Source: an uncultured Planctomycetota bacterium
GTDB taxonomy: Bacteria > Planctomycetota > Planctomycetia > Isosphaerales > Isosphaeraceae
Reading direction: 5' to 3'
Assembly: GCA_963823665.1 (NCBI GenBank)
Contig: CAWGMQ010000004.1
Coordinates: forward strand, 480,001 to 544,000
Length of the DNA stretch: 64,000 nt
The notes below the pieces were generated by a model, which saw only the letters and a program-made list of their open reading frames with translations, searched no databases and had not been told where the DNA came from. Shown here in pieces: positions 1-64,000 of the stretch. Each line of letters opens with the position of its first letter. Position 1 is the first letter of the stretch. The position numbers and the translations under genes are program-made.

Positions 1-788
1 GCTTTCCCGAAACGGGGCAGAACGATACCGTTCTCGAGCAAATTCGCGGGCACGTTGATCAGGTTCTGTGGGCCCAAATGCAGGAAGAACAGGCTGACCG
101 CCGTGCCCAGGATGAAGATCCACACTGGAGGCGGCATGAGCTTGAAGAGCCGCCAGGGGATCGCGGCCAGGATAAAGAGGAGAGCGGTGCACACGATCCC
201 CAGTCCCAGGACCTGGAGATTCATCGACGCGAAGTGATGAGGTGCTTCCTGGAGCATGGGCCAGAACTCATGGGCTTCGAAATCCAGGCCCATGAACAGG
301 GGTATCTGCTTGGCGATGATCAGGAGACCAATAGCCGCCAGCATGCCCTCGATCGCGGCCGCCGGGAAGATGGCGCTCAACCGGGCCACTTTCAGCCTGG
401 CGAGAACCAGTTGCACGAGGCCGGCGCAGCAAATAGCCACCAGCACGAGGGGGTAACCCGCCTTTAGCATTTCGTCTTGGCCGGCGCGCTTGCCCACGTC
501 TACGCTCCCGAGCCAGATCATTCCGGCGAACAAAGGCGGCGCCAGTCCGGCGGCGGGCCCGCTGATCGTCACGTACGACCCACCCAGGAACGGGAGTACG
601 AAACCAGCGATGATCGCTGAGATGATCCCGCATATCGGCGGCGCGCCGGAGGTTATGGCGATCCCCATCGAAAACGGCAGTGAGATCATCGACACCATGA
701 ACCCCGAACGTAGATCGTACGGCCAATGCTTCAGACCCATCAGACCGTTCTGGGGCTTCTCCATTGTTTTTGTTGAATCAACGTGCAT
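1..788 (-). CDS. SulP/SLC26-family anion transporter (3' part runs off the window)
   Basis: Manual translation from ATG at 788: MHVDSTKTMEKPQNGLMGLKHWPYDLRSGFMVSMISLPFSMGIAITSGAPPICGIISAIIAGFVLPFLGGSYVTISGPAAGLA. This matches the SulP N-terminal pattern D..G.....LP..MG.A..SG......GS...ISGP. Not in the ORF track because the stop is outside the window. Confidence 0.85.
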   Translation of the reverse strand, partial: MHVDSTKTMEKPQNGLMGLKHWPYDLRSGFMVSMISLPFSMGIAITSGAPPICGIISAIIAGFVLPFLGGSYVTISGPAAGLAPPLFAGMIWLGSVDVGKRAGQDEMLKAGYPLVLVAICCAGLVQLVLARLKVARLSAIFPAAAIEGMLAAIGLLIIAKQIPLFMGLDFEAHEFWPMLQEAPHHFASMNLQVLGLGIVCTALLFILAAIPWRLFKLMPPPVWIFILGTAVSLFFLHLGPQNLINVPANLLENGIVLPRFGK

Positions 789-921
789 GAAGATCGTCCT
801 TTCGGGCTACGCCGCTTCTTCAGGAGGGAGATGAGGAATGGATTGTATGATCGGAAGGCCGCGCATTGAACGCACAGCTCGTCAGCCGATCCCGGGCGCC
901 ATCAAAGTGGCCACGTGGACG

Positions 922-1623
922 CTACATCGCCGACTTCCATAGACCCATGATTCGCTCCCGATCTAGTGCGGAAAAGGATTCGATCGATTTGCCCTCCCGC
1001 TTTCGGAGGAGGTCTGTAGGACCCGACGGTATTCGCCGATCCTCAAGCTCGCTGGGTACCAGGTCAGACGCCGGATTGTTCCGTCTGCGCAATTCCTGTA
1101 CTGCACGGCTGCGAGTTTCCGAGAGCAGCCGCGCCCGCGCTGCCGCAGGCGCGTCCGGCCGGATTTGCCGGAGCGCATTCGTTTCGGCCGCGTACCAAGC
1201 TAGCTCCTCTGCCGAGCCGATAATCAAGGGATACTCAACCATCGCCAATTGCAAATCGAGGAGCGTGCCGAAGAACGGGACCGACTGGCGCGCCCGCTTA
1301 CCAAGGGTTTGGTCGACAACCGCTCGCAGGTCGGCATTGAGCACCGCCGCAAGTCTCGCGCATTTGTAGTCACGGCAATCGAGTTGGGCCGAAGCGGAGC
1401 CGCGTTGGTGGGTTGCATCCCCGACTGCCGCCGTGGTCAGTCCTTCGCCGAAGGCGTAGAGACTGTCGCGGTGCAGGAACAACGGAGGTGACTCCGAGAA
1501 TGATCGCGCCGCGTGCTCAATCGCCGAAATTAGCTTCATGTCATCGTTCTTTTCTGTCATCGCGGAGGGCGGGTGAAGTGTCCGCGCCCCCACGACCCAT
1601 GGCCCCGGGTCCGATCCTTGCAT
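922..1623 (-). CDS. N-terminal fragment resembling DUF2309/DabA inorganic-carbon transporter subunit (truncated or degenerate)
   Basis: AIEHAARSFSESPPLFLHRDSLYAF, FGTLLDLQLAMVEYPL and EELAWYAAETNALRQIR resemble, from recall, the N-terminus of planctomycete DUF2309 proteins (AIEHAAHLLPAQGPI.VFIHHNTLHAF). Only about 230 aa, and no carbonic-anhydrase-like part. Start uncertain. Confidence 0.55.
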   Translation of the reverse strand: MQGSDPGPWVVGARTLHPPSAMTEKNDDMKLISAIEHAARSFSESPPLFLHRDSLYAFGEGLTTAAVGDATHQRGSASAQLDCRDYKCARLAAVLNADLRAVVDQTLGKRARQSVPFFGTLLDLQLAMVEYPLIIGSAEELAWYAAETNALRQIRPDAPAAARARLLSETRSRAVQELRRRNNPASDLVPSELEDRRIPSGPTDLLRKREGKSIESFSALDRERIMGLWKSAM

Positions 1624-1763
1624 GACCGGGACGCGCTCAACGAAGGACAGAGCCGGCCCGTGATGGCAGGAAGGCGGCGTCCTGAGTGCTGTTAGCCCTC
1701 ATCTGTGCGGCGCAATTCGGCGATCACGCGCCTCGTTCTTGGTTTCGTGGTGACGACGCTCTC

Positions 1764-1806
1764 TTGACATTTTTAGGACTTAATCGAATATTGTCCAAAG
1801 ATGTCA
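1764..1806 (+). promoter_or_regulatory. Sigma70-like promoter overlapped by an imperfect palindrome (candidate operator)
   Basis: TTGACA at 1764-1769, 17-bp spacer, AATATT at 1787-1792. TGACATTTTTAGGAC and GTCCAAAGATGTCA form an imperfect inverted repeat spanning 1765-1806. Confidence 0.5.
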
Positions 1807-1856
1807 CATTGAGTCAAGAATGTCCTGCCTGTACCAGTCGACCGCACCTAGCGGCA

Positions 1857-2036
1857 ATGGGGGATCGAATGCCCGAGACCGTCGTTCACTTCCAAATCCG
1901 CATGCCGCCGGTGGTTCACGAACAGCTCGCAAGTTGGGCCAAGGACGAGAAGAACTCGCTCAATGCGCTGATCGTGTCGCTTTTGGTCGAGTCCGCGGCG
2001 CGCCGAGACGCGGAGACCACCCGTGCGGCTGGCTGA
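1857..2036 (+). CDS. Small Arc/HicB-like ribbon-helix-helix DNA-binding protein
   Basis: VHFQIRMPPVVHEQLASWAKDEKNSLNALIVSLL fits the RHH pattern (F.IR.P..LH..L...A.....SLN..IV..L). ATG at 1857 or 1869. Confidence 0.75.
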   Translation: MGDRMPETVVHFQIRMPPVVHEQLASWAKDEKNSLNALIVSLLVESAARRDAETTRAAG

Positions 2037-2133
2037 CAATCCACGGTCGTTGCCATTCGCGCTGCCATGCGATGATCCGCGACATCACCCTGGTCGGCTA
2101 CTTTGGTCGTGCCTGGGCTCTCGGCGCGAGGCG

Positions 2134-2142
2134 TGTTATACT
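2134..2142 (+). promoter_or_regulatory. Extended -10 element upstream of the HTH-EIIA/ehr operon
   Basis: TG-T-TATACT about 50 bp upstream of the ATG at 2194. Confidence 0.35.
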
Positions 2143-2193
2143 GAAATCGCCCCCTTTCTTAACACTTTCGGCGAAGGTACGCCGTGCCCCACC

Positions 2194-2928
2194 ATGAACC
2201 TCTCGGTCCGTGACGCCGCAAGTCTTCTGAAGGTTTCGGAAAAGACGATTTATCGCTGGATCCATCAGCAAGTCGTGCCCGCTTATCGGGTGCAGGAGCA
2301 GTACCGCTTCAACCGGGCGGAACTCTTGGAGTGGGCGACATCACGCAAGCTGAATGTCTCGAGCGAGATCTTCTTGGAGCCCGAGGCCGAGGGGTTGCCC
2401 ATTCCTACCCTGGTCGCCGCGCTTGAGGCGGGGGGGGTGCACTACCGGGTTTCGGGCTCCGACAAAGGAGGCGCGCTGCGCGAAGTCCTGCAACTGCTGC
2501 GCCTGCCAGACGAGGTGGACCGGGAATTCCTGCTTCGGGTACTTCTGGCGCGGGAGGCCATTGCACCGACTGCGATCGGTGATGGCATCGCTATTCCGCA
2601 CGTCCGGAACCCGGTCGTGCTGCATGTTGGCCGGCCTTCAATCACACTGTGCTTTCTCGAACAAGCTATCGATTACGGTGCCCTGGATTGCAAACCCGTG
2701 CATACACTGTTTACGATCATAAGCCCAACCACGCGGGCGCACTTGCACCTCATGTCCAGGTTGGCATTCGTCCTTCGAGACGCTGAAGTCCGCCACGCGA
2801 TCGAGCGGCAGGAATCCCGCCCGCAACTGCTCCGCGAGGTAGCGCGTGCTGAAGAGCAGCTCGCTCCGTCCAATACGCCTTGTCCGCCGCCGGTCGAGGT
2901 CGGCGCGTCGCACTCGGGCTTGCGCTAG
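2194..2928 (+). CDS. Excisionase-type HTH fused to PTS EIIA (Ntr/fructose-mannitol type) domain
   Basis: N-terminal MNLSVRDAASLLKVSEKTIYRW...YRFNRAELLEW (HTH_17-like). C-terminal LLAREAIAPTAIGDGIAIPH carries the EIIA phospho-His motif. Confidence 0.9.
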   Translation: MNLSVRDAASLLKVSEKTIYRWIHQQVVPAYRVQEQYRFNRAELLEWATSRKLNVSSEIFLEPEAEGLPIPTLVAALEAGGVHYRVSGSDKGGALREVLQLLRLPDEVDREFLLRVLLAREAIAPTAIGDGIAIPHVRNPVVLHVGRPSITLCFLEQAIDYGALDCKPVHTLFTIISPTTRAHLHLMSRLAFVLRDAEVRHAIERQESRPQLLREVARAEEQLAPSNTPCPPPVEVGASHSGLR

Positions 2929-2972
2929 AGGTCTGGCGCGATGCGTCTCCAAGGTCGGGAGAGAAGATATCG

Positions 2973-3665
2973 ATGCAATTAACAGTTCGGGACGTCAGCA
3001 AGTTCCTCCAGGTGTCCGATTCCACGGTGACCCGCTGGATCAAACAGCGTGGTCTTCCTACCCATCAGGTCGGCGGTCGATTCCATTTCAACCGAGTCGA
3101 GCTCCTGGAGTGGGCGACGGCCAATCGCCTCAAGGTGTGTGTGGAGGCGTTCGACCAATTGGCGCCGGAGGACGAGCCCAGCTCAAGTCTGGTCGAGGCG
3201 CTCGAAACGGGCGGGATTTTCTATCACATGACGGATTCCACGAAGGAGCGTACATTGGGGGCCCTGGTCGAGGTATTGCCGCTTCCGGAGACCGTCGACC
3301 GCGAGTTGCTGCTTCGGCTCTTACTCGCCAGAGAAGCATCGGCAAGTACGGCAATCGGTGACGGTATCGCACTGCCGCATGTTAGAAACCCGATCGTTCT
3401 CCATGTCGCGCGCCCGATGGTCACCGCGTGTTTTCTGCAACATCCCGTCGACTTCGGTGCGCTCGATGGCAAGCCCGTGCACACACTCTTCTCCCTCATC
3501 TGCCCAACGGTGCGGAGCCATTTGCAGCTTCTCTCGCGGCTGTCATACGCATTGCATGATGTGAAGTTCAAGGACGTCGTGCTGCGCCAAGGCCAACGCG
3601 ACGAGATTCTGCGGGAGGCGCGCCGAGTGGAGGCAACGTTTGCCGCGCCGGCCAACCGCGCTTGA
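2973..3665 (+). CDS. Second HTH-PTS EIIA fusion protein (tandem paralog)
   Basis: MQLTVRDVSKFLQVSDSTVTRW...STAIGDGIALPHVRNP is collinear with 2194-2928. Confidence 0.9.
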   Translation: MQLTVRDVSKFLQVSDSTVTRWIKQRGLPTHQVGGRFHFNRVELLEWATANRLKVCVEAFDQLAPEDEPSSSLVEALETGGIFYHMTDSTKERTLGALVEVLPLPETVDRELLLRLLLAREASASTAIGDGIALPHVRNPIVLHVARPMVTACFLQHPVDFGALDGKPVHTLFSLICPTVRSHLQLLSRLSYALHDVKFKDVVLRQGQRDEILREARRVEATFAAPANRA

Positions 3666-5680
3666 GGGCGAACCATTCGATGGACGTCAAGGACGAACGC
3701 GGCCGGTCGAGGCATTCCGGGCAGAAACGGGACTCCCAAGGCTTACTCACGACGGTCTGCGGTGCGGGCGTCGTCGTCGCGGCCTGCTTCGTCGTTCTGA
3801 TTCCGACGCTTCAAGTCCTGGTCCGAGGGTCATCCCTGTCTGTGAGTCTGCCCTGGGACGTCCCCCACGGGAACTTCCGCATCGGCCTGGACATGCTTAG
3901 CGCATTTTTCCTGCTGCCCGTCCTGGTTCTTTCCGCGCTCGCAGCCGTTTACGGCGCCGACTATCTTCTGCCATTTCGCGGCAAGAAATCCCTTGCTACT
4001 TCCTGGTTCTTCTTCGCCACGTTTGTGGCCGGGATGGTGATGGTCTTGATCGCCCGGACGGCGCTCCTTTTCCTCATGTCGTGGGAGGCGATGTCGCTCT
4101 CGGCCTATTTCCTGGTCACGTTCGAGCACGAGAAGGACGATGTGCGCCGGGCGGGTTGGATCTATCTGGTCGCGGCTCACATTGGCGTCGCTTTTCTATT
4201 TGCGACTTTTTTCCTCCTCGGACGCCAGGCGGGCGGCCTTGATTTTGACTCGTTCTCGAGGATCCCGGCGATTGCAGCCGGTCCAGCGGGGTTGATCTTC
4301 GTGTTGGCGCTCGTCGGATTCGGCGCGAAAGCGGGCCTTGTTCCGTTCCACGTCTGGCTTCCCGAAGCCCACCCGGCCGCTCCGTCGCACGTCTCGGCCT
4401 TGATGTCCGGCGTGATGATCAAGATGGGCATATACGGGCTCCTTCGAGTTGTGTCCTTCATAGGCCCTCCCGCCTCATGGTGGGGGCTCTCCCTCGGTGC
4501 ATTGGGTCTACTCACCGCTCTGGTCGGGATCTCGCTGGCTGTTTACCAGCGAGATATGAAGCGAGTGCTCGCCTATTCCAGCATCGAGAACATGGGTCTG
4601 ATCGGCCTTGCCTTGGGTGCAGGTCTCTTCGGTTTCTCCAGTGGGCATAGCGCCGTCGCGGCGCTGGCCACATCGGCTGGGCTGCTTCACATCTGGAACC
4701 ACGCTCTGATGAAGTGTCTGATGTTCTTCGCCGCCGGCAGTGTGCTACATGGGACGGGCACAAAGGACATGGAAAAGCTCGGCGGAGTTGCGAGGAGAAT
4801 GCCATGGACCGGTGGCACGATGATCATCGGGGCGGTCGCAATTTCGGCGCTGCCGCCCTTGAATGGCTTCGTCAGCAAGTGGCTCTTGTACCTGAGCCTG
4901 ATGAAGTACGGTTTAACAACGGGTGGCGGGCGCGGCTTGACGGCCTTGCTCGCGGTCGGGGTCCTCGCCCTGGTTGGCGGTTTGGCGGGAATCGCGTTCG
5001 TGCGTCTGACGGGAATCGCACTGCTGGGTTCGCCAAGAAGCGAAGCCGCCCGCCACGCCCACGAGTCCTCGCCCTGGATGCTCGCCCCGATGGCGTGCCT
5101 GATGTTCCTTTGCTTGGCCGCGGCGGTCCTTCCTCAAGAGATCGCGCGACTTTTCCCTGGCATCTACGACCTGGTCCTCGGCAAGCGTGCCGGTCAGGGC
5201 TTCCCGGGTCTGGAGCCGCTTCAGGCGGGGCTGTCGACGCTCGGCATAATCGACGCCTGCACCGTGACCGCGCTCGCCGTGATGATGGCCGCCATTGGCG
5301 CGTTGATTCGAATAGGGGCGAAGGCTAAAGGCCCGACCTGGGGCTGTGGATACCTCGCCCCGACGCAACGGATGCAATACACCGGGTCGTCTTTCTCGGA
5401 AATGATGGCGGAGCACTTGCTGCCTCGCGTTCTGAGACCACGGACGACCCGGCAAGCTCCTCGCGGCTTGTTTCCATCCGCGAGTGAATTCGGCGAAGAG
5501 CGCCCTGATCCCTTTAGCGACAAGGTCTACGATCCGTTCTTCCGGCGCTGGGCGGAGCGTTTTTCTCGGCTTCGGATTCTCCAACAGGGAAAGGTCAACG
5601 TCTATCTGGTATACATCGTGTTCATGGTCGTGCTGGCCCTGGCGTGGGTGGCCTTCCGGGGGTACTGGAGCGCGTCATGA
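3662..5680 (+). CDS. hyfB: HyfB-like (NuoL/MrpA-family) antiporter-like membrane subunit of an Ehr/hydrogenase-4-like complex
   Basis: Polytopic membrane protein with FLMSWEAMS, KAGLVPFHVWLPEAHPAAPSHVSALMSG, LAYSSIEN, NHALMK, PPLNGFVSKW and TWGCGY..RMQYT. Start may be the ATG at 3680. Confidence 0.9.
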   Translation: MRANHSMDVKDERGRSRHSGQKRDSQGLLTTVCGAGVVVAACFVVLIPTLQVLVRGSSLSVSLPWDVPHGNFRIGLDMLSAFFLLPVLVLSALAAVYGADYLLPFRGKKSLATSWFFFATFVAGMVMVLIARTALLFLMSWEAMSLSAYFLVTFEHEKDDVRRAGWIYLVAAHIGVAFLFATFFLLGRQAGGLDFDSFSRIPAIAAGPAGLIFVLALVGFGAKAGLVPFHVWLPEAHPAAPSHVSALMSGVMIKMGIYGLLRVVSFIGPPASWWGLSLGALGLLTALVGISLAVYQRDMKRVLAYSSIENMGLIGLALGAGLFGFSSGHSAVAALATSAGLLHIWNHALMKCLMFFAAGSVLHGTGTKDMEKLGGVARRMPWTGGTMIIGAVAISALPPLNGFVSKWLLYLSLMKYGLTTGGGRGLTALLAVGVLALVGGLAGIAFVRLTGIALLGSPRSEAARHAHESSPWMLAPMACLMFLCLAAAVLPQEIARLFPGIYDLVLGKRAGQGFPGLEPLQAGLSTLGIIDACTVTALAVMMAAIGALIRIGAKAKGPTWGCGYLAPTQRMQYTGSSFSEMMAEHLLPRVLRPRTTRQAPRGLFPSASEFGEERPDPFSDKVYDPFFRRWAERFSRLRILQQGKVNVYLVYIVFMVVLALAWVAFRGYWSAS

Positions 5681-7656
5681 GCGAGTGGCTGGTTGTATCG
5701 GGAACGATTGTGGCCGCCTTGAGCGGTCTGCCAGGCCTGTTGCGCGGTCGCGGTTCGATGAGCGGACAGTGGATGACCACCGTGCTTGCCGTGCTGGCGT
5801 CCGGCCTGGGCCTGGGGGGTGTCTTCTGGTTCTGGACGTCGGGAGAGAGCCGCCCGATCGTAATGCCCTGGGCCATCCCCGGCGCGCAGTTCAACGTAGC
5901 CATCGACGGTTTGTCGGCCTTCTTCCTTGTACCGGTCTTTCTGGTTTCGCTTTTGGGAAACATCTACGGGCTGGGCTACTGGAAGCAGACCGAGCACCCG
6001 CAGAACGGCCGGAGGCTCCGGGTTTTCTACGGAACGTTGACCGCCGGTATGGCACTGCAACTGATTGCACGCGACGGCATACTTTTCCTGTTCGGCTGGG
6101 AGATCATGGGCCTTTCGACCTTTTTTCTGATCATGACGGAGGACCAGGAAAAAGACGTCCAGGAAGCCGGGTGGATCTACCTGGTTGTCACGCATACTGC
6201 AACACTCTGCCTGTTCGGAATCTTTGCGCTCTTGCGCGCCGGCAGTGGCTCGTTCTTGATCGCCCCGCTTGAGCCGGATGCCCTGACGCCGGGAGTGGCG
6301 ACTGCGATTTTCGTGTTGTCGCTCGTCGGTTTCGGCTCGAAGGCCGGCATCATGCCCTTGCACATCTGGCTGCCCAGTGCGCACGCCGTCGCACCCAGCC
6401 ATGTCTCGGCGATCATGTCAGGGGTCAACATCAAAGTCGCCACATACGGCCTCATCCGCGTAATGTCCCTGATGCCAGCTCCGCCGCTGGCGTGGGGTGC
6501 CATCGTCCTGGCGCTGGGCGTGGTGTCGGGCGTCCTTGGCGTGGCGCTTGCTATCGGTCAACACGATCTGAAGCGGCTGCTGGCGTACCATAGCATCGAG
6601 AACATCGGAATCATCGTGATCGGGCTGGGACTGGCGCTCATCGGCCGCTCGATCGGCCGCGAGGATCTGGTGATTCTCGGTCTGGGTGGTTGTTTGCTGC
6701 ATGTCTGGAACCACGCCCTGTTCAAGGCCCTGCTGTTTTTGAGCGCCGGCTCCATCATCCACTCCGTCCACACCCGCGAAATCGATCATATGGGGGGTCT
6801 GGCGAAGTCGATGCCGTGGACTTCCCTCTGCTTCGTGGTCGGGTCGGTCGCGATCTGCGGCTTGCCGCCGCTGAACGGATTTGTCAGCGAGTTTCTCATA
6901 TACCTCGGCCTGTTCGGCACGCTCACAAACGGGGCCGGCCGCACGTTCGCCGGTGGATCGTTTGCCGCGCCGGCACTCGCCCTGATCGGCGCTCTGGCGG
7001 TCGCCTGTTTTGTGAAGGTATACGGAGCGATCTTCCTGGGTACGCCACGGTCGGAACATGCTCGGCATGCACACGAAGCTCCGCTCTCCATGATCGGGCC
7101 GATGAGCGTGCTGGTTGGGTGCTGCTTCCTGATCGGGCTCGCCCCACGGCGTGTGGCGCCGATGCTGGCGAGTGGTATCTCGGCCTGGGCACCGAGCCTG
7201 AACGAGCCGGGCTCGCGCCTCGTCTCGTTGGCCCCCCTGAACTGGATAACGACCATGGGCCTGCTGCTGGTCGCGGCCCTGATGTTGGCTGGCTCATTGC
7301 TACGGTTCCAGGTCGCCCGCGCTCCGGTCGCCAGCGGCGCCACCTGGGGTTGCGGTTACCTGGCGCCGACCCCGCGCATGCAATACACGTCGTCCTCATT
7401 CGCGCAGATGCTGGTCGGGATGTTCGCCTGGGTGCTTCGCCCCCGGACGCACGGGCCAGAAGAGTTGCCGCTGTTCCCGCGGCAGGCTAATTTCCACAGC
7501 GAAGTGCCCGACGCAGTGCTTGACGAGGCCGTGCTTCCTTTCTTCCATTTCACCGCAAGGCTGTTTTCCGCGTTCCGGGTGTTTCAGCAGGGAAACATTC
7601 AGGCTTATCTACTTTATATTTTCCTCGCCCTGATCATTCTGCTGCTTTGGCGTTAA
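5677..7656 (+). CDS. hyfB: Second HyfB-like antiporter-like membrane subunit
   Basis: KAGIMPLHIWLPSAHAVAPSHVSAIMSG, LLAYHSIENIG, NHALFK, PPLNGFVSEF and TWGCGY. ATGA overlap with the previous gene. Confidence 0.9.
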   Translation: MSEWLVVSGTIVAALSGLPGLLRGRGSMSGQWMTTVLAVLASGLGLGGVFWFWTSGESRPIVMPWAIPGAQFNVAIDGLSAFFLVPVFLVSLLGNIYGLGYWKQTEHPQNGRRLRVFYGTLTAGMALQLIARDGILFLFGWEIMGLSTFFLIMTEDQEKDVQEAGWIYLVVTHTATLCLFGIFALLRAGSGSFLIAPLEPDALTPGVATAIFVLSLVGFGSKAGIMPLHIWLPSAHAVAPSHVSAIMSGVNIKVATYGLIRVMSLMPAPPLAWGAIVLALGVVSGVLGVALAIGQHDLKRLLAYHSIENIGIIVIGLGLALIGRSIGREDLVILGLGGCLLHVWNHALFKALLFLSAGSIIHSVHTREIDHMGGLAKSMPWTSLCFVVGSVAICGLPPLNGFVSEFLIYLGLFGTLTNGAGRTFAGGSFAAPALALIGALAVACFVKVYGAIFLGTPRSEHARHAHEAPLSMIGPMSVLVGCCFLIGLAPRRVAPMLASGISAWAPSLNEPGSRLVSLAPLNWITTMGLLLVAALMLAGSLLRFQVARAPVASGATWGCGYLAPTPRMQYTSSSFAQMLVGMFAWVLRPRTHGPEELPLFPRQANFHSEVPDAVLDEAVLPFFHFTARLFSAFRVFQQGNIQAYLLYIFLALIILLLWR

Positions 7657-7666
7657 AAGGAACGCG

Positions 7667-8584
7667 ATGGGAACGATCATTCATAACGCGATCCATGTGC
7701 TCCTGGCGCTCGGCCTGGCGCCGCTGCTGTTGGGGGTCATCGCCAAGACGAAGGCGCTTTTTGCCGGCCGCGTCGGGCCGCCGGTCTTGCAGCCGTACCA
7801 TGACCTCATGAGGCTTTTCCGAAAGGGCTCGGTCATCAGCACGACGACGACCTGGGTGTTCCTGGCCGGGCCGGTCGTGAGCCTGGTCACCGCGGGAATC
7901 GCGGTGCTGTTGATTCCACTCACGGAGTCCACGGCGCCGATCTCGTTCACGGGCGACTTGATTCTTTTAGCGTATCTCCTCGGATTGGGTCGATTCTTCA
8001 CCGCACTGGCAGCCCTGGACACGGGTTCTGCGTTCGAGGGCATGGGCGCCGCCCGCGAGGTTACCTTCGCCTGCCTGGCGGAACCGGCGTTCTTCCTGGG
8101 GCTGCTCGTGCTCGCCAAACTTTCCGGGTCACTTCAATTGGCGGGCATGTTAGGTGGGTCGATCGCGGCCGAATGGTCGACGGCGGGGGCCTCGCTCTGC
8201 CTTGTCCTGCTCAGTTGGTTCATCGTGCTACTTGTGGAGAACTCGCGGATTCCGTTCGATGATCCCAATACGCATCTGGAGCTCACCATGATCCACGAGG
8301 TGATGGTCCTCGATCACAGCGGGCCGGCCTTCGGCATGATCCTCTACGGGGCGGCGCTCAAATTGTTCGTGTTCGGCGCGCTGATCGTCCGCCTGGCATT
8401 CCCGCTCTCGAGCGGCTCTGCCTGGCTCGACTGGCCCATATTTGCCGGGGAGATGCTCGTCCTGGCGGCGGCCGTCGGCATTGTGGAATCGATCATGGCG
8501 CGGCTCCGCATGCCGCACATCCCCGTGCTCCTGCTCGCAGCCTGCTTGTTGTCGGCCTTTGGAATCATCCTGCTCGTAAGGTGA
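7667..8584 (+). CDS. hyfC: HyfC/NuoH-like membrane subunit
   Basis: GRVGPPVLQPYHDL, DTGSAFEGMGAARE and ENSRIPFDDPNTHLELTMIHEVMVLDHSG. Confidence 0.92.
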   Translation: MGTIIHNAIHVLLALGLAPLLLGVIAKTKALFAGRVGPPVLQPYHDLMRLFRKGSVISTTTTWVFLAGPVVSLVTAGIAVLLIPLTESTAPISFTGDLILLAYLLGLGRFFTALAALDTGSAFEGMGAAREVTFACLAEPAFFLGLLVLAKLSGSLQLAGMLGGSIAAEWSTAGASLCLVLLSWFIVLLVENSRIPFDDPNTHLELTMIHEVMVLDHSGPAFGMILYGAALKLFVFGALIVRLAFPLSSGSAWLDWPIFAGEMLVLAAAVGIVESIMARLRMPHIPVLLLAACLLSAFGIILLVR

Positions 8585-8588
8585 AACG

Positions 8589-9230
8589 ATGGACCAGTTC
8601 GTCGATCCGCTCTTGATTCTGGCCCTCGCGCTCAACTTCGTGGCACTTGGCGTCAGCCGGATTCGCGGCGTGATCAGCGCGGTGGCGCTGCAGGGAATTC
8701 TGCTGGGGATTCTGGCGCTCCTGGTTCACCCGGTTGTCGGGCTACGGGGCATTCTGCTGGTCGTCGTGACGATCGGCTTGAAGGGATTCATCATTCCCAG
8801 GTTCCTCGTTCATGCCATGCGGGAGGCGAACATCCAGCACGAGGTCAAGCCGGTCGTCAACTTCATGTCCTCGCTCACGCTGGGGGCTCTCGGCACCGGC
8901 CTGGCGATGGTGTTTGCGTATACGCTTCCGCTGGCCGAGGAGCACAAGAACTCGCTGCTGGTGCCGGCCTCCCTTTCGACGGTATGGACCGGCTTCCTCA
9001 TGCTGACGACGCGCAAGGAGGCGATCAATCAGGTGCTCGGCTATTTGCTCCTGGAGAACGGGGTCTTCCTGTTCGGCCTGTTGTTGCTCGAGGCGATGCC
9101 CTTCCTCGTAGAAGTCGGCTTGTTACTCGACCTGTTCACCGGTGTGTTCGTGATGGGAATCGTTATCCACCACATCAGCCGCGAGTTCACCTCGATCAGC
9201 ACCGAGTATCTTTCCGAGTTGAAGGAATAA
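8589..9230 (+). CDS. hyfE: HyfE-like membrane subunit
   Basis: Hydrophobic 213 aa with QVLGYLLLENG...PFLVEVGLLLD. Lies between hyfC and hyfF. Confidence 0.88.
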   Translation: MDQFVDPLLILALALNFVALGVSRIRGVISAVALQGILLGILALLVHPVVGLRGILLVVVTIGLKGFIIPRFLVHAMREANIQHEVKPVVNFMSSLTLGALGTGLAMVFAYTLPLAEEHKNSLLVPASLSTVWTGFLMLTTRKEAINQVLGYLLLENGVFLFGLLLLEAMPFLVEVGLLLDLFTGVFVMGIVIHHISREFTSISTEYLSELKE

Positions 9231-9233
9231 GTG

Positions 9234-10679
9234 ATGGCCTATTTATTGATCCTTTTCCCTCTTGCGATGGCGGCGGCGACGTTCGCCCTGCCTTCCAGCC
9301 GGGGCCGGGCCTGGCTGCTTCCCGTGGGGGCGCTCGGGCACCTTGTCCTGGTTTACCCGGCTGTGTTCCAGACCGGAACAGGCCCGGTACTGTCCGGGCT
9401 GGGAGGCTGGCTGCTACTCGATCCCGTAGGGAAGCTCGTGCTCGGCTTCCTGAGCGTGCTCTTTTTTCTAAGCTCCCTGTATGCGCCCGGCTATCTGGCT
9501 CTCCGCTCTGACCGACCGAACCGCGTCTTTTGCGCCAACCTTTTCGTGGTGCAGTCGATGATGACGCTGGTGGCGCTCTCGCACCATCTCGGGTTGATGT
9601 GGGTGGCGATGGAAGCGATGACATTGGCCACGGCCCCGCTACTGTACTTCAACCACAACGCCCGCTCGCTGGAGGCGACCTGGAAATACCTCTTGATTGG
9701 CTCGGTGGGTATTGCTCTGGCGCTCTTGGGCTCGTTCTTCCTGGCGTATGCATCTCTCAAGTCCGGCCTGGAATCGACGTTGCTATTCGACCAGCTCGTC
9801 AAGGATGCTCCGCATCTTTCACCGCCCTGGCTGCACGCGGCGTTCGTGCTGCTCTTCATCGGCTACGGGACCAAGATGGGTCTGGCGCCCATGCACACGT
9901 GGAAACCGGACGCCTACGGAGAGGCCCCTGGAATCGTGGGCACGCTTCTCGCGGGGGGCGTCACTAGCTGCGCCTTCCTGGCGATCTTGCGAGTTTATCA
10001 AATCTGCCGCGCCGGGGCCGACGCCGAGTTCGCCCGCGAGCTGATGGTGTTCATGGGCCTGCTGTCAATGGCCATCGCCGCGGTCTTCATGGTTCGCCAG
10101 CGTGACTTCAAGCGTATGCTGGCATATTCAAGTGTAGAGCACATGGGCATTCTTGTGCTGGGCATCGGAATCGGTGGCCTGGCCGTGTACGGTGCATTGT
10201 TGCATCTCATCAATAACGGGCTCACGAAGGGAGTGCTGTTTCTATCGGCGGGCAACATCCACCGAGCTTATGGGAGCAAGTTGACGGACAACGTGCGGGG
10301 AGCCATCGTGCGCGTACCTCTGTCTGCGTCACTCTTCCTTGCAGGCTTCCTGGCCGTTACGGGCTCTCCCCCGTTCGCCCCATTCGTGAGTGAGTTTACC
10401 ATTGTGAACGCCGCAGTCGGCAGCGGGCAATATCTCGCCGGCGGGCTCTTCCTGCTCTTGCTCGGCATCGTCTTCATCGGCATGGGTGTAACCGTGCTGT
10501 CCGTGGTGCAGGGTAAGCCCCCGGAGCAGCAAGAACACGGCCGATTCCACGACAGTATCAGCACCGGTGGCCCGATCATCCTGTTCATGGCATTGGTGGT
10601 GCTCCTTGGCCTCTATGTCCCGCCTCCTTTGGATTCGCTTGTACGCGACGCTGCCGTATCCTTGGAGGTAAGACGATGA
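9234..10679 (+). CDS. hyfF: HyfF-like (NuoM/N-family) membrane subunit
   Basis: MWVAMEA, SLEATWKY, GYGTKMGLAPMHTWKPDAYGEAP, KRMLAYSSVEHMG and GSPPFAPFVSE. Confidence 0.92.
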   Translation: MAYLLILFPLAMAAATFALPSSRGRAWLLPVGALGHLVLVYPAVFQTGTGPVLSGLGGWLLLDPVGKLVLGFLSVLFFLSSLYAPGYLALRSDRPNRVFCANLFVVQSMMTLVALSHHLGLMWVAMEAMTLATAPLLYFNHNARSLEATWKYLLIGSVGIALALLGSFFLAYASLKSGLESTLLFDQLVKDAPHLSPPWLHAAFVLLFIGYGTKMGLAPMHTWKPDAYGEAPGIVGTLLAGGVTSCAFLAILRVYQICRAGADAEFARELMVFMGLLSMAIAAVFMVRQRDFKRMLAYSSVEHMGILVLGIGIGGLAVYGALLHLINNGLTKGVLFLSAGNIHRAYGSKLTDNVRGAIVRVPLSASLFLAGFLAVTGSPPFAPFVSEFTIVNAAVGSGQYLAGGLFLLLLGIVFIGMGVTVLSVVQGKPPEQQEHGRFHDSISTGGPIILFMALVVLLGLYVPPPLDSLVRDAAVSLEVRR

Positions 10680-12208
10680 ACGGCATTGATAGGTTAGCAA
10701 CCCTGCGAACCGGCCATGCCATCCCGCGGCCAGAAGTTCCGGTGCTGCCTTTTGCAGACTTTCGGAGCATCGTGGTCGAAGCGGTCAAGCGCGGGCAGCG
10801 TATCGTCGCGTTGTTTGGAAACATCGCCGATTCTTCGCCCGACGTGGAAATCTACGTCGTCCTTGCCGACAATGCCCGCGCGCAGCTACGCGCTGGCAAG
10901 GCGAGAATGACCTCGGACCGGTTTCCCTCGCTCACTCCCGAGTGCCCGCAGGCGCACCTTTTCGAGCGGGAGCTGGCCGAGCAATACGGGCTCCGTCCCG
11001 AGGGCCATCCCTGGTTCAAGCCGGTTCGCTTTCATAGCTCGTACCGCCCCGGCCACGACGCGTGGGGCAGGCAACCGGGCGAGCACCCTTCAGTCGGCGT
11101 CACTGACTTCTTCCGGGTTGAAGGCGAAGAGATCCACGAGGTCGCGGTTGGCCCGGTTCATGCCGGCGTCATCGAGCCTGGACATTTCCGCTTCCAGTGC
11201 CATGGCGAGCAAGTCTTTCACCTCGAGATCTCGCTTGGCTACCAGCATCGCGGTATCGAGCCCGCGCTGGTGGGCCGGCCGGACAAACGTACTGTTCATG
11301 TCATGGAACATGTGGCGGGCGACACCTCGATAGGCCATTGCCTGGCATACTGCCAGACCGTGGAAGCGCTAGCCGAGTGCCCGCCCTCGATTCGAGCGCA
11401 GACGATTCGCGGTATAGCGCTCGAACTGGAACGGCTGGCTAACCACACAGGGGACCTTGGAGCCTTGGCCGGTGACGTCGGATTCCTGCCGACAGCTTCA
11501 TTCTGCGGGCGGATCCGTGGCGATTTCCTCAACCTGACTGCTCTGCTGTGCGGCAGCCGGTTCGGCCGCGGGATGGTTCTGCCCGGTGGTGTCGGGCACG
11601 ATCTGGAGGAGGCCCGCACCGAGCAGTGCCTCACTCGCCTGGAAGCGGCGCTGGGCGATGTTACCGGCGCAGCAAATCTGCTCTGGAATTCCTTGTCCGT
11701 CCAAGCCCGATTCGAGGGCACGGGCACGATCTCCGAGGAGACTGCCGTCGCACTGGGTGTGGTCGGCCCCGCGGCACGGGCCTGCGGCTTGGAGAACGAC
11801 GTACGCCAGGATTTCCCCGAGGGCATTTATCGATTTGCTCACGTACCGATTTCTTCCTGGACCACGGGCGACGTGTTCGCCCGAGCTTATGTGCGATGGA
11901 TGGAGATCCAGCGTTCGGTGGCCTTTATCAAAGACCAGCTTCTGGCGTTGCCCGAAGGGCCGTTGCGATCCACCGTCGGCCCGCTGAAACCCGACCATTT
12001 CGCCATCTCGCTCGTCGAGGGCTGGCGCGGAGAGATCGGCCATGTGGCGCTCACCGACGCCCAGGGCCAGTTCGCACGATACAAGATCGTCGATCCGTCT
12101 TTCCACAATTGGACCGGACTGGCGATGGCACTCCGGGACCAGCAGATTTCCGATTTTCCGCTTTGCAACAAGAGCTTCAATCTGTCGTATTGTGGCCACG
12201 ACCTGTGA
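10676..12208 (+). CDS. hyfG: HyfG/HycE-like (NuoC+NuoD) large subunit lacking NiFe-binding motifs (Ehr large subunit)
   Basis: GPVHAGVIEPGHFRF, LGYQHRGIE, ELERLANH and VEGWRGE. The L1 site reads EHVAGDTSIGH (no RxCxxC). The C-terminus DFPLCNKSFNLSYCGHDL has no DPCxxC. Confidence 0.9.
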   Translation: MNGIDRLATLRTGHAIPRPEVPVLPFADFRSIVVEAVKRGQRIVALFGNIADSSPDVEIYVVLADNARAQLRAGKARMTSDRFPSLTPECPQAHLFERELAEQYGLRPEGHPWFKPVRFHSSYRPGHDAWGRQPGEHPSVGVTDFFRVEGEEIHEVAVGPVHAGVIEPGHFRFQCHGEQVFHLEISLGYQHRGIEPALVGRPDKRTVHVMEHVAGDTSIGHCLAYCQTVEALAECPPSIRAQTIRGIALELERLANHTGDLGALAGDVGFLPTASFCGRIRGDFLNLTALLCGSRFGRGMVLPGGVGHDLEEARTEQCLTRLEAALGDVTGAANLLWNSLSVQARFEGTGTISEETAVALGVVGPAARACGLENDVRQDFPEGIYRFAHVPISSWTTGDVFARAYVRWMEIQRSVAFIKDQLLALPEGPLRSTVGPLKPDHFAISLVEGWRGEIGHVALTDAQGQFARYKIVDPSFHNWTGLAMALRDQQISDFPLCNKSFNLSYCGHDL

Positions 12209-12227
12209 ATTCGCTTGAGGACGGTCC

Positions 12228-13043
12228 ATGTTTTCCATTATTCGGGAACGACTGCGGCAAGGCATGCGGACGATCGCTTTTCCCAAGAGCGTTCCCGCGC
12301 TTCCCGACCGCTTCCTTGGCTTGCCTGTTCTCGATGACTCGAAGTGCCCCGACGGCTGCCGCGCCTGCATCGAGGCGTGCCCCACCGACGCAATCGCGCA
12401 CGACGCCGCGGGCCTGGCCCTCGATATGGGGCGGTGCCTTTTTTGCAACGACTGCGTGAGAGCCTGCCCGCACGACGGTGCGATCCACTTCAGCCAGGAC
12501 CACCGGCTCGCGAGCCGGAGGCGCGATGACTTGATTGTGCGCAGCCGAGAAGAGCGAAGGCTGGTTGAACCTCTGGATGAGAAAATGCGCCAGCTCTTCG
12601 GTCGCTCGTTGAAACTCAGGCAGGTCAGCGCGGGCGGTGACAATGCCTCGGAGGCCGACTTGAGCGTGCTCGGAACCGTGGTCTTCGACATGGGCCGATT
12701 CGGCATCCAATTTGTGGCATCGCCGCGCCACGCCGACGGCATCGTCGTCACGGGGCCGGTCACCGAGAACATGAAGCAAGCGCTTCTTCAGACCTACGAG
12801 GCGGTGCCGGCCCCCAAGCTCGTGATCGCCGTCGGTGCAAATGCCATCTCCGGTGGAATATTTCGAGGCCACCCGGAGGTCAACGACGGAATCGACGGAA
12901 TCCTTCCCGTCGATCTCTATATCCCAGGCGACCCTCCCCATCCGCTGACGATCCTCGATGGCCTGCTGCGGCTCCTCGGCCGGCTCGAGGATCGGCTGCC
13001 GCTGGGGCGACGGTCGACAGTAAGGGACGCGTCGAGGCGATGA
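12228..13043 (+). CDS. hyfI: 2x[4Fe-4S] ferredoxin domain fused to a NuoB/HyfI-like domain (Ehr small subunit), NuoB-type Cys ligands replaced
   Basis: CPDGCRACIEACP and CLFCNDCVRACP are intact. NuoB-type ASPRHADGIVVTGPVT is present. The ligand motifs read GGDNASE, VGANAISGG and IPGDPPHP. Confidence 0.9.
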   Translation: MFSIIRERLRQGMRTIAFPKSVPALPDRFLGLPVLDDSKCPDGCRACIEACPTDAIAHDAAGLALDMGRCLFCNDCVRACPHDGAIHFSQDHRLASRRRDDLIVRSREERRLVEPLDEKMRQLFGRSLKLRQVSAGGDNASEADLSVLGTVVFDMGRFGIQFVASPRHADGIVVTGPVTENMKQALLQTYEAVPAPKLVIAVGANAISGGIFRGHPEVNDGIDGILPVDLYIPGDPPHPLTILDGLLRLLGRLEDRLPLGRRSTVRDASRR

Positions 13044-13090
13044 GGGCTCGCTTCCGTCAGGGCACACATCTCGACGCTGGGGAGTCGCGA

Positions 13091-13375
13091 TCAATCATCC
13101 GGATGGTCGTGTGATTCTTGAGCCTGATCCTTGGCCCGAGTGACGCTTGGCGGTTCTGGTGGCGGCTTCGCGGCCGGGAATCCGTGGGCCTGGCAGAACA
13201 ACTCCGCGTTCAGCTCCAGGAATGCCGTATAGGCTTGGTCGATCGAGCGGTAGATCGCGCCGTTGCGGTCGAACCCAAGTTGGTCCATTCGACGACGACA
13301 GCGGTAGAGGAAGTCCATCATGGGCCGGATGCGGTCGCGGGTCGCCTGTGCTTGTCTTCGGCTGAGTATCCTCAT
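13091..13375 (-). CDS. Hypothetical protein (94 aa)
   Basis: ATG-started ORF convergent with the ehr operon; plausible helical composition; no family recognised. Confidence 0.5.
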   Translation of the reverse strand: MRILSRRQAQATRDRIRPMMDFLYRCRRRMDQLGFDRNGAIYRSIDQAYTAFLELNAELFCQAHGFPAAKPPPEPPSVTRAKDQAQESHDHPDD

Positions 13376-13785
13376 CCCGATAGTGTATAGATGAACACTA
13401 TTTGCTCGTCAACCACGATGGTAGATGAAAAAAGGGCCGGACGCGTATCACCACGTCTGGCCCTGGTTTGTTTCTCTGTTGACGTAACCGCTCGGTTGAA
13501 GGCGTGTTCACCACCAGCGCATCCGTAGCCACTGGAGTGAAGACCCACCGCCCGGTACACTACCGGACGTCCTCGCGTGCTCGAGTGCTCCGACGCCGGA
13601 CACGACGCGACGATTCTTGCCGACGACGCGGCGATCCAGCCAAGCGTCGAGCAGTCAAGACCCGAAGCGCCGGCGATTTTTTGAAATGCTTTCGGTTTTC
13701 TCGGCAAGTCCGTCAGGCCCAAGACGTCTTTGTGTTTGAGGCGGGCCCCGATGGCCGGGGCGACCCGAAGCGGGAGATCTCCTTT

Positions 13786-16700
13786 ATGGACGGCCAAGCC
13801 TCCCCTCATCCGACGCCCGAGACCTTACGCGCGTACGCACTGCGTGAGCTCGACGGCACTTCGGCCGAAGTCGTGCGCGACCACCTTGAACGCTGCTCCG
13901 ATTGCCGGCGTCAGGTTTCCGAGATAGAGCCTGACAGTTTCGCCGACCGGCTCCGTCAGGCCGCGGAAGGATCGGAAATACCGGCTATTGATCGGCCACT
14001 TGCCGCTACCCCGCAGACCGAATCGCCAGTCGCTGATGGCGTCACCGTCGACTCGTCCGATCGTCCTTGCATGTCTGAAACCGGCCCAGTCGGTGCGACG
14101 TCCGCCCCTCAGAACAGTCCGACCGTGTCTTCCCTCCCAGCAGGGACGCTCGTCGGCTACTTCGGCGACTACGAACTGCAGAGTGTGCTAGGCGAAGGGG
14201 GCATGGGAATCGTCTACAGAGCCCGACAGCTCAGCCTGAACCGGCCGGTGGCTCTGAAGATGATCAAGGCCGCCCGGTTCGCCGGTGCAGAGGAGGTGCG
14301 CCGGTTTCAAAACGAATCCGAGGCGGTAGCGCAGCTCGATCATCCGAACATTGTGCCGATCTTCGAGGTCGGTCGGCTCGAGGACCAGCATTACTTCAGC
14401 ATGAAGCTCATTTCGGGCGAGAGCCTCGACAAGCGGCCGAGGGACTACTTGGCAAATCCTCGGCAGGCTGCGGAGTTGGTGGCAATCACGGCGGGTGCGG
14501 TCCACCACGCTCATCAGCGGGGCATCCTCCATCGAGATCTGAAGCCGGCAAACATCCTGATCGATCCAGATGGGCGGCCTCATGTCACCGACTTCGGACT
14601 CGCCAAACGGGTCGAAGGGGACAGCGAACTGACCGGCTCGGGCGCGATCTTGGGCACGCCCGCCTACATGGCTCCCGAGCAGGCCTCTGGCAAGCGCGGG
14701 GCGGTGACCACAGCGACGGATGTCTACGGCCTGGGAGCGGTCCTTTATGTGCTTCTCACGGGGAAAGCGCCGTTCAGCGGCGACTCGGTGATCGACACGC
14801 TCGAGCAAGTGCGCGAGAGACCTCCGGAGGCGCCCAGTAAGCGAAACGCGAGGGTTCCGCGCAACCTAGAGGTGATTTGCCTAAAGTGCCTCGAAAAGGA
14901 CCCACGTCGGCGTTACGGCAGCGCCGACGCGCTTGCCGAGGATTTGCGTCGCTGGAGGGCTGGCGAGCCCATCGCGGCGCGGCCTGTGAGTAACGCGGCA
15001 CGGTTGTGGATGTGGAGCCGGCGAAATCCTGTCGTGGCCGGCGCGATCGGTTTGGCGGCGGCGGCGGTCGTCGCGATCATCGCCGCCATGGTCGTCGAGG
15101 GTGCCCGACGTGAGGAGGAGATCGCGCGTGTGGCAGCGGAGGCCGATTTCGACTTGGCCCAGCAGGCCGTCGTGGAGTATCTGACCAACGTCAGCGAAAA
15201 CACTCTGCTCAGGGAGCAAGATTCGGTCGACATCCGAAGCCTGCGCGACAATTTGCTCAAGAGCGCACTCACGTTTTATGAGCGATTCGCCGCAAAGCGA
15301 AAGGACGACCCGCGTCTCCGAGAGCAACTGGCCGCCGCCTACTTCCGGGTCGGTCAGATCACGCGTGAAATCGGCTCACCGACGCAAGCGATGGGCGCCT
15401 TCCGCTCGGCTCTGGCCATCTGGCGGCCGCTCGTGGATGCAAATCCGAAAGAGCTCGAGCTTGCGGGCAGCCTCGCCGAGTGCTACCTGGCCATGGGCAA
15501 GCTGGAATTGACCGGAGAGGACTTCAATTTGGCGCTTGAGTTGCTTGGCCACGCGCGCACAACTCTGGAAAGGCTCGTGACAGAGAACGCCGACGAGCCG
15601 CGTTACGAATCGAGCCTCGCCGACTGCTATTCGCATATCGGGATCGCGCAGTCCAAGCTGGGAAAGGTAAAGGAGAGCCTGGCGATCCATGCCGAAGCGA
15701 GAGCGATCCAGGAAGACTTGATCGACCGATACCCGGAAAACCTCGCGTACAAGACCGGCCTGACCGAAAACCTTTCTGCGACTGGTTTTGCGTACTACAA
15801 GCGGCCCGACATCGAGGCCGCACTGAAGACGTTTCACGAAGTCCGGGATATCTGCCGGCGGCTGATGAAAGAGGCGGCGTTTGGGCCCAAGCCTTCCTGG
15901 TTGCTCGACATGCTGGCGTTTACCCTGTCGAACATCGGCAATATCCATAAGCAGAGAGGCGAGATCGAGATCGCTTTGCCGTTTTTCGAAGAGTCGGTCA
16001 AGTACCGGGCGGACCTGGCTGACCAGCATCCGTCTGTCACCAAATATCGTGCGAAACTCGCCGTGAGTTACAAAGAGATCGCCGACCTCGAGCATGGGGC
16101 CCATCAGGACGACAAGGCAATCGCATCGATCAAGAAGGCAATCGAGGTCTATACCGACCTCGTCCGTTCGCAACCCGAAACGGTGAGTTTTCAAGACGAC
16201 CTGGCGTGGTGCTGGGACGAACTTGGCGTGCGTCTCGACGAAGCTCGGAACAACGCCGAGGCGATGCAGGCGTTCGACCGGGCCGTGGCGATGGAGCGAG
16301 CGGCGATTAAGAAGACAAAGTCTGCTGACGCCTACAATCTGAGATTGTGCTACTACCTTGACAACTTGGGAGAGCAGTCCGTCGACCTGGGGCGCCCTGC
16401 TGAGGGGCTGCGCCATTATGAGGAAGCGATTCGGATACGCCGCGAACTGAGCCGGACGAACCGTGGAAACCGGCAGTATCTCATTGAACTCGTCCAGGCG
16501 CTCGTTGCGCTGGGCAACATCGAGCGCCACATGGGCGACGCGGAGGCGGCGCTGCGGTTCTTCGCAGATGCACGGAAGGCCCTGGAAGCGGCATTGACGG
16601 CGACGCCGGGAGATCCCGCGCTTGAGTTTCAGCTTGCCGTCGCGTTCGCCCACGAGGCCGACTCGCTAGCTGACCGGGCCCAGGCCGAACAGGCCAAGAC

Positions 16701-17160
16701 TTTGCTCCAAGACGCGGCCTCCCGGTTTCGCAAATTGGCGAGCCGCGCGGCGCCCGCCGATGAGCCTTTACTCGAACGGGAGAAGCGTAGTGAGACGCTT
16801 TGGAACCTAGGTCGAGTGTTGCGGGATCTCAAGTTACCGGCGGAGGCAGACCGCGTTGATGGTGAACGTGTCGACTTGTGGAAAGCCCAGCCGATCGAGG
16901 AGCTGGTGGATCTGGCCCTCAAACACCTGACCCGCGCAACGCTGGTTGGGTACGGGAAGACGCCCCTGTCGGCGCAGGCTAGAGCTGTTCGCCAGCTCGA
17001 CCTCGATCAAGCCGCCGGCGAAGTGAAAATGGCCGTCGAGCGCGGGCTCCAGGACCTTGACAAATTAGAGGCCGTTCCGGAATGGCGACTCCTTTTCTCG
17101 CGAGAGGACGTGCAATCCGCGATCAAGCACCTCCAATCCCCAGGGCCGTTGACAAATTGA
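13786..17160 (+). CDS. Ser/Thr protein kinase with N-terminal zf-HC2 (anti-sigma-like) motif, TM helix and TPR region; C-terminus altered by IS insertion
   Basis: HLERCSDC, LGEGGMGIVY, VALK, HRDLKPAN, DFG and APE motifs; TM VVAGAIGLAAAAVVAIIAAMVV; TPR-like helices. ATG at 13786 follows GGGAG. Confidence 0.92.
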   Translation: MDGQASPHPTPETLRAYALRELDGTSAEVVRDHLERCSDCRRQVSEIEPDSFADRLRQAAEGSEIPAIDRPLAATPQTESPVADGVTVDSSDRPCMSETGPVGATSAPQNSPTVSSLPAGTLVGYFGDYELQSVLGEGGMGIVYRARQLSLNRPVALKMIKAARFAGAEEVRRFQNESEAVAQLDHPNIVPIFEVGRLEDQHYFSMKLISGESLDKRPRDYLANPRQAAELVAITAGAVHHAHQRGILHRDLKPANILIDPDGRPHVTDFGLAKRVEGDSELTGSGAILGTPAYMAPEQASGKRGAVTTATDVYGLGAVLYVLLTGKAPFSGDSVIDTLEQVRERPPEAPSKRNARVPRNLEVICLKCLEKDPRRRYGSADALAEDLRRWRAGEPIAARPVSNAARLWMWSRRNPVVAGAIGLAAAAVVAIIAAMVVEGARREEEIARVAAEADFDLAQQAVVEYLTNVSENTLLREQDSVDIRSLRDNLLKSALTFYERFAAKRKDDPRLREQLAAAYFRVGQITREIGSPTQAMGAFRSALAIWRPLVDANPKELELAGSLAECYLAMGKLELTGEDFNLALELLGHARTTLERLVTENADEPRYESSLADCYSHIGIAQSKLGKVKESLAIHAEARAIQEDLIDRYPENLAYKTGLTENLSATGFAYYKRPDIEAALKTFHEVRDICRRLMKEAAFGPKPSWLLDMLAFTLSNIGNIHKQRGEIEIALPFFEESVKYRADLADQHPSVTKYRAKLAVSYKEIADLEHGAHQDDKAIASIKKAIEVYTDLVRSQPETVSFQDDLAWCWDELGVRLDEARNNAEAMQAFDRAVAMERAAIKKTKSADAYNLRLCYYLDNLGEQSVDLGRPAEGLRHYEEAIRIRRELSRTNRGNRQYLIELVQALVALGNIERHMGDAEAALRFFADARKALEAALTATPGDPALEFQLAVAFAHEADSLADRAQAEQAKTLLQDAASRFRKLASRAAPADEPLLEREKRSETLWNLGRVLRDLKLPAEADRVDGERVDLWKAQPIEELVDLALKHLTRATLVGYGKTPLSAQARAVRQLDLDQAAGEVKMAVERGLQDLDKLEAVPEWRLLFSREDVQSAIKHLQSPGPLTN

Positions 17161-18422
17161 GCCTGAGTCCGGATAGGAAAGCTTTTGGCGGTACGGAAGC
17201 CGTCCACTACAAGGATTTTCAGCATGGAGGCAACGCATGGAAGCCCACCCCGCCGGGAGTCTCCTTTCCTTTCTTGCCGCGGTTCCCGATCCTCGCAGCC
17301 GGCATGGCCGACAACATGCGCTTTCTGCAATCCTGGCGTTGGTGTGTTGTGCCATCATGTGTGGTGCGAAGGGCTACACCGCCATTGCACAATGGGCTCG
17401 GGACCAAGACATCGGGCTGATGCATCGACTTGGCTTCACGCGCAAACCTCCGAAAATGTGCGGCATTCGCAAAGTTCTAATCGCGTTGAACCCGAAGGCC
17501 TTCGAGGACGCGCTCTATCGGTGGGCCGAATCGTTGTTGGGCCGGCCAGTCTCGAGCGAGATTTTGTCACTGGAAGCCTTCGCGATCGACGGCAAGACGG
17601 CTCGTGGCAGCTTCGACGGCCTCGAAAAGCCGATCCACCTGCTCTCTCTGCTGGCTCACGAATCAGGGATAACGTTGGCTCAGACGCAGGTTTCCAACGG
17701 CGGTGAAAACAAGACCAACGAGCACAAGACGGCTCTTCAATTGCTCCGAAGCATCGTTCTCGAAGGGCGATTGGTAACCGGCGACGCCATGTTCTGTCAG
17801 CGTGACCTTTCCCAGCAGATCATCGATGCACACGGCCATTACCTTTGGTTTGTGAAGGACAATCAACCAACGCTCGTCAACGATATTAAGGTCGCATTCG
17901 CCGCTTCTGCTGAGGCGGCTTTTTCCCCCTAAACAGCGACGAATTTGGGAACAGGCGCAGGATACAGCCACGACCATGGACAAGGGCCATGGTCGTCGCG
18001 AACGCCGGACCTTGAAGGTGACGACCGCGTTGAGCGAGTATCTGGATTGGCCCGGTGTTGCCCAAGTCGGGCAGGTTGAGAGTGTGGTTGAGCAGGACGG
18101 GAAGATCTCACATGAGAGTCGTTACTTCATTACCAGCGTTCCGCGCCAACTGGGCGGCGCGAGTCGATTGCTCGTTTGGGGACGAGGGCACTGGTCAATC
18201 GAGAATCGGTCGCATTATGTGCGTGACGTCACGCTCGGAGAGGACGCGAGCCGAATCCGCAAGGGTTCTGGTCCGGAAATCATGGCTGCTCTGCGCAATG
18301 CTGCCGTTGGCTTCCTGAGGCTTACTGGCGCAACGAATATCGCCGAGACCGTCCGTCGCAACGCTTCCCAGGTCCGAGCACTCTTCACCAAACTCGGTAT
18401 CTTGAATCAGTGAACTGCCCTG
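17141..18422 (+). mobile_element. ISAs1-family insertion sequence (1282 bp) with 10-bp target-site duplication
   Basis: Imperfect terminal IRs CAGGGCCGTTGACAAATT and CAGGGCAGTTCACTGATT. Direct repeat CTCCAATCCC at 17131-17140 and 18423-18432. Confidence 0.93.
17237..18413 (+). CDS. ISAs1-family transposase, split in two frames (17237-17932, then +1 frame to 18413)
   Basis: VPDPRSRHGRQH, AIDGKTARGS, VTGDAMFCQR and VKDNQPTL in ORF1. DKGHGRRERR, RGHWSIENRSHYVRDVTLGED and MAALRN in ORF2. Junction is TTT TCC CCC TAA. Confidence 0.88.
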
Positions 18423-18885
18423 CTCCAATCCCCGACTCGGCCACCGAGCGCGCCGAAGCCGCCGAGGGTAAAGAGAATTGACAGGTAATGACGGCATTCA
18501 GACTACTCCGCTTCTCGTGCAGTACGACGGTCGGTTGGAAGTCCGCTGCTATGAAGCTGCGCCCGTTCTTGGCTGACAATGCGAAGGCGCAACCTGCGAC
18601 GAGATCGGAAGGAATTAACTTCGCGTTCGCTCGCTGAGAACATGCGACAGTCAGTCGCGTAGGTGCCTTTTTCTTTGGGCGCACACGAAACCGCCACAGA
18701 CGTTGCTGATCAACGGTTCCACGTCGTCGCTCGCAACTACATCCTGGTCTTCTGCAATTCTTCTGCACACATTGCCCGTGTCACCCCAATGCGACTACAA
18801 TGCGCGCGAATGCCGAGGGCCATTGTGGACCTCGACAAAATCCCTGAAATCAACGTCAATCCAACATCAGCCCAACGTCAGACGG

Positions 18886-18957
18886 ATGGCAGACGCGCCG
18901 GACTCAAAATCCGGTCCTCGCAAGAGGGTGTGGGTTCAAGTCCCACCTTCGGTTCCA
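18886..18957 (+). tRNA. 5'-truncated tRNA-Leu(CAA) copy (att-site remnant), copy 1
   Basis: ATGGCAGACGCG-CCGGA-CTCAAAA-TCCGG-long variable arm-GTGGGTTCAAGTCCCAC-CTTCGGT. No upstream 5' acceptor strand able to pair with CTTCGGT. Confidence 0.8.
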
Positions 18958-19196
18958 AGACATCCTCGCCACCCAATCCACGCAAGGGGCGCGGCGCCGA
19001 CCGAACTGCGGCTCGGGGAGGCCTACCGCGGTTGGAGCCTCTGGACTCGCGCATTTATCGATCGATTGCCGACGATGATGCGCGGCTAACGTCGGCGCTT
19101 GAGGGGCTGGCCGGCAATCGATTCACGAGTTCGCCAGCAGTTGACGGGCCTAGAGTAGCAGAGGGATGAATCCGGAATATCCGAAATAACATGAAA

Positions 19197-19244
19197 ATAG
19201 GTCTGACACCCTGGAGACACCCTGGATAGGTCTGACACCCTGGA
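19197..19244. repeat. Short tandem repeat at the RIT truncation point
   Basis: ATAGGTCTGACACCCTGGA occurs twice and GACACCCTGGA three times, ending where the recombinase fragment begins. Confidence 0.8.
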
Positions 19245-19466
19245 CGGATTCATGACCTGCGCCACAGCTTTGCTTGCAACCGTCTCCTACGCTGGTATTG
19301 CGACGGTGAAAACGTTCACTGCAAGATCGCCTCACTCTCAACCTATTTGGGCCACGGCAGAGTCACCGACACGTATTGGTACCTGTCAAGCACTCCCGAA
19401 CTCATGACGGTCGCTGGAAACCGCTTCGAGCGGTTCGCAACCCCGCTGGGAAGGAGGCGCTCATGA
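19245..19466 (+). pseudogene. C-terminal fragment of a RitB-like tyrosine recombinase
   Basis: Manual translation RIHDLRHSFACNRLLRWY...LSTYLGH...TYWYLSSTPELM...RFE. The stop overlaps the next start (ATGA). Confidence 0.8.
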
Positions 19467-20473
19467 ATCACCCCACTACAACCAGAATGCTGCTTGGTCC
19501 ACTGCTGCAGACCTACTTCTGCTCCTACCTGATCAGCCAGCGTGATTTGAGTCCGCGGACCATCCGTTCCTATCGGGACACCTTCCGGCTGTTCCTGCGC
19601 TTCCTGCAGCGGCAACATCGAATCCAACCGGATGCGGTGTGCGTAGACGACTTGGATGCTCCGCGGGTGCTCGCATTTTTGAACGATTTGGAAAAGTCCC
19701 GCGATAACTGTCCCCGAAGTCGCAACGCCCGTTTGGCGGCGATCCGTTCGTTCTTTCGTCACGTCGCCGCTACCAATCCTTTGCTGCTGTCGCTCGCTCA
19801 GCGTGTGTTAGCCATTCCGATGAAACGCTTCGATCGCAATGCCGTCAGCCACCTGACGCGAGAGCAGATGCAGGCGATCCTGGACGCGCCGGGGACAAAC
19901 ACGTTGGCCGGCCAGCGGGATCGGCTCCTTTTGCTGTTGTTGTACAACACCGGCGCACGGGTGTCGGAGATCGCCAATTTGCAGGTCAAGGACGTGCGAT
20001 TGGAATCGAGTTCATGCGTCCACATTCTTGGTAAAGGCCGCAAGAAGCGGTCCGTGCCGCTGTGGCGTGAAACCGCGAAACTCCTTCGACAGTGGCTTCA
20101 GCGAGCAACGGTAACGCCTGACTCACCGCTTCTGACCAACGCTCGCGGCAAACCCCTGAGCCGTTCTGGAGTCGCGCAACGCCTGCGACTCGCCGTCGCT
20201 CACGCGGCGGCCAAATATCCCGCTATGCGATCGATCCGCGTGTCGCCACATACCATTCGCCACACGACCGCCATGCATCTGCTGCAGTCGGGTGTGGATC
20301 TATCGATGATTGCCATGTGGTTGGGCCACGAGAGCATCCAGACGACGCATCAGTACCTTGACGCTGATTTGGAGTCCAAGAGGGAGGCCTTGAAATTCTT
20401 GGAACCACCACAGTCCCGAGGGAAGAGGCCATTGCCGGCCAAGCCACTGACGCGATTCCTAAACGACCTGTGA
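19463..20473 (+). CDS. RitC-like tyrosine recombinase (RIT element)
   Basis: SPRTIRSYRDTFRL, RNARLAAIRSFF, YNTGARVSE, GKGRKKR, SPHTIRHTTAMHLLQSG and WLGHESIQTTHQY. Confidence 0.9.
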   Translation: MNHPTTTRMLLGPLLQTYFCSYLISQRDLSPRTIRSYRDTFRLFLRFLQRQHRIQPDAVCVDDLDAPRVLAFLNDLEKSRDNCPRSRNARLAAIRSFFRHVAATNPLLLSLAQRVLAIPMKRFDRNAVSHLTREQMQAILDAPGTNTLAGQRDRLLLLLLYNTGARVSEIANLQVKDVRLESSSCVHILGKGRKKRSVPLWRETAKLLRQWLQRATVTPDSPLLTNARGKPLSRSGVAQRLRLAVAHAAAKYPAMRSIRVSPHTIRHTTAMHLLQSGVDLSMIAMWLGHESIQTTHQYLDADLESKREALKFLEPPQSRGKRPLPAKPLTRFLNDL

Positions 20474-20514
20474 TTATGCGCAGCCCATATAGGCCTTCCC
20501 GTAGCAAACGGACA

Positions 20515-20685
20515 GGGTGTCGCACCGGTGGAGATGTTCGAGAGTCTGGTCGACCCCGGCGGCGTTGAGCGGGCGCCGCTGGCGGTCTCGGTGAAGAGCT
20601 TTGCGCAGCCAGCGCGGTTCAATGCGTCGGTCTCGAAGTCGAGGTTTTGCTCGGTGATGGAGACGCGGCCATAGCCGATCAGCAT
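20515..20685 (-). pseudogene. Serine resolvase/invertase N-terminal remnant
   Basis: MLIGYGRVSITEQNLDFETDALNRAGCAKLFTETASGA, then degenerate and cut off at the left IR. Confidence 0.8.
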
Positions 20686-20987
20686 AGGTTGTACCCTCCC
20701 CGTCGTCGGATCGTACCGAAACCTATGTCTCGGGTGAAGATTGCGGGACGATGATTTCGGCGCGGCTTTTCGGACGATATGCTGGCCATTTGGAGCGGAA
20801 TTCGAGGATGAACGCAGGTTGTCCTGAAAAGGTCCCATTTCGGGGCATCGCTCGCTTCGTTTTCGGGCATTCGATGCAACCATGAACGAGTGGCCCGCAA
20901 TGTCATAATCGGCGCTGACGAGAAAAACCTTGGTTCACCGATGGGAAGACGTCGTCTTCTTGGGAAGAGGGAAAACAACGACCGCCC

Positions 20988-21545
20988 ATGACTCAAGACG
21001 CGACGGGACTCCTGGAACCGTTCCGCAAGTACCTCAAGGTGCTGGCGGAGCTACATCTCGACCGGAAACTTCGGGGCAAGCTGGACCCCTCGGACGTGGT
21101 CCAGCAGACGATGCTGCGCGCCTACTCGGCCCTTGCGGAGGTACGCGACACCCGGCCCGAAGTTCTGGTGGCCTGGCTGCGGCGGATCCTGGCCCGGACC
21201 CTGGCCGATGCGGCCAAGCACTACGAGCGGGACAAGCGGGACGTCGCCCTCGAGCGGTCGCTTGAGGCCGACCTGGACCGTTCCGCCTCGGGGTTCGCCG
21301 CGTGGCTGGCCGCCGACCAGACCTCGCCCAGCAGCCGCGCCGATCGGAACGAGGAACTGCTCCAGATGGTCGAGGCCCTGGCGGAACTGCCCGAGCTCAT
21401 GCGCGAGGTGGTCGTGCTCAAGCACTGCCAGGGCTGGACGCTGCCGCAGATCGCCGAGCGGATCGGCCGGAGCGTCCCCTCCGTCGCGTCGCTATTGCGG
21501 CGAGGGCTGGAAGAACTGCGAATACGGTTGAAGACCGGGGAGTGA
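20988..21545 (+). CDS. ECF sigma-70 factor (kinase-associated planctomycete type)
   Basis: LDRKLRGKLDPSDVVQQT, WLRRILAR and LAELPELMREVVVLKHCQGWTLPQIAERIGRS..SVASLLRRG. Confidence 0.92.
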   Translation: MTQDATGLLEPFRKYLKVLAELHLDRKLRGKLDPSDVVQQTMLRAYSALAEVRDTRPEVLVAWLRRILARTLADAAKHYERDKRDVALERSLEADLDRSASGFAAWLAADQTSPSSRADRNEELLQMVEALAELPELMREVVVLKHCQGWTLPQIAERIGRSVPSVASLLRRGLEELRIRLKTGE

Positions 21546-21548
21546 CCC

Positions 21549-24500
21549 GTGACGACGCCCAACGACCCCACGATGTCCCACGACTCGCTCGACGCGGTGA
21601 TCGCCGACTACATATTGGCGGTTGAAGCCGGCGCGGTTCCTAATCGCCAGGAGCTGCTCGACCAACACGCCGAGCACGCCGACGCCCTCCGCGCCTTCTT
21701 CGCCGACCTTGACCGAATGGACCGTGTCGCCTCCCCTCTGCGGGTGGCCGGCGGGCCGGACGAAACCGGCGCTGCCGACGCCAATGGCCAAACGGCGCTC
21801 TCAACGGTCCGCTACTTCGGCGATTACGAGCTCCTGGAGGAGATCGCCCGCGGTGGGATGGGGATCGTCTACAAGGCCCGGCAAGTCTCACTCAACCGGC
21901 TGGTCGCCCTCAAGATGATCCTCGCCGGCAGCTTCGCCTCCACTCGCGACATCCAGCGCTTCCGCTCCGAGGCTGAGGCGGCCGCCAACCTGGACCATCC
22001 GCAGATCGTGCCTATCTACGAGATTGGCGAACACGAGGGCCAGCAATACTATTCGATGAAGTTCGTCGAGGGGACCTCGCTGGCGAAGCACGCCCGGGGT
22101 AATCCGCGTAGCGAGGTCGAGGGCCTGGTCGGCGTGATCCGGGCCGTGCACCACGCGCACCAGCGCGGGGTCTTGCACCGGGATTTGAAACCCTCCAACG
22201 TGCTCGTCGATTCCCAAGGAGCTCTTCTCGTAACTGACTTCGGCCTGGCGAAGCGGCTGGCTCCTGGCGACAGCTCGTTCACGGAGACCGGGCAGATGCT
22301 GGGCACGCCGAAGTACATGGCGCCTGAGCAGGCCGCTGGGCGGAAGGACCTGACGGTCGCGGCCGACGTGTACAGCCTCGGGGTGATCCTCTACGAGCGT
22401 CTCGCCGGCCAGACGCCGTTCACAGGTGACAACGCGCTCACAGTGTTGCGGCAGGCCCGTGAGTCGGACCCGCCGCGGCCGTCCACGATTCGGCCGGGTC
22501 TCGACCGCGATCTGGAAACCGTGGTGCTCAAGTGCCTGGAGAAGGACTCGCATCGACGTTACCCCAGTGCTGATGCGCTCGCCGAGGACTTGAGGCGATG
22601 GCTGGTCGGCGAGCCGATCCTGGCCCGCCGAGTCAGCCGTCCCGAGCGGATCGCGCTCTGGTGCCGCCGAAACCCGTCGTTGGCGGTGGCCAGTTCCTTG
22701 GCTCTCGCAGCCCTGGTGGCTGTGGCGGTGATTTCGCTGGTCTTTGCTGTGGAGCAAACTAACGCGAAGAACCGGGTCAAGGGTCTGGCGGACAACCTGA
22801 AGGCGGCGCTGAAGGATTCGGAGCAGCGGGCCGCGGCCCTCAACTTCGAGCGTGGACATGCCCTTTGCGAGAAAGGAGAGATGGGACCAGGCCTGTTATG
22901 GCTGGTCGAAAGCTGGCGCTCGGCCGTGGCTGCCGACAACACCGATTGGCAGCACACAGCCCGAGCCAGCTTGTCCGCCTGGCAACGCCATCCCGCCCAA
23001 GTCAAGGCAGTTTTCTCTCAGGCCGAAGCGGTCAGCCATGTCGCCTTCAGCTCCGACGGCAAGGCGGTGCTCACCGGGAGTGAAGACGGGACGGCGCAGC
23101 TATGGGACGCCAGAACCGCCAAGCCCCTCGGACCAACACTGAGACACGATGATGCGATCACGGACCTGACGTTTAGCCCTGATGGTAAGACAGCGCTCAT
23201 CGCGAGCTGGGATGGGACAGTGCGGCTGCTGGATTCGGCGACCGGACAGCCGCTCCGAACGCTGTTGCATCATCAGTCCCCGGTCTATCACGCGGCATTC
23301 AGCCCGGACGGCAATACGGTGCTCACCGGGAGCTACGACGCGAAGGCACGGCTATGGAACGTCGCAACCGGCCGCCCCCTGGGATCCCCACTGAGCCATC
23401 GGATCGGGGTCTGGGCTGTGGCGTTCAGCCCGGATGGCAAGACGGTACTGACCGGGAGTGGGGACCGCACGGCGCGGCTGTGGGACACGGCGACCGGCAA
23501 CCCCCTGGGACCCCCATTGAGCCATCGAGACGACGTCCGTGCCGTGGCATTCAGCTCAGACGGCAAGACGGTGCTCACGGGAAGCCAGGACAAGACGGCG
23601 CGCCTCTGGGACGGGGCGACCGGACAGCCCGTTGGACCCTCGCTGGTCCATCAGGGCGGTGTCCATTTTCTTGCCTTCAGCCCGGACGGCAAGACGTTGC
23701 TGACCAGGAGCGACCACGGTATAGCGCGGCTCTGGGACGCGGCGACCGGACGGCCCCTCGGAGCGCCACTGGGCCACCGAAACGACGTCCGCGCCGTGGC
23801 GTTCAGTCCGGACGGCAAGACGGTGCTCACCGGGAGCGAGGACGGTACGGCGCGGCTGTGGGACGCGGCGACCGGCCGACCCGTCGGACTGCCGATCAGG
23901 CACCTTCACCCCGTCCTGGACGTGGCATTTGGCCCGGACGATAAGACGGTACTCACCGGGGACTCAGGTGGGACGGCACGGCTGTGGGACACGACGACGG
24001 TCCAGCCCCACGTCGTCCCCTTGAGCCATGAGCGTGGGGCCCGGGTCGTGGCGTTCAGCCCCGACGGCAAGGCGGTTCTTACCGGAGGAGGCTTCAAGGA
24101 AACACGGCTGTGGGACGCGGCGACTGGTCAGCCTCTGGGACCCCCGTTCAGCGCCCAGGGCGGGACAATTGCCCAGGCACTAAGCCCGGACGGCAAGGCA
24201 GTCCTCCTTGCAGGCACGGATGAGACGGCGCTGCACGGCAGAGTACAGCTCAGGGACGGGGCGACCGGACAGCCCCTCGGATCTCCGCTGAGCCTTCCAA
24301 ATCTGGCTGATGTCGCGGCATTCAGATCGGATGGCAAGGCAGTGCTAATCGGGACCCGAGACGGGACGGCGCGCGTATGGGATGCAGCGTCCGGCCGGCC
24401 CCTCGGACCTCCGCTAAGTGATGGGAGCCCGGTCCATGCCGTCGCGTTCAGCCCGGACGGCAAGGCGGCGCTCACCGGGGGGGGCGACAAGAGGGCGCGA

Positions 24501-26003
24501 ATATGGGACGTAGCGACCGGCCGACTTCTGGGACCGCTGCTGACCCATCAGGGTGGGATCTCGGCCGTGGCCTTCAGCCCGGACGGCAAGGTGGCGCTCA
24601 CCGGAAGCGACGACAAGACAGCGCGCTTATGGGACGCGGCGACCGGCCGACCGCTCGGGCCTTCGCTAATACATGAGGGCGGTGTCTCGGCTGTGGCGTT
24701 CAGCCATGACGGCAAGGAGGTGCTCACGGGGAGCCGGGACAAGACAGCGCGCCTATGGGACGCGGCGACCGGCCGACCGCTTGGGCCCCCGATGAGCCAT
24801 GAAAGCTGGATCTCCGCTGTGGCGTTCACCCCCGACGGCAAGGCGGTACTCACCGGGGACGCGGACGGGACGGCGCAGCTATGGGATGTCTCGGAACTCG
24901 CCGACAATCCGGAACGCATTTCGACCTGGGTCGAGGTGATCACAGGTCTCAAGCTCGAAAAACCGGGTTCCGTGAGCGTGCTCGACAATTCGAGCTGGCG
25001 CCAGCGCCGCGACATGCTCAACCGATTGGGAGGCCCGCCGCCTGTGGACAGTGCGTGGGCGGCCGACCCCATCCTTTTCGGCCCCGAACCAACCGCACGC
25101 GCGCGGGCCTGGATCGAGCGACAGCGGTGGGCGGAAGCCGAGGCAGCCTTCGACGAGGTCGTCCTCGCGCGACCCTTCGACGCAGACGTCGTGCTGGAAC
25201 GGGCCCGCTTCCTAGCCGCTCACTCCCGGCCCGACAAGGCCGACGATGACTTCCTTCAGGCATACGCCCTCGGGTCGCACGACCCAGATCTCATCGAAAT
25301 GATCGTGCGGAACGAGGCGCTCTTCGCTCGTGCCGTCGCACGGCATCCCGATTCATTTGAACTTTGGAGCCGGCACGGCGACGATCGCGCCAGGCGGCAG
25401 CGATGGGCCGAGGCCGCCGCGGATTATGGGCAACTCGTCCGGCTCCAACCGGAGGACCTCACGCTTCGCCACCATCAGATCCTCTTACTCGGGGCGGCCG
25501 GGGAAATTGATCAGCTTCAGCGAGCGCGTTTCGATCTCCTCAGCAGGTTCGGGCGGACAGGGATTGCGCATGTCGCTAATTCCGCCTCCTGGTGTTGTTC
25601 GCTGGCCCCAGGGATGAACGATCGCCTCGAAGTGCTGGTTCGCCTCGCCGAGCTCGCCGTGAACGGCTTTACCGCAGACCAGAAGCATCTCGCCCTGAAC
25701 ACACTCGGCGCCACGCTCTACCGTGCCGGGCGCTTCGATGACGCGCTTCGACGTCTGGAGGAAGGGATGAAGGCGCGTAACGGGGCGGAAGAACCCTTCG
25801 ATTGGCCTTTCCTCGCTATGGCTCACCACTGCCTGGGGCATCACGACGAGGCTCGCCGCTGGCTCTATCGGCTCTGCAACCACCAGCCCAACACCAGTCC
25901 CCACGGATTCTGGCAGGAATTGGAATTCCGTCTGCTTCGCAGCGAGGCCGAAGCCGTGATCCTTTACGACCCGGTCTTCCCGGCCGATCCGTTTGCGCAT
26001 TGA
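21549..26003 (+). CDS. Ser/Thr protein kinase with TM helix, about 15 WD40 repeats and C-terminal TPRs
   Basis: IARGGMGIVY, HRDLKPSN, DFG and APE; TM LAVASSLALAALVAVAVISLVFAV; repeated VAFSPDGK..LTGS.D.TARLWD; ends FPADPFAH. Confidence 0.93.
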   Translation: MTTPNDPTMSHDSLDAVIADYILAVEAGAVPNRQELLDQHAEHADALRAFFADLDRMDRVASPLRVAGGPDETGAADANGQTALSTVRYFGDYELLEEIARGGMGIVYKARQVSLNRLVALKMILAGSFASTRDIQRFRSEAEAAANLDHPQIVPIYEIGEHEGQQYYSMKFVEGTSLAKHARGNPRSEVEGLVGVIRAVHHAHQRGVLHRDLKPSNVLVDSQGALLVTDFGLAKRLAPGDSSFTETGQMLGTPKYMAPEQAAGRKDLTVAADVYSLGVILYERLAGQTPFTGDNALTVLRQARESDPPRPSTIRPGLDRDLETVVLKCLEKDSHRRYPSADALAEDLRRWLVGEPILARRVSRPERIALWCRRNPSLAVASSLALAALVAVAVISLVFAVEQTNAKNRVKGLADNLKAALKDSEQRAAALNFERGHALCEKGEMGPGLLWLVESWRSAVAADNTDWQHTARASLSAWQRHPAQVKAVFSQAEAVSHVAFSSDGKAVLTGSEDGTAQLWDARTAKPLGPTLRHDDAITDLTFSPDGKTALIASWDGTVRLLDSATGQPLRTLLHHQSPVYHAAFSPDGNTVLTGSYDAKARLWNVATGRPLGSPLSHRIGVWAVAFSPDGKTVLTGSGDRTARLWDTATGNPLGPPLSHRDDVRAVAFSSDGKTVLTGSQDKTARLWDGATGQPVGPSLVHQGGVHFLAFSPDGKTLLTRSDHGIARLWDAATGRPLGAPLGHRNDVRAVAFSPDGKTVLTGSEDGTARLWDAATGRPVGLPIRHLHPVLDVAFGPDDKTVLTGDSGGTARLWDTTTVQPHVVPLSHERGARVVAFSPDGKAVLTGGGFKETRLWDAATGQPLGPPFSAQGGTIAQALSPDGKAVLLAGTDETALHGRVQLRDGATGQPLGSPLSLPNLADVAAFRSDGKAVLIGTRDGTARVWDAASGRPLGPPLSDGSPVHAVAFSPDGKAALTGGGDKRARIWDVATGRLLGPLLTHQGGISAVAFSPDGKVALTGSDDKTARLWDAATGRPLGPSLIHEGGVSAVAFSHDGKEVLTGSRDKTARLWDAATGRPLGPPMSHESWISAVAFTPDGKAVLTGDADGTAQLWDVSELADNPERISTWVEVITGLKLEKPGSVSVLDNSSWRQRRDMLNRLGGPPPVDSAWAADPILFGPEPTARARAWIERQRWAEAEAAFDEVVLARPFDADVVLERARFLAAHSRPDKADDDFLQAYALGSHDPDLIEMIVRNEALFARAVARHPDSFELWSRHGDDRARRQRWAEAAADYGQLVRLQPEDLTLRHHQILLLGAAGEIDQLQRARFDLLSRFGRTGIAHVANSASWCCSLAPGMNDRLEVLVRLAELAVNGFTADQKHLALNTLGATLYRAGRFDDALRRLEEGMKARNGAEEPFDWPFLAMAHHCLGHHDEARRWLYRLCNHQPNTSPHGFWQELEFRLLRSEAEAVILYDPVFPADPFAH

Positions 26004-26287
26004 GCAACCAGCTCCGTCACATCTGCGGCGAAACTTGACGTGACGGGCCGCTCATGGCCCACAGGCGCTGCCGATTCCTGTCCAAGCAGGCTTGATCGAG
26101 GAGGACAACATGCCACCCTATGCGCGACGCTAGCTTCTTGCGGAGATGGCGTAAGGTCCTCTACCAGCCAGAAGATCGGCTTAGCGTAGTTTTTTGTCCG
26201 TTTGCTACGGGAATGCCATGTACAGGAGCACTGCCTGGAACTCAGCCTTCCGGCGGTGAACTCTGCATAATCCTGAACTGAGGATAA

Positions 26288-27742
26288 TTCGCTGACATGG
26301 GCGTGAATCCGACCGCATGGGGGTATTCGCCCTACGACGAGATCATCAAGAAACTAATCGCCGCCGGCGTTCCGGCCGAACAGATCGCCGCTGTCGGCGA
26401 CGCCGAATCCGACGTCAAGAAGCAGGCACTCTTTGAGAAAGTAAGACAAGGGTCGGTCCGCGTACTGATCGGCAGCACCCAGAAAATGGGCACCGGCACC
26501 AATGTCCAGAAACGCCTGGTCGCGCTGCATCACCTCGACGCCCCGTGGAAGCCAGCGGAAGTCGAGCAGCGTGACGGACGTATCCTCCGTCAGGGCAACG
26601 AGAACAAGGAGGTGGCGATCTATCGCTACGTCACCGAAGGATCATTTGATGCGTACATGTGGCAAGCGTTGGAGACCAAGGCCCGGTTCATCTCGCAGGT
26701 CATGACCGGCGACAACGCCGCCCGCAGGGCCGAAGACATCGGCAGCCAGGAACTCTCCTACGCCGAGGTGAAGGCGATCGCGTCGGGAAACCCGGCGGTG
26801 CTGACACTCGCCGAGGCCGACGCCGAATTGCAACGGCTCGCCTTGCTCAAGAAGAACCACCTGGATGAGCAGTACGTCGCCCGCCGTAGCGTCCGCGACT
26901 TGCCTGCAACGATCGCCGGCCTGTCCGACCGACTCTCAAAGCTCACCGCAGACCAAGCCACCGCGAACAGTCACGCCACCGCCCTCATCGCCATTGGTGG
27001 CCGGACGTACCGACGCGAGGAGATCCCCGACATACTCGGGGGCAGGCTGGAGGCTTTGCCGAAGAACGTCCGCGAGACAACCCGCATTCCGTTCGGCAAC
27101 TACCGGGGGCTGGGTTTTGGCATCGTGCTCCATTCGCAATTCGCGCCCGAAATCTACCTTGAAGGTGCCACCACCCGACTGGCGACGCTATCCCGTGATC
27201 ACCACGGGCCGCGGGCCGTCCATAACGCCCTGGAGCGGCTGGCGGATGGTTACGGTTCCGAATGCGATAGCGTTCAACGCGACCTCAGAATCGCGAACTC
27301 ACAGCTTCGCGATTACCAAGCCCGCTTGGGCAAGCCCTTCCTGCACGACACCTACCTGGCCGAACTGACCACCTTGCGAGACCAGCTCAAGGCCGGGCTT
27401 TCAGGTGCAACGCCTGAGCCGGGGAAACAGGAAGGGCCAAGCGTTTCCCAAGTAGCCGAGCAGATCAAGGCAATCAAGGTCGCCAACGCGATTGAAGCCA
27501 CGCCCCAACGCGACCGGCACAAACAGTCGTCTGCCGAGGAACCCATCACCGCCCGCATTCGACGGAGGACGGAGACAAATCCCGCATCCGATCGCGTTAC
27601 AGAGGCTGATACCCCAACGGAGACCGAGTGCGTCCACTCGCAAGGATCAATGGAGAATTCGTCCCTCGGTCCGCCGAGAACTTTCCAGGAACGCATCATT
27701 CTTGAGCGGCAACGCGGGGACCTGGAGCCAAGCCTCCCTTGA
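26288..27742 (+). pseudogene. C-terminal part of a large SNF2-like helicase (DarB-like methylase-helicase of ICEs/plasmids), 5'-truncated at the RIT end
   Basis: FADMGVNP..., VRVLIGSTQKMGTGTNVQKRLVALHHLDAPWKPAEVEQRDGRILRQGN and YRYVTEGSFDAYMWQ. The frame begins exactly at the putative RIT end; no Walker A domain. Confidence 0.8.
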
Positions 27743-28190
27743 GTCCGGGTCGCGGAATTCGTGAGTACGTATCGCCGGCACTGTGCTCCGCGCCCGGTGG
27801 ACGTGATCTCACTGACGGCGGCGGGTCGACTAAACCCAACATTTCGACTGCGAGCCGCAATGAAGCAGCTCACATAATGATATCTAACGCTCACGTGCAC
27901 TAGACTCTGTCAACCGAGTGCCATCCGAATCGACATCAATGGTGTTGATGTAATTCAATGGCTTGGATGCTCGCTTTGCCTCGGGTGGCTCCGATTTTGG
28001 ATTTACCCGCTTAAATGCGACCGGCCCGGTTAGGCGCGACTTCAGCCGAGGCCGCTCGGTATGAGCAAGACGGTCGCGATCACTACGCTGCCTGACGCGC
28101 AAGCAATTAAAGTTTTCTAAGACTAGACGGCAAAGAATTAAGCCGCTAATACTCGTTGATACCATATCATATTGAGTATTAGGCGCCTGT

Positions 28191-30161
28191 ATGGACGTAA
28201 AGGATGATTATCTACGCTCTCTCGAGCTGATGGACCGCGATGACCTCTTGAAAACTGTCAAATCGCTGATGACGGGCGGTATTGCCATAAACTTCCACGG
28301 CAAGCGCACCGCCCAGGAGATTGACAAAAAAGTCCGGCCGCGACAAACGCTTATCAAGAAGGAACTGTCGATCGGAACGCCAGAGGAGCAGGCCCGCAAT
28401 TCGATTGTGGAAGGCGAGAACCTTCAAGCCATGGTCACATTGTACAAGGAGCGCGGCCAGGTCGACTTGATCGTGACCGATCCGCCATACAATACCGGCG
28501 GACAGTTCCGCTACAACGATAAATGGGATACCGATCCGAACGACCCAGATCTAGGCCAGATCGTCAAGATTGACGACGGATCGCGGCACACTAAATGGAT
28601 GAAGGCGATTTTACCGCGCCTCAACATGATGCACGCCATGCTTCGGCCTAATGGCGTCCTGGCAATCTGCATTGACGATAACGAGCTTTTCCACCTGGGA
28701 ATGATGCTTGACGAAATATTCGGCGAATATAACCGAATCGGGATCATCAATTGGCAGAAGTCTTATTCCCCGAAAAACCAGGACCGTCATTTATCGACCG
28801 CAACCGAATATGTTCTTGTCTATGCCAAGGACAAAGACCTTGCGAAAACCGCGATGCTTGAGCGCGACGAAGACATGAACGCGCGGTACTGGAATCCCGA
28901 CCAGGACCCGGACGGCCGGTGGAAGAAGCAAGGCGACCCCACAGCGAAAGACCCCCTTGCCGGCGCCATCTATGCCATCCAGTCGCCTTTTACCGGCACC
29001 ATATACTATCCGCCCAAGGGGCGGCATTGGAGCCATACCAAGGCGCAGATGAAGGCCTGGCTCAATGAATGGAACATAGCCTATGTCGAGCGCGACATCG
29101 GCGATGGCGCCGGTGCCGCGATCCTGATTCCAGGCTACGACCACAAGGCACCCCGATCGGCCGCGAGCGTAAAGGCGACCGAGAAGGCCCGCGAAGCAGC
29201 GGAGGAACGGCTTGCGGCCGCCAATTGGCCCAAGCTGCATTTCGGCGATAAAGGTACGTCCGGTCCGAACCTGAAACGCCACCTTCGATTCGTCAAGAAG
29301 GGCAAAATCCCTCTCACGTATTGGGCCGATGACGACTACGACACACCGCTTGTCCTCGGTTCCCAATCTTGGGAACATGCCGAATCCGGCCACAGCCAGG
29401 CCGGCATAAATGAGCTGGACGCGATCCTTGGCCGAGGGCACGGCTTCACGACCGTCAAGCCACTCAAGCTGATCAAAAAGATCATCCAACTTTGGTGTCC
29501 GCCCAACGGCCTGGTTCTCGATCCTTACGCGGGATCGGGCACGACCGGCCATGCTGTGCTCGAGCTGAACGCGCAAGCCGGCGCCGCGCGTCGCTTCATT
29601 CTGATCGAGCAGGGCGCCCCCGATCGCGGCGATAAATACGCCCGCAGTCTGACGCAGGAGCGGCTACGGCGCGCGATCACCGGCGAGCGCCCGGGTACAA
29701 GCGGCAAGCTGAAGAAGACGGCCGAGCGGCTCCCCGGCGGTTTCCAATTCAGAATGCTCACGAAGAAGATCGACAGTCGAACCGTCCTCACGATGAAGAA
29801 AGACGAGCTGATCGACCTTGTCATCACCTCGCATTGGGAAAATGGGCGACGCGGCGGTTGCGGGCTGATTCGCTTCGAGCAGGAAGGATATAAATATCTG
29901 GTCGGCTGCAACGAGCAGAAGGAAGGATATTTCCTTATATGGAACGGTGGCGACAAAGTCGGCCAGCTCGACAAAACCAATTTTTCGACCGTGGTGCAGG
30001 AGGCCAAGAAAGCAGGCCTCACGCAGCCTTACCACGTCTATGCCCGCTACGAGGTTTTCCAGTCGCGCAACGTCGTTTTTTACAAGATACCCGACAAGAT
30101 TCTTGCACACCTTGGTCTGAATGAAAACAGTGACAGCTTCAACGAGGAAGGCGAGGAATGA
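28191..30161 (+). CDS. Type III R-M modification methyltransferase (Mod)
   Basis: EGENLQAM, DLIVTDPPYNTG, ICIDDNE, KPLKLIKKII and VLDPYAGSGTTGHAV (catalytic motif before SAM motif, beta class). Confidence 0.88.
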   Translation: MDVKDDYLRSLELMDRDDLLKTVKSLMTGGIAINFHGKRTAQEIDKKVRPRQTLIKKELSIGTPEEQARNSIVEGENLQAMVTLYKERGQVDLIVTDPPYNTGGQFRYNDKWDTDPNDPDLGQIVKIDDGSRHTKWMKAILPRLNMMHAMLRPNGVLAICIDDNELFHLGMMLDEIFGEYNRIGIINWQKSYSPKNQDRHLSTATEYVLVYAKDKDLAKTAMLERDEDMNARYWNPDQDPDGRWKKQGDPTAKDPLAGAIYAIQSPFTGTIYYPPKGRHWSHTKAQMKAWLNEWNIAYVERDIGDGAGAAILIPGYDHKAPRSAASVKATEKAREAAEERLAAANWPKLHFGDKGTSGPNLKRHLRFVKKGKIPLTYWADDDYDTPLVLGSQSWEHAESGHSQAGINELDAILGRGHGFTTVKPLKLIKKIIQLWCPPNGLVLDPYAGSGTTGHAVLELNAQAGAARRFILIEQGAPDRGDKYARSLTQERLRRAITGERPGTSGKLKKTAERLPGGFQFRMLTKKIDSRTVLTMKKDELIDLVITSHWENGRRGGCGLIRFEQEGYKYLVGCNEQKEGYFLIWNGGDKVGQLDKTNFSTVVQEAKKAGLTQPYHVYARYEVFQSRNVVFYKIPDKILAHLGLNENSDSFNEEGEE

Positions 30162-32458
30162 TTGAGTTGTTTCCCTTCCAAATCGCCGCCTCGACCGAGA
30201 TCGCTGACCGCTTTGCAGCTTACGCCGTCGATCCGTTGATGACCACCAAAACCCGGCCCGTGCCCTTCTATCAAAACCTCAATTCCATTACCGGCAGCGG
30301 CAAGACATTGATCCTTGCCGATGCCGTGTCGCAAATCCGCAGCCACTTGGCTGCCGAGCCGATCGTACTATGGCTGTCCAAGGGCAAGGTCGTCGTCTGG
30401 CAGACATTCGCCAACCTGGCAGCCGGCAAGTATGCCGAGCTAGTCGCCGGTTTCACCGTCAAGCCGCTAATGGACTGCCGCCTGGCCGACATCGAGCGCA
30501 CCGATTCCGGCCTGATACTGGTCGCCACGGTTGGCAAATTCAACCAGGCAGACAAGGAGAGAGGCGACCGCAAAATCTACCAGCTTGCCTTGGACGACGC
30601 TTCGCAATCCCTATGGGACATGCTGAAACAGCGCCGCGACGACAAAGGTCGGCGCAGGCCATTCATCGTCGTGTATGATGAAGGGCACAACCTCACCGAT
30701 CAACAGACCCATTTGTTGCTCGACCTCGAACCCGACGCGCTGATCGCGGCGAGCGCGACCATGCGGATTCCGCCTGAGCTGTCGCAGCGGATGACCCGCC
30801 TGCGCCAGGACAAGGGATGGACCGACGCCGATTTCGTCACCGTCGTAAAGAGCGGTGACGTGGTCAAATCCGGCCTTGTCAAGCAACAGATGCTTCTCGG
30901 CGGCTATGTCACGCCGATGGAAGTCGCGATCGACGACATGATCGAGAGTATGAAGGGCGTTGAAGCGGCCGCGCTCAGCTTAAGCCTGCCTTTCAAGCCG
31001 AAGGCAATCTATGTTAGCAATACCAATGCCGTCTATGGCAAGGGCGTCGATAACATCCACACCACGTTCGAGAACCGCGAGGCGCGGCCGATCCTGATTT
31101 GGCGCCACCTGGTCGAGCATCATGACATCGACCCGGCCACCATCGCGGTTTATTGCAATCTTAAATTTGATCCGAGATTTCCACCTCCTCCCCGTTTCAA
31201 CCTTTTCGCGGGCGGCGACAACGATTATGAGAGCTTCATTGCCGGTACTTTTCAGCACATCATTTTCAACCTCACCCTTCAAGAGGGCTGGGACGATCCG
31301 GCTTGCTATTTTGCCTATATCGACAAGGACATGGGTTCAAAAGACCAAGTGACTCAGATCGTCGGCCGAGTCCTGCGCCAGCCCCAGGCCCAGCACTATC
31401 CCGCCCCGAGCCTGAATACCGCGCACTTCTTTATCCGCGCCGACGAACGCACCGTTTTCGACCAGGTATTGCGCGAGGTACAAGCCAAGCTAGCTGCCGA
31501 GGCGCCCGAGATCAGCCTTACGGTTTTCGCCGGCAACAAGGGCGCCGCCGCGAAAACGATCATGCCAGCCCGCAAGGTGAAACAACTGCCGGATGTATCG
31601 ATCAACGCTGAGCGGGCCATGGACCCGATCCGCCGCGTCGTCGCCGGCATTCAGGACTACCGCGAGGGCGGTGTGAACACGGTCGGCAAGGGCGGCCGTA
31701 TCCAGGTGTTGCAGGCCGTGGGGCAGCATGGCAACGAGATCGAGGAATGGGTTGACATCGAGCATAGCAATCGCGTGACAGCCCGGTGGATCTTCGCCCG
31801 CGAGGTCCAAAAAACCTATGCCAAAGCCATTAACCTTTGTGACATCGAAGACCCAAAACTCGACGCGCTGGTTGAATACAACAGTCCGGCCGCCGAACAC
31901 TTGCGGGAAGCCGCCCGCAAGATGGTCGCAGCCTATATCGACCATTCCACGGTCGTAAACAGCTTCGCCGAGCCCTTGCTTGTCCCTGGCGTTGCCGTCG
32001 ATCCTGCAAACGTCACCACCTTCAACTTCGCGATCCATGAAGGCTATAGCGGCTTCAACGAATTCGAGCGCGAGTTCGCCCAGGCCCTCGACAAGACGCA
32101 ACGGGTGTGGTTTCGCAACCCGGCGCGCGGCTTGTTCGAGATACCCTTGCTGACACATGGCGGCACCAAGAATTTCAATCCCGATTTCGTCGTGTTTGTC
32201 GATAAGGGAATCGTCGCCATCGACACCAAAGGCGACCACCTTATTGTCGAGGACGCCGGCCGCAAGCTGTTCAACATCGAAAAGAGTGGAAGCGGGCCAG
32301 ACCTATCAGTCCGCCTTCTGACGCGCGGCGAATGGAACATGCAGCGTGAAAAAACAGGCCCGGAGGGTTTCACAGTCTGGGCGATGCGTCTTGGGCGACC
32401 ACATCCGCTCCTGGCGGCTTCCATGGCCGAAGCGATCGCCCTTTGCTTACGGCACTAG
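30158..32458 (+). CDS. Type III R-M restriction subunit (Res): DEAD-like helicase plus PD-(D/E)xK nuclease
   Basis: ITGSGKT, VYDEGHN, LQEGWDDP, QIVGRVLRQP and C-terminal FNPDF....AIDTKG. ATGA overlap with mod. Confidence 0.85.
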   Translation: MIELFPFQIAASTEIADRFAAYAVDPLMTTKTRPVPFYQNLNSITGSGKTLILADAVSQIRSHLAAEPIVLWLSKGKVVVWQTFANLAAGKYAELVAGFTVKPLMDCRLADIERTDSGLILVATVGKFNQADKERGDRKIYQLALDDASQSLWDMLKQRRDDKGRRRPFIVVYDEGHNLTDQQTHLLLDLEPDALIAASATMRIPPELSQRMTRLRQDKGWTDADFVTVVKSGDVVKSGLVKQQMLLGGYVTPMEVAIDDMIESMKGVEAAALSLSLPFKPKAIYVSNTNAVYGKGVDNIHTTFENREARPILIWRHLVEHHDIDPATIAVYCNLKFDPRFPPPPRFNLFAGGDNDYESFIAGTFQHIIFNLTLQEGWDDPACYFAYIDKDMGSKDQVTQIVGRVLRQPQAQHYPAPSLNTAHFFIRADERTVFDQVLREVQAKLAAEAPEISLTVFAGNKGAAAKTIMPARKVKQLPDVSINAERAMDPIRRVVAGIQDYREGGVNTVGKGGRIQVLQAVGQHGNEIEEWVDIEHSNRVTARWIFAREVQKTYAKAINLCDIEDPKLDALVEYNSPAAEHLREAARKMVAAYIDHSTVVNSFAEPLLVPGVAVDPANVTTFNFAIHEGYSGFNEFEREFAQALDKTQRVWFRNPARGLFEIPLLTHGGTKNFNPDFVVFVDKGIVAIDTKGDHLIVEDAGRKLFNIEKSGSGPDLSVRLLTRGEWNMQREKTGPEGFTVWAMRLGRPHPLLAASMAEAIALCLRH

Positions 32459-32628
32459 TTTGCCGCCATTCGAGGACCACCAGAACCCACCACTCACGCG
32501 TGTTTCGCCAGAACCTCTCGGTCCCTCCGGGACTGCGTGTGACATCCTTCCTCTCGCCGGTGCATCGCAAGTCCCAATCGCTAGGTTCAGAGAAACCGTG
32601 ACGCACCCCAAAGCACGTCAGTCGAGGG

Positions 32629-32743
32629 CGTCCACGCGCAAGGATCAATGGAGAATTCGTCCCTCGGTCCGCCGAGAACTTTCCAGTAACGCCTGGCGGC
32701 AGGGCGGCAGCACAAGGACGATGAACCAAGCCCGCCTTGAGTC
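32629..32743 (+). repeat. Second copy of the helicase gene 3' end
   Basis: CGTCCAC..GCAAGGATCAATGGAGAATTCGTCCCTCGGTCCGCCGAGAACTTTCCAG is nearly identical to 27631-27688 and continues more divergently to CCTTGAGTC. Confidence 0.85.
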
Positions 32744-32799
32744 GTCACCGCCTCGCCGGCAGAAGGATGTGTTCAAGCATGTCGTGATCCCGAAGTAGC

Positions 32800-32827
32800 A
32801 ACCCCGGCCATATTGACCGGGGTTTTT
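32800..32827 (+). terminator. Candidate intrinsic terminator
   Basis: AACCCCGGCC-ATATT-GACCGGGGTT followed by a T-tract. Confidence 0.55.
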
Positions 32828-32910
32828 CATGCGCGGAGAAATTGCTTGCGCGAAATCAACGGCTGTGGCATGGCTCCGCCGTTACGCCGAGGATCGAGAA
32901 AAGAGGTGAA

Positions 32911-33525
32911 ATGACGCCAAAAGAGCTTGAACGTCTTGGGATTGCCATAACGGGCACAAAAGATTGGATCGCGCCGCTGACAAAGTTAATGGGGCTCAAA
33001 GAGCCTTCCGTTGTCCGTGCATGGTGGACTGGGAAAACTAGCATCACTGCACCAAAGCAACGCAAGCTTTTTCTGCTAGCCGGCCAAGCCGACGCCCCGC
33101 TTATCCCGATTTGTGAAGACACCCGAAATCGGCTTGCCCGGATCATGGCAATGCGAGAACAGGGATATACCTATCCGTCCATTGCACTAGAGCTGAATGT
33201 ATCACGTCAAGCGGTTCATGACCTGGTAACGCGCTATCGGCTTGTGACGCCTATAGAGGAAATGAACAGGCTGCAATGTCCTGTCTGCTCAGAAACCTTT
33301 CAGCCAAAGACGCGAAAGCAAGTGTACTGTTCGAGACGTTGTGGCAAGGGCAGATGGTATTTACTGCATCGTGAATCAACGCCTCGTGATCCCAAGCTTT
33401 GCTTGCGATGTGGAGCGAGTTTTCAGCCAACGCAATCCACAGCAAAGTACTGTTCGCGTCGGTGTCGTAATAACCATCGGGCTATACAGTATCGGCAGCG
33501 GTTAAGGGCAATGGCTGCGCCATAA
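32911..33525 (+). CDS. Hypothetical DNA-binding protein: HTH plus two Cys4 zinc-ribbon repeats
   Basis: GYTYPSIALELNVSRQAVHDLV (HTH); CPVC...YCSRRC and CLRC...YCSRRC. ATG follows GAGGTG. Confidence 0.7.
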   Translation: MTPKELERLGIAITGTKDWIAPLTKLMGLKEPSVVRAWWTGKTSITAPKQRKLFLLAGQADAPLIPICEDTRNRLARIMAMREQGYTYPSIALELNVSRQAVHDLVTRYRLVTPIEEMNRLQCPVCSETFQPKTRKQVYCSRRCGKGRWYLLHRESTPRDPKLCLRCGASFQPTQSTAKYCSRRCRNNHRAIQYRQRLRAMAAP

Positions 33526-33630
33526 CCGGGCCGGTGGCACGGTGTCCGGCTAGCGGGTAAGGTCCTACAGCGGCTTGAAATCCTTCAGTACGTCTTGCAT
33601 GGCAGCGTGTTCATCGAAGAGTTTCGAGTG

Positions 33631-34043
33631 CCTGGCCGAACTGACCACCTTGCGTAACCAGCTCAGGGCAAGCCTTTCCGCCGCCACCCAGGAGCCAGGG
33701 TAAGAGGAGGGGCCGAGCGTTTCCGAACTGTCAGAGCAGATCAAGGCAATCAAGGCCGCCAACACGATTGAGGGCACGCCCCAGCGAGGTGGGCACAAAC
33801 AGTCCTCCGCCGAGGAACCCATCACCGCCCGTATCCGGCGGAGGACGGAGGGGATTTCCGCATCCGATCCCGTGACAGAGTCCGATGCTGCACTGGATGC
33901 CGACGGCATCCCCCTGCCGGGATCGATGCAGAATGCGTCCCTCGATTCGCCGCCGACGTTTCAGGAACGCATTTTCCGTGAGCGGCAACGCAAGGACGAC
34001 GGACCGAGCCCGCCTTGAGCCCGAGTTGCGGAATTCGTGGGTG
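33631..34043 (+). repeat. Third, longer and degenerate copy of the helicase gene 3' end
   Basis: Collinear with 27355-27765 (CCTGGCCGAACTGACCACCTTGCG; GAGCAGATCAAGGCAATCAAGG; GCCGAGGAACCCATCACCGCCCG; GCGGAATTCGTG) but with an in-frame TAA. Confidence 0.85.
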
Positions 34044-34180
34044 AATGACCCCATACCGGTCATCGGCGGCGACGACTGAAGTCTCCGGTGGGCCGATCAC
34101 CGCTCGCGCGGCACCGCCCGCCAGACCAGAGATTCGCCCTGAGGTTTGTAGGAACGTCGGACCGATGCCGCGCGGCTACA

Positions 34181-37060
34181 TCAAGGCGCGAACGGATCGG
34201 CTGGAAACTGGAGGTCGAACACGATGGCTTTGAGGACAGGATCGGACCGAAGCTTCGCCAGGGATGCATCGTTCAAGGGCTGGCCGGCGTCGTCGCGGAG
34301 CTGGGTGATTTGCTCGATGATCCGGCCCAGGTCGGATGTGTCCGTGGGAAGGGTGTTCTTCTCGGGCGGCTTCATTCCGTTGTAGGCGGAAAGGAGTCTG
34401 GTTCGGGCCTCCGTGTACTTCTTTTGAGCGAGCAGGCAGACGCCGAGCCGTAGCTCGGCCAGGAAACGATCCGAGTGAACGGGGAAGTTCTTGATTCGGA
34501 ATGCCGCTTCCTCGCGGCAATAGGGTTCAGCCTGGGAGTATTTTCCCAGCAAGATGAGGATCTGCCCGACGTCCGCGTCACCTTGCGCCGTGACATCGCT
34601 GTCCGGACCCCAGCGGAAGCGTGCGAGCTCCACCGCCTCGATCATCACAGATTCGAGTTTCTTCCAATCGCCTCGGCTGCCATACACGGCCGCAAGAAAG
34701 CTTAACGCAGCCGCTCTGACCTGATGTTTGTCGTTGAGGACGCTACGGGACGCCTCCAGCGCCTCGCCAGCGTATTTCTCCACTTGGTCCATTTTGCCAT
34801 GTTTCATATAGTGCTCTGCGAGCACCGCCATAGTCAAAAGTGTATCGGGATGCTTGTCTCCCAGAACTCGCCTCTGATCTTTGAGGACGTTCTTCAACAG
34901 CGGCTCCGCCTGCGCTGACTTGCCATTCGCCTCGTAAGTCGCCGCTAAGTTGCACCGCGCTCCCAGCGTGTAGGGGTTATCAGTCCCTACCTCCTCGCGC
35001 AATCCTCGGACGATTTCCTCTTCCAATTGCTCGGCCTGGCCTGGTTTCTTCTGGGCGAGGTAGACCGTCGCGAGGTTGTCCATCGTGCGAAGCGTGAGAA
35101 TGTCCCGGTCGCCTCGCGTCCGTCGAAGCCCGTTCACCGTTTGACACAGCAGCGTCTCGGCCTCTGTGGTCTTCTCTAGCTGGTTGTAGAGATTTCCGAC
35201 ATCAGACATCGTCTCTAGCGCCTCAAGGTCGTCCACACCCCTCGTCTTGCGAAGCCCGTCCATCGCTGGAACCAGATACCGCTCGGCTTCGGCCCATTTG
35301 CCATCGTCGGCAAGGAGAACCCCCAGGCTGTGCAACGCGCTAAACGTCTCGGGATCGTCGACGCCGAGTGTCCTGCGGCGCAAATCAATCGCACGCTCCA
35401 GATGAGCTCGCGCTTGGGAAAAGAGGCCAAGCTGATGATAGGTCTCTCCGATCGTTTGACGAATCGATGCCTCGACTAGTGGTTGGGCTGCGAATCGGTT
35501 CCCTATCGCAGCCGCTGCACGGTCCAGGGCCGTGCGGACCTTCAAGTCGGGGTCGGGCGTCGAATCGCGCGTGGCCTGGTTGCTCACGCTGGCCTGGGCG
35601 AGCATGTCTTTTCGAAGGAACTCAATGACGGCCTTGAACCTGTTCGCCTCCAACTCAGCCTGATCGCGTTGATGGCGAGTTGCTGCCTCGGCCCGGATCG
35701 CGCGGATGGCGAGCGTGGTGCTCACGCCGGTGCCCATGAGCAGACTCATGAGGACCGCGGCGGAAAGCGCCGCCACCCACGGGTTACGCCGGCTCCAACG
35801 CCGTAGGCGCCCAGCCGGTCCCACGGGCCGTGCCGTGATCGGCTGGTCATCAAGGAACCGTCGCAAATCCCCCGCGAGGAGCTCCGCGCTCACGTACCTC
35901 TTGTTCGGCTCTTTGTCCAGGCATTTTAGGCAGATCGTCTCCAGGTCGCGCGGGATATCTGGCCGCGATTGTTTCGGAGGAACGGGCTCCGTCGAGCAAA
36001 CCAGTCTTAGGGTCTCGATCTGCGTATCGCCTAGGAATGGCGGCCGTCCGGTTAGCGCCTCGTATAAAATGGCCCCGAGCGCGTAAACGTCGGCGGCCGG
36101 ACCGACATCTTTTGAGCGGCCCTCAGCCTGTTCGGGGGCCATGTAGCTGGGAGTCCCGACCACCTGGCCGGACTGGGTGCGTCCTGAACCACCCCCCAAA
36201 AGCTTGGCCAGCCCAAAATCGGCGACCTTGGGAACGCCCTCGGTGGTAAGGAGGATGTTGCTGGGCTTCAAATCCCGGTGCACGATCCCGGCCTTGTGAG
36301 CAGCATGCACCGCGCCGGCCAGGGTTTCAAGCAGCTCGGCGGATCGACGCATGGCCATCGGCTTATCGGCAAGTTGTTTCTTGAGATCGCCGCCGTCGAC
36401 AAATTCCTGGACGAAATAGGGACGACCTTGGTGTTCGCCTATCTCGTGAACTGTGATGATGTTCGGATGCTGGAGTCGGGCCGCCGCTCGGGCTTCGTCC
36501 AGGAATCGGCCCGATTGGCTGGGCTTCGTCGGCTCGAGCTCGGTGATGGTCTTAAGCGCCACCACGCGGCCCAGCCGGGTATTCCGGGCCTTGTAGACGA
36601 CGCCCATGCCTCCTTGGCCGATAACTCCGATCAATTCGTATCCGGGGAAGGAAGGGAATGAGCCTCGGTCGTCGGCGCCTGCCGCGTCCACCACCGTCGA
36701 GGCGCCGGCTTCATCTGCGGGCCATCCACCATTTTCATCCCTGGGAGGCTCTGTCGCTGCCTCCGCCGATTGCATCGCCTCGTCAGCCGCAAACTGTGCG
36801 ATAATCAGCAGTTTTGACAAGAAGGGGAACCGCCTGATAAACTCTTCGGGCTGAGGCCGTTCGCCTAACTCTCGTCGGAGGAGGAACTCGTGGTAAATGA
36901 TATCCAAGGCGGCATCGGGATTGTTACGTAAAGCCGGGAATCGCTCGAAGTATTCTTCGGCGGCTGGCCGATCGCCCCGGCCCCAGCGGACATTTTGCTC
37001 ATCAAGGACGGCGTCGAGGAGCGGTTGACCATCGAGATTCGGGCTCCCGTTGCTATCCAT
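34181..37060 (-). CDS. Ser/Thr protein kinase with TM helix and kinesin-light-chain-type TPRs
   Basis: IGQGGMGVVY, HRDLKPSN, DFG and APE; TM WVAALSAAVLMSLLMG; repeats such as LGDKHPDTL; ends FPADPFAP. Confidence 0.93.
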   Translation of the reverse strand: MDSNGSPNLDGQPLLDAVLDEQNVRWGRGDRPAAEEYFERFPALRNNPDAALDIIYHEFLLRRELGERPQPEEFIRRFPFLSKLLIIAQFAADEAMQSAEAATEPPRDENGGWPADEAGASTVVDAAGADDRGSFPSFPGYELIGVIGQGGMGVVYKARNTRLGRVVALKTITELEPTKPSQSGRFLDEARAAARLQHPNIITVHEIGEHQGRPYFVQEFVDGGDLKKQLADKPMAMRRSAELLETLAGAVHAAHKAGIVHRDLKPSNILLTTEGVPKVADFGLAKLLGGGSGRTQSGQVVGTPSYMAPEQAEGRSKDVGPAADVYALGAILYEALTGRPPFLGDTQIETLRLVCSTEPVPPKQSRPDIPRDLETICLKCLDKEPNKRYVSAELLAGDLRRFLDDQPITARPVGPAGRLRRWSRRNPWVAALSAAVLMSLLMGTGVSTTLAIRAIRAEAATRHQRDQAELEANRFKAVIEFLRKDMLAQASVSNQATRDSTPDPDLKVRTALDRAAAAIGNRFAAQPLVEASIRQTIGETYHQLGLFSQARAHLERAIDLRRRTLGVDDPETFSALHSLGVLLADDGKWAEAERYLVPAMDGLRKTRGVDDLEALETMSDVGNLYNQLEKTTEAETLLCQTVNGLRRTRGDRDILTLRTMDNLATVYLAQKKPGQAEQLEEEIVRGLREEVGTDNPYTLGARCNLAATYEANGKSAQAEPLLKNVLKDQRRVLGDKHPDTLLTMAVLAEHYMKHGKMDQVEKYAGEALEASRSVLNDKHQVRAAALSFLAAVYGSRGDWKKLESVMIEAVELARFRWGPDSDVTAQGDADVGQILILLGKYSQAEPYCREEAAFRIKNFPVHSDRFLAELRLGVCLLAQKKYTEARTRLLSAYNGMKPPEKNTLPTDTSDLGRIIEQITQLRDDAGQPLNDASLAKLRSDPVLKAIVFDLQFPADPFAP

Positions 37061-37098
37061 ATGCGCTCGCTCCGAGGCCGATCTTGCGGTGACTCATG

Positions 37099-37704
37099 TC
37101 AGCCAGCGTTCAACGCCTTCATGGACGGAATGTTCCTGACGCGTTTGATGGCCCGTTCGAGCCGCCTACGCAGGGTGTCGGCGTCGACACCGAGCTGAGC
37201 GGCGATCACGGGCCAGGTTTGACCGTCGAGTCTTCGCTGCACGATTTCCAACTCATCCTCGGAAAAATGTCTAAGGATGGCTTCGGCAAGATCCTGGTCG
37301 TCGATGGGTTTTTCGGGGCTCGGACCGGAGTCAGCCTGATCGGGCGGTGAGCCTTCGTCCATGACTTCGCGGAGGATCACGCTTAATCTCCGGCCTTCCG
37401 TGGCAATCTTAAACCGGCTCATGATTCGTAGAAGGTTTTGCAGTTGTGCTGGTTGATTCAGCTCGAACCGCCCTTCCTTTAGACCGACGAAGAGGCTCTT
37501 GAAGACCGACTGGCAGATATCGGAAGACCCGAGGCGCGAACGGATCTTCCTGTAGTTAGTCTGCTTCCGCATCGCAAATCGCACCACCCGCAGGACGAAC
37601 GGCTCAAATATCCGCGCGAACTGGGTCCAGGCGTCCTGGTCGCCGGAACGCACGCGGACGATGAGATCCTGGAACTGGTCTTCTGGGGGCATTGGCGACT
37701 CCAC
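37099..37704 (-). CDS. ECF sigma-70 factor (kinase-associated)
   Basis: RVRSGDQDAWTQF, GSSDICQSVFKSLF and region-4 GQTWPVIAAQLGVDADTLRRRLERA; directly upstream of the kinase. Confidence 0.88.
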   Translation of the reverse strand: MESPMPPEDQFQDLIVRVRSGDQDAWTQFARIFEPFVLRVVRFAMRKQTNYRKIRSRLGSSDICQSVFKSLFVGLKEGRFELNQPAQLQNLLRIMSRFKIATEGRRLSVILREVMDEGSPPDQADSGPSPEKPIDDQDLAEAILRHFSEDELEIVQRRLDGQTWPVIAAQLGVDADTLRRRLERAIKRVRNIPSMKALNAG

Positions 37705-37968
37705 GCATGCGTCGGCCTTTTCGGATTTTTCTTGTTCGGATTGAAAGACTCAGCGCGGTATTAAAGAAGACACTCCAAGAAAAATGGAAGAACCCGATGA
37801 CCGACTGCTTCATATTGGAGCCGCCCGGATCGAGCGTGGTCAAGGCTTCGCAAACAATCGGGCAAGGAATTGGCGAAGCCGGGCTTGCCGCCACGCCTGG
37901 GATAAGGAAACAACCGAAGCTCTGTCTCTCTCAGATCGACGCCTTGATCAGCAGCAGAGGTATGCAAC

Positions 37969-40900
37969 ATGTCGAAAAGATTCTGGAAGCGCTTTCTAGG
38001 CGGTAGAGGTATCGAAAGTCACCGACCCCGCTCGCACGTCTGGCTTCCTGTCCTAGAAACGCTGGAATTCCGAAGACTATTGGCGACGGCCTCATGGGTC
38101 TCCGCGACCAGCGGCTCCTGGGACGTCGCAAGCAACTGGAGCACCGACGCGGTACCAGGTCCAACCGACGACGTCGTGATCGATGTCTCGGGCGCGAGCC
38201 CAACTGTGACGATCGCCTCGAACGTCGAATCGGTGAACAGCATCACGGCCGACGATCCGCTGGTCATCTCCGGCGGCGGTTTGACGGTCGCGGCCAACTC
38301 GACGATCAGCGGCGGATTGACCATGACGGGCGGATCGCTCACGGCCGACGGCTCAGGAGTCAATGTCACCGTCAACGGGACGACGAGCGTCTCCGGCGCA
38401 AACCTCGGTGCGCAGGGCGGGGCGACGCTGAGTTTACCGAACCTGACGACTTATACCCAAGGCGGGAACGCGACTTTTGAGGCGACAGGTGCCAACAGCT
38501 TGCTCAACCTGTCGGCCCTCGCGACCGTGGGGTCGTTATTCGGTTGGACTGTCGACGCACTGGCCGGCGGCACGGTGAACCTGTCGGGGCTGAGTACGAT
38601 TGATGATCCCGGCGCCAACATTCATTTCGGAGCCAACGGCACCGGCAGTCAGCTCAACCTCTCGGCACTCACCAGCTTTACGGGCAGTAACGATACAGAT
38701 TTGGCGGTCACCGGCAGCGGCACGGTCACGGCGAGCGGCCTGACGACCTTCAGCGGTGTCCAGATCACGCTTGACGGCACCGGCGTGGTGGCTACCAGCC
38801 AGTGGGTGAGCTTGACCGGCGGTGGCAGCCTCACGGTGACCGGCGGTTCGTACTCGTTTCCAGACCTGACGGATGTAAGCGGATCGAGCCTCGTCGCCGA
38901 GGGCGGGGCGACGCTGAGTTTACCGAACCTGACGACTTATACCCAAGGCGGGAACGCGACTTTTGAGGCGACAGGTGCCAACAGCTTGCTCAACCTGTCG
39001 GCCCTCGCGACCGTGGGGTCGTTATTCGGTTGGACTGTCGACGCACTGGCCGGCGGCACGGTGAACCTGTCGGGGCTGAGTACGATTGATGATCCCGGCG
39101 CCAACATTCATTTCGGAGCCAACGGCACCGGCAGTCAGCTCAACCTCTCGGCACTCACCAGCTTTACGGGCAGTAACGATACAGATTTGGCGGTCACCGG
39201 CAGCGGCACGGTCACGGCGAGCGGCCTGACGACCTTCAGCGGTGTCCAGATCACGCTTGACGGCACCGGCGTGGTGGCTACCAGCCAGTGGGTGAGCTTG
39301 ACCGGCGGTGGCAGCCTCACGGTGACCGGCGGTTCGTACTCGTTTCCAGACCTGACGGATGTAAGCGGATCGAGCCTCGTCGCCGAGGGCGGGGCGACGC
39401 TGAGTTTACCGAACCTGACGACTTATACCCAAGGCGGGAACGCGACTTTTGAGGCGACAGGTGCCAACAGCTTGCTCAACCTGTCGGCCCTCGCGACCGT
39501 GGGGTCGTTATTCGGTTGGACTGTCGACGCACTGGCCGGCGGCACTGTGAACCTGTCGGGGCTGAGTACGATTGATGATCCCGGCGCCAACATTCATTTC
39601 GGAGCCAACGGCACCGGCAGTCAGCTCAACCTCTCGGCACTCACCAGCTTTACGGGCAGTAACGATTCAGATTTGGCGGTCACCGGCAGCGGCACGGTGC
39701 TCGACGGCAGCCTGACCAGCCTGAACGGCACCAACTTGACCCTCGACGGCACGGGCACGATCGCCACCTCGCAGATCACCAGTTACACCAGCGGTACGCT
39801 AACCTTCAGTAACGGCACGTTAGATATGCCAGGTCTGACTGACGCCGCCGGATTAACCTTCAACATCAGCGGCGAGACCACGCTGCAATTGAGCTCCCTC
39901 GCCGGCGCGACGTTGGACGCGACCGGCGGAACGATTACTCTGCCGGGCCTCACGAACGCCGACGGGTCCGCCATCAATGTCAGCGGCGGCGCGAGTCTCG
40001 CTTTGCCAGCTCCCACTGAATTCACTGGAGCCGGTACAACCGCCGCAGTCAGCGGCAGCGGGTCCTCAATCTCGATAGGAAACGGGATTGTCACCTCCAT
40101 ACCGAACTCTGGGACGGACGTCGTACTCAACGTTCCCCAGTTTCCTCAGGGCATGGCCCTCAATTTCGATCCGACCGGCACGTTCACGGGCGAAACGACC
40201 TTCAACGTCGGTACCGACGCGACCGTCGACATTGCAAGCGGGACTTTCAGCGGTGGCGTCACCGGCAACTTGGCCCAGGGTGGCGTTCTCGACCTCACCG
40301 GTGGCCAGACCATCACATACTCCGGAACCCTCACGGGTTCAGGGAGCGGAACAGTCCAGTTGAACAGCGGCACATTCGTCGTCGGTATCGGCGGCGTCAC
40401 GTTGAACTTCCCCGGCAGCATGTTCCAGTGGACCGGCGGCGAAATCGACGGAGCAGGAGGCCTGCTGACCAACCAGGGTACCATGAACCTGGCCGGTCCC
40501 AATGAGAAGCAAATCTACGCCGATGGCACCCTCGATAATTTCGGAACCATCATCCAGACTGGCGCCGGCGACTTTGGCCTGCACAGCGACAACCAAGTCG
40601 CCCACCACGCTGAATAACGAGCCAGGCGGCCTTTATCTCATCGAGTCCGACGCCGGTGTGAACAACGAAGGCCTCGGCGATAACGTCATCAGCAACATGG
40701 GCACCATCCGCAAGACGGCGGGAACCGGGACGTCGACCCTGGATATCCCCGAGCAAGGGTCTTTGAGCAATACCGGAACGATCGAGGCCGACTCGGGAAC
40801 GTTGTATCTTGAGGCGACCACGATCGACCAGGTCTCTGCGGGAACGCTCTCCAGCGGCACCTGGAGCGCCCTCGGCGGATCGACCCTTGAATTCCCCAGC

Positions 40901-43900
40901 GGGACCTCGATCACCGCCAACCAGGCGAATATCACGCTCGACGGCACGGGCGCGACGATCACGGCTCTGGTTGGCCTCTCGTCGAACAGCGGCGGTTTCA
41001 GTGTCACCAACGGCGCCACCTTCTCCACCACTGGCGGCCTCAACAACACCGGCGGCTTGACGATTGGCGCCGGCAGCACGTTGACCGTGAATGGCAAGTA
41101 CGCGCAAGGCACCGCCGCTTCACTCACGATTGGCATCGGGGGCGCCTCGTCGGGCAATGAGTACGGCCAGCTCAACGTCACAGGAGCTGCCACGCTCGCC
41201 GGATCGGTGAATGCCTCAATGGCCAGCGGCTTCACTCCTACAGCCGGGAATAGCTATCCGATCGTTACCTACGCCAGCGAGACTGGCGCCAACAGCCTTT
41301 CGTTCACCGGCGTCAACAGCGGCAGCCTGTCCATCTTCCAGCCGGTCGTTGGCCAAACCAGCATCGTGCTCAACACCACCGTCAGCCCCGCCAACCTTGT
41401 CGTGCAGCCGTTCACTGTCCCAGCGAACGCCGTCGTGGGCCAGAACCTCACGGTGACGTACCAGGTCGACAACCAGAGCGACAACGCCGTGACCGGCACC
41501 TGGACGGACTCGGTTTACCTGTCGACGCAGACGACGCTCAATTCGAGCTCTGTCCTTCTTGGCCGGGTGCAACAGACCGGCGTCGCAGCAGACGGCCAAT
41601 ACTCCCAGACGGTTACAGCGCCGGTGCCTGGTCTGGTGCCGGACGACTACTACGTCATTGTCCTCGCCGACAGCCTTGGCCTCGTGCCGGAGCTCAACCG
41701 CGCCAGCACGGAGCTGGCGTCGACCAGTCCCGTGCAGGTCACGCTGCCCACGCTCGCGTTGGCAAGCCCGATATCGGGCACGATCGCCAGCGGACAGAGC
41801 CTCTATTATCAACTCACACTTTCGGCCGGCCAGGATGTCGCGATTTCCGCCAACTTCGCGGCGCTGCAAGGCGGCGAACTCTATGTCGGGTACCAGAGCA
41901 TCCCATCGAGCAGCACGAACCTGGTGTCGTCGACGTCGCCAACGCAGACCACACAGCAGGTCGTCATTCCCGACACGCAGGCTGGCACGTACGACATCCT
42001 CGTCCAGGGCGATACCGGCTCGGGGACCGGAGCATCATTCACGCTCTCGGCGCAGACCTTGCCGCTCCAAGTCGCCAGCGTTGGCCCGAACCAGGCCGGC
42101 GATTCGGGGACGACCACGCTGACCATCCAGGGCGCCGAGTTCACCGCCGGGACGACGGTCAGCCTCGTTCCGCACGGCGGCGGCACGGCCATCATGGCGA
42201 ACCAGGTGACGTTCCAGTCCAGCACGACCTTCTTTGCACAGTTCAATCTGGCGGGGGCGGCGCCGGGGAGTTATGACGTCGATGTCACGAGCGGCGTTCA
42301 GAAGGCAACTGACCCCTCGTCGTTCACCGTGACGAGCTCGGCAACGCCAGGCCATGTCACGTACAACCTGAGCATTCCGTCGATTTCGCGCCCCGGCCGC
42401 ATCGCCTATCTCTCGCTCTCCTACGGCAACAGCGGCGGCTCCGACGCGCTGGCGCCACTCTTTGTACTGTCGGTCACGAGCGGCAACGCCACGATCGGAC
42501 TGCCGGGGGAGACCAGCTTCTCGGGATCGAGCGTTCAGGTGCTTGGCATCGAAAACTCCGGGCCGGCCGGCACGCTGCCGCCCGGTTTCCAAGGGACGCT
42601 CTTGATCCCTTATGAATCGACCACCCTCACGCAGGGCGCTTCGATCCAGTTCAGCTTGCAGATCTTGACCGGCGACAGTACGGCGATGAACTGGTCGTCG
42701 CTGGAATCGAGCCTCCAGCCGTCGTATATACCGAATGCCGCCTGGTCGGCCGTCTTCGCCAACCTGATCGCGGAGCTCGGTTCGACGACCGAGAGCTACC
42801 TGAGCTATCTCGACAACGAGGCGACGTACCTGAGCCAGCTCGGCGAATACACCGACGACGTTCAGCGCCTGTTTGGCTTCGCGATCAACACGGCCAACGA
42901 CGCACTCACGACCGGAGCGATCGATTCGGTCACCGACGCCTCATTTCCCGTCCCCGGTGCGATCCCGCTCGATTTCGTCCGCCAATTCAACGCCTCGATC
43001 TCAGGCCGCGACACGATGGGGCCGTTTGGCTACGGATGGACCGACAACTGGCAGATCAGCGCCAGCGCCGATAGCGCGGGCAACGTCACGATCAGCGACG
43101 ACGGCTCGCTTTTGTACTTCGCGATCAACTCCAACGGCGGGTACACGCCTGCCCCCGGCGATTACGGCACGCTCACGCTGACCAACGGCGCCTACCAGTA
43201 CGTTGAAACCGACGGCACGATCATCGCGTTCAACACGAATGGCTCGCTCGGTGAAGAGGAAGACACCAACGGCAACCGGATCACGGCCGGATATAACGGT
43301 AGCGGCGACCTCACCAGCCTGACGGCTTCCAACGGCTCGGCGACCACGATCGACTACAACGCTCAGGGCCTGATCAGTTCGATCACCGAACCGGGCAATC
43401 AGTCGAACACGTACACCTACGATTCCAGCGGCCAGCATCTGCTCACGTTTACTGATGAATTTGGCATGACGACCTACACCTACGCGACCGGCCCGACCGC
43501 GGCGGATGCCAACGCCCTGACCTCACTCACCTTCGCCGACGGCACCGGCATCGAGTGGTCGTACGACGCCCAAGGCCGCATCGCGACCACCGGCCGTCTC
43601 AACGGCTCGGGGCCTGATGCCGAGGTTGAAACCTACGCCTACCCGGCTCCGGGCGGCTACAGCGTCACTGATGCCGACGGCAACACGACGACCCATCTCA
43701 TCGACGATGCCGGCAATTGTTGCACAATTATCGACCCCATGGGCAACATTACCGAGTATGTCTTCGACGCTAACGATAACTTGGTCAAGATCGTCGCCGC
43801 CGATGCGGCAACCACGACCTATACCTACGACGCCAATGGTAACGTGACCGGCGAGACTGATGCCCTCGGTAACACGATCGAATTCACCTACAACCGGTTC

Positions 43901-46900
43901 GCCGAGCCATTGACCCTTGTGAACCAGGAGGGTTATACCACCAGCTACCAATATGACCAATACGGCAACCTGCTCGAGCAGACGAACCCCGACGGTACGA
44001 CTCAGCAATATGTGTACAATGACCTGGGTGAAGTGATTTCTTCGACCGACCCCGACGGCCAGACAATCACCTACACCTACAACACTAACGGCCAACTCAC
44101 GGCTGAAAACATGCCCAGCGGCACGTCAAATACTTATAAGTACGATGCCGATGGCAACATGCTCACCGCCGACGGCCCCGGCGGCGACTGGTCGTTTACC
44201 TATGACAGGCAAAACCTGCCGACGACGATTGTCGAGCCGTACGGCACGCTGACTGTTCAGTATGGAATTGACGGCAACGTCACCCAGATCGTCGACCAGA
44301 CCGGTTTCACGGTCAATTACGAGTACAACTCCGGGGGCCAGCTTAGCGAGATGACCGGCACCGGTGGCGACCTCATCGAGGCGTATACCTACGACCCGGC
44401 CGGAAACGTGATCAGCGAGACGAAGGGTAACGGGACGAGTACGGACTACCTGTACAATGCCGATGGCGATGTCACCGAGATAACCAACCTCGCGCCGGGC
44501 GGCTCGGTCAACTCGCAAATGACGTATGCCTATAATGTAGTCGGCGATGTCGCCTCAATGACGAGCGGCGATGTGACCACGACCTACGGCTACGACGCCG
44601 ATGGAGAATTGACCTCGGCCTCCTCACCAGTCGACACGATCGTCTACGCCTACGACCCCGACGGCAACCGAACCTCGGTTACCGATAACGGTGTCGTTAC
44701 CGATTACACGTCGAATAGCATGAACGAGTATGCCCGGGTCGGCGATACGTCCTACCAATACGACGCGAACGGCAACCTGATCGCTGCGACGACGAATGGC
44801 GAGACCACCACGTACACATTCAACGCGCTCAATCAGCTCACCGGAGTGAGTGGTTCGACCGGCACGTACTCGTACACGTACGACGCTCTGGGCTACCAGA
44901 TCTCTGCTACCGCCAACGGCCAGACGACGAACAACCTGATTGATCCCTTCGGGCTGGGGAATGTCGCCGCACAGTTCGACGGTTCGGGGAACTTGATCGC
45001 CCATAATACCTATGGCCTGGGGCTGGTCAGCCAGGTCAGCGTAAGCGGAACATCGTATTACTACGATTACAACCTCCAGGGCTCGACGGTTGGGATCACG
45101 AACGCGGCAGGAGTGTACGTGAACCAATACAGCTACGATCCGTTCGGGCAGGTCACGACGATCAGCGCGGGGATTGCGAATCCGTATACGTTTGTTGGGC
45201 AGGATGGGGTTTCGAGCGATGGAGACGGGCTCGTTTACATGAGGGCTCGGTATTTTGACCCGAGCACGGGGCAGTTTACCTCGGAAGATCCGCTCGGACT
45301 CGGTGGGGGCATTAACTTTTTCAGGTATGCCGGAAACAGCCCGACGGTTGCCGTCGACCCTTCCGGCCTCTGTCCATGGGAATTCTGGAAAGGGCATCCG
45401 GTTAATGGATTCCAATTCGGGGGCCCGACTCACTTCGTCGGTGTCTCTTTCGGACTTTCAAATGGTGTTTCCCTCGGTTTGCATGCAGGCGCTGGCGCGG
45501 GAGTCAGCGCGAGCGCGGGTTGGGGGGGTATAGCAAGTCCTGCTGCCCTTAATGTTCCCGTAGCGTGGCCCGTTCCCGCAGTTGTTAGCGGCGGTGCCGG
45601 TGTCTGGGGCGGGGCCGGAGCGGGGGGTAGTGCCGGTACGTCCTTTGGACTCAGTTCGGGTTACAGCTACGGACAGACTCTTGGATTTCAGGTCGGTTGG
45701 GGGTGGGACGGCGATGACGCCAACAACGACTCAAGCCCCAGTTGCCCCAACCCAACTCCGACACCCACGCCGACTCCGACGACCCCTTGTTGCGGTGGCG
45801 GAGGCGGCGCCTCCAACAATCAAGTTTCGCACGACCCCAACGACCTGATCGGCCCGGGCGGTTACGGTTCGGTCGAATTCATTACACCTGGTGGCGCGCT
45901 CCCCTACACGATCGAATTCTCCAACGAGAAGACCGCCCAGGTCCCTGCGGACAACGTCACCGTCACCGAGCAGCTCAGCCCGAACCTCGATTGGAGTACG
46001 TTCGAGCTCGGCACGATCGGGTTTGGCAGCTACGTCGTCAACGTGCCACCGGGCTTGACCTCGTACAGCACGCGGTTCGACGCGACGTCCACGCTCGGGG
46101 TGTACGTCGACATTGACGCGAGCCTGAACCTGAGCAACGGGTTGCTCACAATCACGTTCGCGTCGCTCGATCCCGATACGCTCGACACGCCCGCCAACCC
46201 GCTCGTCGGGTTCCTACCGCCCGACACCGATCCGCCCAACGGCGAGGGATACATTAACTATACTGTCCAGCCCAAGGCCGGGCTCGCCACCGGCGCCACG
46301 CTCGATGCCCAGGCGAGCATCGTCTTCGACACCAACGCGGCCATCGCAACGCCTCAGGTCGTCAATACGATCGACGCCGGGCCGCCGACGAGCACCGTCA
46401 CCGTGCTCACCTCAACCACGACAACTCCCAGCTTCCCCGTCTCGTGGTCCGGCGCCGACGGCGCAGGACCGGGTATCGCCTATTACAACGTCTACGTCTC
46501 CGACGACGGCGGTGCTTACACGCTCTGGCAGTCGGACACCACGGCCACGTCGGCGGCCTACACCGGCCAGGTCGGTCATACCTACGGCTTCTCCAGCGTG
46601 GCCACCGATTACCTCGGCCTCGTCCAGCCGGGGCCGAGTCCCGCCCAGGCGACGACGACGGTGACCAACACCCCCACGCCGGCTGTCCTCCAGTTCGACT
46701 CGGCTCAGTTCACGGCCAACGTGACGGCCGGTTTGGCGAATGTCCAGATCGACCGCTCGGGCAACGTCGGGGCAACCGTCACCGTTGTCGTGTCCAGTTC
46801 TGGCGGGCCCGATGTCGCGGCGTTCTCGCAAACCGTTTCCTTCGGTCCCAACGTCTCCAACCAGTCTGTCACCATACCGATCATCAACGACGACCGGGCC

Positions 46901-47572
46901 GGAGAGAGCGATGTCGACATCCAAATAGCGCTGTCCTCCGCCGGTACTGGAGCAACGCTCGGCTCAATCCAATCGACAGTCCTGGTGATCCACGACAACA
47001 ACCCGTCACCACCACCCCCGCTGGTCATAGTGGAGTCGTTGCAGGTGGAAAAGATCAAGGTCGGCAAGGGGAAGAAGGCGAAGAAAGAGACCGTATTGGT
47101 CCTCCAGTTCAGCGGAGCACTCAACGCCGGTGCCGCTGATAATGCCAACGCCTACGAGCTCGCGCCGGTAATCACGGTCAAGGCCACGGGGAAGGGCAAG
47201 CACAAAAAGCCGCCTACAACCACGCTTGGCACATCCGTGAAGCTGGCCTCGGCGGTCTACACTAGCAACCAGGTGACGCTTACGCCGCGGGGCACGCTTA
47301 ACCTGGCGAAGCCCGAGGAGCTGATCGTCAAGGCCGCACTCGTGACCGACACCTTGGGCCGTCAGATCGACGGCAACGACAACGGGCAAGCCGGCGGTAA
47401 CTACATCGCAACCATCAGCGGAAGTCGAGTGACGGTTGGCGGGCTACCCCTGGCACGAACCCAGAGTCGGCCGGCCAGCGTCGAAGACACGATCGACGCC
47501 GTGCTCGCTCGTAGCGGGCTGGCCGAACTGACTCGCTCCCTCCACGCCCGCCGCGAGGGGCCGGATGTTTGA
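37969..47572 (+). CDS. Giant secreted RHS/YD-repeat protein (beta-helix-like repeats, CARDB/PPC/IPT-like domains, RHS core, further C-terminal domains), interrupted by a +1 frameshift near 40596
   Basis: ORF 37969-40617 plus ORF 40502-47572; LETLEFRRLLA export-type motif; many YTYD..GN repeats; YMRARYFDPSTGQFTSEDPLG...SPTVAVDPSGL; SHDPNDLIGP domain; Calx-beta-like region. Confidence 0.85.
38414..39699 (+). repeat. 486-bp in-frame tandem repeat (about 2.6 near-identical copies, 162 aa)
   Basis: AGGGCGGGGCGACGCTGAGTTTACCGAACC starts at 38414, 38900 and 39386. Confidence 0.95.
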
Positions 47573-47655
47573 GCGGGAGGGCAGATACACTCTGTAGAAC
47601 GCGGCTGAGACGTCGGAGACTGATAACTTTCGTCCAGAAACAGAGGGCAATAGCC

Positions 47656-49470
47656 GTGAATCCGAGGCGAGTGTTCTTGATCACCGTTTCCTTCATCGTC
47701 GCATGCCTCGCTAGCCGACACGCGCGGGGCCAACAGAACGCACCTATGCCCACGATCATCGGGGCCTGGAAGGGTATCCAAAACGCGGATGAGCGCATCG
47801 AGTTCTCGGGAGATGACACGGCTAGAGTATCCGACCTACAAGGGCTGCCGGTGGCTCAGGGGATCTACACCTTCACGGACTACAGGGGCAACCCCGACCA
47901 CAAGATGACTGGCATCCTGGAGATCAGGCTCAACCGCCCGGCGGGTTCGCGGAGGGATTACCGGGTCGGCCTGCTCGCTGAGTCCCTGCTCATTCTTCTG
48001 GACGCTGGCAGTAACGCCAGTGTTTACCAGAGGATTGTCGGCCAGCAGATCCCGAAGACGATGAATGTACGCGCATACCCTAGGTGGATTGTTGGCGACT
48101 GGATTATGCCCAGCGAGACGCGCAAGACGATTTCGCTGCTTGACGACGAGTGGAAGACCCTCCTTTACGATCCCCGTTTTGTAGGCGACGCGGCCGAGCC
48201 CGACGACCGGAAGGGATTCTACGTTCTGAATGGGGACAGGCTCGAACTCACGACGAGATTCCGGGGAGCGCCCCTCACGCTGAAGTATTCAATCATCACA
48301 GACGGCCAGGCTCTGATTCTCATCCAAGACGTCCCTGTCCTGACTGCGATCTTCGTCAGACGACTTGAGCGGCCCGCCGCGAGGTACTACAACTCCGGCA
48401 GAGTCTGGTCGGAGAAGAAGGAGTACGAAAAGGCCATCGCCGACTACTCCGAGGCGATCGGGCTCGACCCGAAACACGCCGGTGCCCACAACGGCCTCGC
48501 CTGGATCATGGCGACCTGCACCGACGCGCGCTACCGTGACGGCGGGAGAGCCGTCGAATTAGCGAAGAAGGCATGCGAGCTGTCGGAATGGAACGATCCA
48601 AACATTATCGACACACTCGCCGCCGCTTATGCCGAGGCCGGCGACTTTGACGCGGCCGTCAAGTGGGAATCGAAGGCGATTGAATTGCTCGGCGACGGGA
48701 AAATGAAGGACGACTTGCGCTCGCGCCTTGAGCTTTACCGCGAGCGCAAACCGTACCGCGAGACTGTTTCGGCAGCGCCTCTGCCCCGCAACGTGGCCGG
48801 CATCGATGCCCTGGTGCGGGGACTCAAGAGCAGCGACGTAGGGGAGCGCGTGGGGGCCGCTTTGTCCCTCAAAAAGATGAGAGCTTCCGCAAGGGCGGCT
48901 AGGCCAGCACTTGAGGAAATGGCGAGGAATGACCCCGAGGTGGCGCTACGCGAATTGGCGAAGGATTGTCTGGCTGTTATTGGGGAAGTAACGCCTCTCC
49001 GAAGTGTGGTCCATATTGAGGCAGTCAAGCCGACAAAAGTCGAAACACCCAAGCCGATAAAAATCGAAATCCGCAAGCCGATAACGATCCATATCGAGGA
49101 CCCCGTCGCGAAAGCCAAGGAGAAGAAGCGAAAGGAAGTGGGCGGCGACCTCTACTCAGTGGTCACCATTCATATCAGGGCACCAGGTCCCATTAACTAC
49201 GAATATCGATGGGGCAATGGCGAGTGGCGACCAGGCCACCTTGATCCCGATAAAGGGCGCTCGTATTCGCACAGATATAAGTTTGTTAACGAGCATAAGT
49301 CGCCGTCGTTTGAAGTCAGGTTTGATCGAAACGTTTCGCCGAACAATGCGTGGATAGTCTACAGACTTGAACGCAATCCTTCGCCATCCACGAATCCCGA
49401 CTTCGGGCGGCGCTATGACTTCCAACAGTCTGAGCCAGATCCTAAGTATATAGTTCTCAAGAAACGTTGA
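47656..49470 (+). CDS. Secreted multidomain protein with TPR and HEAT-like repeats
   Basis: Signal-peptide-like MNPRRVFLITVSFIVACLASRHARG (GTG after AGAGGG); EYEKAIADYSEAIGLDP and DTLAAAYAEAGDFDAAVKW; HEAT-like ARPALEEMARNDPEVALR. Confidence 0.75.
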   Translation: MNPRRVFLITVSFIVACLASRHARGQQNAPMPTIIGAWKGIQNADERIEFSGDDTARVSDLQGLPVAQGIYTFTDYRGNPDHKMTGILEIRLNRPAGSRRDYRVGLLAESLLILLDAGSNASVYQRIVGQQIPKTMNVRAYPRWIVGDWIMPSETRKTISLLDDEWKTLLYDPRFVGDAAEPDDRKGFYVLNGDRLELTTRFRGAPLTLKYSIITDGQALILIQDVPVLTAIFVRRLERPAARYYNSGRVWSEKKEYEKAIADYSEAIGLDPKHAGAHNGLAWIMATCTDARYRDGGRAVELAKKACELSEWNDPNIIDTLAAAYAEAGDFDAAVKWESKAIELLGDGKMKDDLRSRLELYRERKPYRETVSAAPLPRNVAGIDALVRGLKSSDVGERVGAALSLKKMRASARAARPALEEMARNDPEVALRELAKDCLAVIGEVTPLRSVVHIEAVKPTKVETPKPIKIEIRKPITIHIEDPVAKAKEKKRKEVGGDLYSVVTIHIRAPGPINYEYRWGNGEWRPGHLDPDKGRSYSHRYKFVNEHKSPSFEVRFDRNVSPNNAWIVYRLERNPSPSTNPDFGRRYDFQQSEPDPKYIVLKKR

Positions 49471-49690
49471 GCAGGCGAAGACGAAGGAGCAGCACGCGAA
49501 GCGGATGAGCGCCTCACGAGAGACGTTGTCGGTAAGTCTGAGCATGATCGCACAGACGAGCTAGTAATGGTCGCATCTTCGTCGCTCCGGGGGGGGGTCG
49601 TCATGCGGTTTTTCGGATAATTCGGCTATAACACGGGTCCTGACGCCTGTTTGTCCTCTAGGATTTGACTGAAGCGCACAAGGCATTCAA

Positions 49691-51241
49691 ATGCTCCCAG
49701 ATTTACGTCGCCTCCGAATGCACGCCGTTGGTCGGGGAGATGGCCCAGCCCGATCAAGGCGTCGGAGCTTTCGGCCGGCTCCAGAGGGCCTTGAGCAAAG
49801 ATGTCTTCTGTTCATAGATTTCCTAGTCACTCCACAACCGCAGAGCTTCGCTGGCGTGGGATTCGTTCTGAACCCCGTCGCTCAGTTTCTGGGGGGCATT
49901 ACGGGTGCCGGACAAAATGACACGAATCCAAGTGACTATACCGTGAAGATCAATTGGGGGGACGGCAGCGGTTGGGATACCACCACCGCGAAGCTCTTCC
50001 CCGAAGGCGACAGTATGTGGATAAAGGCGTCACATACCTACGATACCGCTAACACGTACCCGGTGACCATAAGTGTCACCCTGACGACGTCGGGTGAGAC
50101 AGAGAGCGCGACCTCCCAAGCCTATGTTTCGCCCATGCCGACAACTGCGCAGCCGCTAAGCGCGCCTGTCTCCTACGCCGCTGTCAAGCCGTTAGCCGTC
50201 GAGACTATTGATGACTACTACGGGGTACAAGAGGTCGGTTTACTAACTGGTACAGGTCTGGCGGACAACTTTCCGGTAGCTCTGATCGTCGGCGGCTACA
50301 ACGGCGCGGAATTCAATCCTGGCGACCTTCGTGCGCAGATCAACTGGGGTGACAGCGGGACATGGTATCAAAACGTGCAACTAAATCCGTACGGAGGAGA
50401 TTGGCAGCTTACTGCGAGTCATGTGTATTACCAGGTTGGCACCTTCCCAGCTACGCTTTATGTCACCGGACCAGACGGCCAGACAGCCAGTTGGACAGCA
50501 CTCAACGTTGTCGTCGATCAGAGCCCCAAACCGAGCACGATCACCTTCGGCGGCCTGAGCCCGACGCAGTGGCAAGAGAACCAGCTCGGCTACGATGGGA
50601 CCATCCCAGTTAACGGTGGCGCGGGGGGATACCAGAACCTGCAAATCAGCGGACTGCCACCTGGACTGAGTGCCACGATATTGAGCAGCACGATCAATGG
50701 TCAACAAAGCGGCACAATCACGATTAGCGGTACACCGACCCAGAGCGGGACGTTCACCCTCACGACGACGCTGCAAGACGGCAAAGGCGACACAGGCACT
50801 GGGACCGAGACTTTGACGATCACCGCAGCACCGCCGACCCCGAACCCCCCGTCGACGCCACCACCACCGGCGTCGTACTACCCAACCAGCCAGCCCAATT
50901 ACGGTGTCGCCCCAAGGAACGATCGTGTGCCGATGACCACGAAGGCGCAACGGATCGCGTGGAGGAGACTAGCACTTAGTCTAGCAAACGACATGCGATC
51001 ATTCCTCGAACCGGGTGACGGCCTGCGTGTGACGAGCATTATCAAAGCTGGCGAGCACAACAACTTCCAAAAGATGGACGTAGTCCCAACCGGCGGGACG
51101 ACCTGGGAGGAATTGGCTTTCGCAGCCTCCAGAGCTGGCTTCTGGGTTCACGCGGAGGGAGTTACTTTGGGCGGCGTCCATTGGCCGTTGAGCCCCAGGG
51201 CTACCGGCCCACATCTGGACCTTTATCACTTGAGACAATAG
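49691..51241 (+). CDS. Planctomycete secreted protein with PKD/Ig-like domains and a putative C-terminal M15/LAS-type metallopeptidase domain
   Basis: RRRSFRPAPEGLEQRCLL motif; INWGD repeats; GLPPGLS..TISGTPT (He_PIG-like); Pro linker; VTS...HNNFQKMD...GPHLD. Confidence 0.7.
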   Translation: MLPDLRRLRMHAVGRGDGPARSRRRSFRPAPEGLEQRCLLFIDFLVTPQPQSFAGVGFVLNPVAQFLGGITGAGQNDTNPSDYTVKINWGDGSGWDTTTAKLFPEGDSMWIKASHTYDTANTYPVTISVTLTTSGETESATSQAYVSPMPTTAQPLSAPVSYAAVKPLAVETIDDYYGVQEVGLLTGTGLADNFPVALIVGGYNGAEFNPGDLRAQINWGDSGTWYQNVQLNPYGGDWQLTASHVYYQVGTFPATLYVTGPDGQTASWTALNVVVDQSPKPSTITFGGLSPTQWQENQLGYDGTIPVNGGAGGYQNLQISGLPPGLSATILSSTINGQQSGTITISGTPTQSGTFTLTTTLQDGKGDTGTGTETLTITAAPPTPNPPSTPPPPASYYPTSQPNYGVAPRNDRVPMTTKAQRIAWRRLALSLANDMRSFLEPGDGLRVTSIIKAGEHNNFQKMDVVPTGGTTWEELAFAASRAGFWVHAEGVTLGGVHWPLSPRATGPHLDLYHLRQ

Positions 51242-51287
51242 TTCTAGGGCTCTTCAGACACACGAACTAGCCAGCCGCGAAGGATGG

Positions 51288-54212
51288 GTGTCTGACGACG
51301 TCCGCGCTCCTCGGAGATCTGCCATGGCTGAACCAATCAAATCGCAGAGCAAGGCGGAGGGGACCGGCGAAGGCAGTAATGCGCCCTCGGTCGATCTTAA
51401 ATATGGCGAGGCCGCCTTCCAGACCGCGAACCCTGAAGTTGAGCGGCAACTGAATGTGGATGAGACCGAGAAGCTCCGGGCGCAAGAAGCCGAACTTGTG
51501 GCTCGCGAACGGGCCGGGGCTGAGCGACGGCTGCGGCGCCGGACCTGGTTTATGATCGGAGCGATGGCCGCAACGCTTATCGCATCTGGGATTGCCACCT
51601 ATTTCGGGTACAATGCCAGCCTAAGCGCCAAGTCCGCGCGGATAGCGGAGGAGCACGAAAGGGTCCAAAGGGATATCGCAGAGGCGGCGACGAGGAAAGA
51701 GAGGGAGCAACGGGGAATCGCGGAACACGCGACGAGGGAAGCGAAGGATCAAACGCGAATCGCGGAATCCCGACGGGTCGCGGCGATCTCCAGGGCTGAA
51801 CGGGACAAGCGACTGGATCGCGCTCTTCTCCTGGCGGTCGAAGCTCATGACATCTCGAACACGTGGGAAGCCCGGAATGTTTTGCTAGGCTCTTTGATGG
51901 CCAGACCTGGACTCGTGGCGTTCTTGCAGTCGTCCGAGGACGACGTCAAGAGTGTGGCCTTCAGCCCCGACGGCAAGACGCTGGCCGCGGGCTGCAACTT
52001 GGGCGGCGTAGTGCTCTGGGATACATCGCGACGCTTGCGCCTTCCGGATCAGCCTCTGGCCGTAGCCGAAGGACATGTTGAGAGTGTGAGCTTTAGCCCC
52101 GACGGAAAGATCTTGGCCGCAGGCTACGCTGTCGGCGCCTTCGGCGGCGAGGGCGGCGGTGTGGTGCTCTGGGACCCGACGCGACGCTCTCGCCTCCTCG
52201 ATCAGCCGATGGCCGTAAAGGAAGGCCAAGTGCTGAGCGTGGCATTCAGCCCCGACGGCAAGACCCTGGCCGCAGCGTATCTCGGCGCCAAGGGCGGCGG
52301 TGTGGTGCTCTGGGACGCGGCGCGACGCTCTCGCCTCCCCGATCAGCCAATGGCCGTGGAGGAAGGCGAAGTGTGGAGCGTGGCCTTCAGTCCCGACAGC
52401 AAGACCTTGGCCGCGGGATGCGGCTTCGCAGGGGCCGTGCTGTGGGACATAACGCAACGCTCGCGCCTCCCGAATCAGCCGCTTCGCGTACCGGAAGGCT
52501 ATGTCAAGGGCGTGGGGTTCAGCCCTGACGGCAAGTCCCTGGCCGCGGGCTACAGTAGGGTTACGCGTCAACAACGCAGCGGGGGCGAGGGCGGCGGGGT
52601 GGCGCTGTGGGACGTTGGTCGGCGTGAGCGGCTACCCGACCAGCCGATTCCGATAGCCGAGGGTAGCGTGCAGTGCCTGGCCTTCACTCCCGACGGCAAG
52701 ACTTTGGCCGCTGGTTACATCACTGAAATCGGCGTCGACCGCGGTCGCGCCGGGGTAGTGCTTTGGGACACGACGCGACGCTCGCGCCTCCCGGATCAGC
52801 CCATGACTGCGGCCGAAGGCTCCGTAATGAGCCTGGCCATCAGCCGCGACGGCAAGACGCTGGCCGCAGGCTATGGTGTCGGTGATGGCTACGGCGTCGG
52901 TCGCGGCGGCGTGGTGCTCTGGGACACGGCACGACGCTCTGCCCTCAGCGGTCAGCCCCTAGCCGTTGATGAAGGCGCAGTTGACAGCGTGGCCTTCAGT
53001 CCCGACGGCAAGACACTAGCCGCGGGCTTCCGTTACACCAGCGAGTTGGCGAGGAAAGCGGTTCAAGGAAGCCGAGCCGATTTCAGCGAAAGCGGTGTGG
53101 TGCTCTGGGACACGACGCTACGCTCGCGCCTCGCGGATCAGCCTCTGGCTGTTGCCGAAGGCGATGTCACCACCGTAGCCTTCAGCCCCGACGGGAAAGT
53201 TCTCGCTGCGGGGTTCGATGGACACCCCCGATACGACCACAACGGCGGTGTGGTGCTTTGGGACACGATGCGACGCTCGCGCCTCCCCGATCAGCCATTG
53301 GTCGTAGACCAAGGCCGAGTTTCGAGCGTGGCTTTCAGCCCTGACGGCAAGACTCTCGCTGCGGGTTACGAGTCTTCCGGTCGCGGCGGCGTGGTGCTCT
53401 GGGACACGACACGACGCTCGCGCCTCCCGGATAAGCCGCTAGCCGCTCAAGAAGGGGATGTCAACAATGTGGCCTTCAGTCCCGACGGAAAGACACTGGC
53501 CGCTGGCGGCGGCTACGCTTTCCTTCTCAGAGGCCACGGTGGCGTGGTGCTGTGGGACACAACGCGACGCTCGCGCCTCCCGGATTTGCCACTCAACTTA
53601 GTGTCAGGACAGGTCGCGAGCGTGGCCTTCAGCCCAGACGGCAAGACCATGGCCGCTGGCCACGGTTTCGACGGCCTCCTTATGAGCGGCGCGCGCCGGG
53701 GCAGTGTCGCGCTCTGGGACACGGGGCTGCGCCCGAGCCTCCGGAATCAGCCCCTGTCTGTGGTCGAAGGTAATGTCAGGAGTGTGGCCTTCAGCCCCGA
53801 CGGAAAAACCCTCGCCGCGGGATGTGGATTCGGCGGCTCCGAGGACGAGGGTGGCGGTGTGGTTCTCTGGGACACAACGCAACGATTGCGCCTTCATGAT
53901 CAGCCCCTGGTCATAGCCGACGGAGGGGTTAAGAGTGTGGCATTCAGCCCCGACGGAAAGACCCTGGCCGCAGGCTACGGCGTCTTCCAACGTAGCGGCG
54001 GGGTGGTGCTGTGGGACGTCGATCTCGCATCCTGGCGCCGCCACGCTGGAGCGATCGCGAACCGGAACATGTCTCGAGAGGAATGGCAGGAGTATTTTCC
54101 CGATAAGCCCTATCGAAGGACCTTCGACTGGCTTCCGGAATCGCCGGGCATGGAGCCGACCTCCAAGGTCAAAACTCCACCTTCTCCCAGTCCGCCGTCA
54201 CCCCGAAGTTAG
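51288..54212 (+). CDS. Membrane-anchored WD40 protein (14 repeats)
   Basis: TM TWFMIGAMAATLIASGIATYFGY, coiled coil, RALLLAVEA, then 14 x V.SVAFSPDGKTLAAG...GGVVLWD. Start may be the ATG at 51324. Confidence 0.88.
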   Translation: MSDDVRAPRRSAMAEPIKSQSKAEGTGEGSNAPSVDLKYGEAAFQTANPEVERQLNVDETEKLRAQEAELVARERAGAERRLRRRTWFMIGAMAATLIASGIATYFGYNASLSAKSARIAEEHERVQRDIAEAATRKEREQRGIAEHATREAKDQTRIAESRRVAAISRAERDKRLDRALLLAVEAHDISNTWEARNVLLGSLMARPGLVAFLQSSEDDVKSVAFSPDGKTLAAGCNLGGVVLWDTSRRLRLPDQPLAVAEGHVESVSFSPDGKILAAGYAVGAFGGEGGGVVLWDPTRRSRLLDQPMAVKEGQVLSVAFSPDGKTLAAAYLGAKGGGVVLWDAARRSRLPDQPMAVEEGEVWSVAFSPDSKTLAAGCGFAGAVLWDITQRSRLPNQPLRVPEGYVKGVGFSPDGKSLAAGYSRVTRQQRSGGEGGGVALWDVGRRERLPDQPIPIAEGSVQCLAFTPDGKTLAAGYITEIGVDRGRAGVVLWDTTRRSRLPDQPMTAAEGSVMSLAISRDGKTLAAGYGVGDGYGVGRGGVVLWDTARRSALSGQPLAVDEGAVDSVAFSPDGKTLAAGFRYTSELARKAVQGSRADFSESGVVLWDTTLRSRLADQPLAVAEGDVTTVAFSPDGKVLAAGFDGHPRYDHNGGVVLWDTMRRSRLPDQPLVVDQGRVSSVAFSPDGKTLAAGYESSGRGGVVLWDTTRRSRLPDKPLAAQEGDVNNVAFSPDGKTLAAGGGYAFLLRGHGGVVLWDTTRRSRLPDLPLNLVSGQVASVAFSPDGKTMAAGHGFDGLLMSGARRGSVALWDTGLRPSLRNQPLSVVEGNVRSVAFSPDGKTLAAGCGFGGSEDEGGGVVLWDTTQRLRLHDQPLVIADGGVKSVAFSPDGKTLAAGYGVFQRSGGVVLWDVDLASWRRHAGAIANRNMSREEWQEYFPDKPYRRTFDWLPESPGMEPTSKVKTPPSPSPPSPRS

Positions 54213-54234
54213 GCGAGTATCACCGCGTGCTGCG

Positions 54235-54540
54235 CTATCCGTTGATATGCCGCTCGATTTCCCGCAGCACGTCCACGAGGCGCTCAAATATCGGTGGCTC
54301 ACCGAAGATCATCTCCTGCATATTGCGGCAGTCCTGCTCCAATTCCGGAAGGCGGACATCCGGCGGCACGAGCCGGAGCGTGCCCGGTTTGAGGGAATCG
54401 TCAGCGTCCAACTTCACGAGGAGAGCACCGCTTTTTCGTATGTCCTCCGATTCTTGAACAACTTGATGGTCGGGGTCCGCGACGAAGGACAGTTCGGCGA
54501 TGCGGCGACTGCGACGATAGCTACGAAGACTGGCGTTGTC
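54235..54540 (-). pseudogene. Probable C-terminal remnant of an AbiEii/AbiGii-family nucleotidyltransferase
   Basis: KPGTLRLVPPDVRLPELEQDCRNMQEMIFGEPPIFERLVDVLREIERHING resembles, from recall, AbiEii C-termini. The upstream part is not recognisable. Confidence 0.45.
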
Positions 54541-54776
54541 CGTCCCGATCGTGCTGAGAGGTAGATCTCCGGCGGATATATGCGGCAAAGACGATTTGAG
54601 CGGTGTCGCCTCCGGCGAGATCGCGATCAGTCTCCGCGAACCTGTGAGAGATTTCCCTCTCCTCTTCCGTCTCCTCCCCCTCGCAGGGAAGGAGAAACGG
54701 AGTGTGGTGCCTTGGAAAGACCGCCACGGCCGTCGGCCATCCACGCCTTGACCGAACGCGACGGCCAACACTGCCG

Positions 54777-54810
54777 ATTTGGCAACAATTTGGCAACAGG
54801 ATTGGCAATA
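54777..54810. repeat. Candidate integrase arm-type sites
   Basis: TTTGGCAACA twice and ATTGGCAATA; related TGGGAACAA twice at 55027-55046 on the other side of the tRNA fragment. Confidence 0.55.
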
Positions 54811-54914
54811 TCAGCCCAATGCCGCTATAATGTACGTGGGTAAATGTGGCATCGTAACCGCCTTGAAATCACTGGCTTTAAGTGTCGCTACAACGTGTTT
54901 CCAATACCACGAGT

Positions 54915-54983
54915 ATGGCAGACGTACCGGACTCAAAATCCGGTCCTCGCAAGAGGGTGTGGGTTCAAGTCCCACCTTCGGTA
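54915..54983 (+). tRNA. 5'-truncated tRNA-Leu(CAA) copy (att-site remnant), copy 2
   Basis: Direct repeat of 18886-18953 with 2 mismatches (GACGTACCGG vs GACGCGCCGG); lacks the 5' acceptor strand; about 90 bp upstream of an integrase. Confidence 0.82.
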
Positions 54984-55073
54984 GTATATACTTAGGGCAA
55001 ATCGCAACATGCCGATTCGCCCCCAGTGGGAACAAATTGGGAACAACGTTGCGGTGACATTGGAGCCGCAACG

Positions 55074-56411
55074 ATGGCTGCAATTGAAGAACGGTGCGGA
55101 CGTTATCGCATCCATTTCCGTTGGCATGGCAGGCAACATAAGCTCCCCCTGGGCAAAGTCTCCCAGGAGGAAGCCGAAGCAAAATCGGCACTGGTTGATT
55201 ACCTGTTGATGCGACTTAAACAACGATTGATCGAGCTGCCGCCCGGCCTCGACATCGTTGAGTTCTTCCAATTCGATGGCAACCCACCCGCCGACCTGCA
55301 AGAAGTGCCCACCGAATCGCGGGAACTTACGCTTGCCGGTTTCCGCGACCGCTACCTGGCGACGCACAGGGATTCCCTTGTGGAACGCACCATCGAGGGA
55401 ATCGAATTGCATTTCAAGCACCTGACCGCCGCCCTTGGCGAGCGGTTCCCGATCCGCGAGCTGAAACTTGCCGACCTGCAAGGCTACGTTGACCGCCGTG
55501 CCAAGGCGAAGGGCATTAGCGGCAAGCGGCTGAGTCCGGCCACCATCAGGAAAGAAATCGTCACGCTGCGGACGGCATGGAACTGGGCTGAGAAGATGGC
55601 AATCGTCGCGGGCCGCTTTCCTTATAACGGACTTCGTTATTCCAGAAGCGATGAGAAACCGCCATTTCAGACGGTCGAGGAGATCGAGCGTCGCATCAAG
55701 GCGGGGGGAGTTACCGCCGCCCAGAAAAAGCAGCTCTGGGAAAGCCTCTACCTGCGGACGCCGGAAATCGCGGACCTGCTCGCCTTTGCCAGCGAGCAGG
55801 CCGCCTATCCGTGGATTTTCCCGCTGATATGCATGGCAGCCCATACCGGGGCCAGGCGGAGCGAATTGACCCGGATGCTGATAACCGATGTCGATTTCGA
55901 CGCTGGCAGCGTCACCATACGCGAGAAGAAGCGTGTCCACGGCAAGGATTCGACCCGTCGGGCACCGCTGACGACGACGCTGACGGAAGCCCTCCAGGCA
56001 TGGCTAACCGTCCATCCCGGCGGCAATACGCTGTTTTGCCATGCAGGGCACGTTGAACGCAGCCGCACACGCAGCCGCACGACAGGCCATAGAAGCGGGA
56101 AGGGAAGGGCGACGACCCTAGCCAAACGGTTGGCGACGGTGCAGGTGCGGCAGGAACAGCCGGAGGCAGGACCGCTCACGCCGAGGGAATTGCACGATCA
56201 TTTCCGCCGCACGTTGAGCGGTGGAAAGTGGAAAGTGGTCCGGGGCCTGCACGTACTTCGGCACTCGGTTGCGTCGTGCCTTGCGGCGGCAGGGGTCGAT
56301 CAGCGAATTATCGACGACATCCTCGGCCATCAATCACTTGAAATGCAGCGTCGCTACCGGCACCTCACCCCGCACGTAAAGCGTCAGGCTGTCTTGGGCG
56401 TGTTTGGTTGA
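55074..56411 (+). CDS. Tyrosine integrase
   Basis: SPATIRKEIVTLR, AAHTGARRSEL, GLHVLRHSVAS and ILGHQSLEMQRRYRH. ATG after GGAG; adjacent to the att-like tRNA fragment. Confidence 0.92.
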   Translation: MAAIEERCGRYRIHFRWHGRQHKLPLGKVSQEEAEAKSALVDYLLMRLKQRLIELPPGLDIVEFFQFDGNPPADLQEVPTESRELTLAGFRDRYLATHRDSLVERTIEGIELHFKHLTAALGERFPIRELKLADLQGYVDRRAKAKGISGKRLSPATIRKEIVTLRTAWNWAEKMAIVAGRFPYNGLRYSRSDEKPPFQTVEEIERRIKAGGVTAAQKKQLWESLYLRTPEIADLLAFASEQAAYPWIFPLICMAAHTGARRSELTRMLITDVDFDAGSVTIREKKRVHGKDSTRRAPLTTTLTEALQAWLTVHPGGNTLFCHAGHVERSRTRSRTTGHRSGKGRATTLAKRLATVQVRQEQPEAGPLTPRELHDHFRRTLSGGKWKVVRGLHVLRHSVASCLAAAGVDQRIIDDILGHQSLEMQRRYRHLTPHVKRQAVLGVFG

Positions 56412-56677
56412 TGCCGCCGGTCCGGCAACAACCCTTCTCGCTGAAAGCGAAGCAATTCCTCGTGGGCGATCACCCACGAGGGATGCTTCCCGCGACCACT
56501 GGTTTTCTTTTGTGCCCGGATGCGGCCGAGGCGGCAATACTCCCGGCAGGTGAAGGCTTCACGCCCCACCAGCCGGGCGAATTCCTCCGGCGTGTAAAAC
56601 GCTTTGACCGCCTGCCGCTCGACAAGCTTGGCAAGCATGGCCTCGATGCGGCTCAGGCGGTCTTCGATGGGTTCCAT
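56384..56677 (-). CDS. Excisionase-like HTH protein
   Basis: FYTPEEFARLVGREAFTCREYCRLGRIRAQK...WVIAHEELLRF; convergent with and overlapping the integrase end. Confidence 0.8.
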   Translation of the reverse strand: MEPIEDRLSRIEAMLAKLVERQAVKAFYTPEEFARLVGREAFTCREYCRLGRIRAQKKTSGRGKHPSWVIAHEELLRFQREGLLPDRRHQPNTPKTA

Positions 56678-56710
56678 CGCTCATGCACTCCGCAGTCTCG
56701 ATCTCGTTGG

Positions 56711-57175
56711 TTAGTGGTCATGGCCATCGTCACGCACGCGGTCCTGGACGCTTGCCTGTTGCGGCTCGAGCCGCCGCGAGGCTTTGCATTGGTCGATGAG
56801 TTCCGACGGCGTGGGAGGGCGGGAAGCCGCTACGTCGGGCTGGGACCGTTCGCGACCTGAAATCAAATCCCATGACGTGTGGAATTCTATGTCTTTATGC
56901 GGATTGGAGGCCGCATCCCGCGTCAACCTTGTCAGCTTCTCGCCGTTACCAAGGGCATCATCCAGGGCCAACGGCATGATGGTGCCTTCGCGGATCGGGT
57001 AATACAACGCTTCATAATGTGACTGACTGTCGATTCCGAAATCAACAATCGCCGTGTGGTTTGGCCACATGTCGAGCATCATTGATTCGATTAGGCGACG
57101 AGTTGCGGGCCGAACCTTTTCAAGCTGCGACAAGAATTCGGCCAATCTGGCGTCAGCATCGTCTATTGTGTTCAT
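56711..57175 (-). CDS. Hypothetical protein
   Basis: In-operon ORF with RBS (GAGGG); C-terminal PPTPSEL...RDDGHDH. Confidence 0.65.
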   Translation of the reverse strand: MNTIDDADARLAEFLSQLEKVRPATRRLIESMMLDMWPNHTAIVDFGIDSQSHYEALYYPIREGTIMPLALDDALGNGEKLTRLTRDAASNPHKDIEFHTSWDLISGRERSQPDVAASRPPTPSELIDQCKASRRLEPQQASVQDRVRDDGHDH

Positions 57176-57208
57176 TGTTGTGCCCTCGAAAACCTGTCGC
57201 CCACATCC

Positions 57209-57511
57209 TCACTCCCGGCCCAGGTCCTGGCCGTGGTCGTGACCCGGCTCCGGCCGGTAGGGCTGTTTGTCCCTGGCGATTTCGCTAGGGGAGGGAATCC
57301 TCTCCTCCCGACGGGCCGCGATTTCGCCTTGTGTCGGATTCAGGATCGTGCCTGGTTCATCCACATGGATGGTTTCCGGGAATGCCCGCAGGGCCATTGC
57401 GATTTCATCGGCACCCTGCCGCCCGGCAGCGGCAAGCGTGCCGTCTTTCGTGATCGCGTGCCAGATGCGTGCCACCAGGCCACCGGGTTCATTCGATACT
57501 TGCTTCGCCAT
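57209..57511 (-). CDS. Hypothetical protein
   Basis: In-operon ORF with RBS (GAGGAG); C-terminal IPSPSEI...PGHDHGQDLGRE. Confidence 0.65.
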   Translation of the reverse strand: MAKQVSNEPGGLVARIWHAITKDGTLAAAGRQGADEIAMALRAFPETIHVDEPGTILNPTQGEIAARREERIPSPSEIARDKQPYRPEPGHDHGQDLGRE

Positions 57512-57529
57512 CGTAAAACTCCTCTCAGG

Positions 57530-59395
57530 TCATCTGTTGGAAAACTGCCAGTCAGAATCGGGAAGTGGTGCGTATCCGTCCAATTCATCCGGCCACACAC
57601 GTGGCCACGAAAAACCGGCCGGTAGCTCCGGCCGTAGATTGAAAGGGGACAGGCTTACGGCTGTCGCCGCGAACAGGATGCTTATCAGCAGGAGGCACAC
57701 CGCGTTTTCGATTGCCTTCCGCCCAAGGCCCGGTTGATTGCCCGTGCCGCCGCCCCGGAAGGCGGGATGGTCGTAATACCTGATGAGCCGAGCCGGAATG
57801 ACGGGCAAATTGCGATGGAAGACCCACGCGACATCCTCCGGTGCGACCATCAACTCCTCCGGCTTGATCATCCGCCGCCCCGTTTGGGAAACGTTGGAAT
57901 TCCGGCCGCTCGAAACGCCGCTCGAATTCTGGCCCGTTTCGCCTCTTTGCCGCGATTCGCCGGTGTTGTCGCCATGCGATGCGACGGAAATCGTGGTATC
58001 GCCGATTCTTTTCGAGATTTCCTCCGCAGCCTCAATGGAATTCACGCCAAAATATTGTTGTGTGTCGATATTATCAAGAATCGTCTTTGCCTTGTCGCCA
58101 TAGCACTCCTTGAGCTGATTGATCGATTGAAAGATGAACCATAAACGAATGCCCATGCCACGCATGAGTGTCACAGCGGTTTCTAATATGCGGATTTTGC
58201 CGATATGAGCCGCTTCGTCGAGGAGGAACAGCACGGGATTTCGCTCGGATGGTTTGCCCCGCGTGATGGTCCGCAGGATAACGCCTATCCACAGCCGGAA
58301 GAGGGGAAGAGTTTCAAGCTTGTCTTCAGGTAAGACCAGATAGGCCGTTACGCGGCCGGTACGAAGCCAACGCGGGTCGCAAGTCGAAGTGGCGGTATTT
58401 TTTTGGATCAGCGGACCGTCGAGCCACTCCGTTTGTCTTTGAACGGTTGAGAGGACACTCCCAAGCTCACGATCCTGGAACCAGGTGAGCGAGTGCCCCA
58501 GACGCTGGATTACCCCGCCATGCGATTCGACCTTTTGCATCCAGTCAACAGCCACGGCAAAGGTATTGCGGCAGGACACAATGTCCCTGACCGCATCGAG
58601 CGTCCGCTTTTCCGGGTTATTCTCGCATGCACATATGTATGCAATGAACGCCGTCAAAACCAGCCGGGCGGAGTCATTCCAATGCGGATCGGGTTCTGTG
58701 CCGGATCGCATAATCAACATATCAGCAAGGTCACGGCACTGATCGAGAAAATCGTCCGCCTTGTCATCAACGAAATCCAAGGGATTCAGTGTGTGTGATC
58801 CCGGCCCGCAAAGTCCGAATGGGTCAAGGCGGATGATATGATGCTTGAATTTGTCGCGGCGATGGCGTGCCGTAGCCGTGAACAATTCCCCCTTCGGATC
58901 AGTAACGACGCAGCTATGCAGATAGGAGAGCAAGTTAATAATCAGCACACTTACGCCTTTGCCCCCGCCGGTTTTGCTACAGGTCAGTAAATGAGTAAAC
59001 GTATGTAGACGTATCATGCGGTCCGCGACCCACCGCTTACCGCCAAAAGCGGAGAGGAACAGGTAACTGGCCAGCACTGGCGACGTGCGGGCCGACCACA
59101 GGGCGGATAAACCCTCCCGAAATGACGGACGCTGCATGGTGCCGGTGGTGCCGAGGATCAGGCCATCATCGCCCAGCATGTTGGAGCGGATCAGATCACT
59201 GAGCGTGGCAAGCCTCGCGGTCCCGTGTGACCAGCCCGACGCGGCCACGCGGCGAAAGCGGTTCCATACCACGCCTGCGGCGACCAGGAGGAACATGAAC
59301 GGTACACGCATACCGATCAGGAACAGCCCGACACCGACACAGGCACAGGCGAGTTGCAGGATAGTACGCAGGACGCGGGCTTGGGTAACGGGCAT
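57530..59395 (-). CDS. virD4: VirD4/TraG-family type IV coupling protein
   Basis: N-terminal TMs, SHGTARLA, Walker A HLLTCSKTGGGKG, VVTDPKGEL, LNPLDF, Walker B FLLDEAAHIG, QSINQL..CYG and AEEISKRIGDTT. ATG at 59395 after GGAGGT. Confidence 0.88.
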   Translation of the reverse strand: MPVTQARVLRTILQLACACVGVGLFLIGMRVPFMFLLVAAGVVWNRFRRVAASGWSHGTARLATLSDLIRSNMLGDDGLILGTTGTMQRPSFREGLSALWSARTSPVLASYLFLSAFGGKRWVADRMIRLHTFTHLLTCSKTGGGKGVSVLIINLLSYLHSCVVTDPKGELFTATARHRRDKFKHHIIRLDPFGLCGPGSHTLNPLDFVDDKADDFLDQCRDLADMLIMRSGTEPDPHWNDSARLVLTAFIAYICACENNPEKRTLDAVRDIVSCRNTFAVAVDWMQKVESHGGVIQRLGHSLTWFQDRELGSVLSTVQRQTEWLDGPLIQKNTATSTCDPRWLRTGRVTAYLVLPEDKLETLPLFRLWIGVILRTITRGKPSERNPVLFLLDEAAHIGKIRILETAVTLMRGMGIRLWFIFQSINQLKECYGDKAKTILDNIDTQQYFGVNSIEAAEEISKRIGDTTISVASHGDNTGESRQRGETGQNSSGVSSGRNSNVSQTGRRMIKPEELMVAPEDVAWVFHRNLPVIPARLIRYYDHPAFRGGGTGNQPGLGRKAIENAVCLLLISILFAATAVSLSPFNLRPELPAGFSWPRVWPDELDGYAPLPDSDWQFSNR

Positions 59396-59457
59396 AGTTG
59401 ACCTCCGTAGGAAAGAAATGCCCGGCCAGGTGCAAACGCCCTCGGCCGGGCAGGTCA

Positions 59458-59763
59458 TCAATTGAAATAAGGGTCCTGGTAGTTGGGATGCTTCTTGCGT
59501 TGGGCTTTGATCGTTGCGACGGCGGTGCCAATGCCCGCCGCCGCCGCCGCGAGATCGTCAAACAACCCGAACGGGCCGAGGGCGATTTCCGGCATGGCGT
59601 CGATAGGGCTGATGCAGTACAAGCCGCAAAGAACGACGAATGACCAGGCCACGTAGGGCATAAGCAGATCACGCAAGCGACTTGCAGGCAGTGCCAACAG
59701 CACCATCAGCGTGATGACGATGACACTGGCCATCACCACCATCAGGCGAAGCAGCTCGAACAT
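59458..59763 (-). CDS. DUF1232/YkvA-like small membrane protein
   Basis: YCISPIDAMPEIALGPFGLFDD motif. Confidence 0.78.
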   Translation of the reverse strand: MFELLRLMVVMASVIVITLMVLLALPASRLRDLLMPYVAWSFVVLCGLYCISPIDAMPEIALGPFGLFDDLAAAAAGIGTAVATIKAQRKKHPNYQDPYFN

Positions 59764-59836
59764 GGTTCATCTCCGAAGGATTCGAGTGAGTGAAAACCCG
59801 CCCCGCCGGCAGCACCGGCAGGGCAGGGGAAAACGG

Positions 59837-59938
59837 TTATGACTTCCGCCGCCCCTCAGGCGGCGGCAGGGCACTTTCGACGACCGATTGGAAGAAATAG
59901 CCGACCACGCTGGCCAGCAACGCGATGACGTGTTCCAT
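59837..59938 (-). CDS. Small 33-aa hydrophobic ORF
   Basis: MEHVIALLASVVGYFFQSVVESALPPPEGRRKS with an AAGGAG RBS; in operon context; below the ORF-track cutoff. Confidence 0.5.
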   Translation of the reverse strand: MEHVIALLASVVGYFFQSVVESALPPPEGRRKS

Positions 59939-60015
59939 TGGGATGTCTCCTTGGGACGCTAGGCAGGGGGATAAAGAGACCGCCCCGCCGAACACCGGCA
60001 GGGCGGCGAAAACGT

Positions 60016-60855
60016 TCAGGAGGCCCGCAGGACGCGGGCGAGGGCCGATACCTCCTTTCCTCCTTCCTCAGACAGCTTCTTAGCCTGTTTCGTAAGGTGG
60101 TCGAGGGCCGTGAGCAGGCGTTTCCAGTTCAGCGGCTCGCCGCTGGAACTCACGGTGACGGAGATACCGCCACCCAACTTGCAGGCGATCCGCCCGGCGT
60201 TGGGCGTGACGTTACGTTTGCCCACCGTTTCCTGCACAGCTTCCACCACCGCACGCCGTGGCAGACGCTTGGCAATGACCGCGTGGGCAAGTTCCCGCTG
60301 GCTTTGTTCATCCGGCAGGCGGGAGATTTCGTACCCCGTGGCCGGGGCGATTTGTCCGGAACCGGAGCCGATCAGCTCCTGAATGTCCCCAGGAAGCGAC
60401 AGCAACGCTTCGGCTTTGGTGATGGCCGCAGCGGAAAAACCATATTCCTCGACCAGAGCCTTGGAATTGCAGCCCTTGAGGGCTTTCAGCCGTGCCAGGC
60501 CACGAGCCGTGTCCATCGGCTCAAGATCATGGCGAAGGTCGTTTTCAGTGAGGCGATCCGCCAGCTTGTCCGCGTCGGAAAGTTCACCGGCCACCGGGAT
60601 GCAGGGCACATGCGTCAGCCCGGCAAGTCCAGCAGCCCGGAAGCGGCTTTCGCCGGTGAGGATCAACCACACCTGCCGTTGCTCATCGCGGATCACCCGC
60701 AGCGGTTGAAGGACCCCATGAACGGCTATAGATTTAGCCAATCGTTGGATTTCTTCATCGAGGAATTTCTTTCGCGGTTGCGATGGATCAGGCATTAATT
60801 CAGCAAGTGCGATCATCAGCACTTGAAGAACCTGAGTGACAGCGTTTAGAACCAA
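60016..60855 (-). CDS. ParB/RepB/Spo0J-family protein
   Basis: PDPSQPRKKF, SIAVHGVLQPLRV, ILTGESRFRAA and ENDLRHDLEPMD. TTG start inferred from AAGGAG spacing. Confidence 0.88.
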   Translation of the reverse strand: MVLNAVTQVLQVLMIALAELMPDPSQPRKKFLDEEIQRLAKSIAVHGVLQPLRVIRDEQRQVWLILTGESRFRAAGLAGLTHVPCIPVAGELSDADKLADRLTENDLRHDLEPMDTARGLARLKALKGCNSKALVEEYGFSAAAITKAEALLSLPGDIQELIGSGSGQIAPATGYEISRLPDEQSQRELAHAVIAKRLPRRAVVEAVQETVGKRNVTPNAGRIACKLGGGISVTVSSSGEPLNWKRLLTALDHLTKQAKKLSEEGGKEVSALARVLRAS

Positions 60856-60925
60856 GGACAACGCTCCTTTCGTGGAAAAGGAAAGTGAAACAGCCCGGCC
60901 GTAACACCCGGCCGGGCATGGGGTA

Positions 60926-61156
60926 TCAGGTAAACTCGTGGTAGCAGTTCTTGCATCTCCACGGCTTATCAATGAGGTGAGCGAACTGACCGACCGCCCA
61001 ACATCCCGCGATGATGAGGAGCCCCACCGGATGCCCCGACATCGCCCCGTGCAACTGGTGCCCGCCGTGGTGAAGGGCGGAATGATTGAGTTCCTTCCTG
61101 CTGTGATCCTTATGGATCACATCAGCCGATCGGCATTTGGGACATATCTTGGCCAC
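60926..61156 (-). CDS. Small Zn-ribbon/membrane protein
   Basis: CPKC...His-rich...hydrophobic segment...CKNC; RBS AGGAAGGA. Confidence 0.65.
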   Translation of the reverse strand: MAKICPKCRSADVIHKDHSRKELNHSALHHGGHQLHGAMSGHPVGLLIIAGCWAVGQFAHLIDKPWRCKNCYHEFT

Positions 61157-61302
61157 GCTTAATCCTTCCTTTCGCTGAGTAATGCCGGTCGAAAAGTAAT
61201 TGGCGTGCAGCGACCGGCAACCGCACGCGGTTGGGTTTGAACTGCTAACGGGTTAACGGACCGGCTCATGCGACGGAGCCGATACCGACGGGCCTGATTG
61301 AC

Positions 61303-61515
61303 TCAGAAATCAAGCCACTCGGCAAGCTTGGCGGTGGCATAGACTATGCCCGCTGTTGCCGCCACGACAACAACGACTGGGGCGGCAGCCACTCCCAAGG
61401 CCACCGTTCCCGCGATTGCTGCTTGCCCTGGAGGAGTGCTCAGGGCCGCAATCGCCAAATTCGCCCCTACCGCCTGAGCGGCACCACTGGCATAACCTTG
61501 AGCTTGAGTTGACAT
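61303..61515 (-). CDS. Small Ala/Gly-rich hydrophobic protein
   Basis: 70 aa, mostly A/G/V; RBS GGAG. Confidence 0.55.
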   Translation of the reverse strand: MSTQAQGYASGAAQAVGANLAIAALSTPPGQAAIAGTVALGVAAAPVVVVVAATAGIVYATAKLAEWLDF

Positions 61516-61903
61516 AGAAGTAGCTCCGAAGAAGGGTTAGCCGGGTTGTTGGTTAGGTGATGCCGTGCGGCTACCGGCCTCGCCGCATGGCGATCCGAAT
61601 TGCGGGAAGACAGGCATGGTGCTGGCCTAGGGACGGCGAACATTGCCACTGGCGAAAGGAAGATCGGGAGTCACCCTTGCGATAGGGCCATTCCGATACC
61701 GGCTGTTCCGCCGCCGCGATGCTAACTCATCCCACACATAGGACGAGCGGGCAGGGGAAAACGTAAACCCCTACGGGGAAATTTTGCATCACGATCAGGT
61801 AACATGAAACCATACAGATGATTGACTATTTCGGCGGACACCCTATGATCGGAGGCCCACCAACGGGAGGCGAAGCCGCCCGGCAGGTGCGTTGAATCCG
61901 CTT

Positions 61904-62389
61904 ATGGAGGAGCGTTTGTCGGAGGAAGGGAAGCAGCCAAAACCGGATCAACCGGAGCCGCAAGAGCCGGAAATGCCGCTAAAGAGGAGCGGTGAACGTC
62001 GGGAGTTGGGTACGACGCGGTTTTGGGAAGATTACGTACGCCGCCTCTTGGAACAACACCCCGCCCATTTTCGGGCACTCGTCAGTTTGGTCAAAGGCAA
62101 TACAGAGGATGTTACCGAGCAGCGGACTGAAGATTTGAAGGAGTGGTTATTCTTGGAAGTGGATCGCACCGTTAAACCCGGTGCCAGAGATATTATAGAA
62201 ACTGCCTACCGGGAAACGCCGGACGGGCCAACCATCGTCGATCCCTTCGATGTGAGAAACACGGCCGACGCTGCAACGCTGCAACGGGCAAATGAGGAAC
62301 GTGTCGAGCGTCAAAAAGGAGGTGCGGAGCGTTTGCGTCGGGCTATCTTCGGCCGCGATAACGACAAAGACAAGCACCGGCCACGCTGA
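61904..62389 (+). CDS. Hypothetical protein
   Basis: Charged 160-aa ORF ending GRDNDKDKHRPR; start uncertain. Confidence 0.55.
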   Translation: MEERLSEEGKQPKPDQPEPQEPEMPLKRSGERRELGTTRFWEDYVRRLLEQHPAHFRALVSLVKGNTEDVTEQRTEDLKEWLFLEVDRTVKPGARDIIETAYRETPDGPTIVDPFDVRNTADAATLQRANEERVERQKGGAERLRRAIFGRDNDKDKHRPR

Positions 62390-62407
62390 TTGGCCGTTGC
62401 CCTAAGC

Positions 62408-62974
62408 CTAGATGTCAGCCTCGAATCCGCTCATTTGGTTACGTAATTCGTTCAATGCCCGCTTTATACGCTTGGCGACCGTAACTGGTGAGACACCGAG
62501 ATCCTTGGCGATTTTGGCGTTGGTCTTATTCTCGAGATAGCTATAGATAATAAGTTGTTGCTGAATCGGTGGTAGCTTTTCAATCGCCGCGTTCATCGCG
62601 TCGCTAATCTCACCCCGGCACAATTCGGTGAGCGGATCGGCTCCGGTGCTTGCCACGGCGGATTCGTCGAGCGTGCTGCGACCGTCGTTTTCGCGTTGCC
62701 GTTGCCGGTGATAGTCGATTGCCACGCTCCCGGCGATGGCGATGAGCCATCGGCGGGTAGATTCCCGTGGCGGATAGCCCCGGCTCAGCGAAGCGGATGA
62801 CTTTCTAAAGACATCCAGTCTGGCGGCATCAAGGTCGTGCCACGGAACGCCCCTGCGTCGCAGGGCATTGCTAATCACTTCACCATGCTCCGCATCCCAG
62901 CCTTCAATCAGGGCGTGCAGTTGCTCCCGTGTCGGCGGATCAGTCGAAACCTCATGGCTGCCTGTGGCTATCAT
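62408..62974 (-). CDS. ECF sigma-70 factor
   Basis: WLIAIAGSVAIDYHR and AIEKLPPIQQQLIIYSYLENKTNAKIAKDLGVSPVTVAKRIKRAL. Confidence 0.88.
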   Translation of the reverse strand: MIATGSHEVSTDPPTREQLHALIEGWDAEHGEVISNALRRRGVPWHDLDAARLDVFRKSSASLSRGYPPRESTRRWLIAIAGSVAIDYHRQRQRENDGRSTLDESAVASTGADPLTELCRGEISDAMNAAIEKLPPIQQQLIIYSYLENKTNAKIAKDLGVSPVTVAKRIKRALNELRNQMSGFEADI

Positions 62975-63067
62975 CGCCGGGACCTCCGGGCACAGAGAAA
63001 ATCGCGTCTCTGACCTAGCTCGTATGCCACAGATGCAGCACCGTCAAACGTCCAAGTGCTGTCCTTC

Positions 63068-63212
63068 TCCGGAATCGACTGATCGCAAGTCGTTATTTCA
63101 GTTTGGGTTACAATCCTAAGTTCGTCCGGCACAGAAAAGGTTCTCATCCTTTTCCGGCCTTTTCCGGAATCGACTGATCGCAAGCCGTTATTTCAGTTTG
63201 GGTTACAATCCT
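63068..63212. repeat. 50-bp direct repeat (2 copies, 95-bp period) upstream of the ECF gene
   Basis: TCCGGAATCGACTGATCGCAAG(T/C)CGTTATTTCAGTTTGGGTTACAATCCT at 63068 and 63163. Confidence 0.9.
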
Positions 63213-64000
63213 CAGGTCGTCGGCCACACAACGACTCTAAGCTCGCATCGTCGCGTTTCATCAGGCCAGAACACCGCCCAGTAGCATGAAGAGTAGGTTT
63301 TCTGGCCCCAGATCGTGTTCATACGACTCGACGGTACTCGCCGATGGGCCTTAAGTGGATTCACGGATAGGGGGCAATCCGGCAAGGTGACCCGGCTGCT
63401 CTACGGTTCCATTGCTAGCGACCGGCTACCGCTCCCGCTCACTTGGTTTTTCCCGATCCTCATGTCGCCTCGTTGGGGCATTTCTCGCGGTTTCAGGCTC
63501 CTTCCTGTTCCTTCCCGCCGTCGTGTAGCTGGTCCGGGTTGCGAAGCGACGGCGTTGCTTTTTATTGCCCGATTGCTTGCAAGCAATGGTCGTGGTCCCG
63601 CCGCCCGGTTGATAGCCTGTCTCCGGCAGCGGCACTCCCTGCCATCCCGCGACCACATGCCGACAGCCGTCCGCAATCTTCGACGCTATCGATCCCATCC
63701 TTAGCTGATCGCCGACCATGCCCGGCCGGTTCCCCGGTGCTCACGCCGCCTGTTTCAGGTTGTCCATGCCCGATTTTCTCCTACTTCAATCCAGCTCCGG
63801 CACCATAGGTGGCCTAACTGACGCGAACCTACAGCCGCAGCCGCCCGCCGCAACAAGAGAAACGGCTTTCATAAGATTATGTTTTTCAAGGGAATGAATC
63901 TTCCGTTTCTCAGGTTGCAGCGGACACGGGCCGCACTATGCGGCCCGTGGGCGTAAAGCCCGTCTAGGCGTCTGGTTGGTTGCTCTCGTAAGGCCACGGA

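Follow-up and report, generated by a model that had tools for sequence, protein, structure and literature searches.

Recurrent loss of the proximal-cluster cysteines under purifying selection in the small subunit of Ehr complexes, with a suggested role in inorganic-carbon uptake

Ehr complexes combine HyfB-, HyfC/NuoH-, HyfE- and HyfF-like membrane subunits with a NuoCD-like and a NuoI-NuoB-like subunit (PMC6349859, Supplementary Note 4), and are defined by a large subunit that is related to those of group 4 hydrogenases but has no NiFe CxxC motifs (PMC4378227, PMC10284858). Examples include GSU0739-45 of Geobacter sulfurreducens and the Ehr of Margulisbacteria (PMC7894505, PMC6349859). In the wider superfamily, a chain of three clusters ending at the proximal or N2 cluster has been described as the conserved core of energy coupling (PMC8165549). 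What, then, can an Ehr complex be selected to do once this last cluster is gone? The question is raised by a 64,000-nucleotide stretch (the window) of an uncultured Isosphaeraceae genome (G000; 16.5 Mb, 92% complete), in which a first-pass annotation had noted an Ehr small subunit with all four NuoB-type cysteines replaced.

Nine intact ORFs form the operon, tightly coupled by junctions of -4 to 44 bases, and their gene set is that of an Ehr complex, including a large subunit (EhrL) that likewise has no NiFe CxxC motif (Table 1). The small subunit (EhrS) differs from the usual form in lacking all four proximal cysteines, and we therefore regard the operon as an Ehr variant; the four cysteines are usual for Ehr, but are not given as defining in the published text of PMC4378227, PMC10284858 and PMC6349859. 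The two HTH_17-EIIA copies are the only full-length matches to this fusion found in the host genome. A gene of this type heads most of the Ehr operons among the best 80 GTDB loci, and was not seen in most Bacteroidota loci with Cys-less EhrS, many of which have too short a flank to judge. Candidate operator repeats in 1550-2250 were weak and are probably due to chance.

Table 1. Features of the Ehr locus and its upstream neighbours (positions in the window)
Feature	Position	Strand	Remarks
SulP/SLC26 anion (candidate bicarbonate) transporter	1..788	-	5' part of 589 aa, runs past window start
dabA-like 5' remnant, 233 aa	922..1623	-	72% identical to start of the 978-aa DabA of G001
Small Arc/HicB-type ribbon-helix-helix gene before operon	1869..2036	+	also in G001, L461, L465
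HTH_17 + PTS EIIA fusion regulator, copy 1	2194..2928	+	GIAIPH motif kept
HTH_17 + PTS EIIA fusion regulator, copy 2	2973..3665	+	GIALPH motif kept
HyfB/NuoL-like antiporter subunit 1	3662..5680	+	
HyfB/NuoL-like antiporter subunit 2	5677..7656	+	
HyfC/NuoH-like membrane anchor	7667..8584	+	20 charged residues in at least 90% of Cys-less and four-Cys operons
HyfE-like membrane subunit	8589..9230	+	
HyfF/NuoN-like antiporter subunit	9234..10679	+	charged axis conserved
ehrL, NuoCD/HycE-like	10676..12208	+	no NiFe ligands, no C-terminal extension
ehrS, fused NuoI/HycF-like 2x[4Fe-4S] and NuoB/HycG-like domains, 271 aa	12228..13043	+	no proximal-cluster cysteines; from ORF, families, alignments, AF2
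Intact ferredoxin cysteines of EhrS	12345..12467	+	C40/44/47/80 distal cluster, C51/70/73/76 medial cluster; all kept in 120/120 best hits
D138-N-A-S141-E142 where C-x-x-C-E is expected	12639..12653	+	Asp138 114/120, Glu142 120/120, 141 free (best 120 hits)
N205, replaces third cluster Cys	12840..12842	+	relatives C/D/A/N/S/E/P
D235, replaces fourth cluster Cys	12930..12932	+	relatives N/D/S/W/F

Reading frame, codons and alignment all bear out the annotated replacements. The ehrS frame has no internal stop; D138 (GAC, 12639), S141 (TCG, 12648), N205 (AAT, 12840) and D235 (GAC, 12930) are, as the annotation said, each two changes away from TGY, and GGDNASE, GAN and PGDPP align on GxCNGCxxE, GAC and PGCPP of P. 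furiosus MbhJ (6cfw_J) and E. coli HycG (7z0s_G). Apart from the eight cysteines of its N-terminal 2x[4Fe-4S] domain (40/44/47/51/70/73/76/80), EhrS has none; this domain is intact as claimed, and its clusters were assigned as distal and medial by the MbsN pattern (PMC8165549, section 5). An AlphaFold model from a 119-row alignment has a mean pLDDT of 92.3, and its NuoB-like part matches the fold of MbhJ with an rmsd of 1.5 Å over 131 columns. The residues are not an assembly error, because the sister genome G001 shares the D/S/N/D quartet and two short, independent contigs from a soil run (X2), equivalent to 12618-12768 and 12763-12913, match with zero differing letters over three of the four substituted codons, D235 lying outside the listed contigs. 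Selection rather than decay, as had been proposed, is upheld by a dN/dS of 0.066 for the NuoB-like part between the window and G001, and by similar medians in 51 non-overlapping Cys-less pairs (0.07) and nine four-Cys pairs (0.083). A broken dabA does lie next to the operon, and frameshifts were seen in some relatives from large-contig assemblies (G003, G008), but a decaying pseudo-operon or assembly artefact is hardly credible given nine intact, tightly coupled ORFs, a dN/dS of about 0.07, the same residues in G001 and in independent contigs, and relatives numbering in the hundreds.

The cysteine loss is shared by a whole clade, and close homologs do not retain the ligands: among the best 120 database hits (self included), 62 have no cysteine at the four proximal positions, 58 have one and none has more. 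The D/S/N/D pattern itself, for which the annotation proposed to seek a clade, is found in only 6/120. Asp occupies position 138 in 114 of these hits. At position 141, Ala (74 hits) is commoner than Ser (24) and Cys (8); at 205, Cys (49) and Asp (39) prevail over Ala (12); and the residues at 235 include Asn (63), Asp (27), Ser (16) and Trp or Phe (13). Oxygen or nitrogen donors occupy all four positions in only 25/120, so D/S/N/D is one variant rather than a conserved ligand set, and the notion of four coordinated donors as a conserved new site is not supported. The best 80 GTDB loci comprise 70 CCCC, one CCCS and nine Cys-poor cases, and a second set of loci has four proximal cysteines in 80/80. 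Pattern scans with RQVSAGGD-x3-E, which itself forces Asp138, returned at least 119 and at least 120 stretches; among the matches listed there are 239 loci (222 with EhrS, 17 without), and with nine more incomplete at the four sites, 213 are complete. Among these 213, position 235 is never Cys and is Asn in 184, and position 205 is Asp or Glu in 200; the named loci among the matches listed are mostly Bacteroidota. EhrS of this Bacteroidota clade has lost C40/44/47/80 and keeps C51/70/73/76 at 97-99%, that is, only the medial cluster, leaving neither an entry nor an exit cluster. From 150 representatives, many of them fragments or frameshifted, 11 complete Cys-less ones were chosen by eye; the first position is Asp in eight of these. 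Both Cys-less clades have acquired Ser at 140. The features that recur are the first-position Asp and, among Bacteroidota, D-x-D-N.

Phylogenetic reconstruction indicates that the loss happened more than once. In an EhrL tree of 106 rows, starred four-Cys branches part the window clade from the Bacteroidota clade and five changes are needed, and a single Cys-less clade, hence a single origin, is rejected by an AU test on a 30-row subset (p=8.4e-6). A HyfF+EhrL tree requires four changes and nests four-Cys rows among Cys-less ones within Planctomycetia, and the EhrL tree has one four-Cys row inside the Bacteroidota clade; exchange of ehrS between operons may on this ground add to repeated loss. 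With the ligand columns masked, the EhrS tree places further Cys-less sequences at several points, mostly with weak support. The loss of the cluster ligands is thus real, under purifying selection and of more than one origin. At several loci, two Ehr-type operons or subfamilies lie side by side (L061, L076, L112, L420/L428/L429/L435/L449/L450).

EhrL is closest to HycE in both sequence and fold, and reads EHVAGDTSIGH and SFNLSYCGHDL opposite DRVCGICGFAH and DPCY, the motifs of the NiFe cysteines in HycE. The annotation's picture of a complex devoid of both the NiFe site and the terminal cluster therefore stands. H162, E167, E195, D216, D267, N498, K499, S500, S504, Y505 and D509 of EhrL are invariant across 95 Cys-less, 51 four-Cys and 75-79 second-subfamily sequences; D216, S504 and D509 sit at the old NiFe motifs, and H162-E167 lies in the beta1-beta2 loop, flexible in the model, which is a coupling loop in the superfamily (PMC8165549). 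No EhrL column distinguishes both Cys-less clades from both four-Cys groups, and no compensating change common to the two clades was found in EhrL or the membrane subunits. His38 and Tyr87 of Thermus Nqo4, which we take to be quinone ligands, correspond to I166 and G215, and the EhrL alignment makes both H2 and complex-I-type quinone chemistry unlikely, in line with the annotation's suggestion that ion pumping may be coupled to something else. A model of the EhrL-EhrS complex scores 0.92 (best control 0.00), a mark reached by 116/157 solved and 2/215 mismatched pairs, with at least 92% of contacts agreeing between runs and a partner pLDDT of at least 88, a pass that may be due to likeness because like complexes have already been solved. 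In this model, EhrS 132-147, 205 and 235-238 contact EhrL 160-168, 212-216, 504-506 and 509, and D138, N205 and D235 face EhrL 212-216 and 504-509.

This arrangement would also suit a catalytic or coupling site for Mg, Ca, Mn, Zn or mononuclear Fe, built in place of the cluster from the new oxygen and nitrogen residues, as would the Asp at the first position in most best hits and eye-picked representatives, the bias to Asp or Glu at 205 and Asn at 235 among the pattern-scan matches listed, and the parallel Ser at 140. We nevertheless judge such a site improbable: Ala, Pro, Trp and Phe are tolerated and few best hits have all four donors, EhrL has not co-adapted, and four-Cys operons share the invariant pocket and the gene neighbours, so the function predates the new residues. 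It is possible that the acidic residues of EhrS bind some cation.

A second candidate is that the complex is still a redox-driven pump, electrons from ferredoxin or formate dehydrogenase passing through the two remaining clusters, or through a cluster not ligated by cysteine, to an acceptor in the chamber. This too is distinctly unlikely, as the four positions hold one cysteine at best among the 120 hits, the presumed quinone ligands are Ile and Gly in EhrL, the entry cluster is also lost in Bacteroidota, and no donor module recurs beside the operons. A dedicated electron-donor gene was looked for in the ORF clusters around the loci and among the first downstream ORFs of 63/125 loci, and rejected since none recurs. 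The retention of both ferredoxin clusters in all 120 best hits, a proximal cluster in MBS that is bound by only three cysteines (PMC8165549) and published proposals of an FDH-Ehr or a quinone-reducing Ehr (PMC6349859, PMC7894505) speak for a redox-driven pump. Relay steps in solved relatives are under 12-14 Å (PMC9474812, PMC8165549), however, so that loss of the last cluster would leave a double step. As EhrL offers neither a NiFe site nor the quinone ligands of complex I, and the wire ends in a gap, electrons should not be able to reach the chamber between EhrL and EhrS, and the conserved job probably needs no redox there; the conservation of the EhrL pocket and of the membrane charges in operons both with and without the cluster likewise argues for a selected function that would not require chamber electrons.

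The charged residues of HyfB, HyfC, HyfE and HyfF are present in at least 90% of both the Cys-less and the four-Cys groups, HyfF H222 being the sole charged membrane residue that is partly lost. An intact charged axis in three antiporter-like subunits, combined with no redox end site in EhrL or EhrS, could be read as an Mrp-like secondary ion exchanger or pH-homeostasis system, converting the pmf into a Na+ (or K+) gradient or removing protons, and so supporting SbtA/SulP-type transporters or ion balance, with the soluble arm a scaffold or regulator devoid of chemistry. EIIA-Ntr is linked to K+ transport, and the EIIA-type regulators of the operon would suit an exchanger; so would the Na+-dependent SbtA that adjoins Ehr in G016 and at five more loci, and the Bacteroidota, where carbon-uptake neighbours are rare. 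Judged by its genes, Mrp is the comparable redox-free machine of the same antiporter-like subunits, but the Ehr of the window adds a NuoH-like anchor and a soluble arm, and a family search found no separate MrpB/E/F/G-type gene of the Na+ module (module as described in PMC8165549) among the operon ORFs. The invariant EhrL pocket and the 20 anchor charges are moreover unexplained by a pure antiporter, and beta-carbonic anhydrase (beta-CA) and DabA neighbours favour carbon chemistry over Na+ supply. We therefore hold the exchanger to be rather unlikely.

Gene neighbours point towards inorganic carbon. Upstream of the operon and divergent from it lie a SulP gene and the dabA remnant (Table 1). 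The DabA of G001 (PF10070, E 5e-99) keeps C-x-D-x-R and H-x14-C; relative to its gene, the window lacks about 2.5 kb, with the break between 919 and 980, a deletion known from the assembly, no listed contig spanning the break. No PF10070 match was found in the 92% complete G000. In G001, SulP directly follows dabA, and no DabB-like gene was seen between the two or immediately beyond. A carbon-uptake-type gene lies within 4 kb of the operon in 6/12 Planctomycetia genomes with a full EhrS match, namely SulP in G000, DabA and SulP in G001, beta-CA in G008, G013 and G033, and two SbtA in G016. A second, prospective set was drawn from 121 genomes of the order, 32 of them with EhrS and 22 of these new; two were left out as already known positives (L115, L036) and 20 were fetched. 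In twelve of these 20 Isosphaerales loci, a gene for beta-CA, SulP or SbtA lies 98-637 bases from the operon, against a chance of about 0.7% per locus from the densities of SulP, beta-CA and DabA in 37 family genomes; SbtA is not counted in that estimate, and without SbtA-only loci 8/20 are positive. The relatives in this set are not independent because 5/12 positives belong to one genus, and 5/8 negatives reach a contig edge on one side. The neighbours are variously divergent, convergent, co-directional or PII-fused, and the signal is therefore not one inherited synteny. Carbon-uptake genes are thus enriched beside Isosphaerales Ehr. Positives comprise 6/12 Cys-less and 6/8 four-Cys-type loci; the carbon link is as strong in four-Cys operons, and so does not explain the loss of the cluster.

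Outside this set, SulP occurs at 3/60 four-Cys loci (0.15 expected) and at 6/75 loci of the distant second Ehr subfamily (about 0.18 expected), both expectations borrowing the Isosphaerales density, and at only 1/109 Bacteroidota-type Cys-less loci. Chr-family (chromate-transporter) genes stand behind the Cys-less ehrS of a D-V/T-D/E-A Bacteroidota variant at L129, L145, L265, L276 and L294, and no other family recurs among the first downstream ORFs of 63/125 loci, known SulP and CA cases excluded. Individual arrangements include a SulP gene between ehrL and ehrS inside a four-Cys operon of the second subfamily (L448:7881-9338), two SbtA genes before the four-Cys operon of G016 (L373:5199-8840) with an extra antiporter-like gene after ehrS (15120-16658), and a SulP with a C-terminal PII-like domain that overlaps the ehrS stop (L115:9991-11952). 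Mutual exclusion of Ehr and DabA within genomes was considered and is not evident, as G001, G007, G013 and G016 have both.

The neighbour signal suggests that Ehr has a role in carbon uptake rather than respiration, and involvement in inorganic-carbon acquisition seems to us somewhat better than an even bet, given the SulP, SbtA, beta-CA, DabA and PII-like neighbours. The reading that we prefer, with a probability of roughly 0.45, is by analogy with DAB and NDH-1/Cup, a redox-independent, pmf-coupled machine for inorganic-carbon uptake. The strongly selected Ehr complex (HyfB, HyfB, HyfC, HyfE, HyfF, EhrL and EhrS) has dispensed with the proximal, N2-type [4Fe-4S] cluster; Asp138, Glu142 and often Asp205 and Asn or Asp235 would fill the emptied pocket and maintain negative charge at the EhrL interface, and the remaining ferredoxin cluster or clusters would be structural or sensory. 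The intact membrane arm and E-channel would stay coupled to the invariant His/Glu/Asp/Lys set of EhrL, with the pmf driving the complex-I-like machinery and protons moving in step with CO2 hydration or bicarbonate uptake, and the HTH-EIIA regulators would control this putative carbon-uptake machine. A precedent exists in NuoL-like subunits that serve a vectorial hydration of CO2 driven by the pmf (PMC13684180, PMC13144422). Several observations count against a carbon machine: SulP is rare at Bacteroidota-type Cys-less loci, the dabA of the window is itself broken, the anions transported by SulP proteins are many, and the rise of Geobacter Ehr proteins on formate was linked by its authors to formate dehydrogenase (PMC7894505). 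Also, EhrL does not contain the beta-CA motif Cys-x-Asp/His-x-x-Cys, and its C175 and C506 are not family-wide. Hydration of CO2 inside EhrL itself is the least certain step, and we regard it as doubtful. In its boldest form, the idea would add Ehr to the vectorial CO2/bicarbonate pumps derived from complex I, as a third class: the pmf would drive CO2 hydration in the EhrL chamber that once housed NiFe and is lined by the invariant His/Glu/Asp/Lys set, and the terminal cluster, no longer needed, would have given way to acidic residues on several independent occasions. This extension is unlikely as it stands.

Among known systems, the best sequence and fold matches to both soluble subunits are the group 4 [NiFe] hydrogenases (FHL-1 HycE/HycG/HycF, 7z0s; P. 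furiosus MBH, 6cfw), but EhrL has neither the L1/L2 NiFe cysteines nor the C-terminal processing tail, and EhrS is devoid of the proximal (G1) cluster cysteines. The Q-module of respiratory complex I (NuoB/C/D/I/H) is alike in its folds and membrane anchor; the window operon differs in its missing N2 cysteines, in Ile and Gly at the presumed quinone-ligand positions of Nqo4 and in having no NADH module. DAB and NDH-1/Cup similarly join complex-I-type antiporter subunits to a soluble head, in DAB with no redox input (PMC13144422, PMC13684180), but EhrL has a HycE/NuoD fold rather than that of beta-CA or Cup and no known zinc motif, and the Cys2His zinc site and Asp-Arg dyad of DabA have no counterpart in the window beyond the 233-aa remnant.

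The Cys-less EhrS is a real, selected and repeatedly evolved Ehr variant. Two earlier studies, Coppi 2005 and Marreiros 2013, are reportedly sources on the Ehr complex. A literature search gave no paper on a Cys-less EhrS or on a link between Ehr and carbon; figures, supplements and the two studies just named could mention small-subunit variants. Loss of cysteines in Ehr has been shown for L1/L2 of the large subunit (PMC7304191), and small-subunit loss was not found in the published text of PMC7304191, PMC6349859, PMC4758237, PMC7894505, PMC4378227 and PMC10284858. New here are a lineage that keeps both ferredoxin clusters and has one-Cys and zero-Cys states next to four-Cys relatives, and the prospective count of the carbon-uptake neighbour link. 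A selected lineage that has arisen more than once has given up the cluster while its coupling loop, anchor charges and proton axis persist, which argues that the machine can run with no redox at that site. The natural four-Cys, one-Cys and zero-Cys versions provide ready comparisons, and the neighbour signal makes the function of the widespread Ehr family directly testable.

Elsewhere in the host genome, matches to the NiFe-hydrogenase large-subunit family lie at C5:429169-430733, C4:1388390-1389619 and C1:9067-10293. The window contains no tRNA. Downstream of the operon it encodes Ser/Thr kinases with TPR or WD40 repeats and an ECF sigma factor (13504-17160, 20988-26003, 34181-37060), and a 2356-aa RHS-repeat protein (40502-47572). 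A split DDE transposase, two tyrosine integrases and a conjugative coupling protein (17237-18413, 19376-20473, 55026-56411, 57530-59461) make the region around them rich in mobile elements, and a DNA methylase is encoded at 28191-30161.
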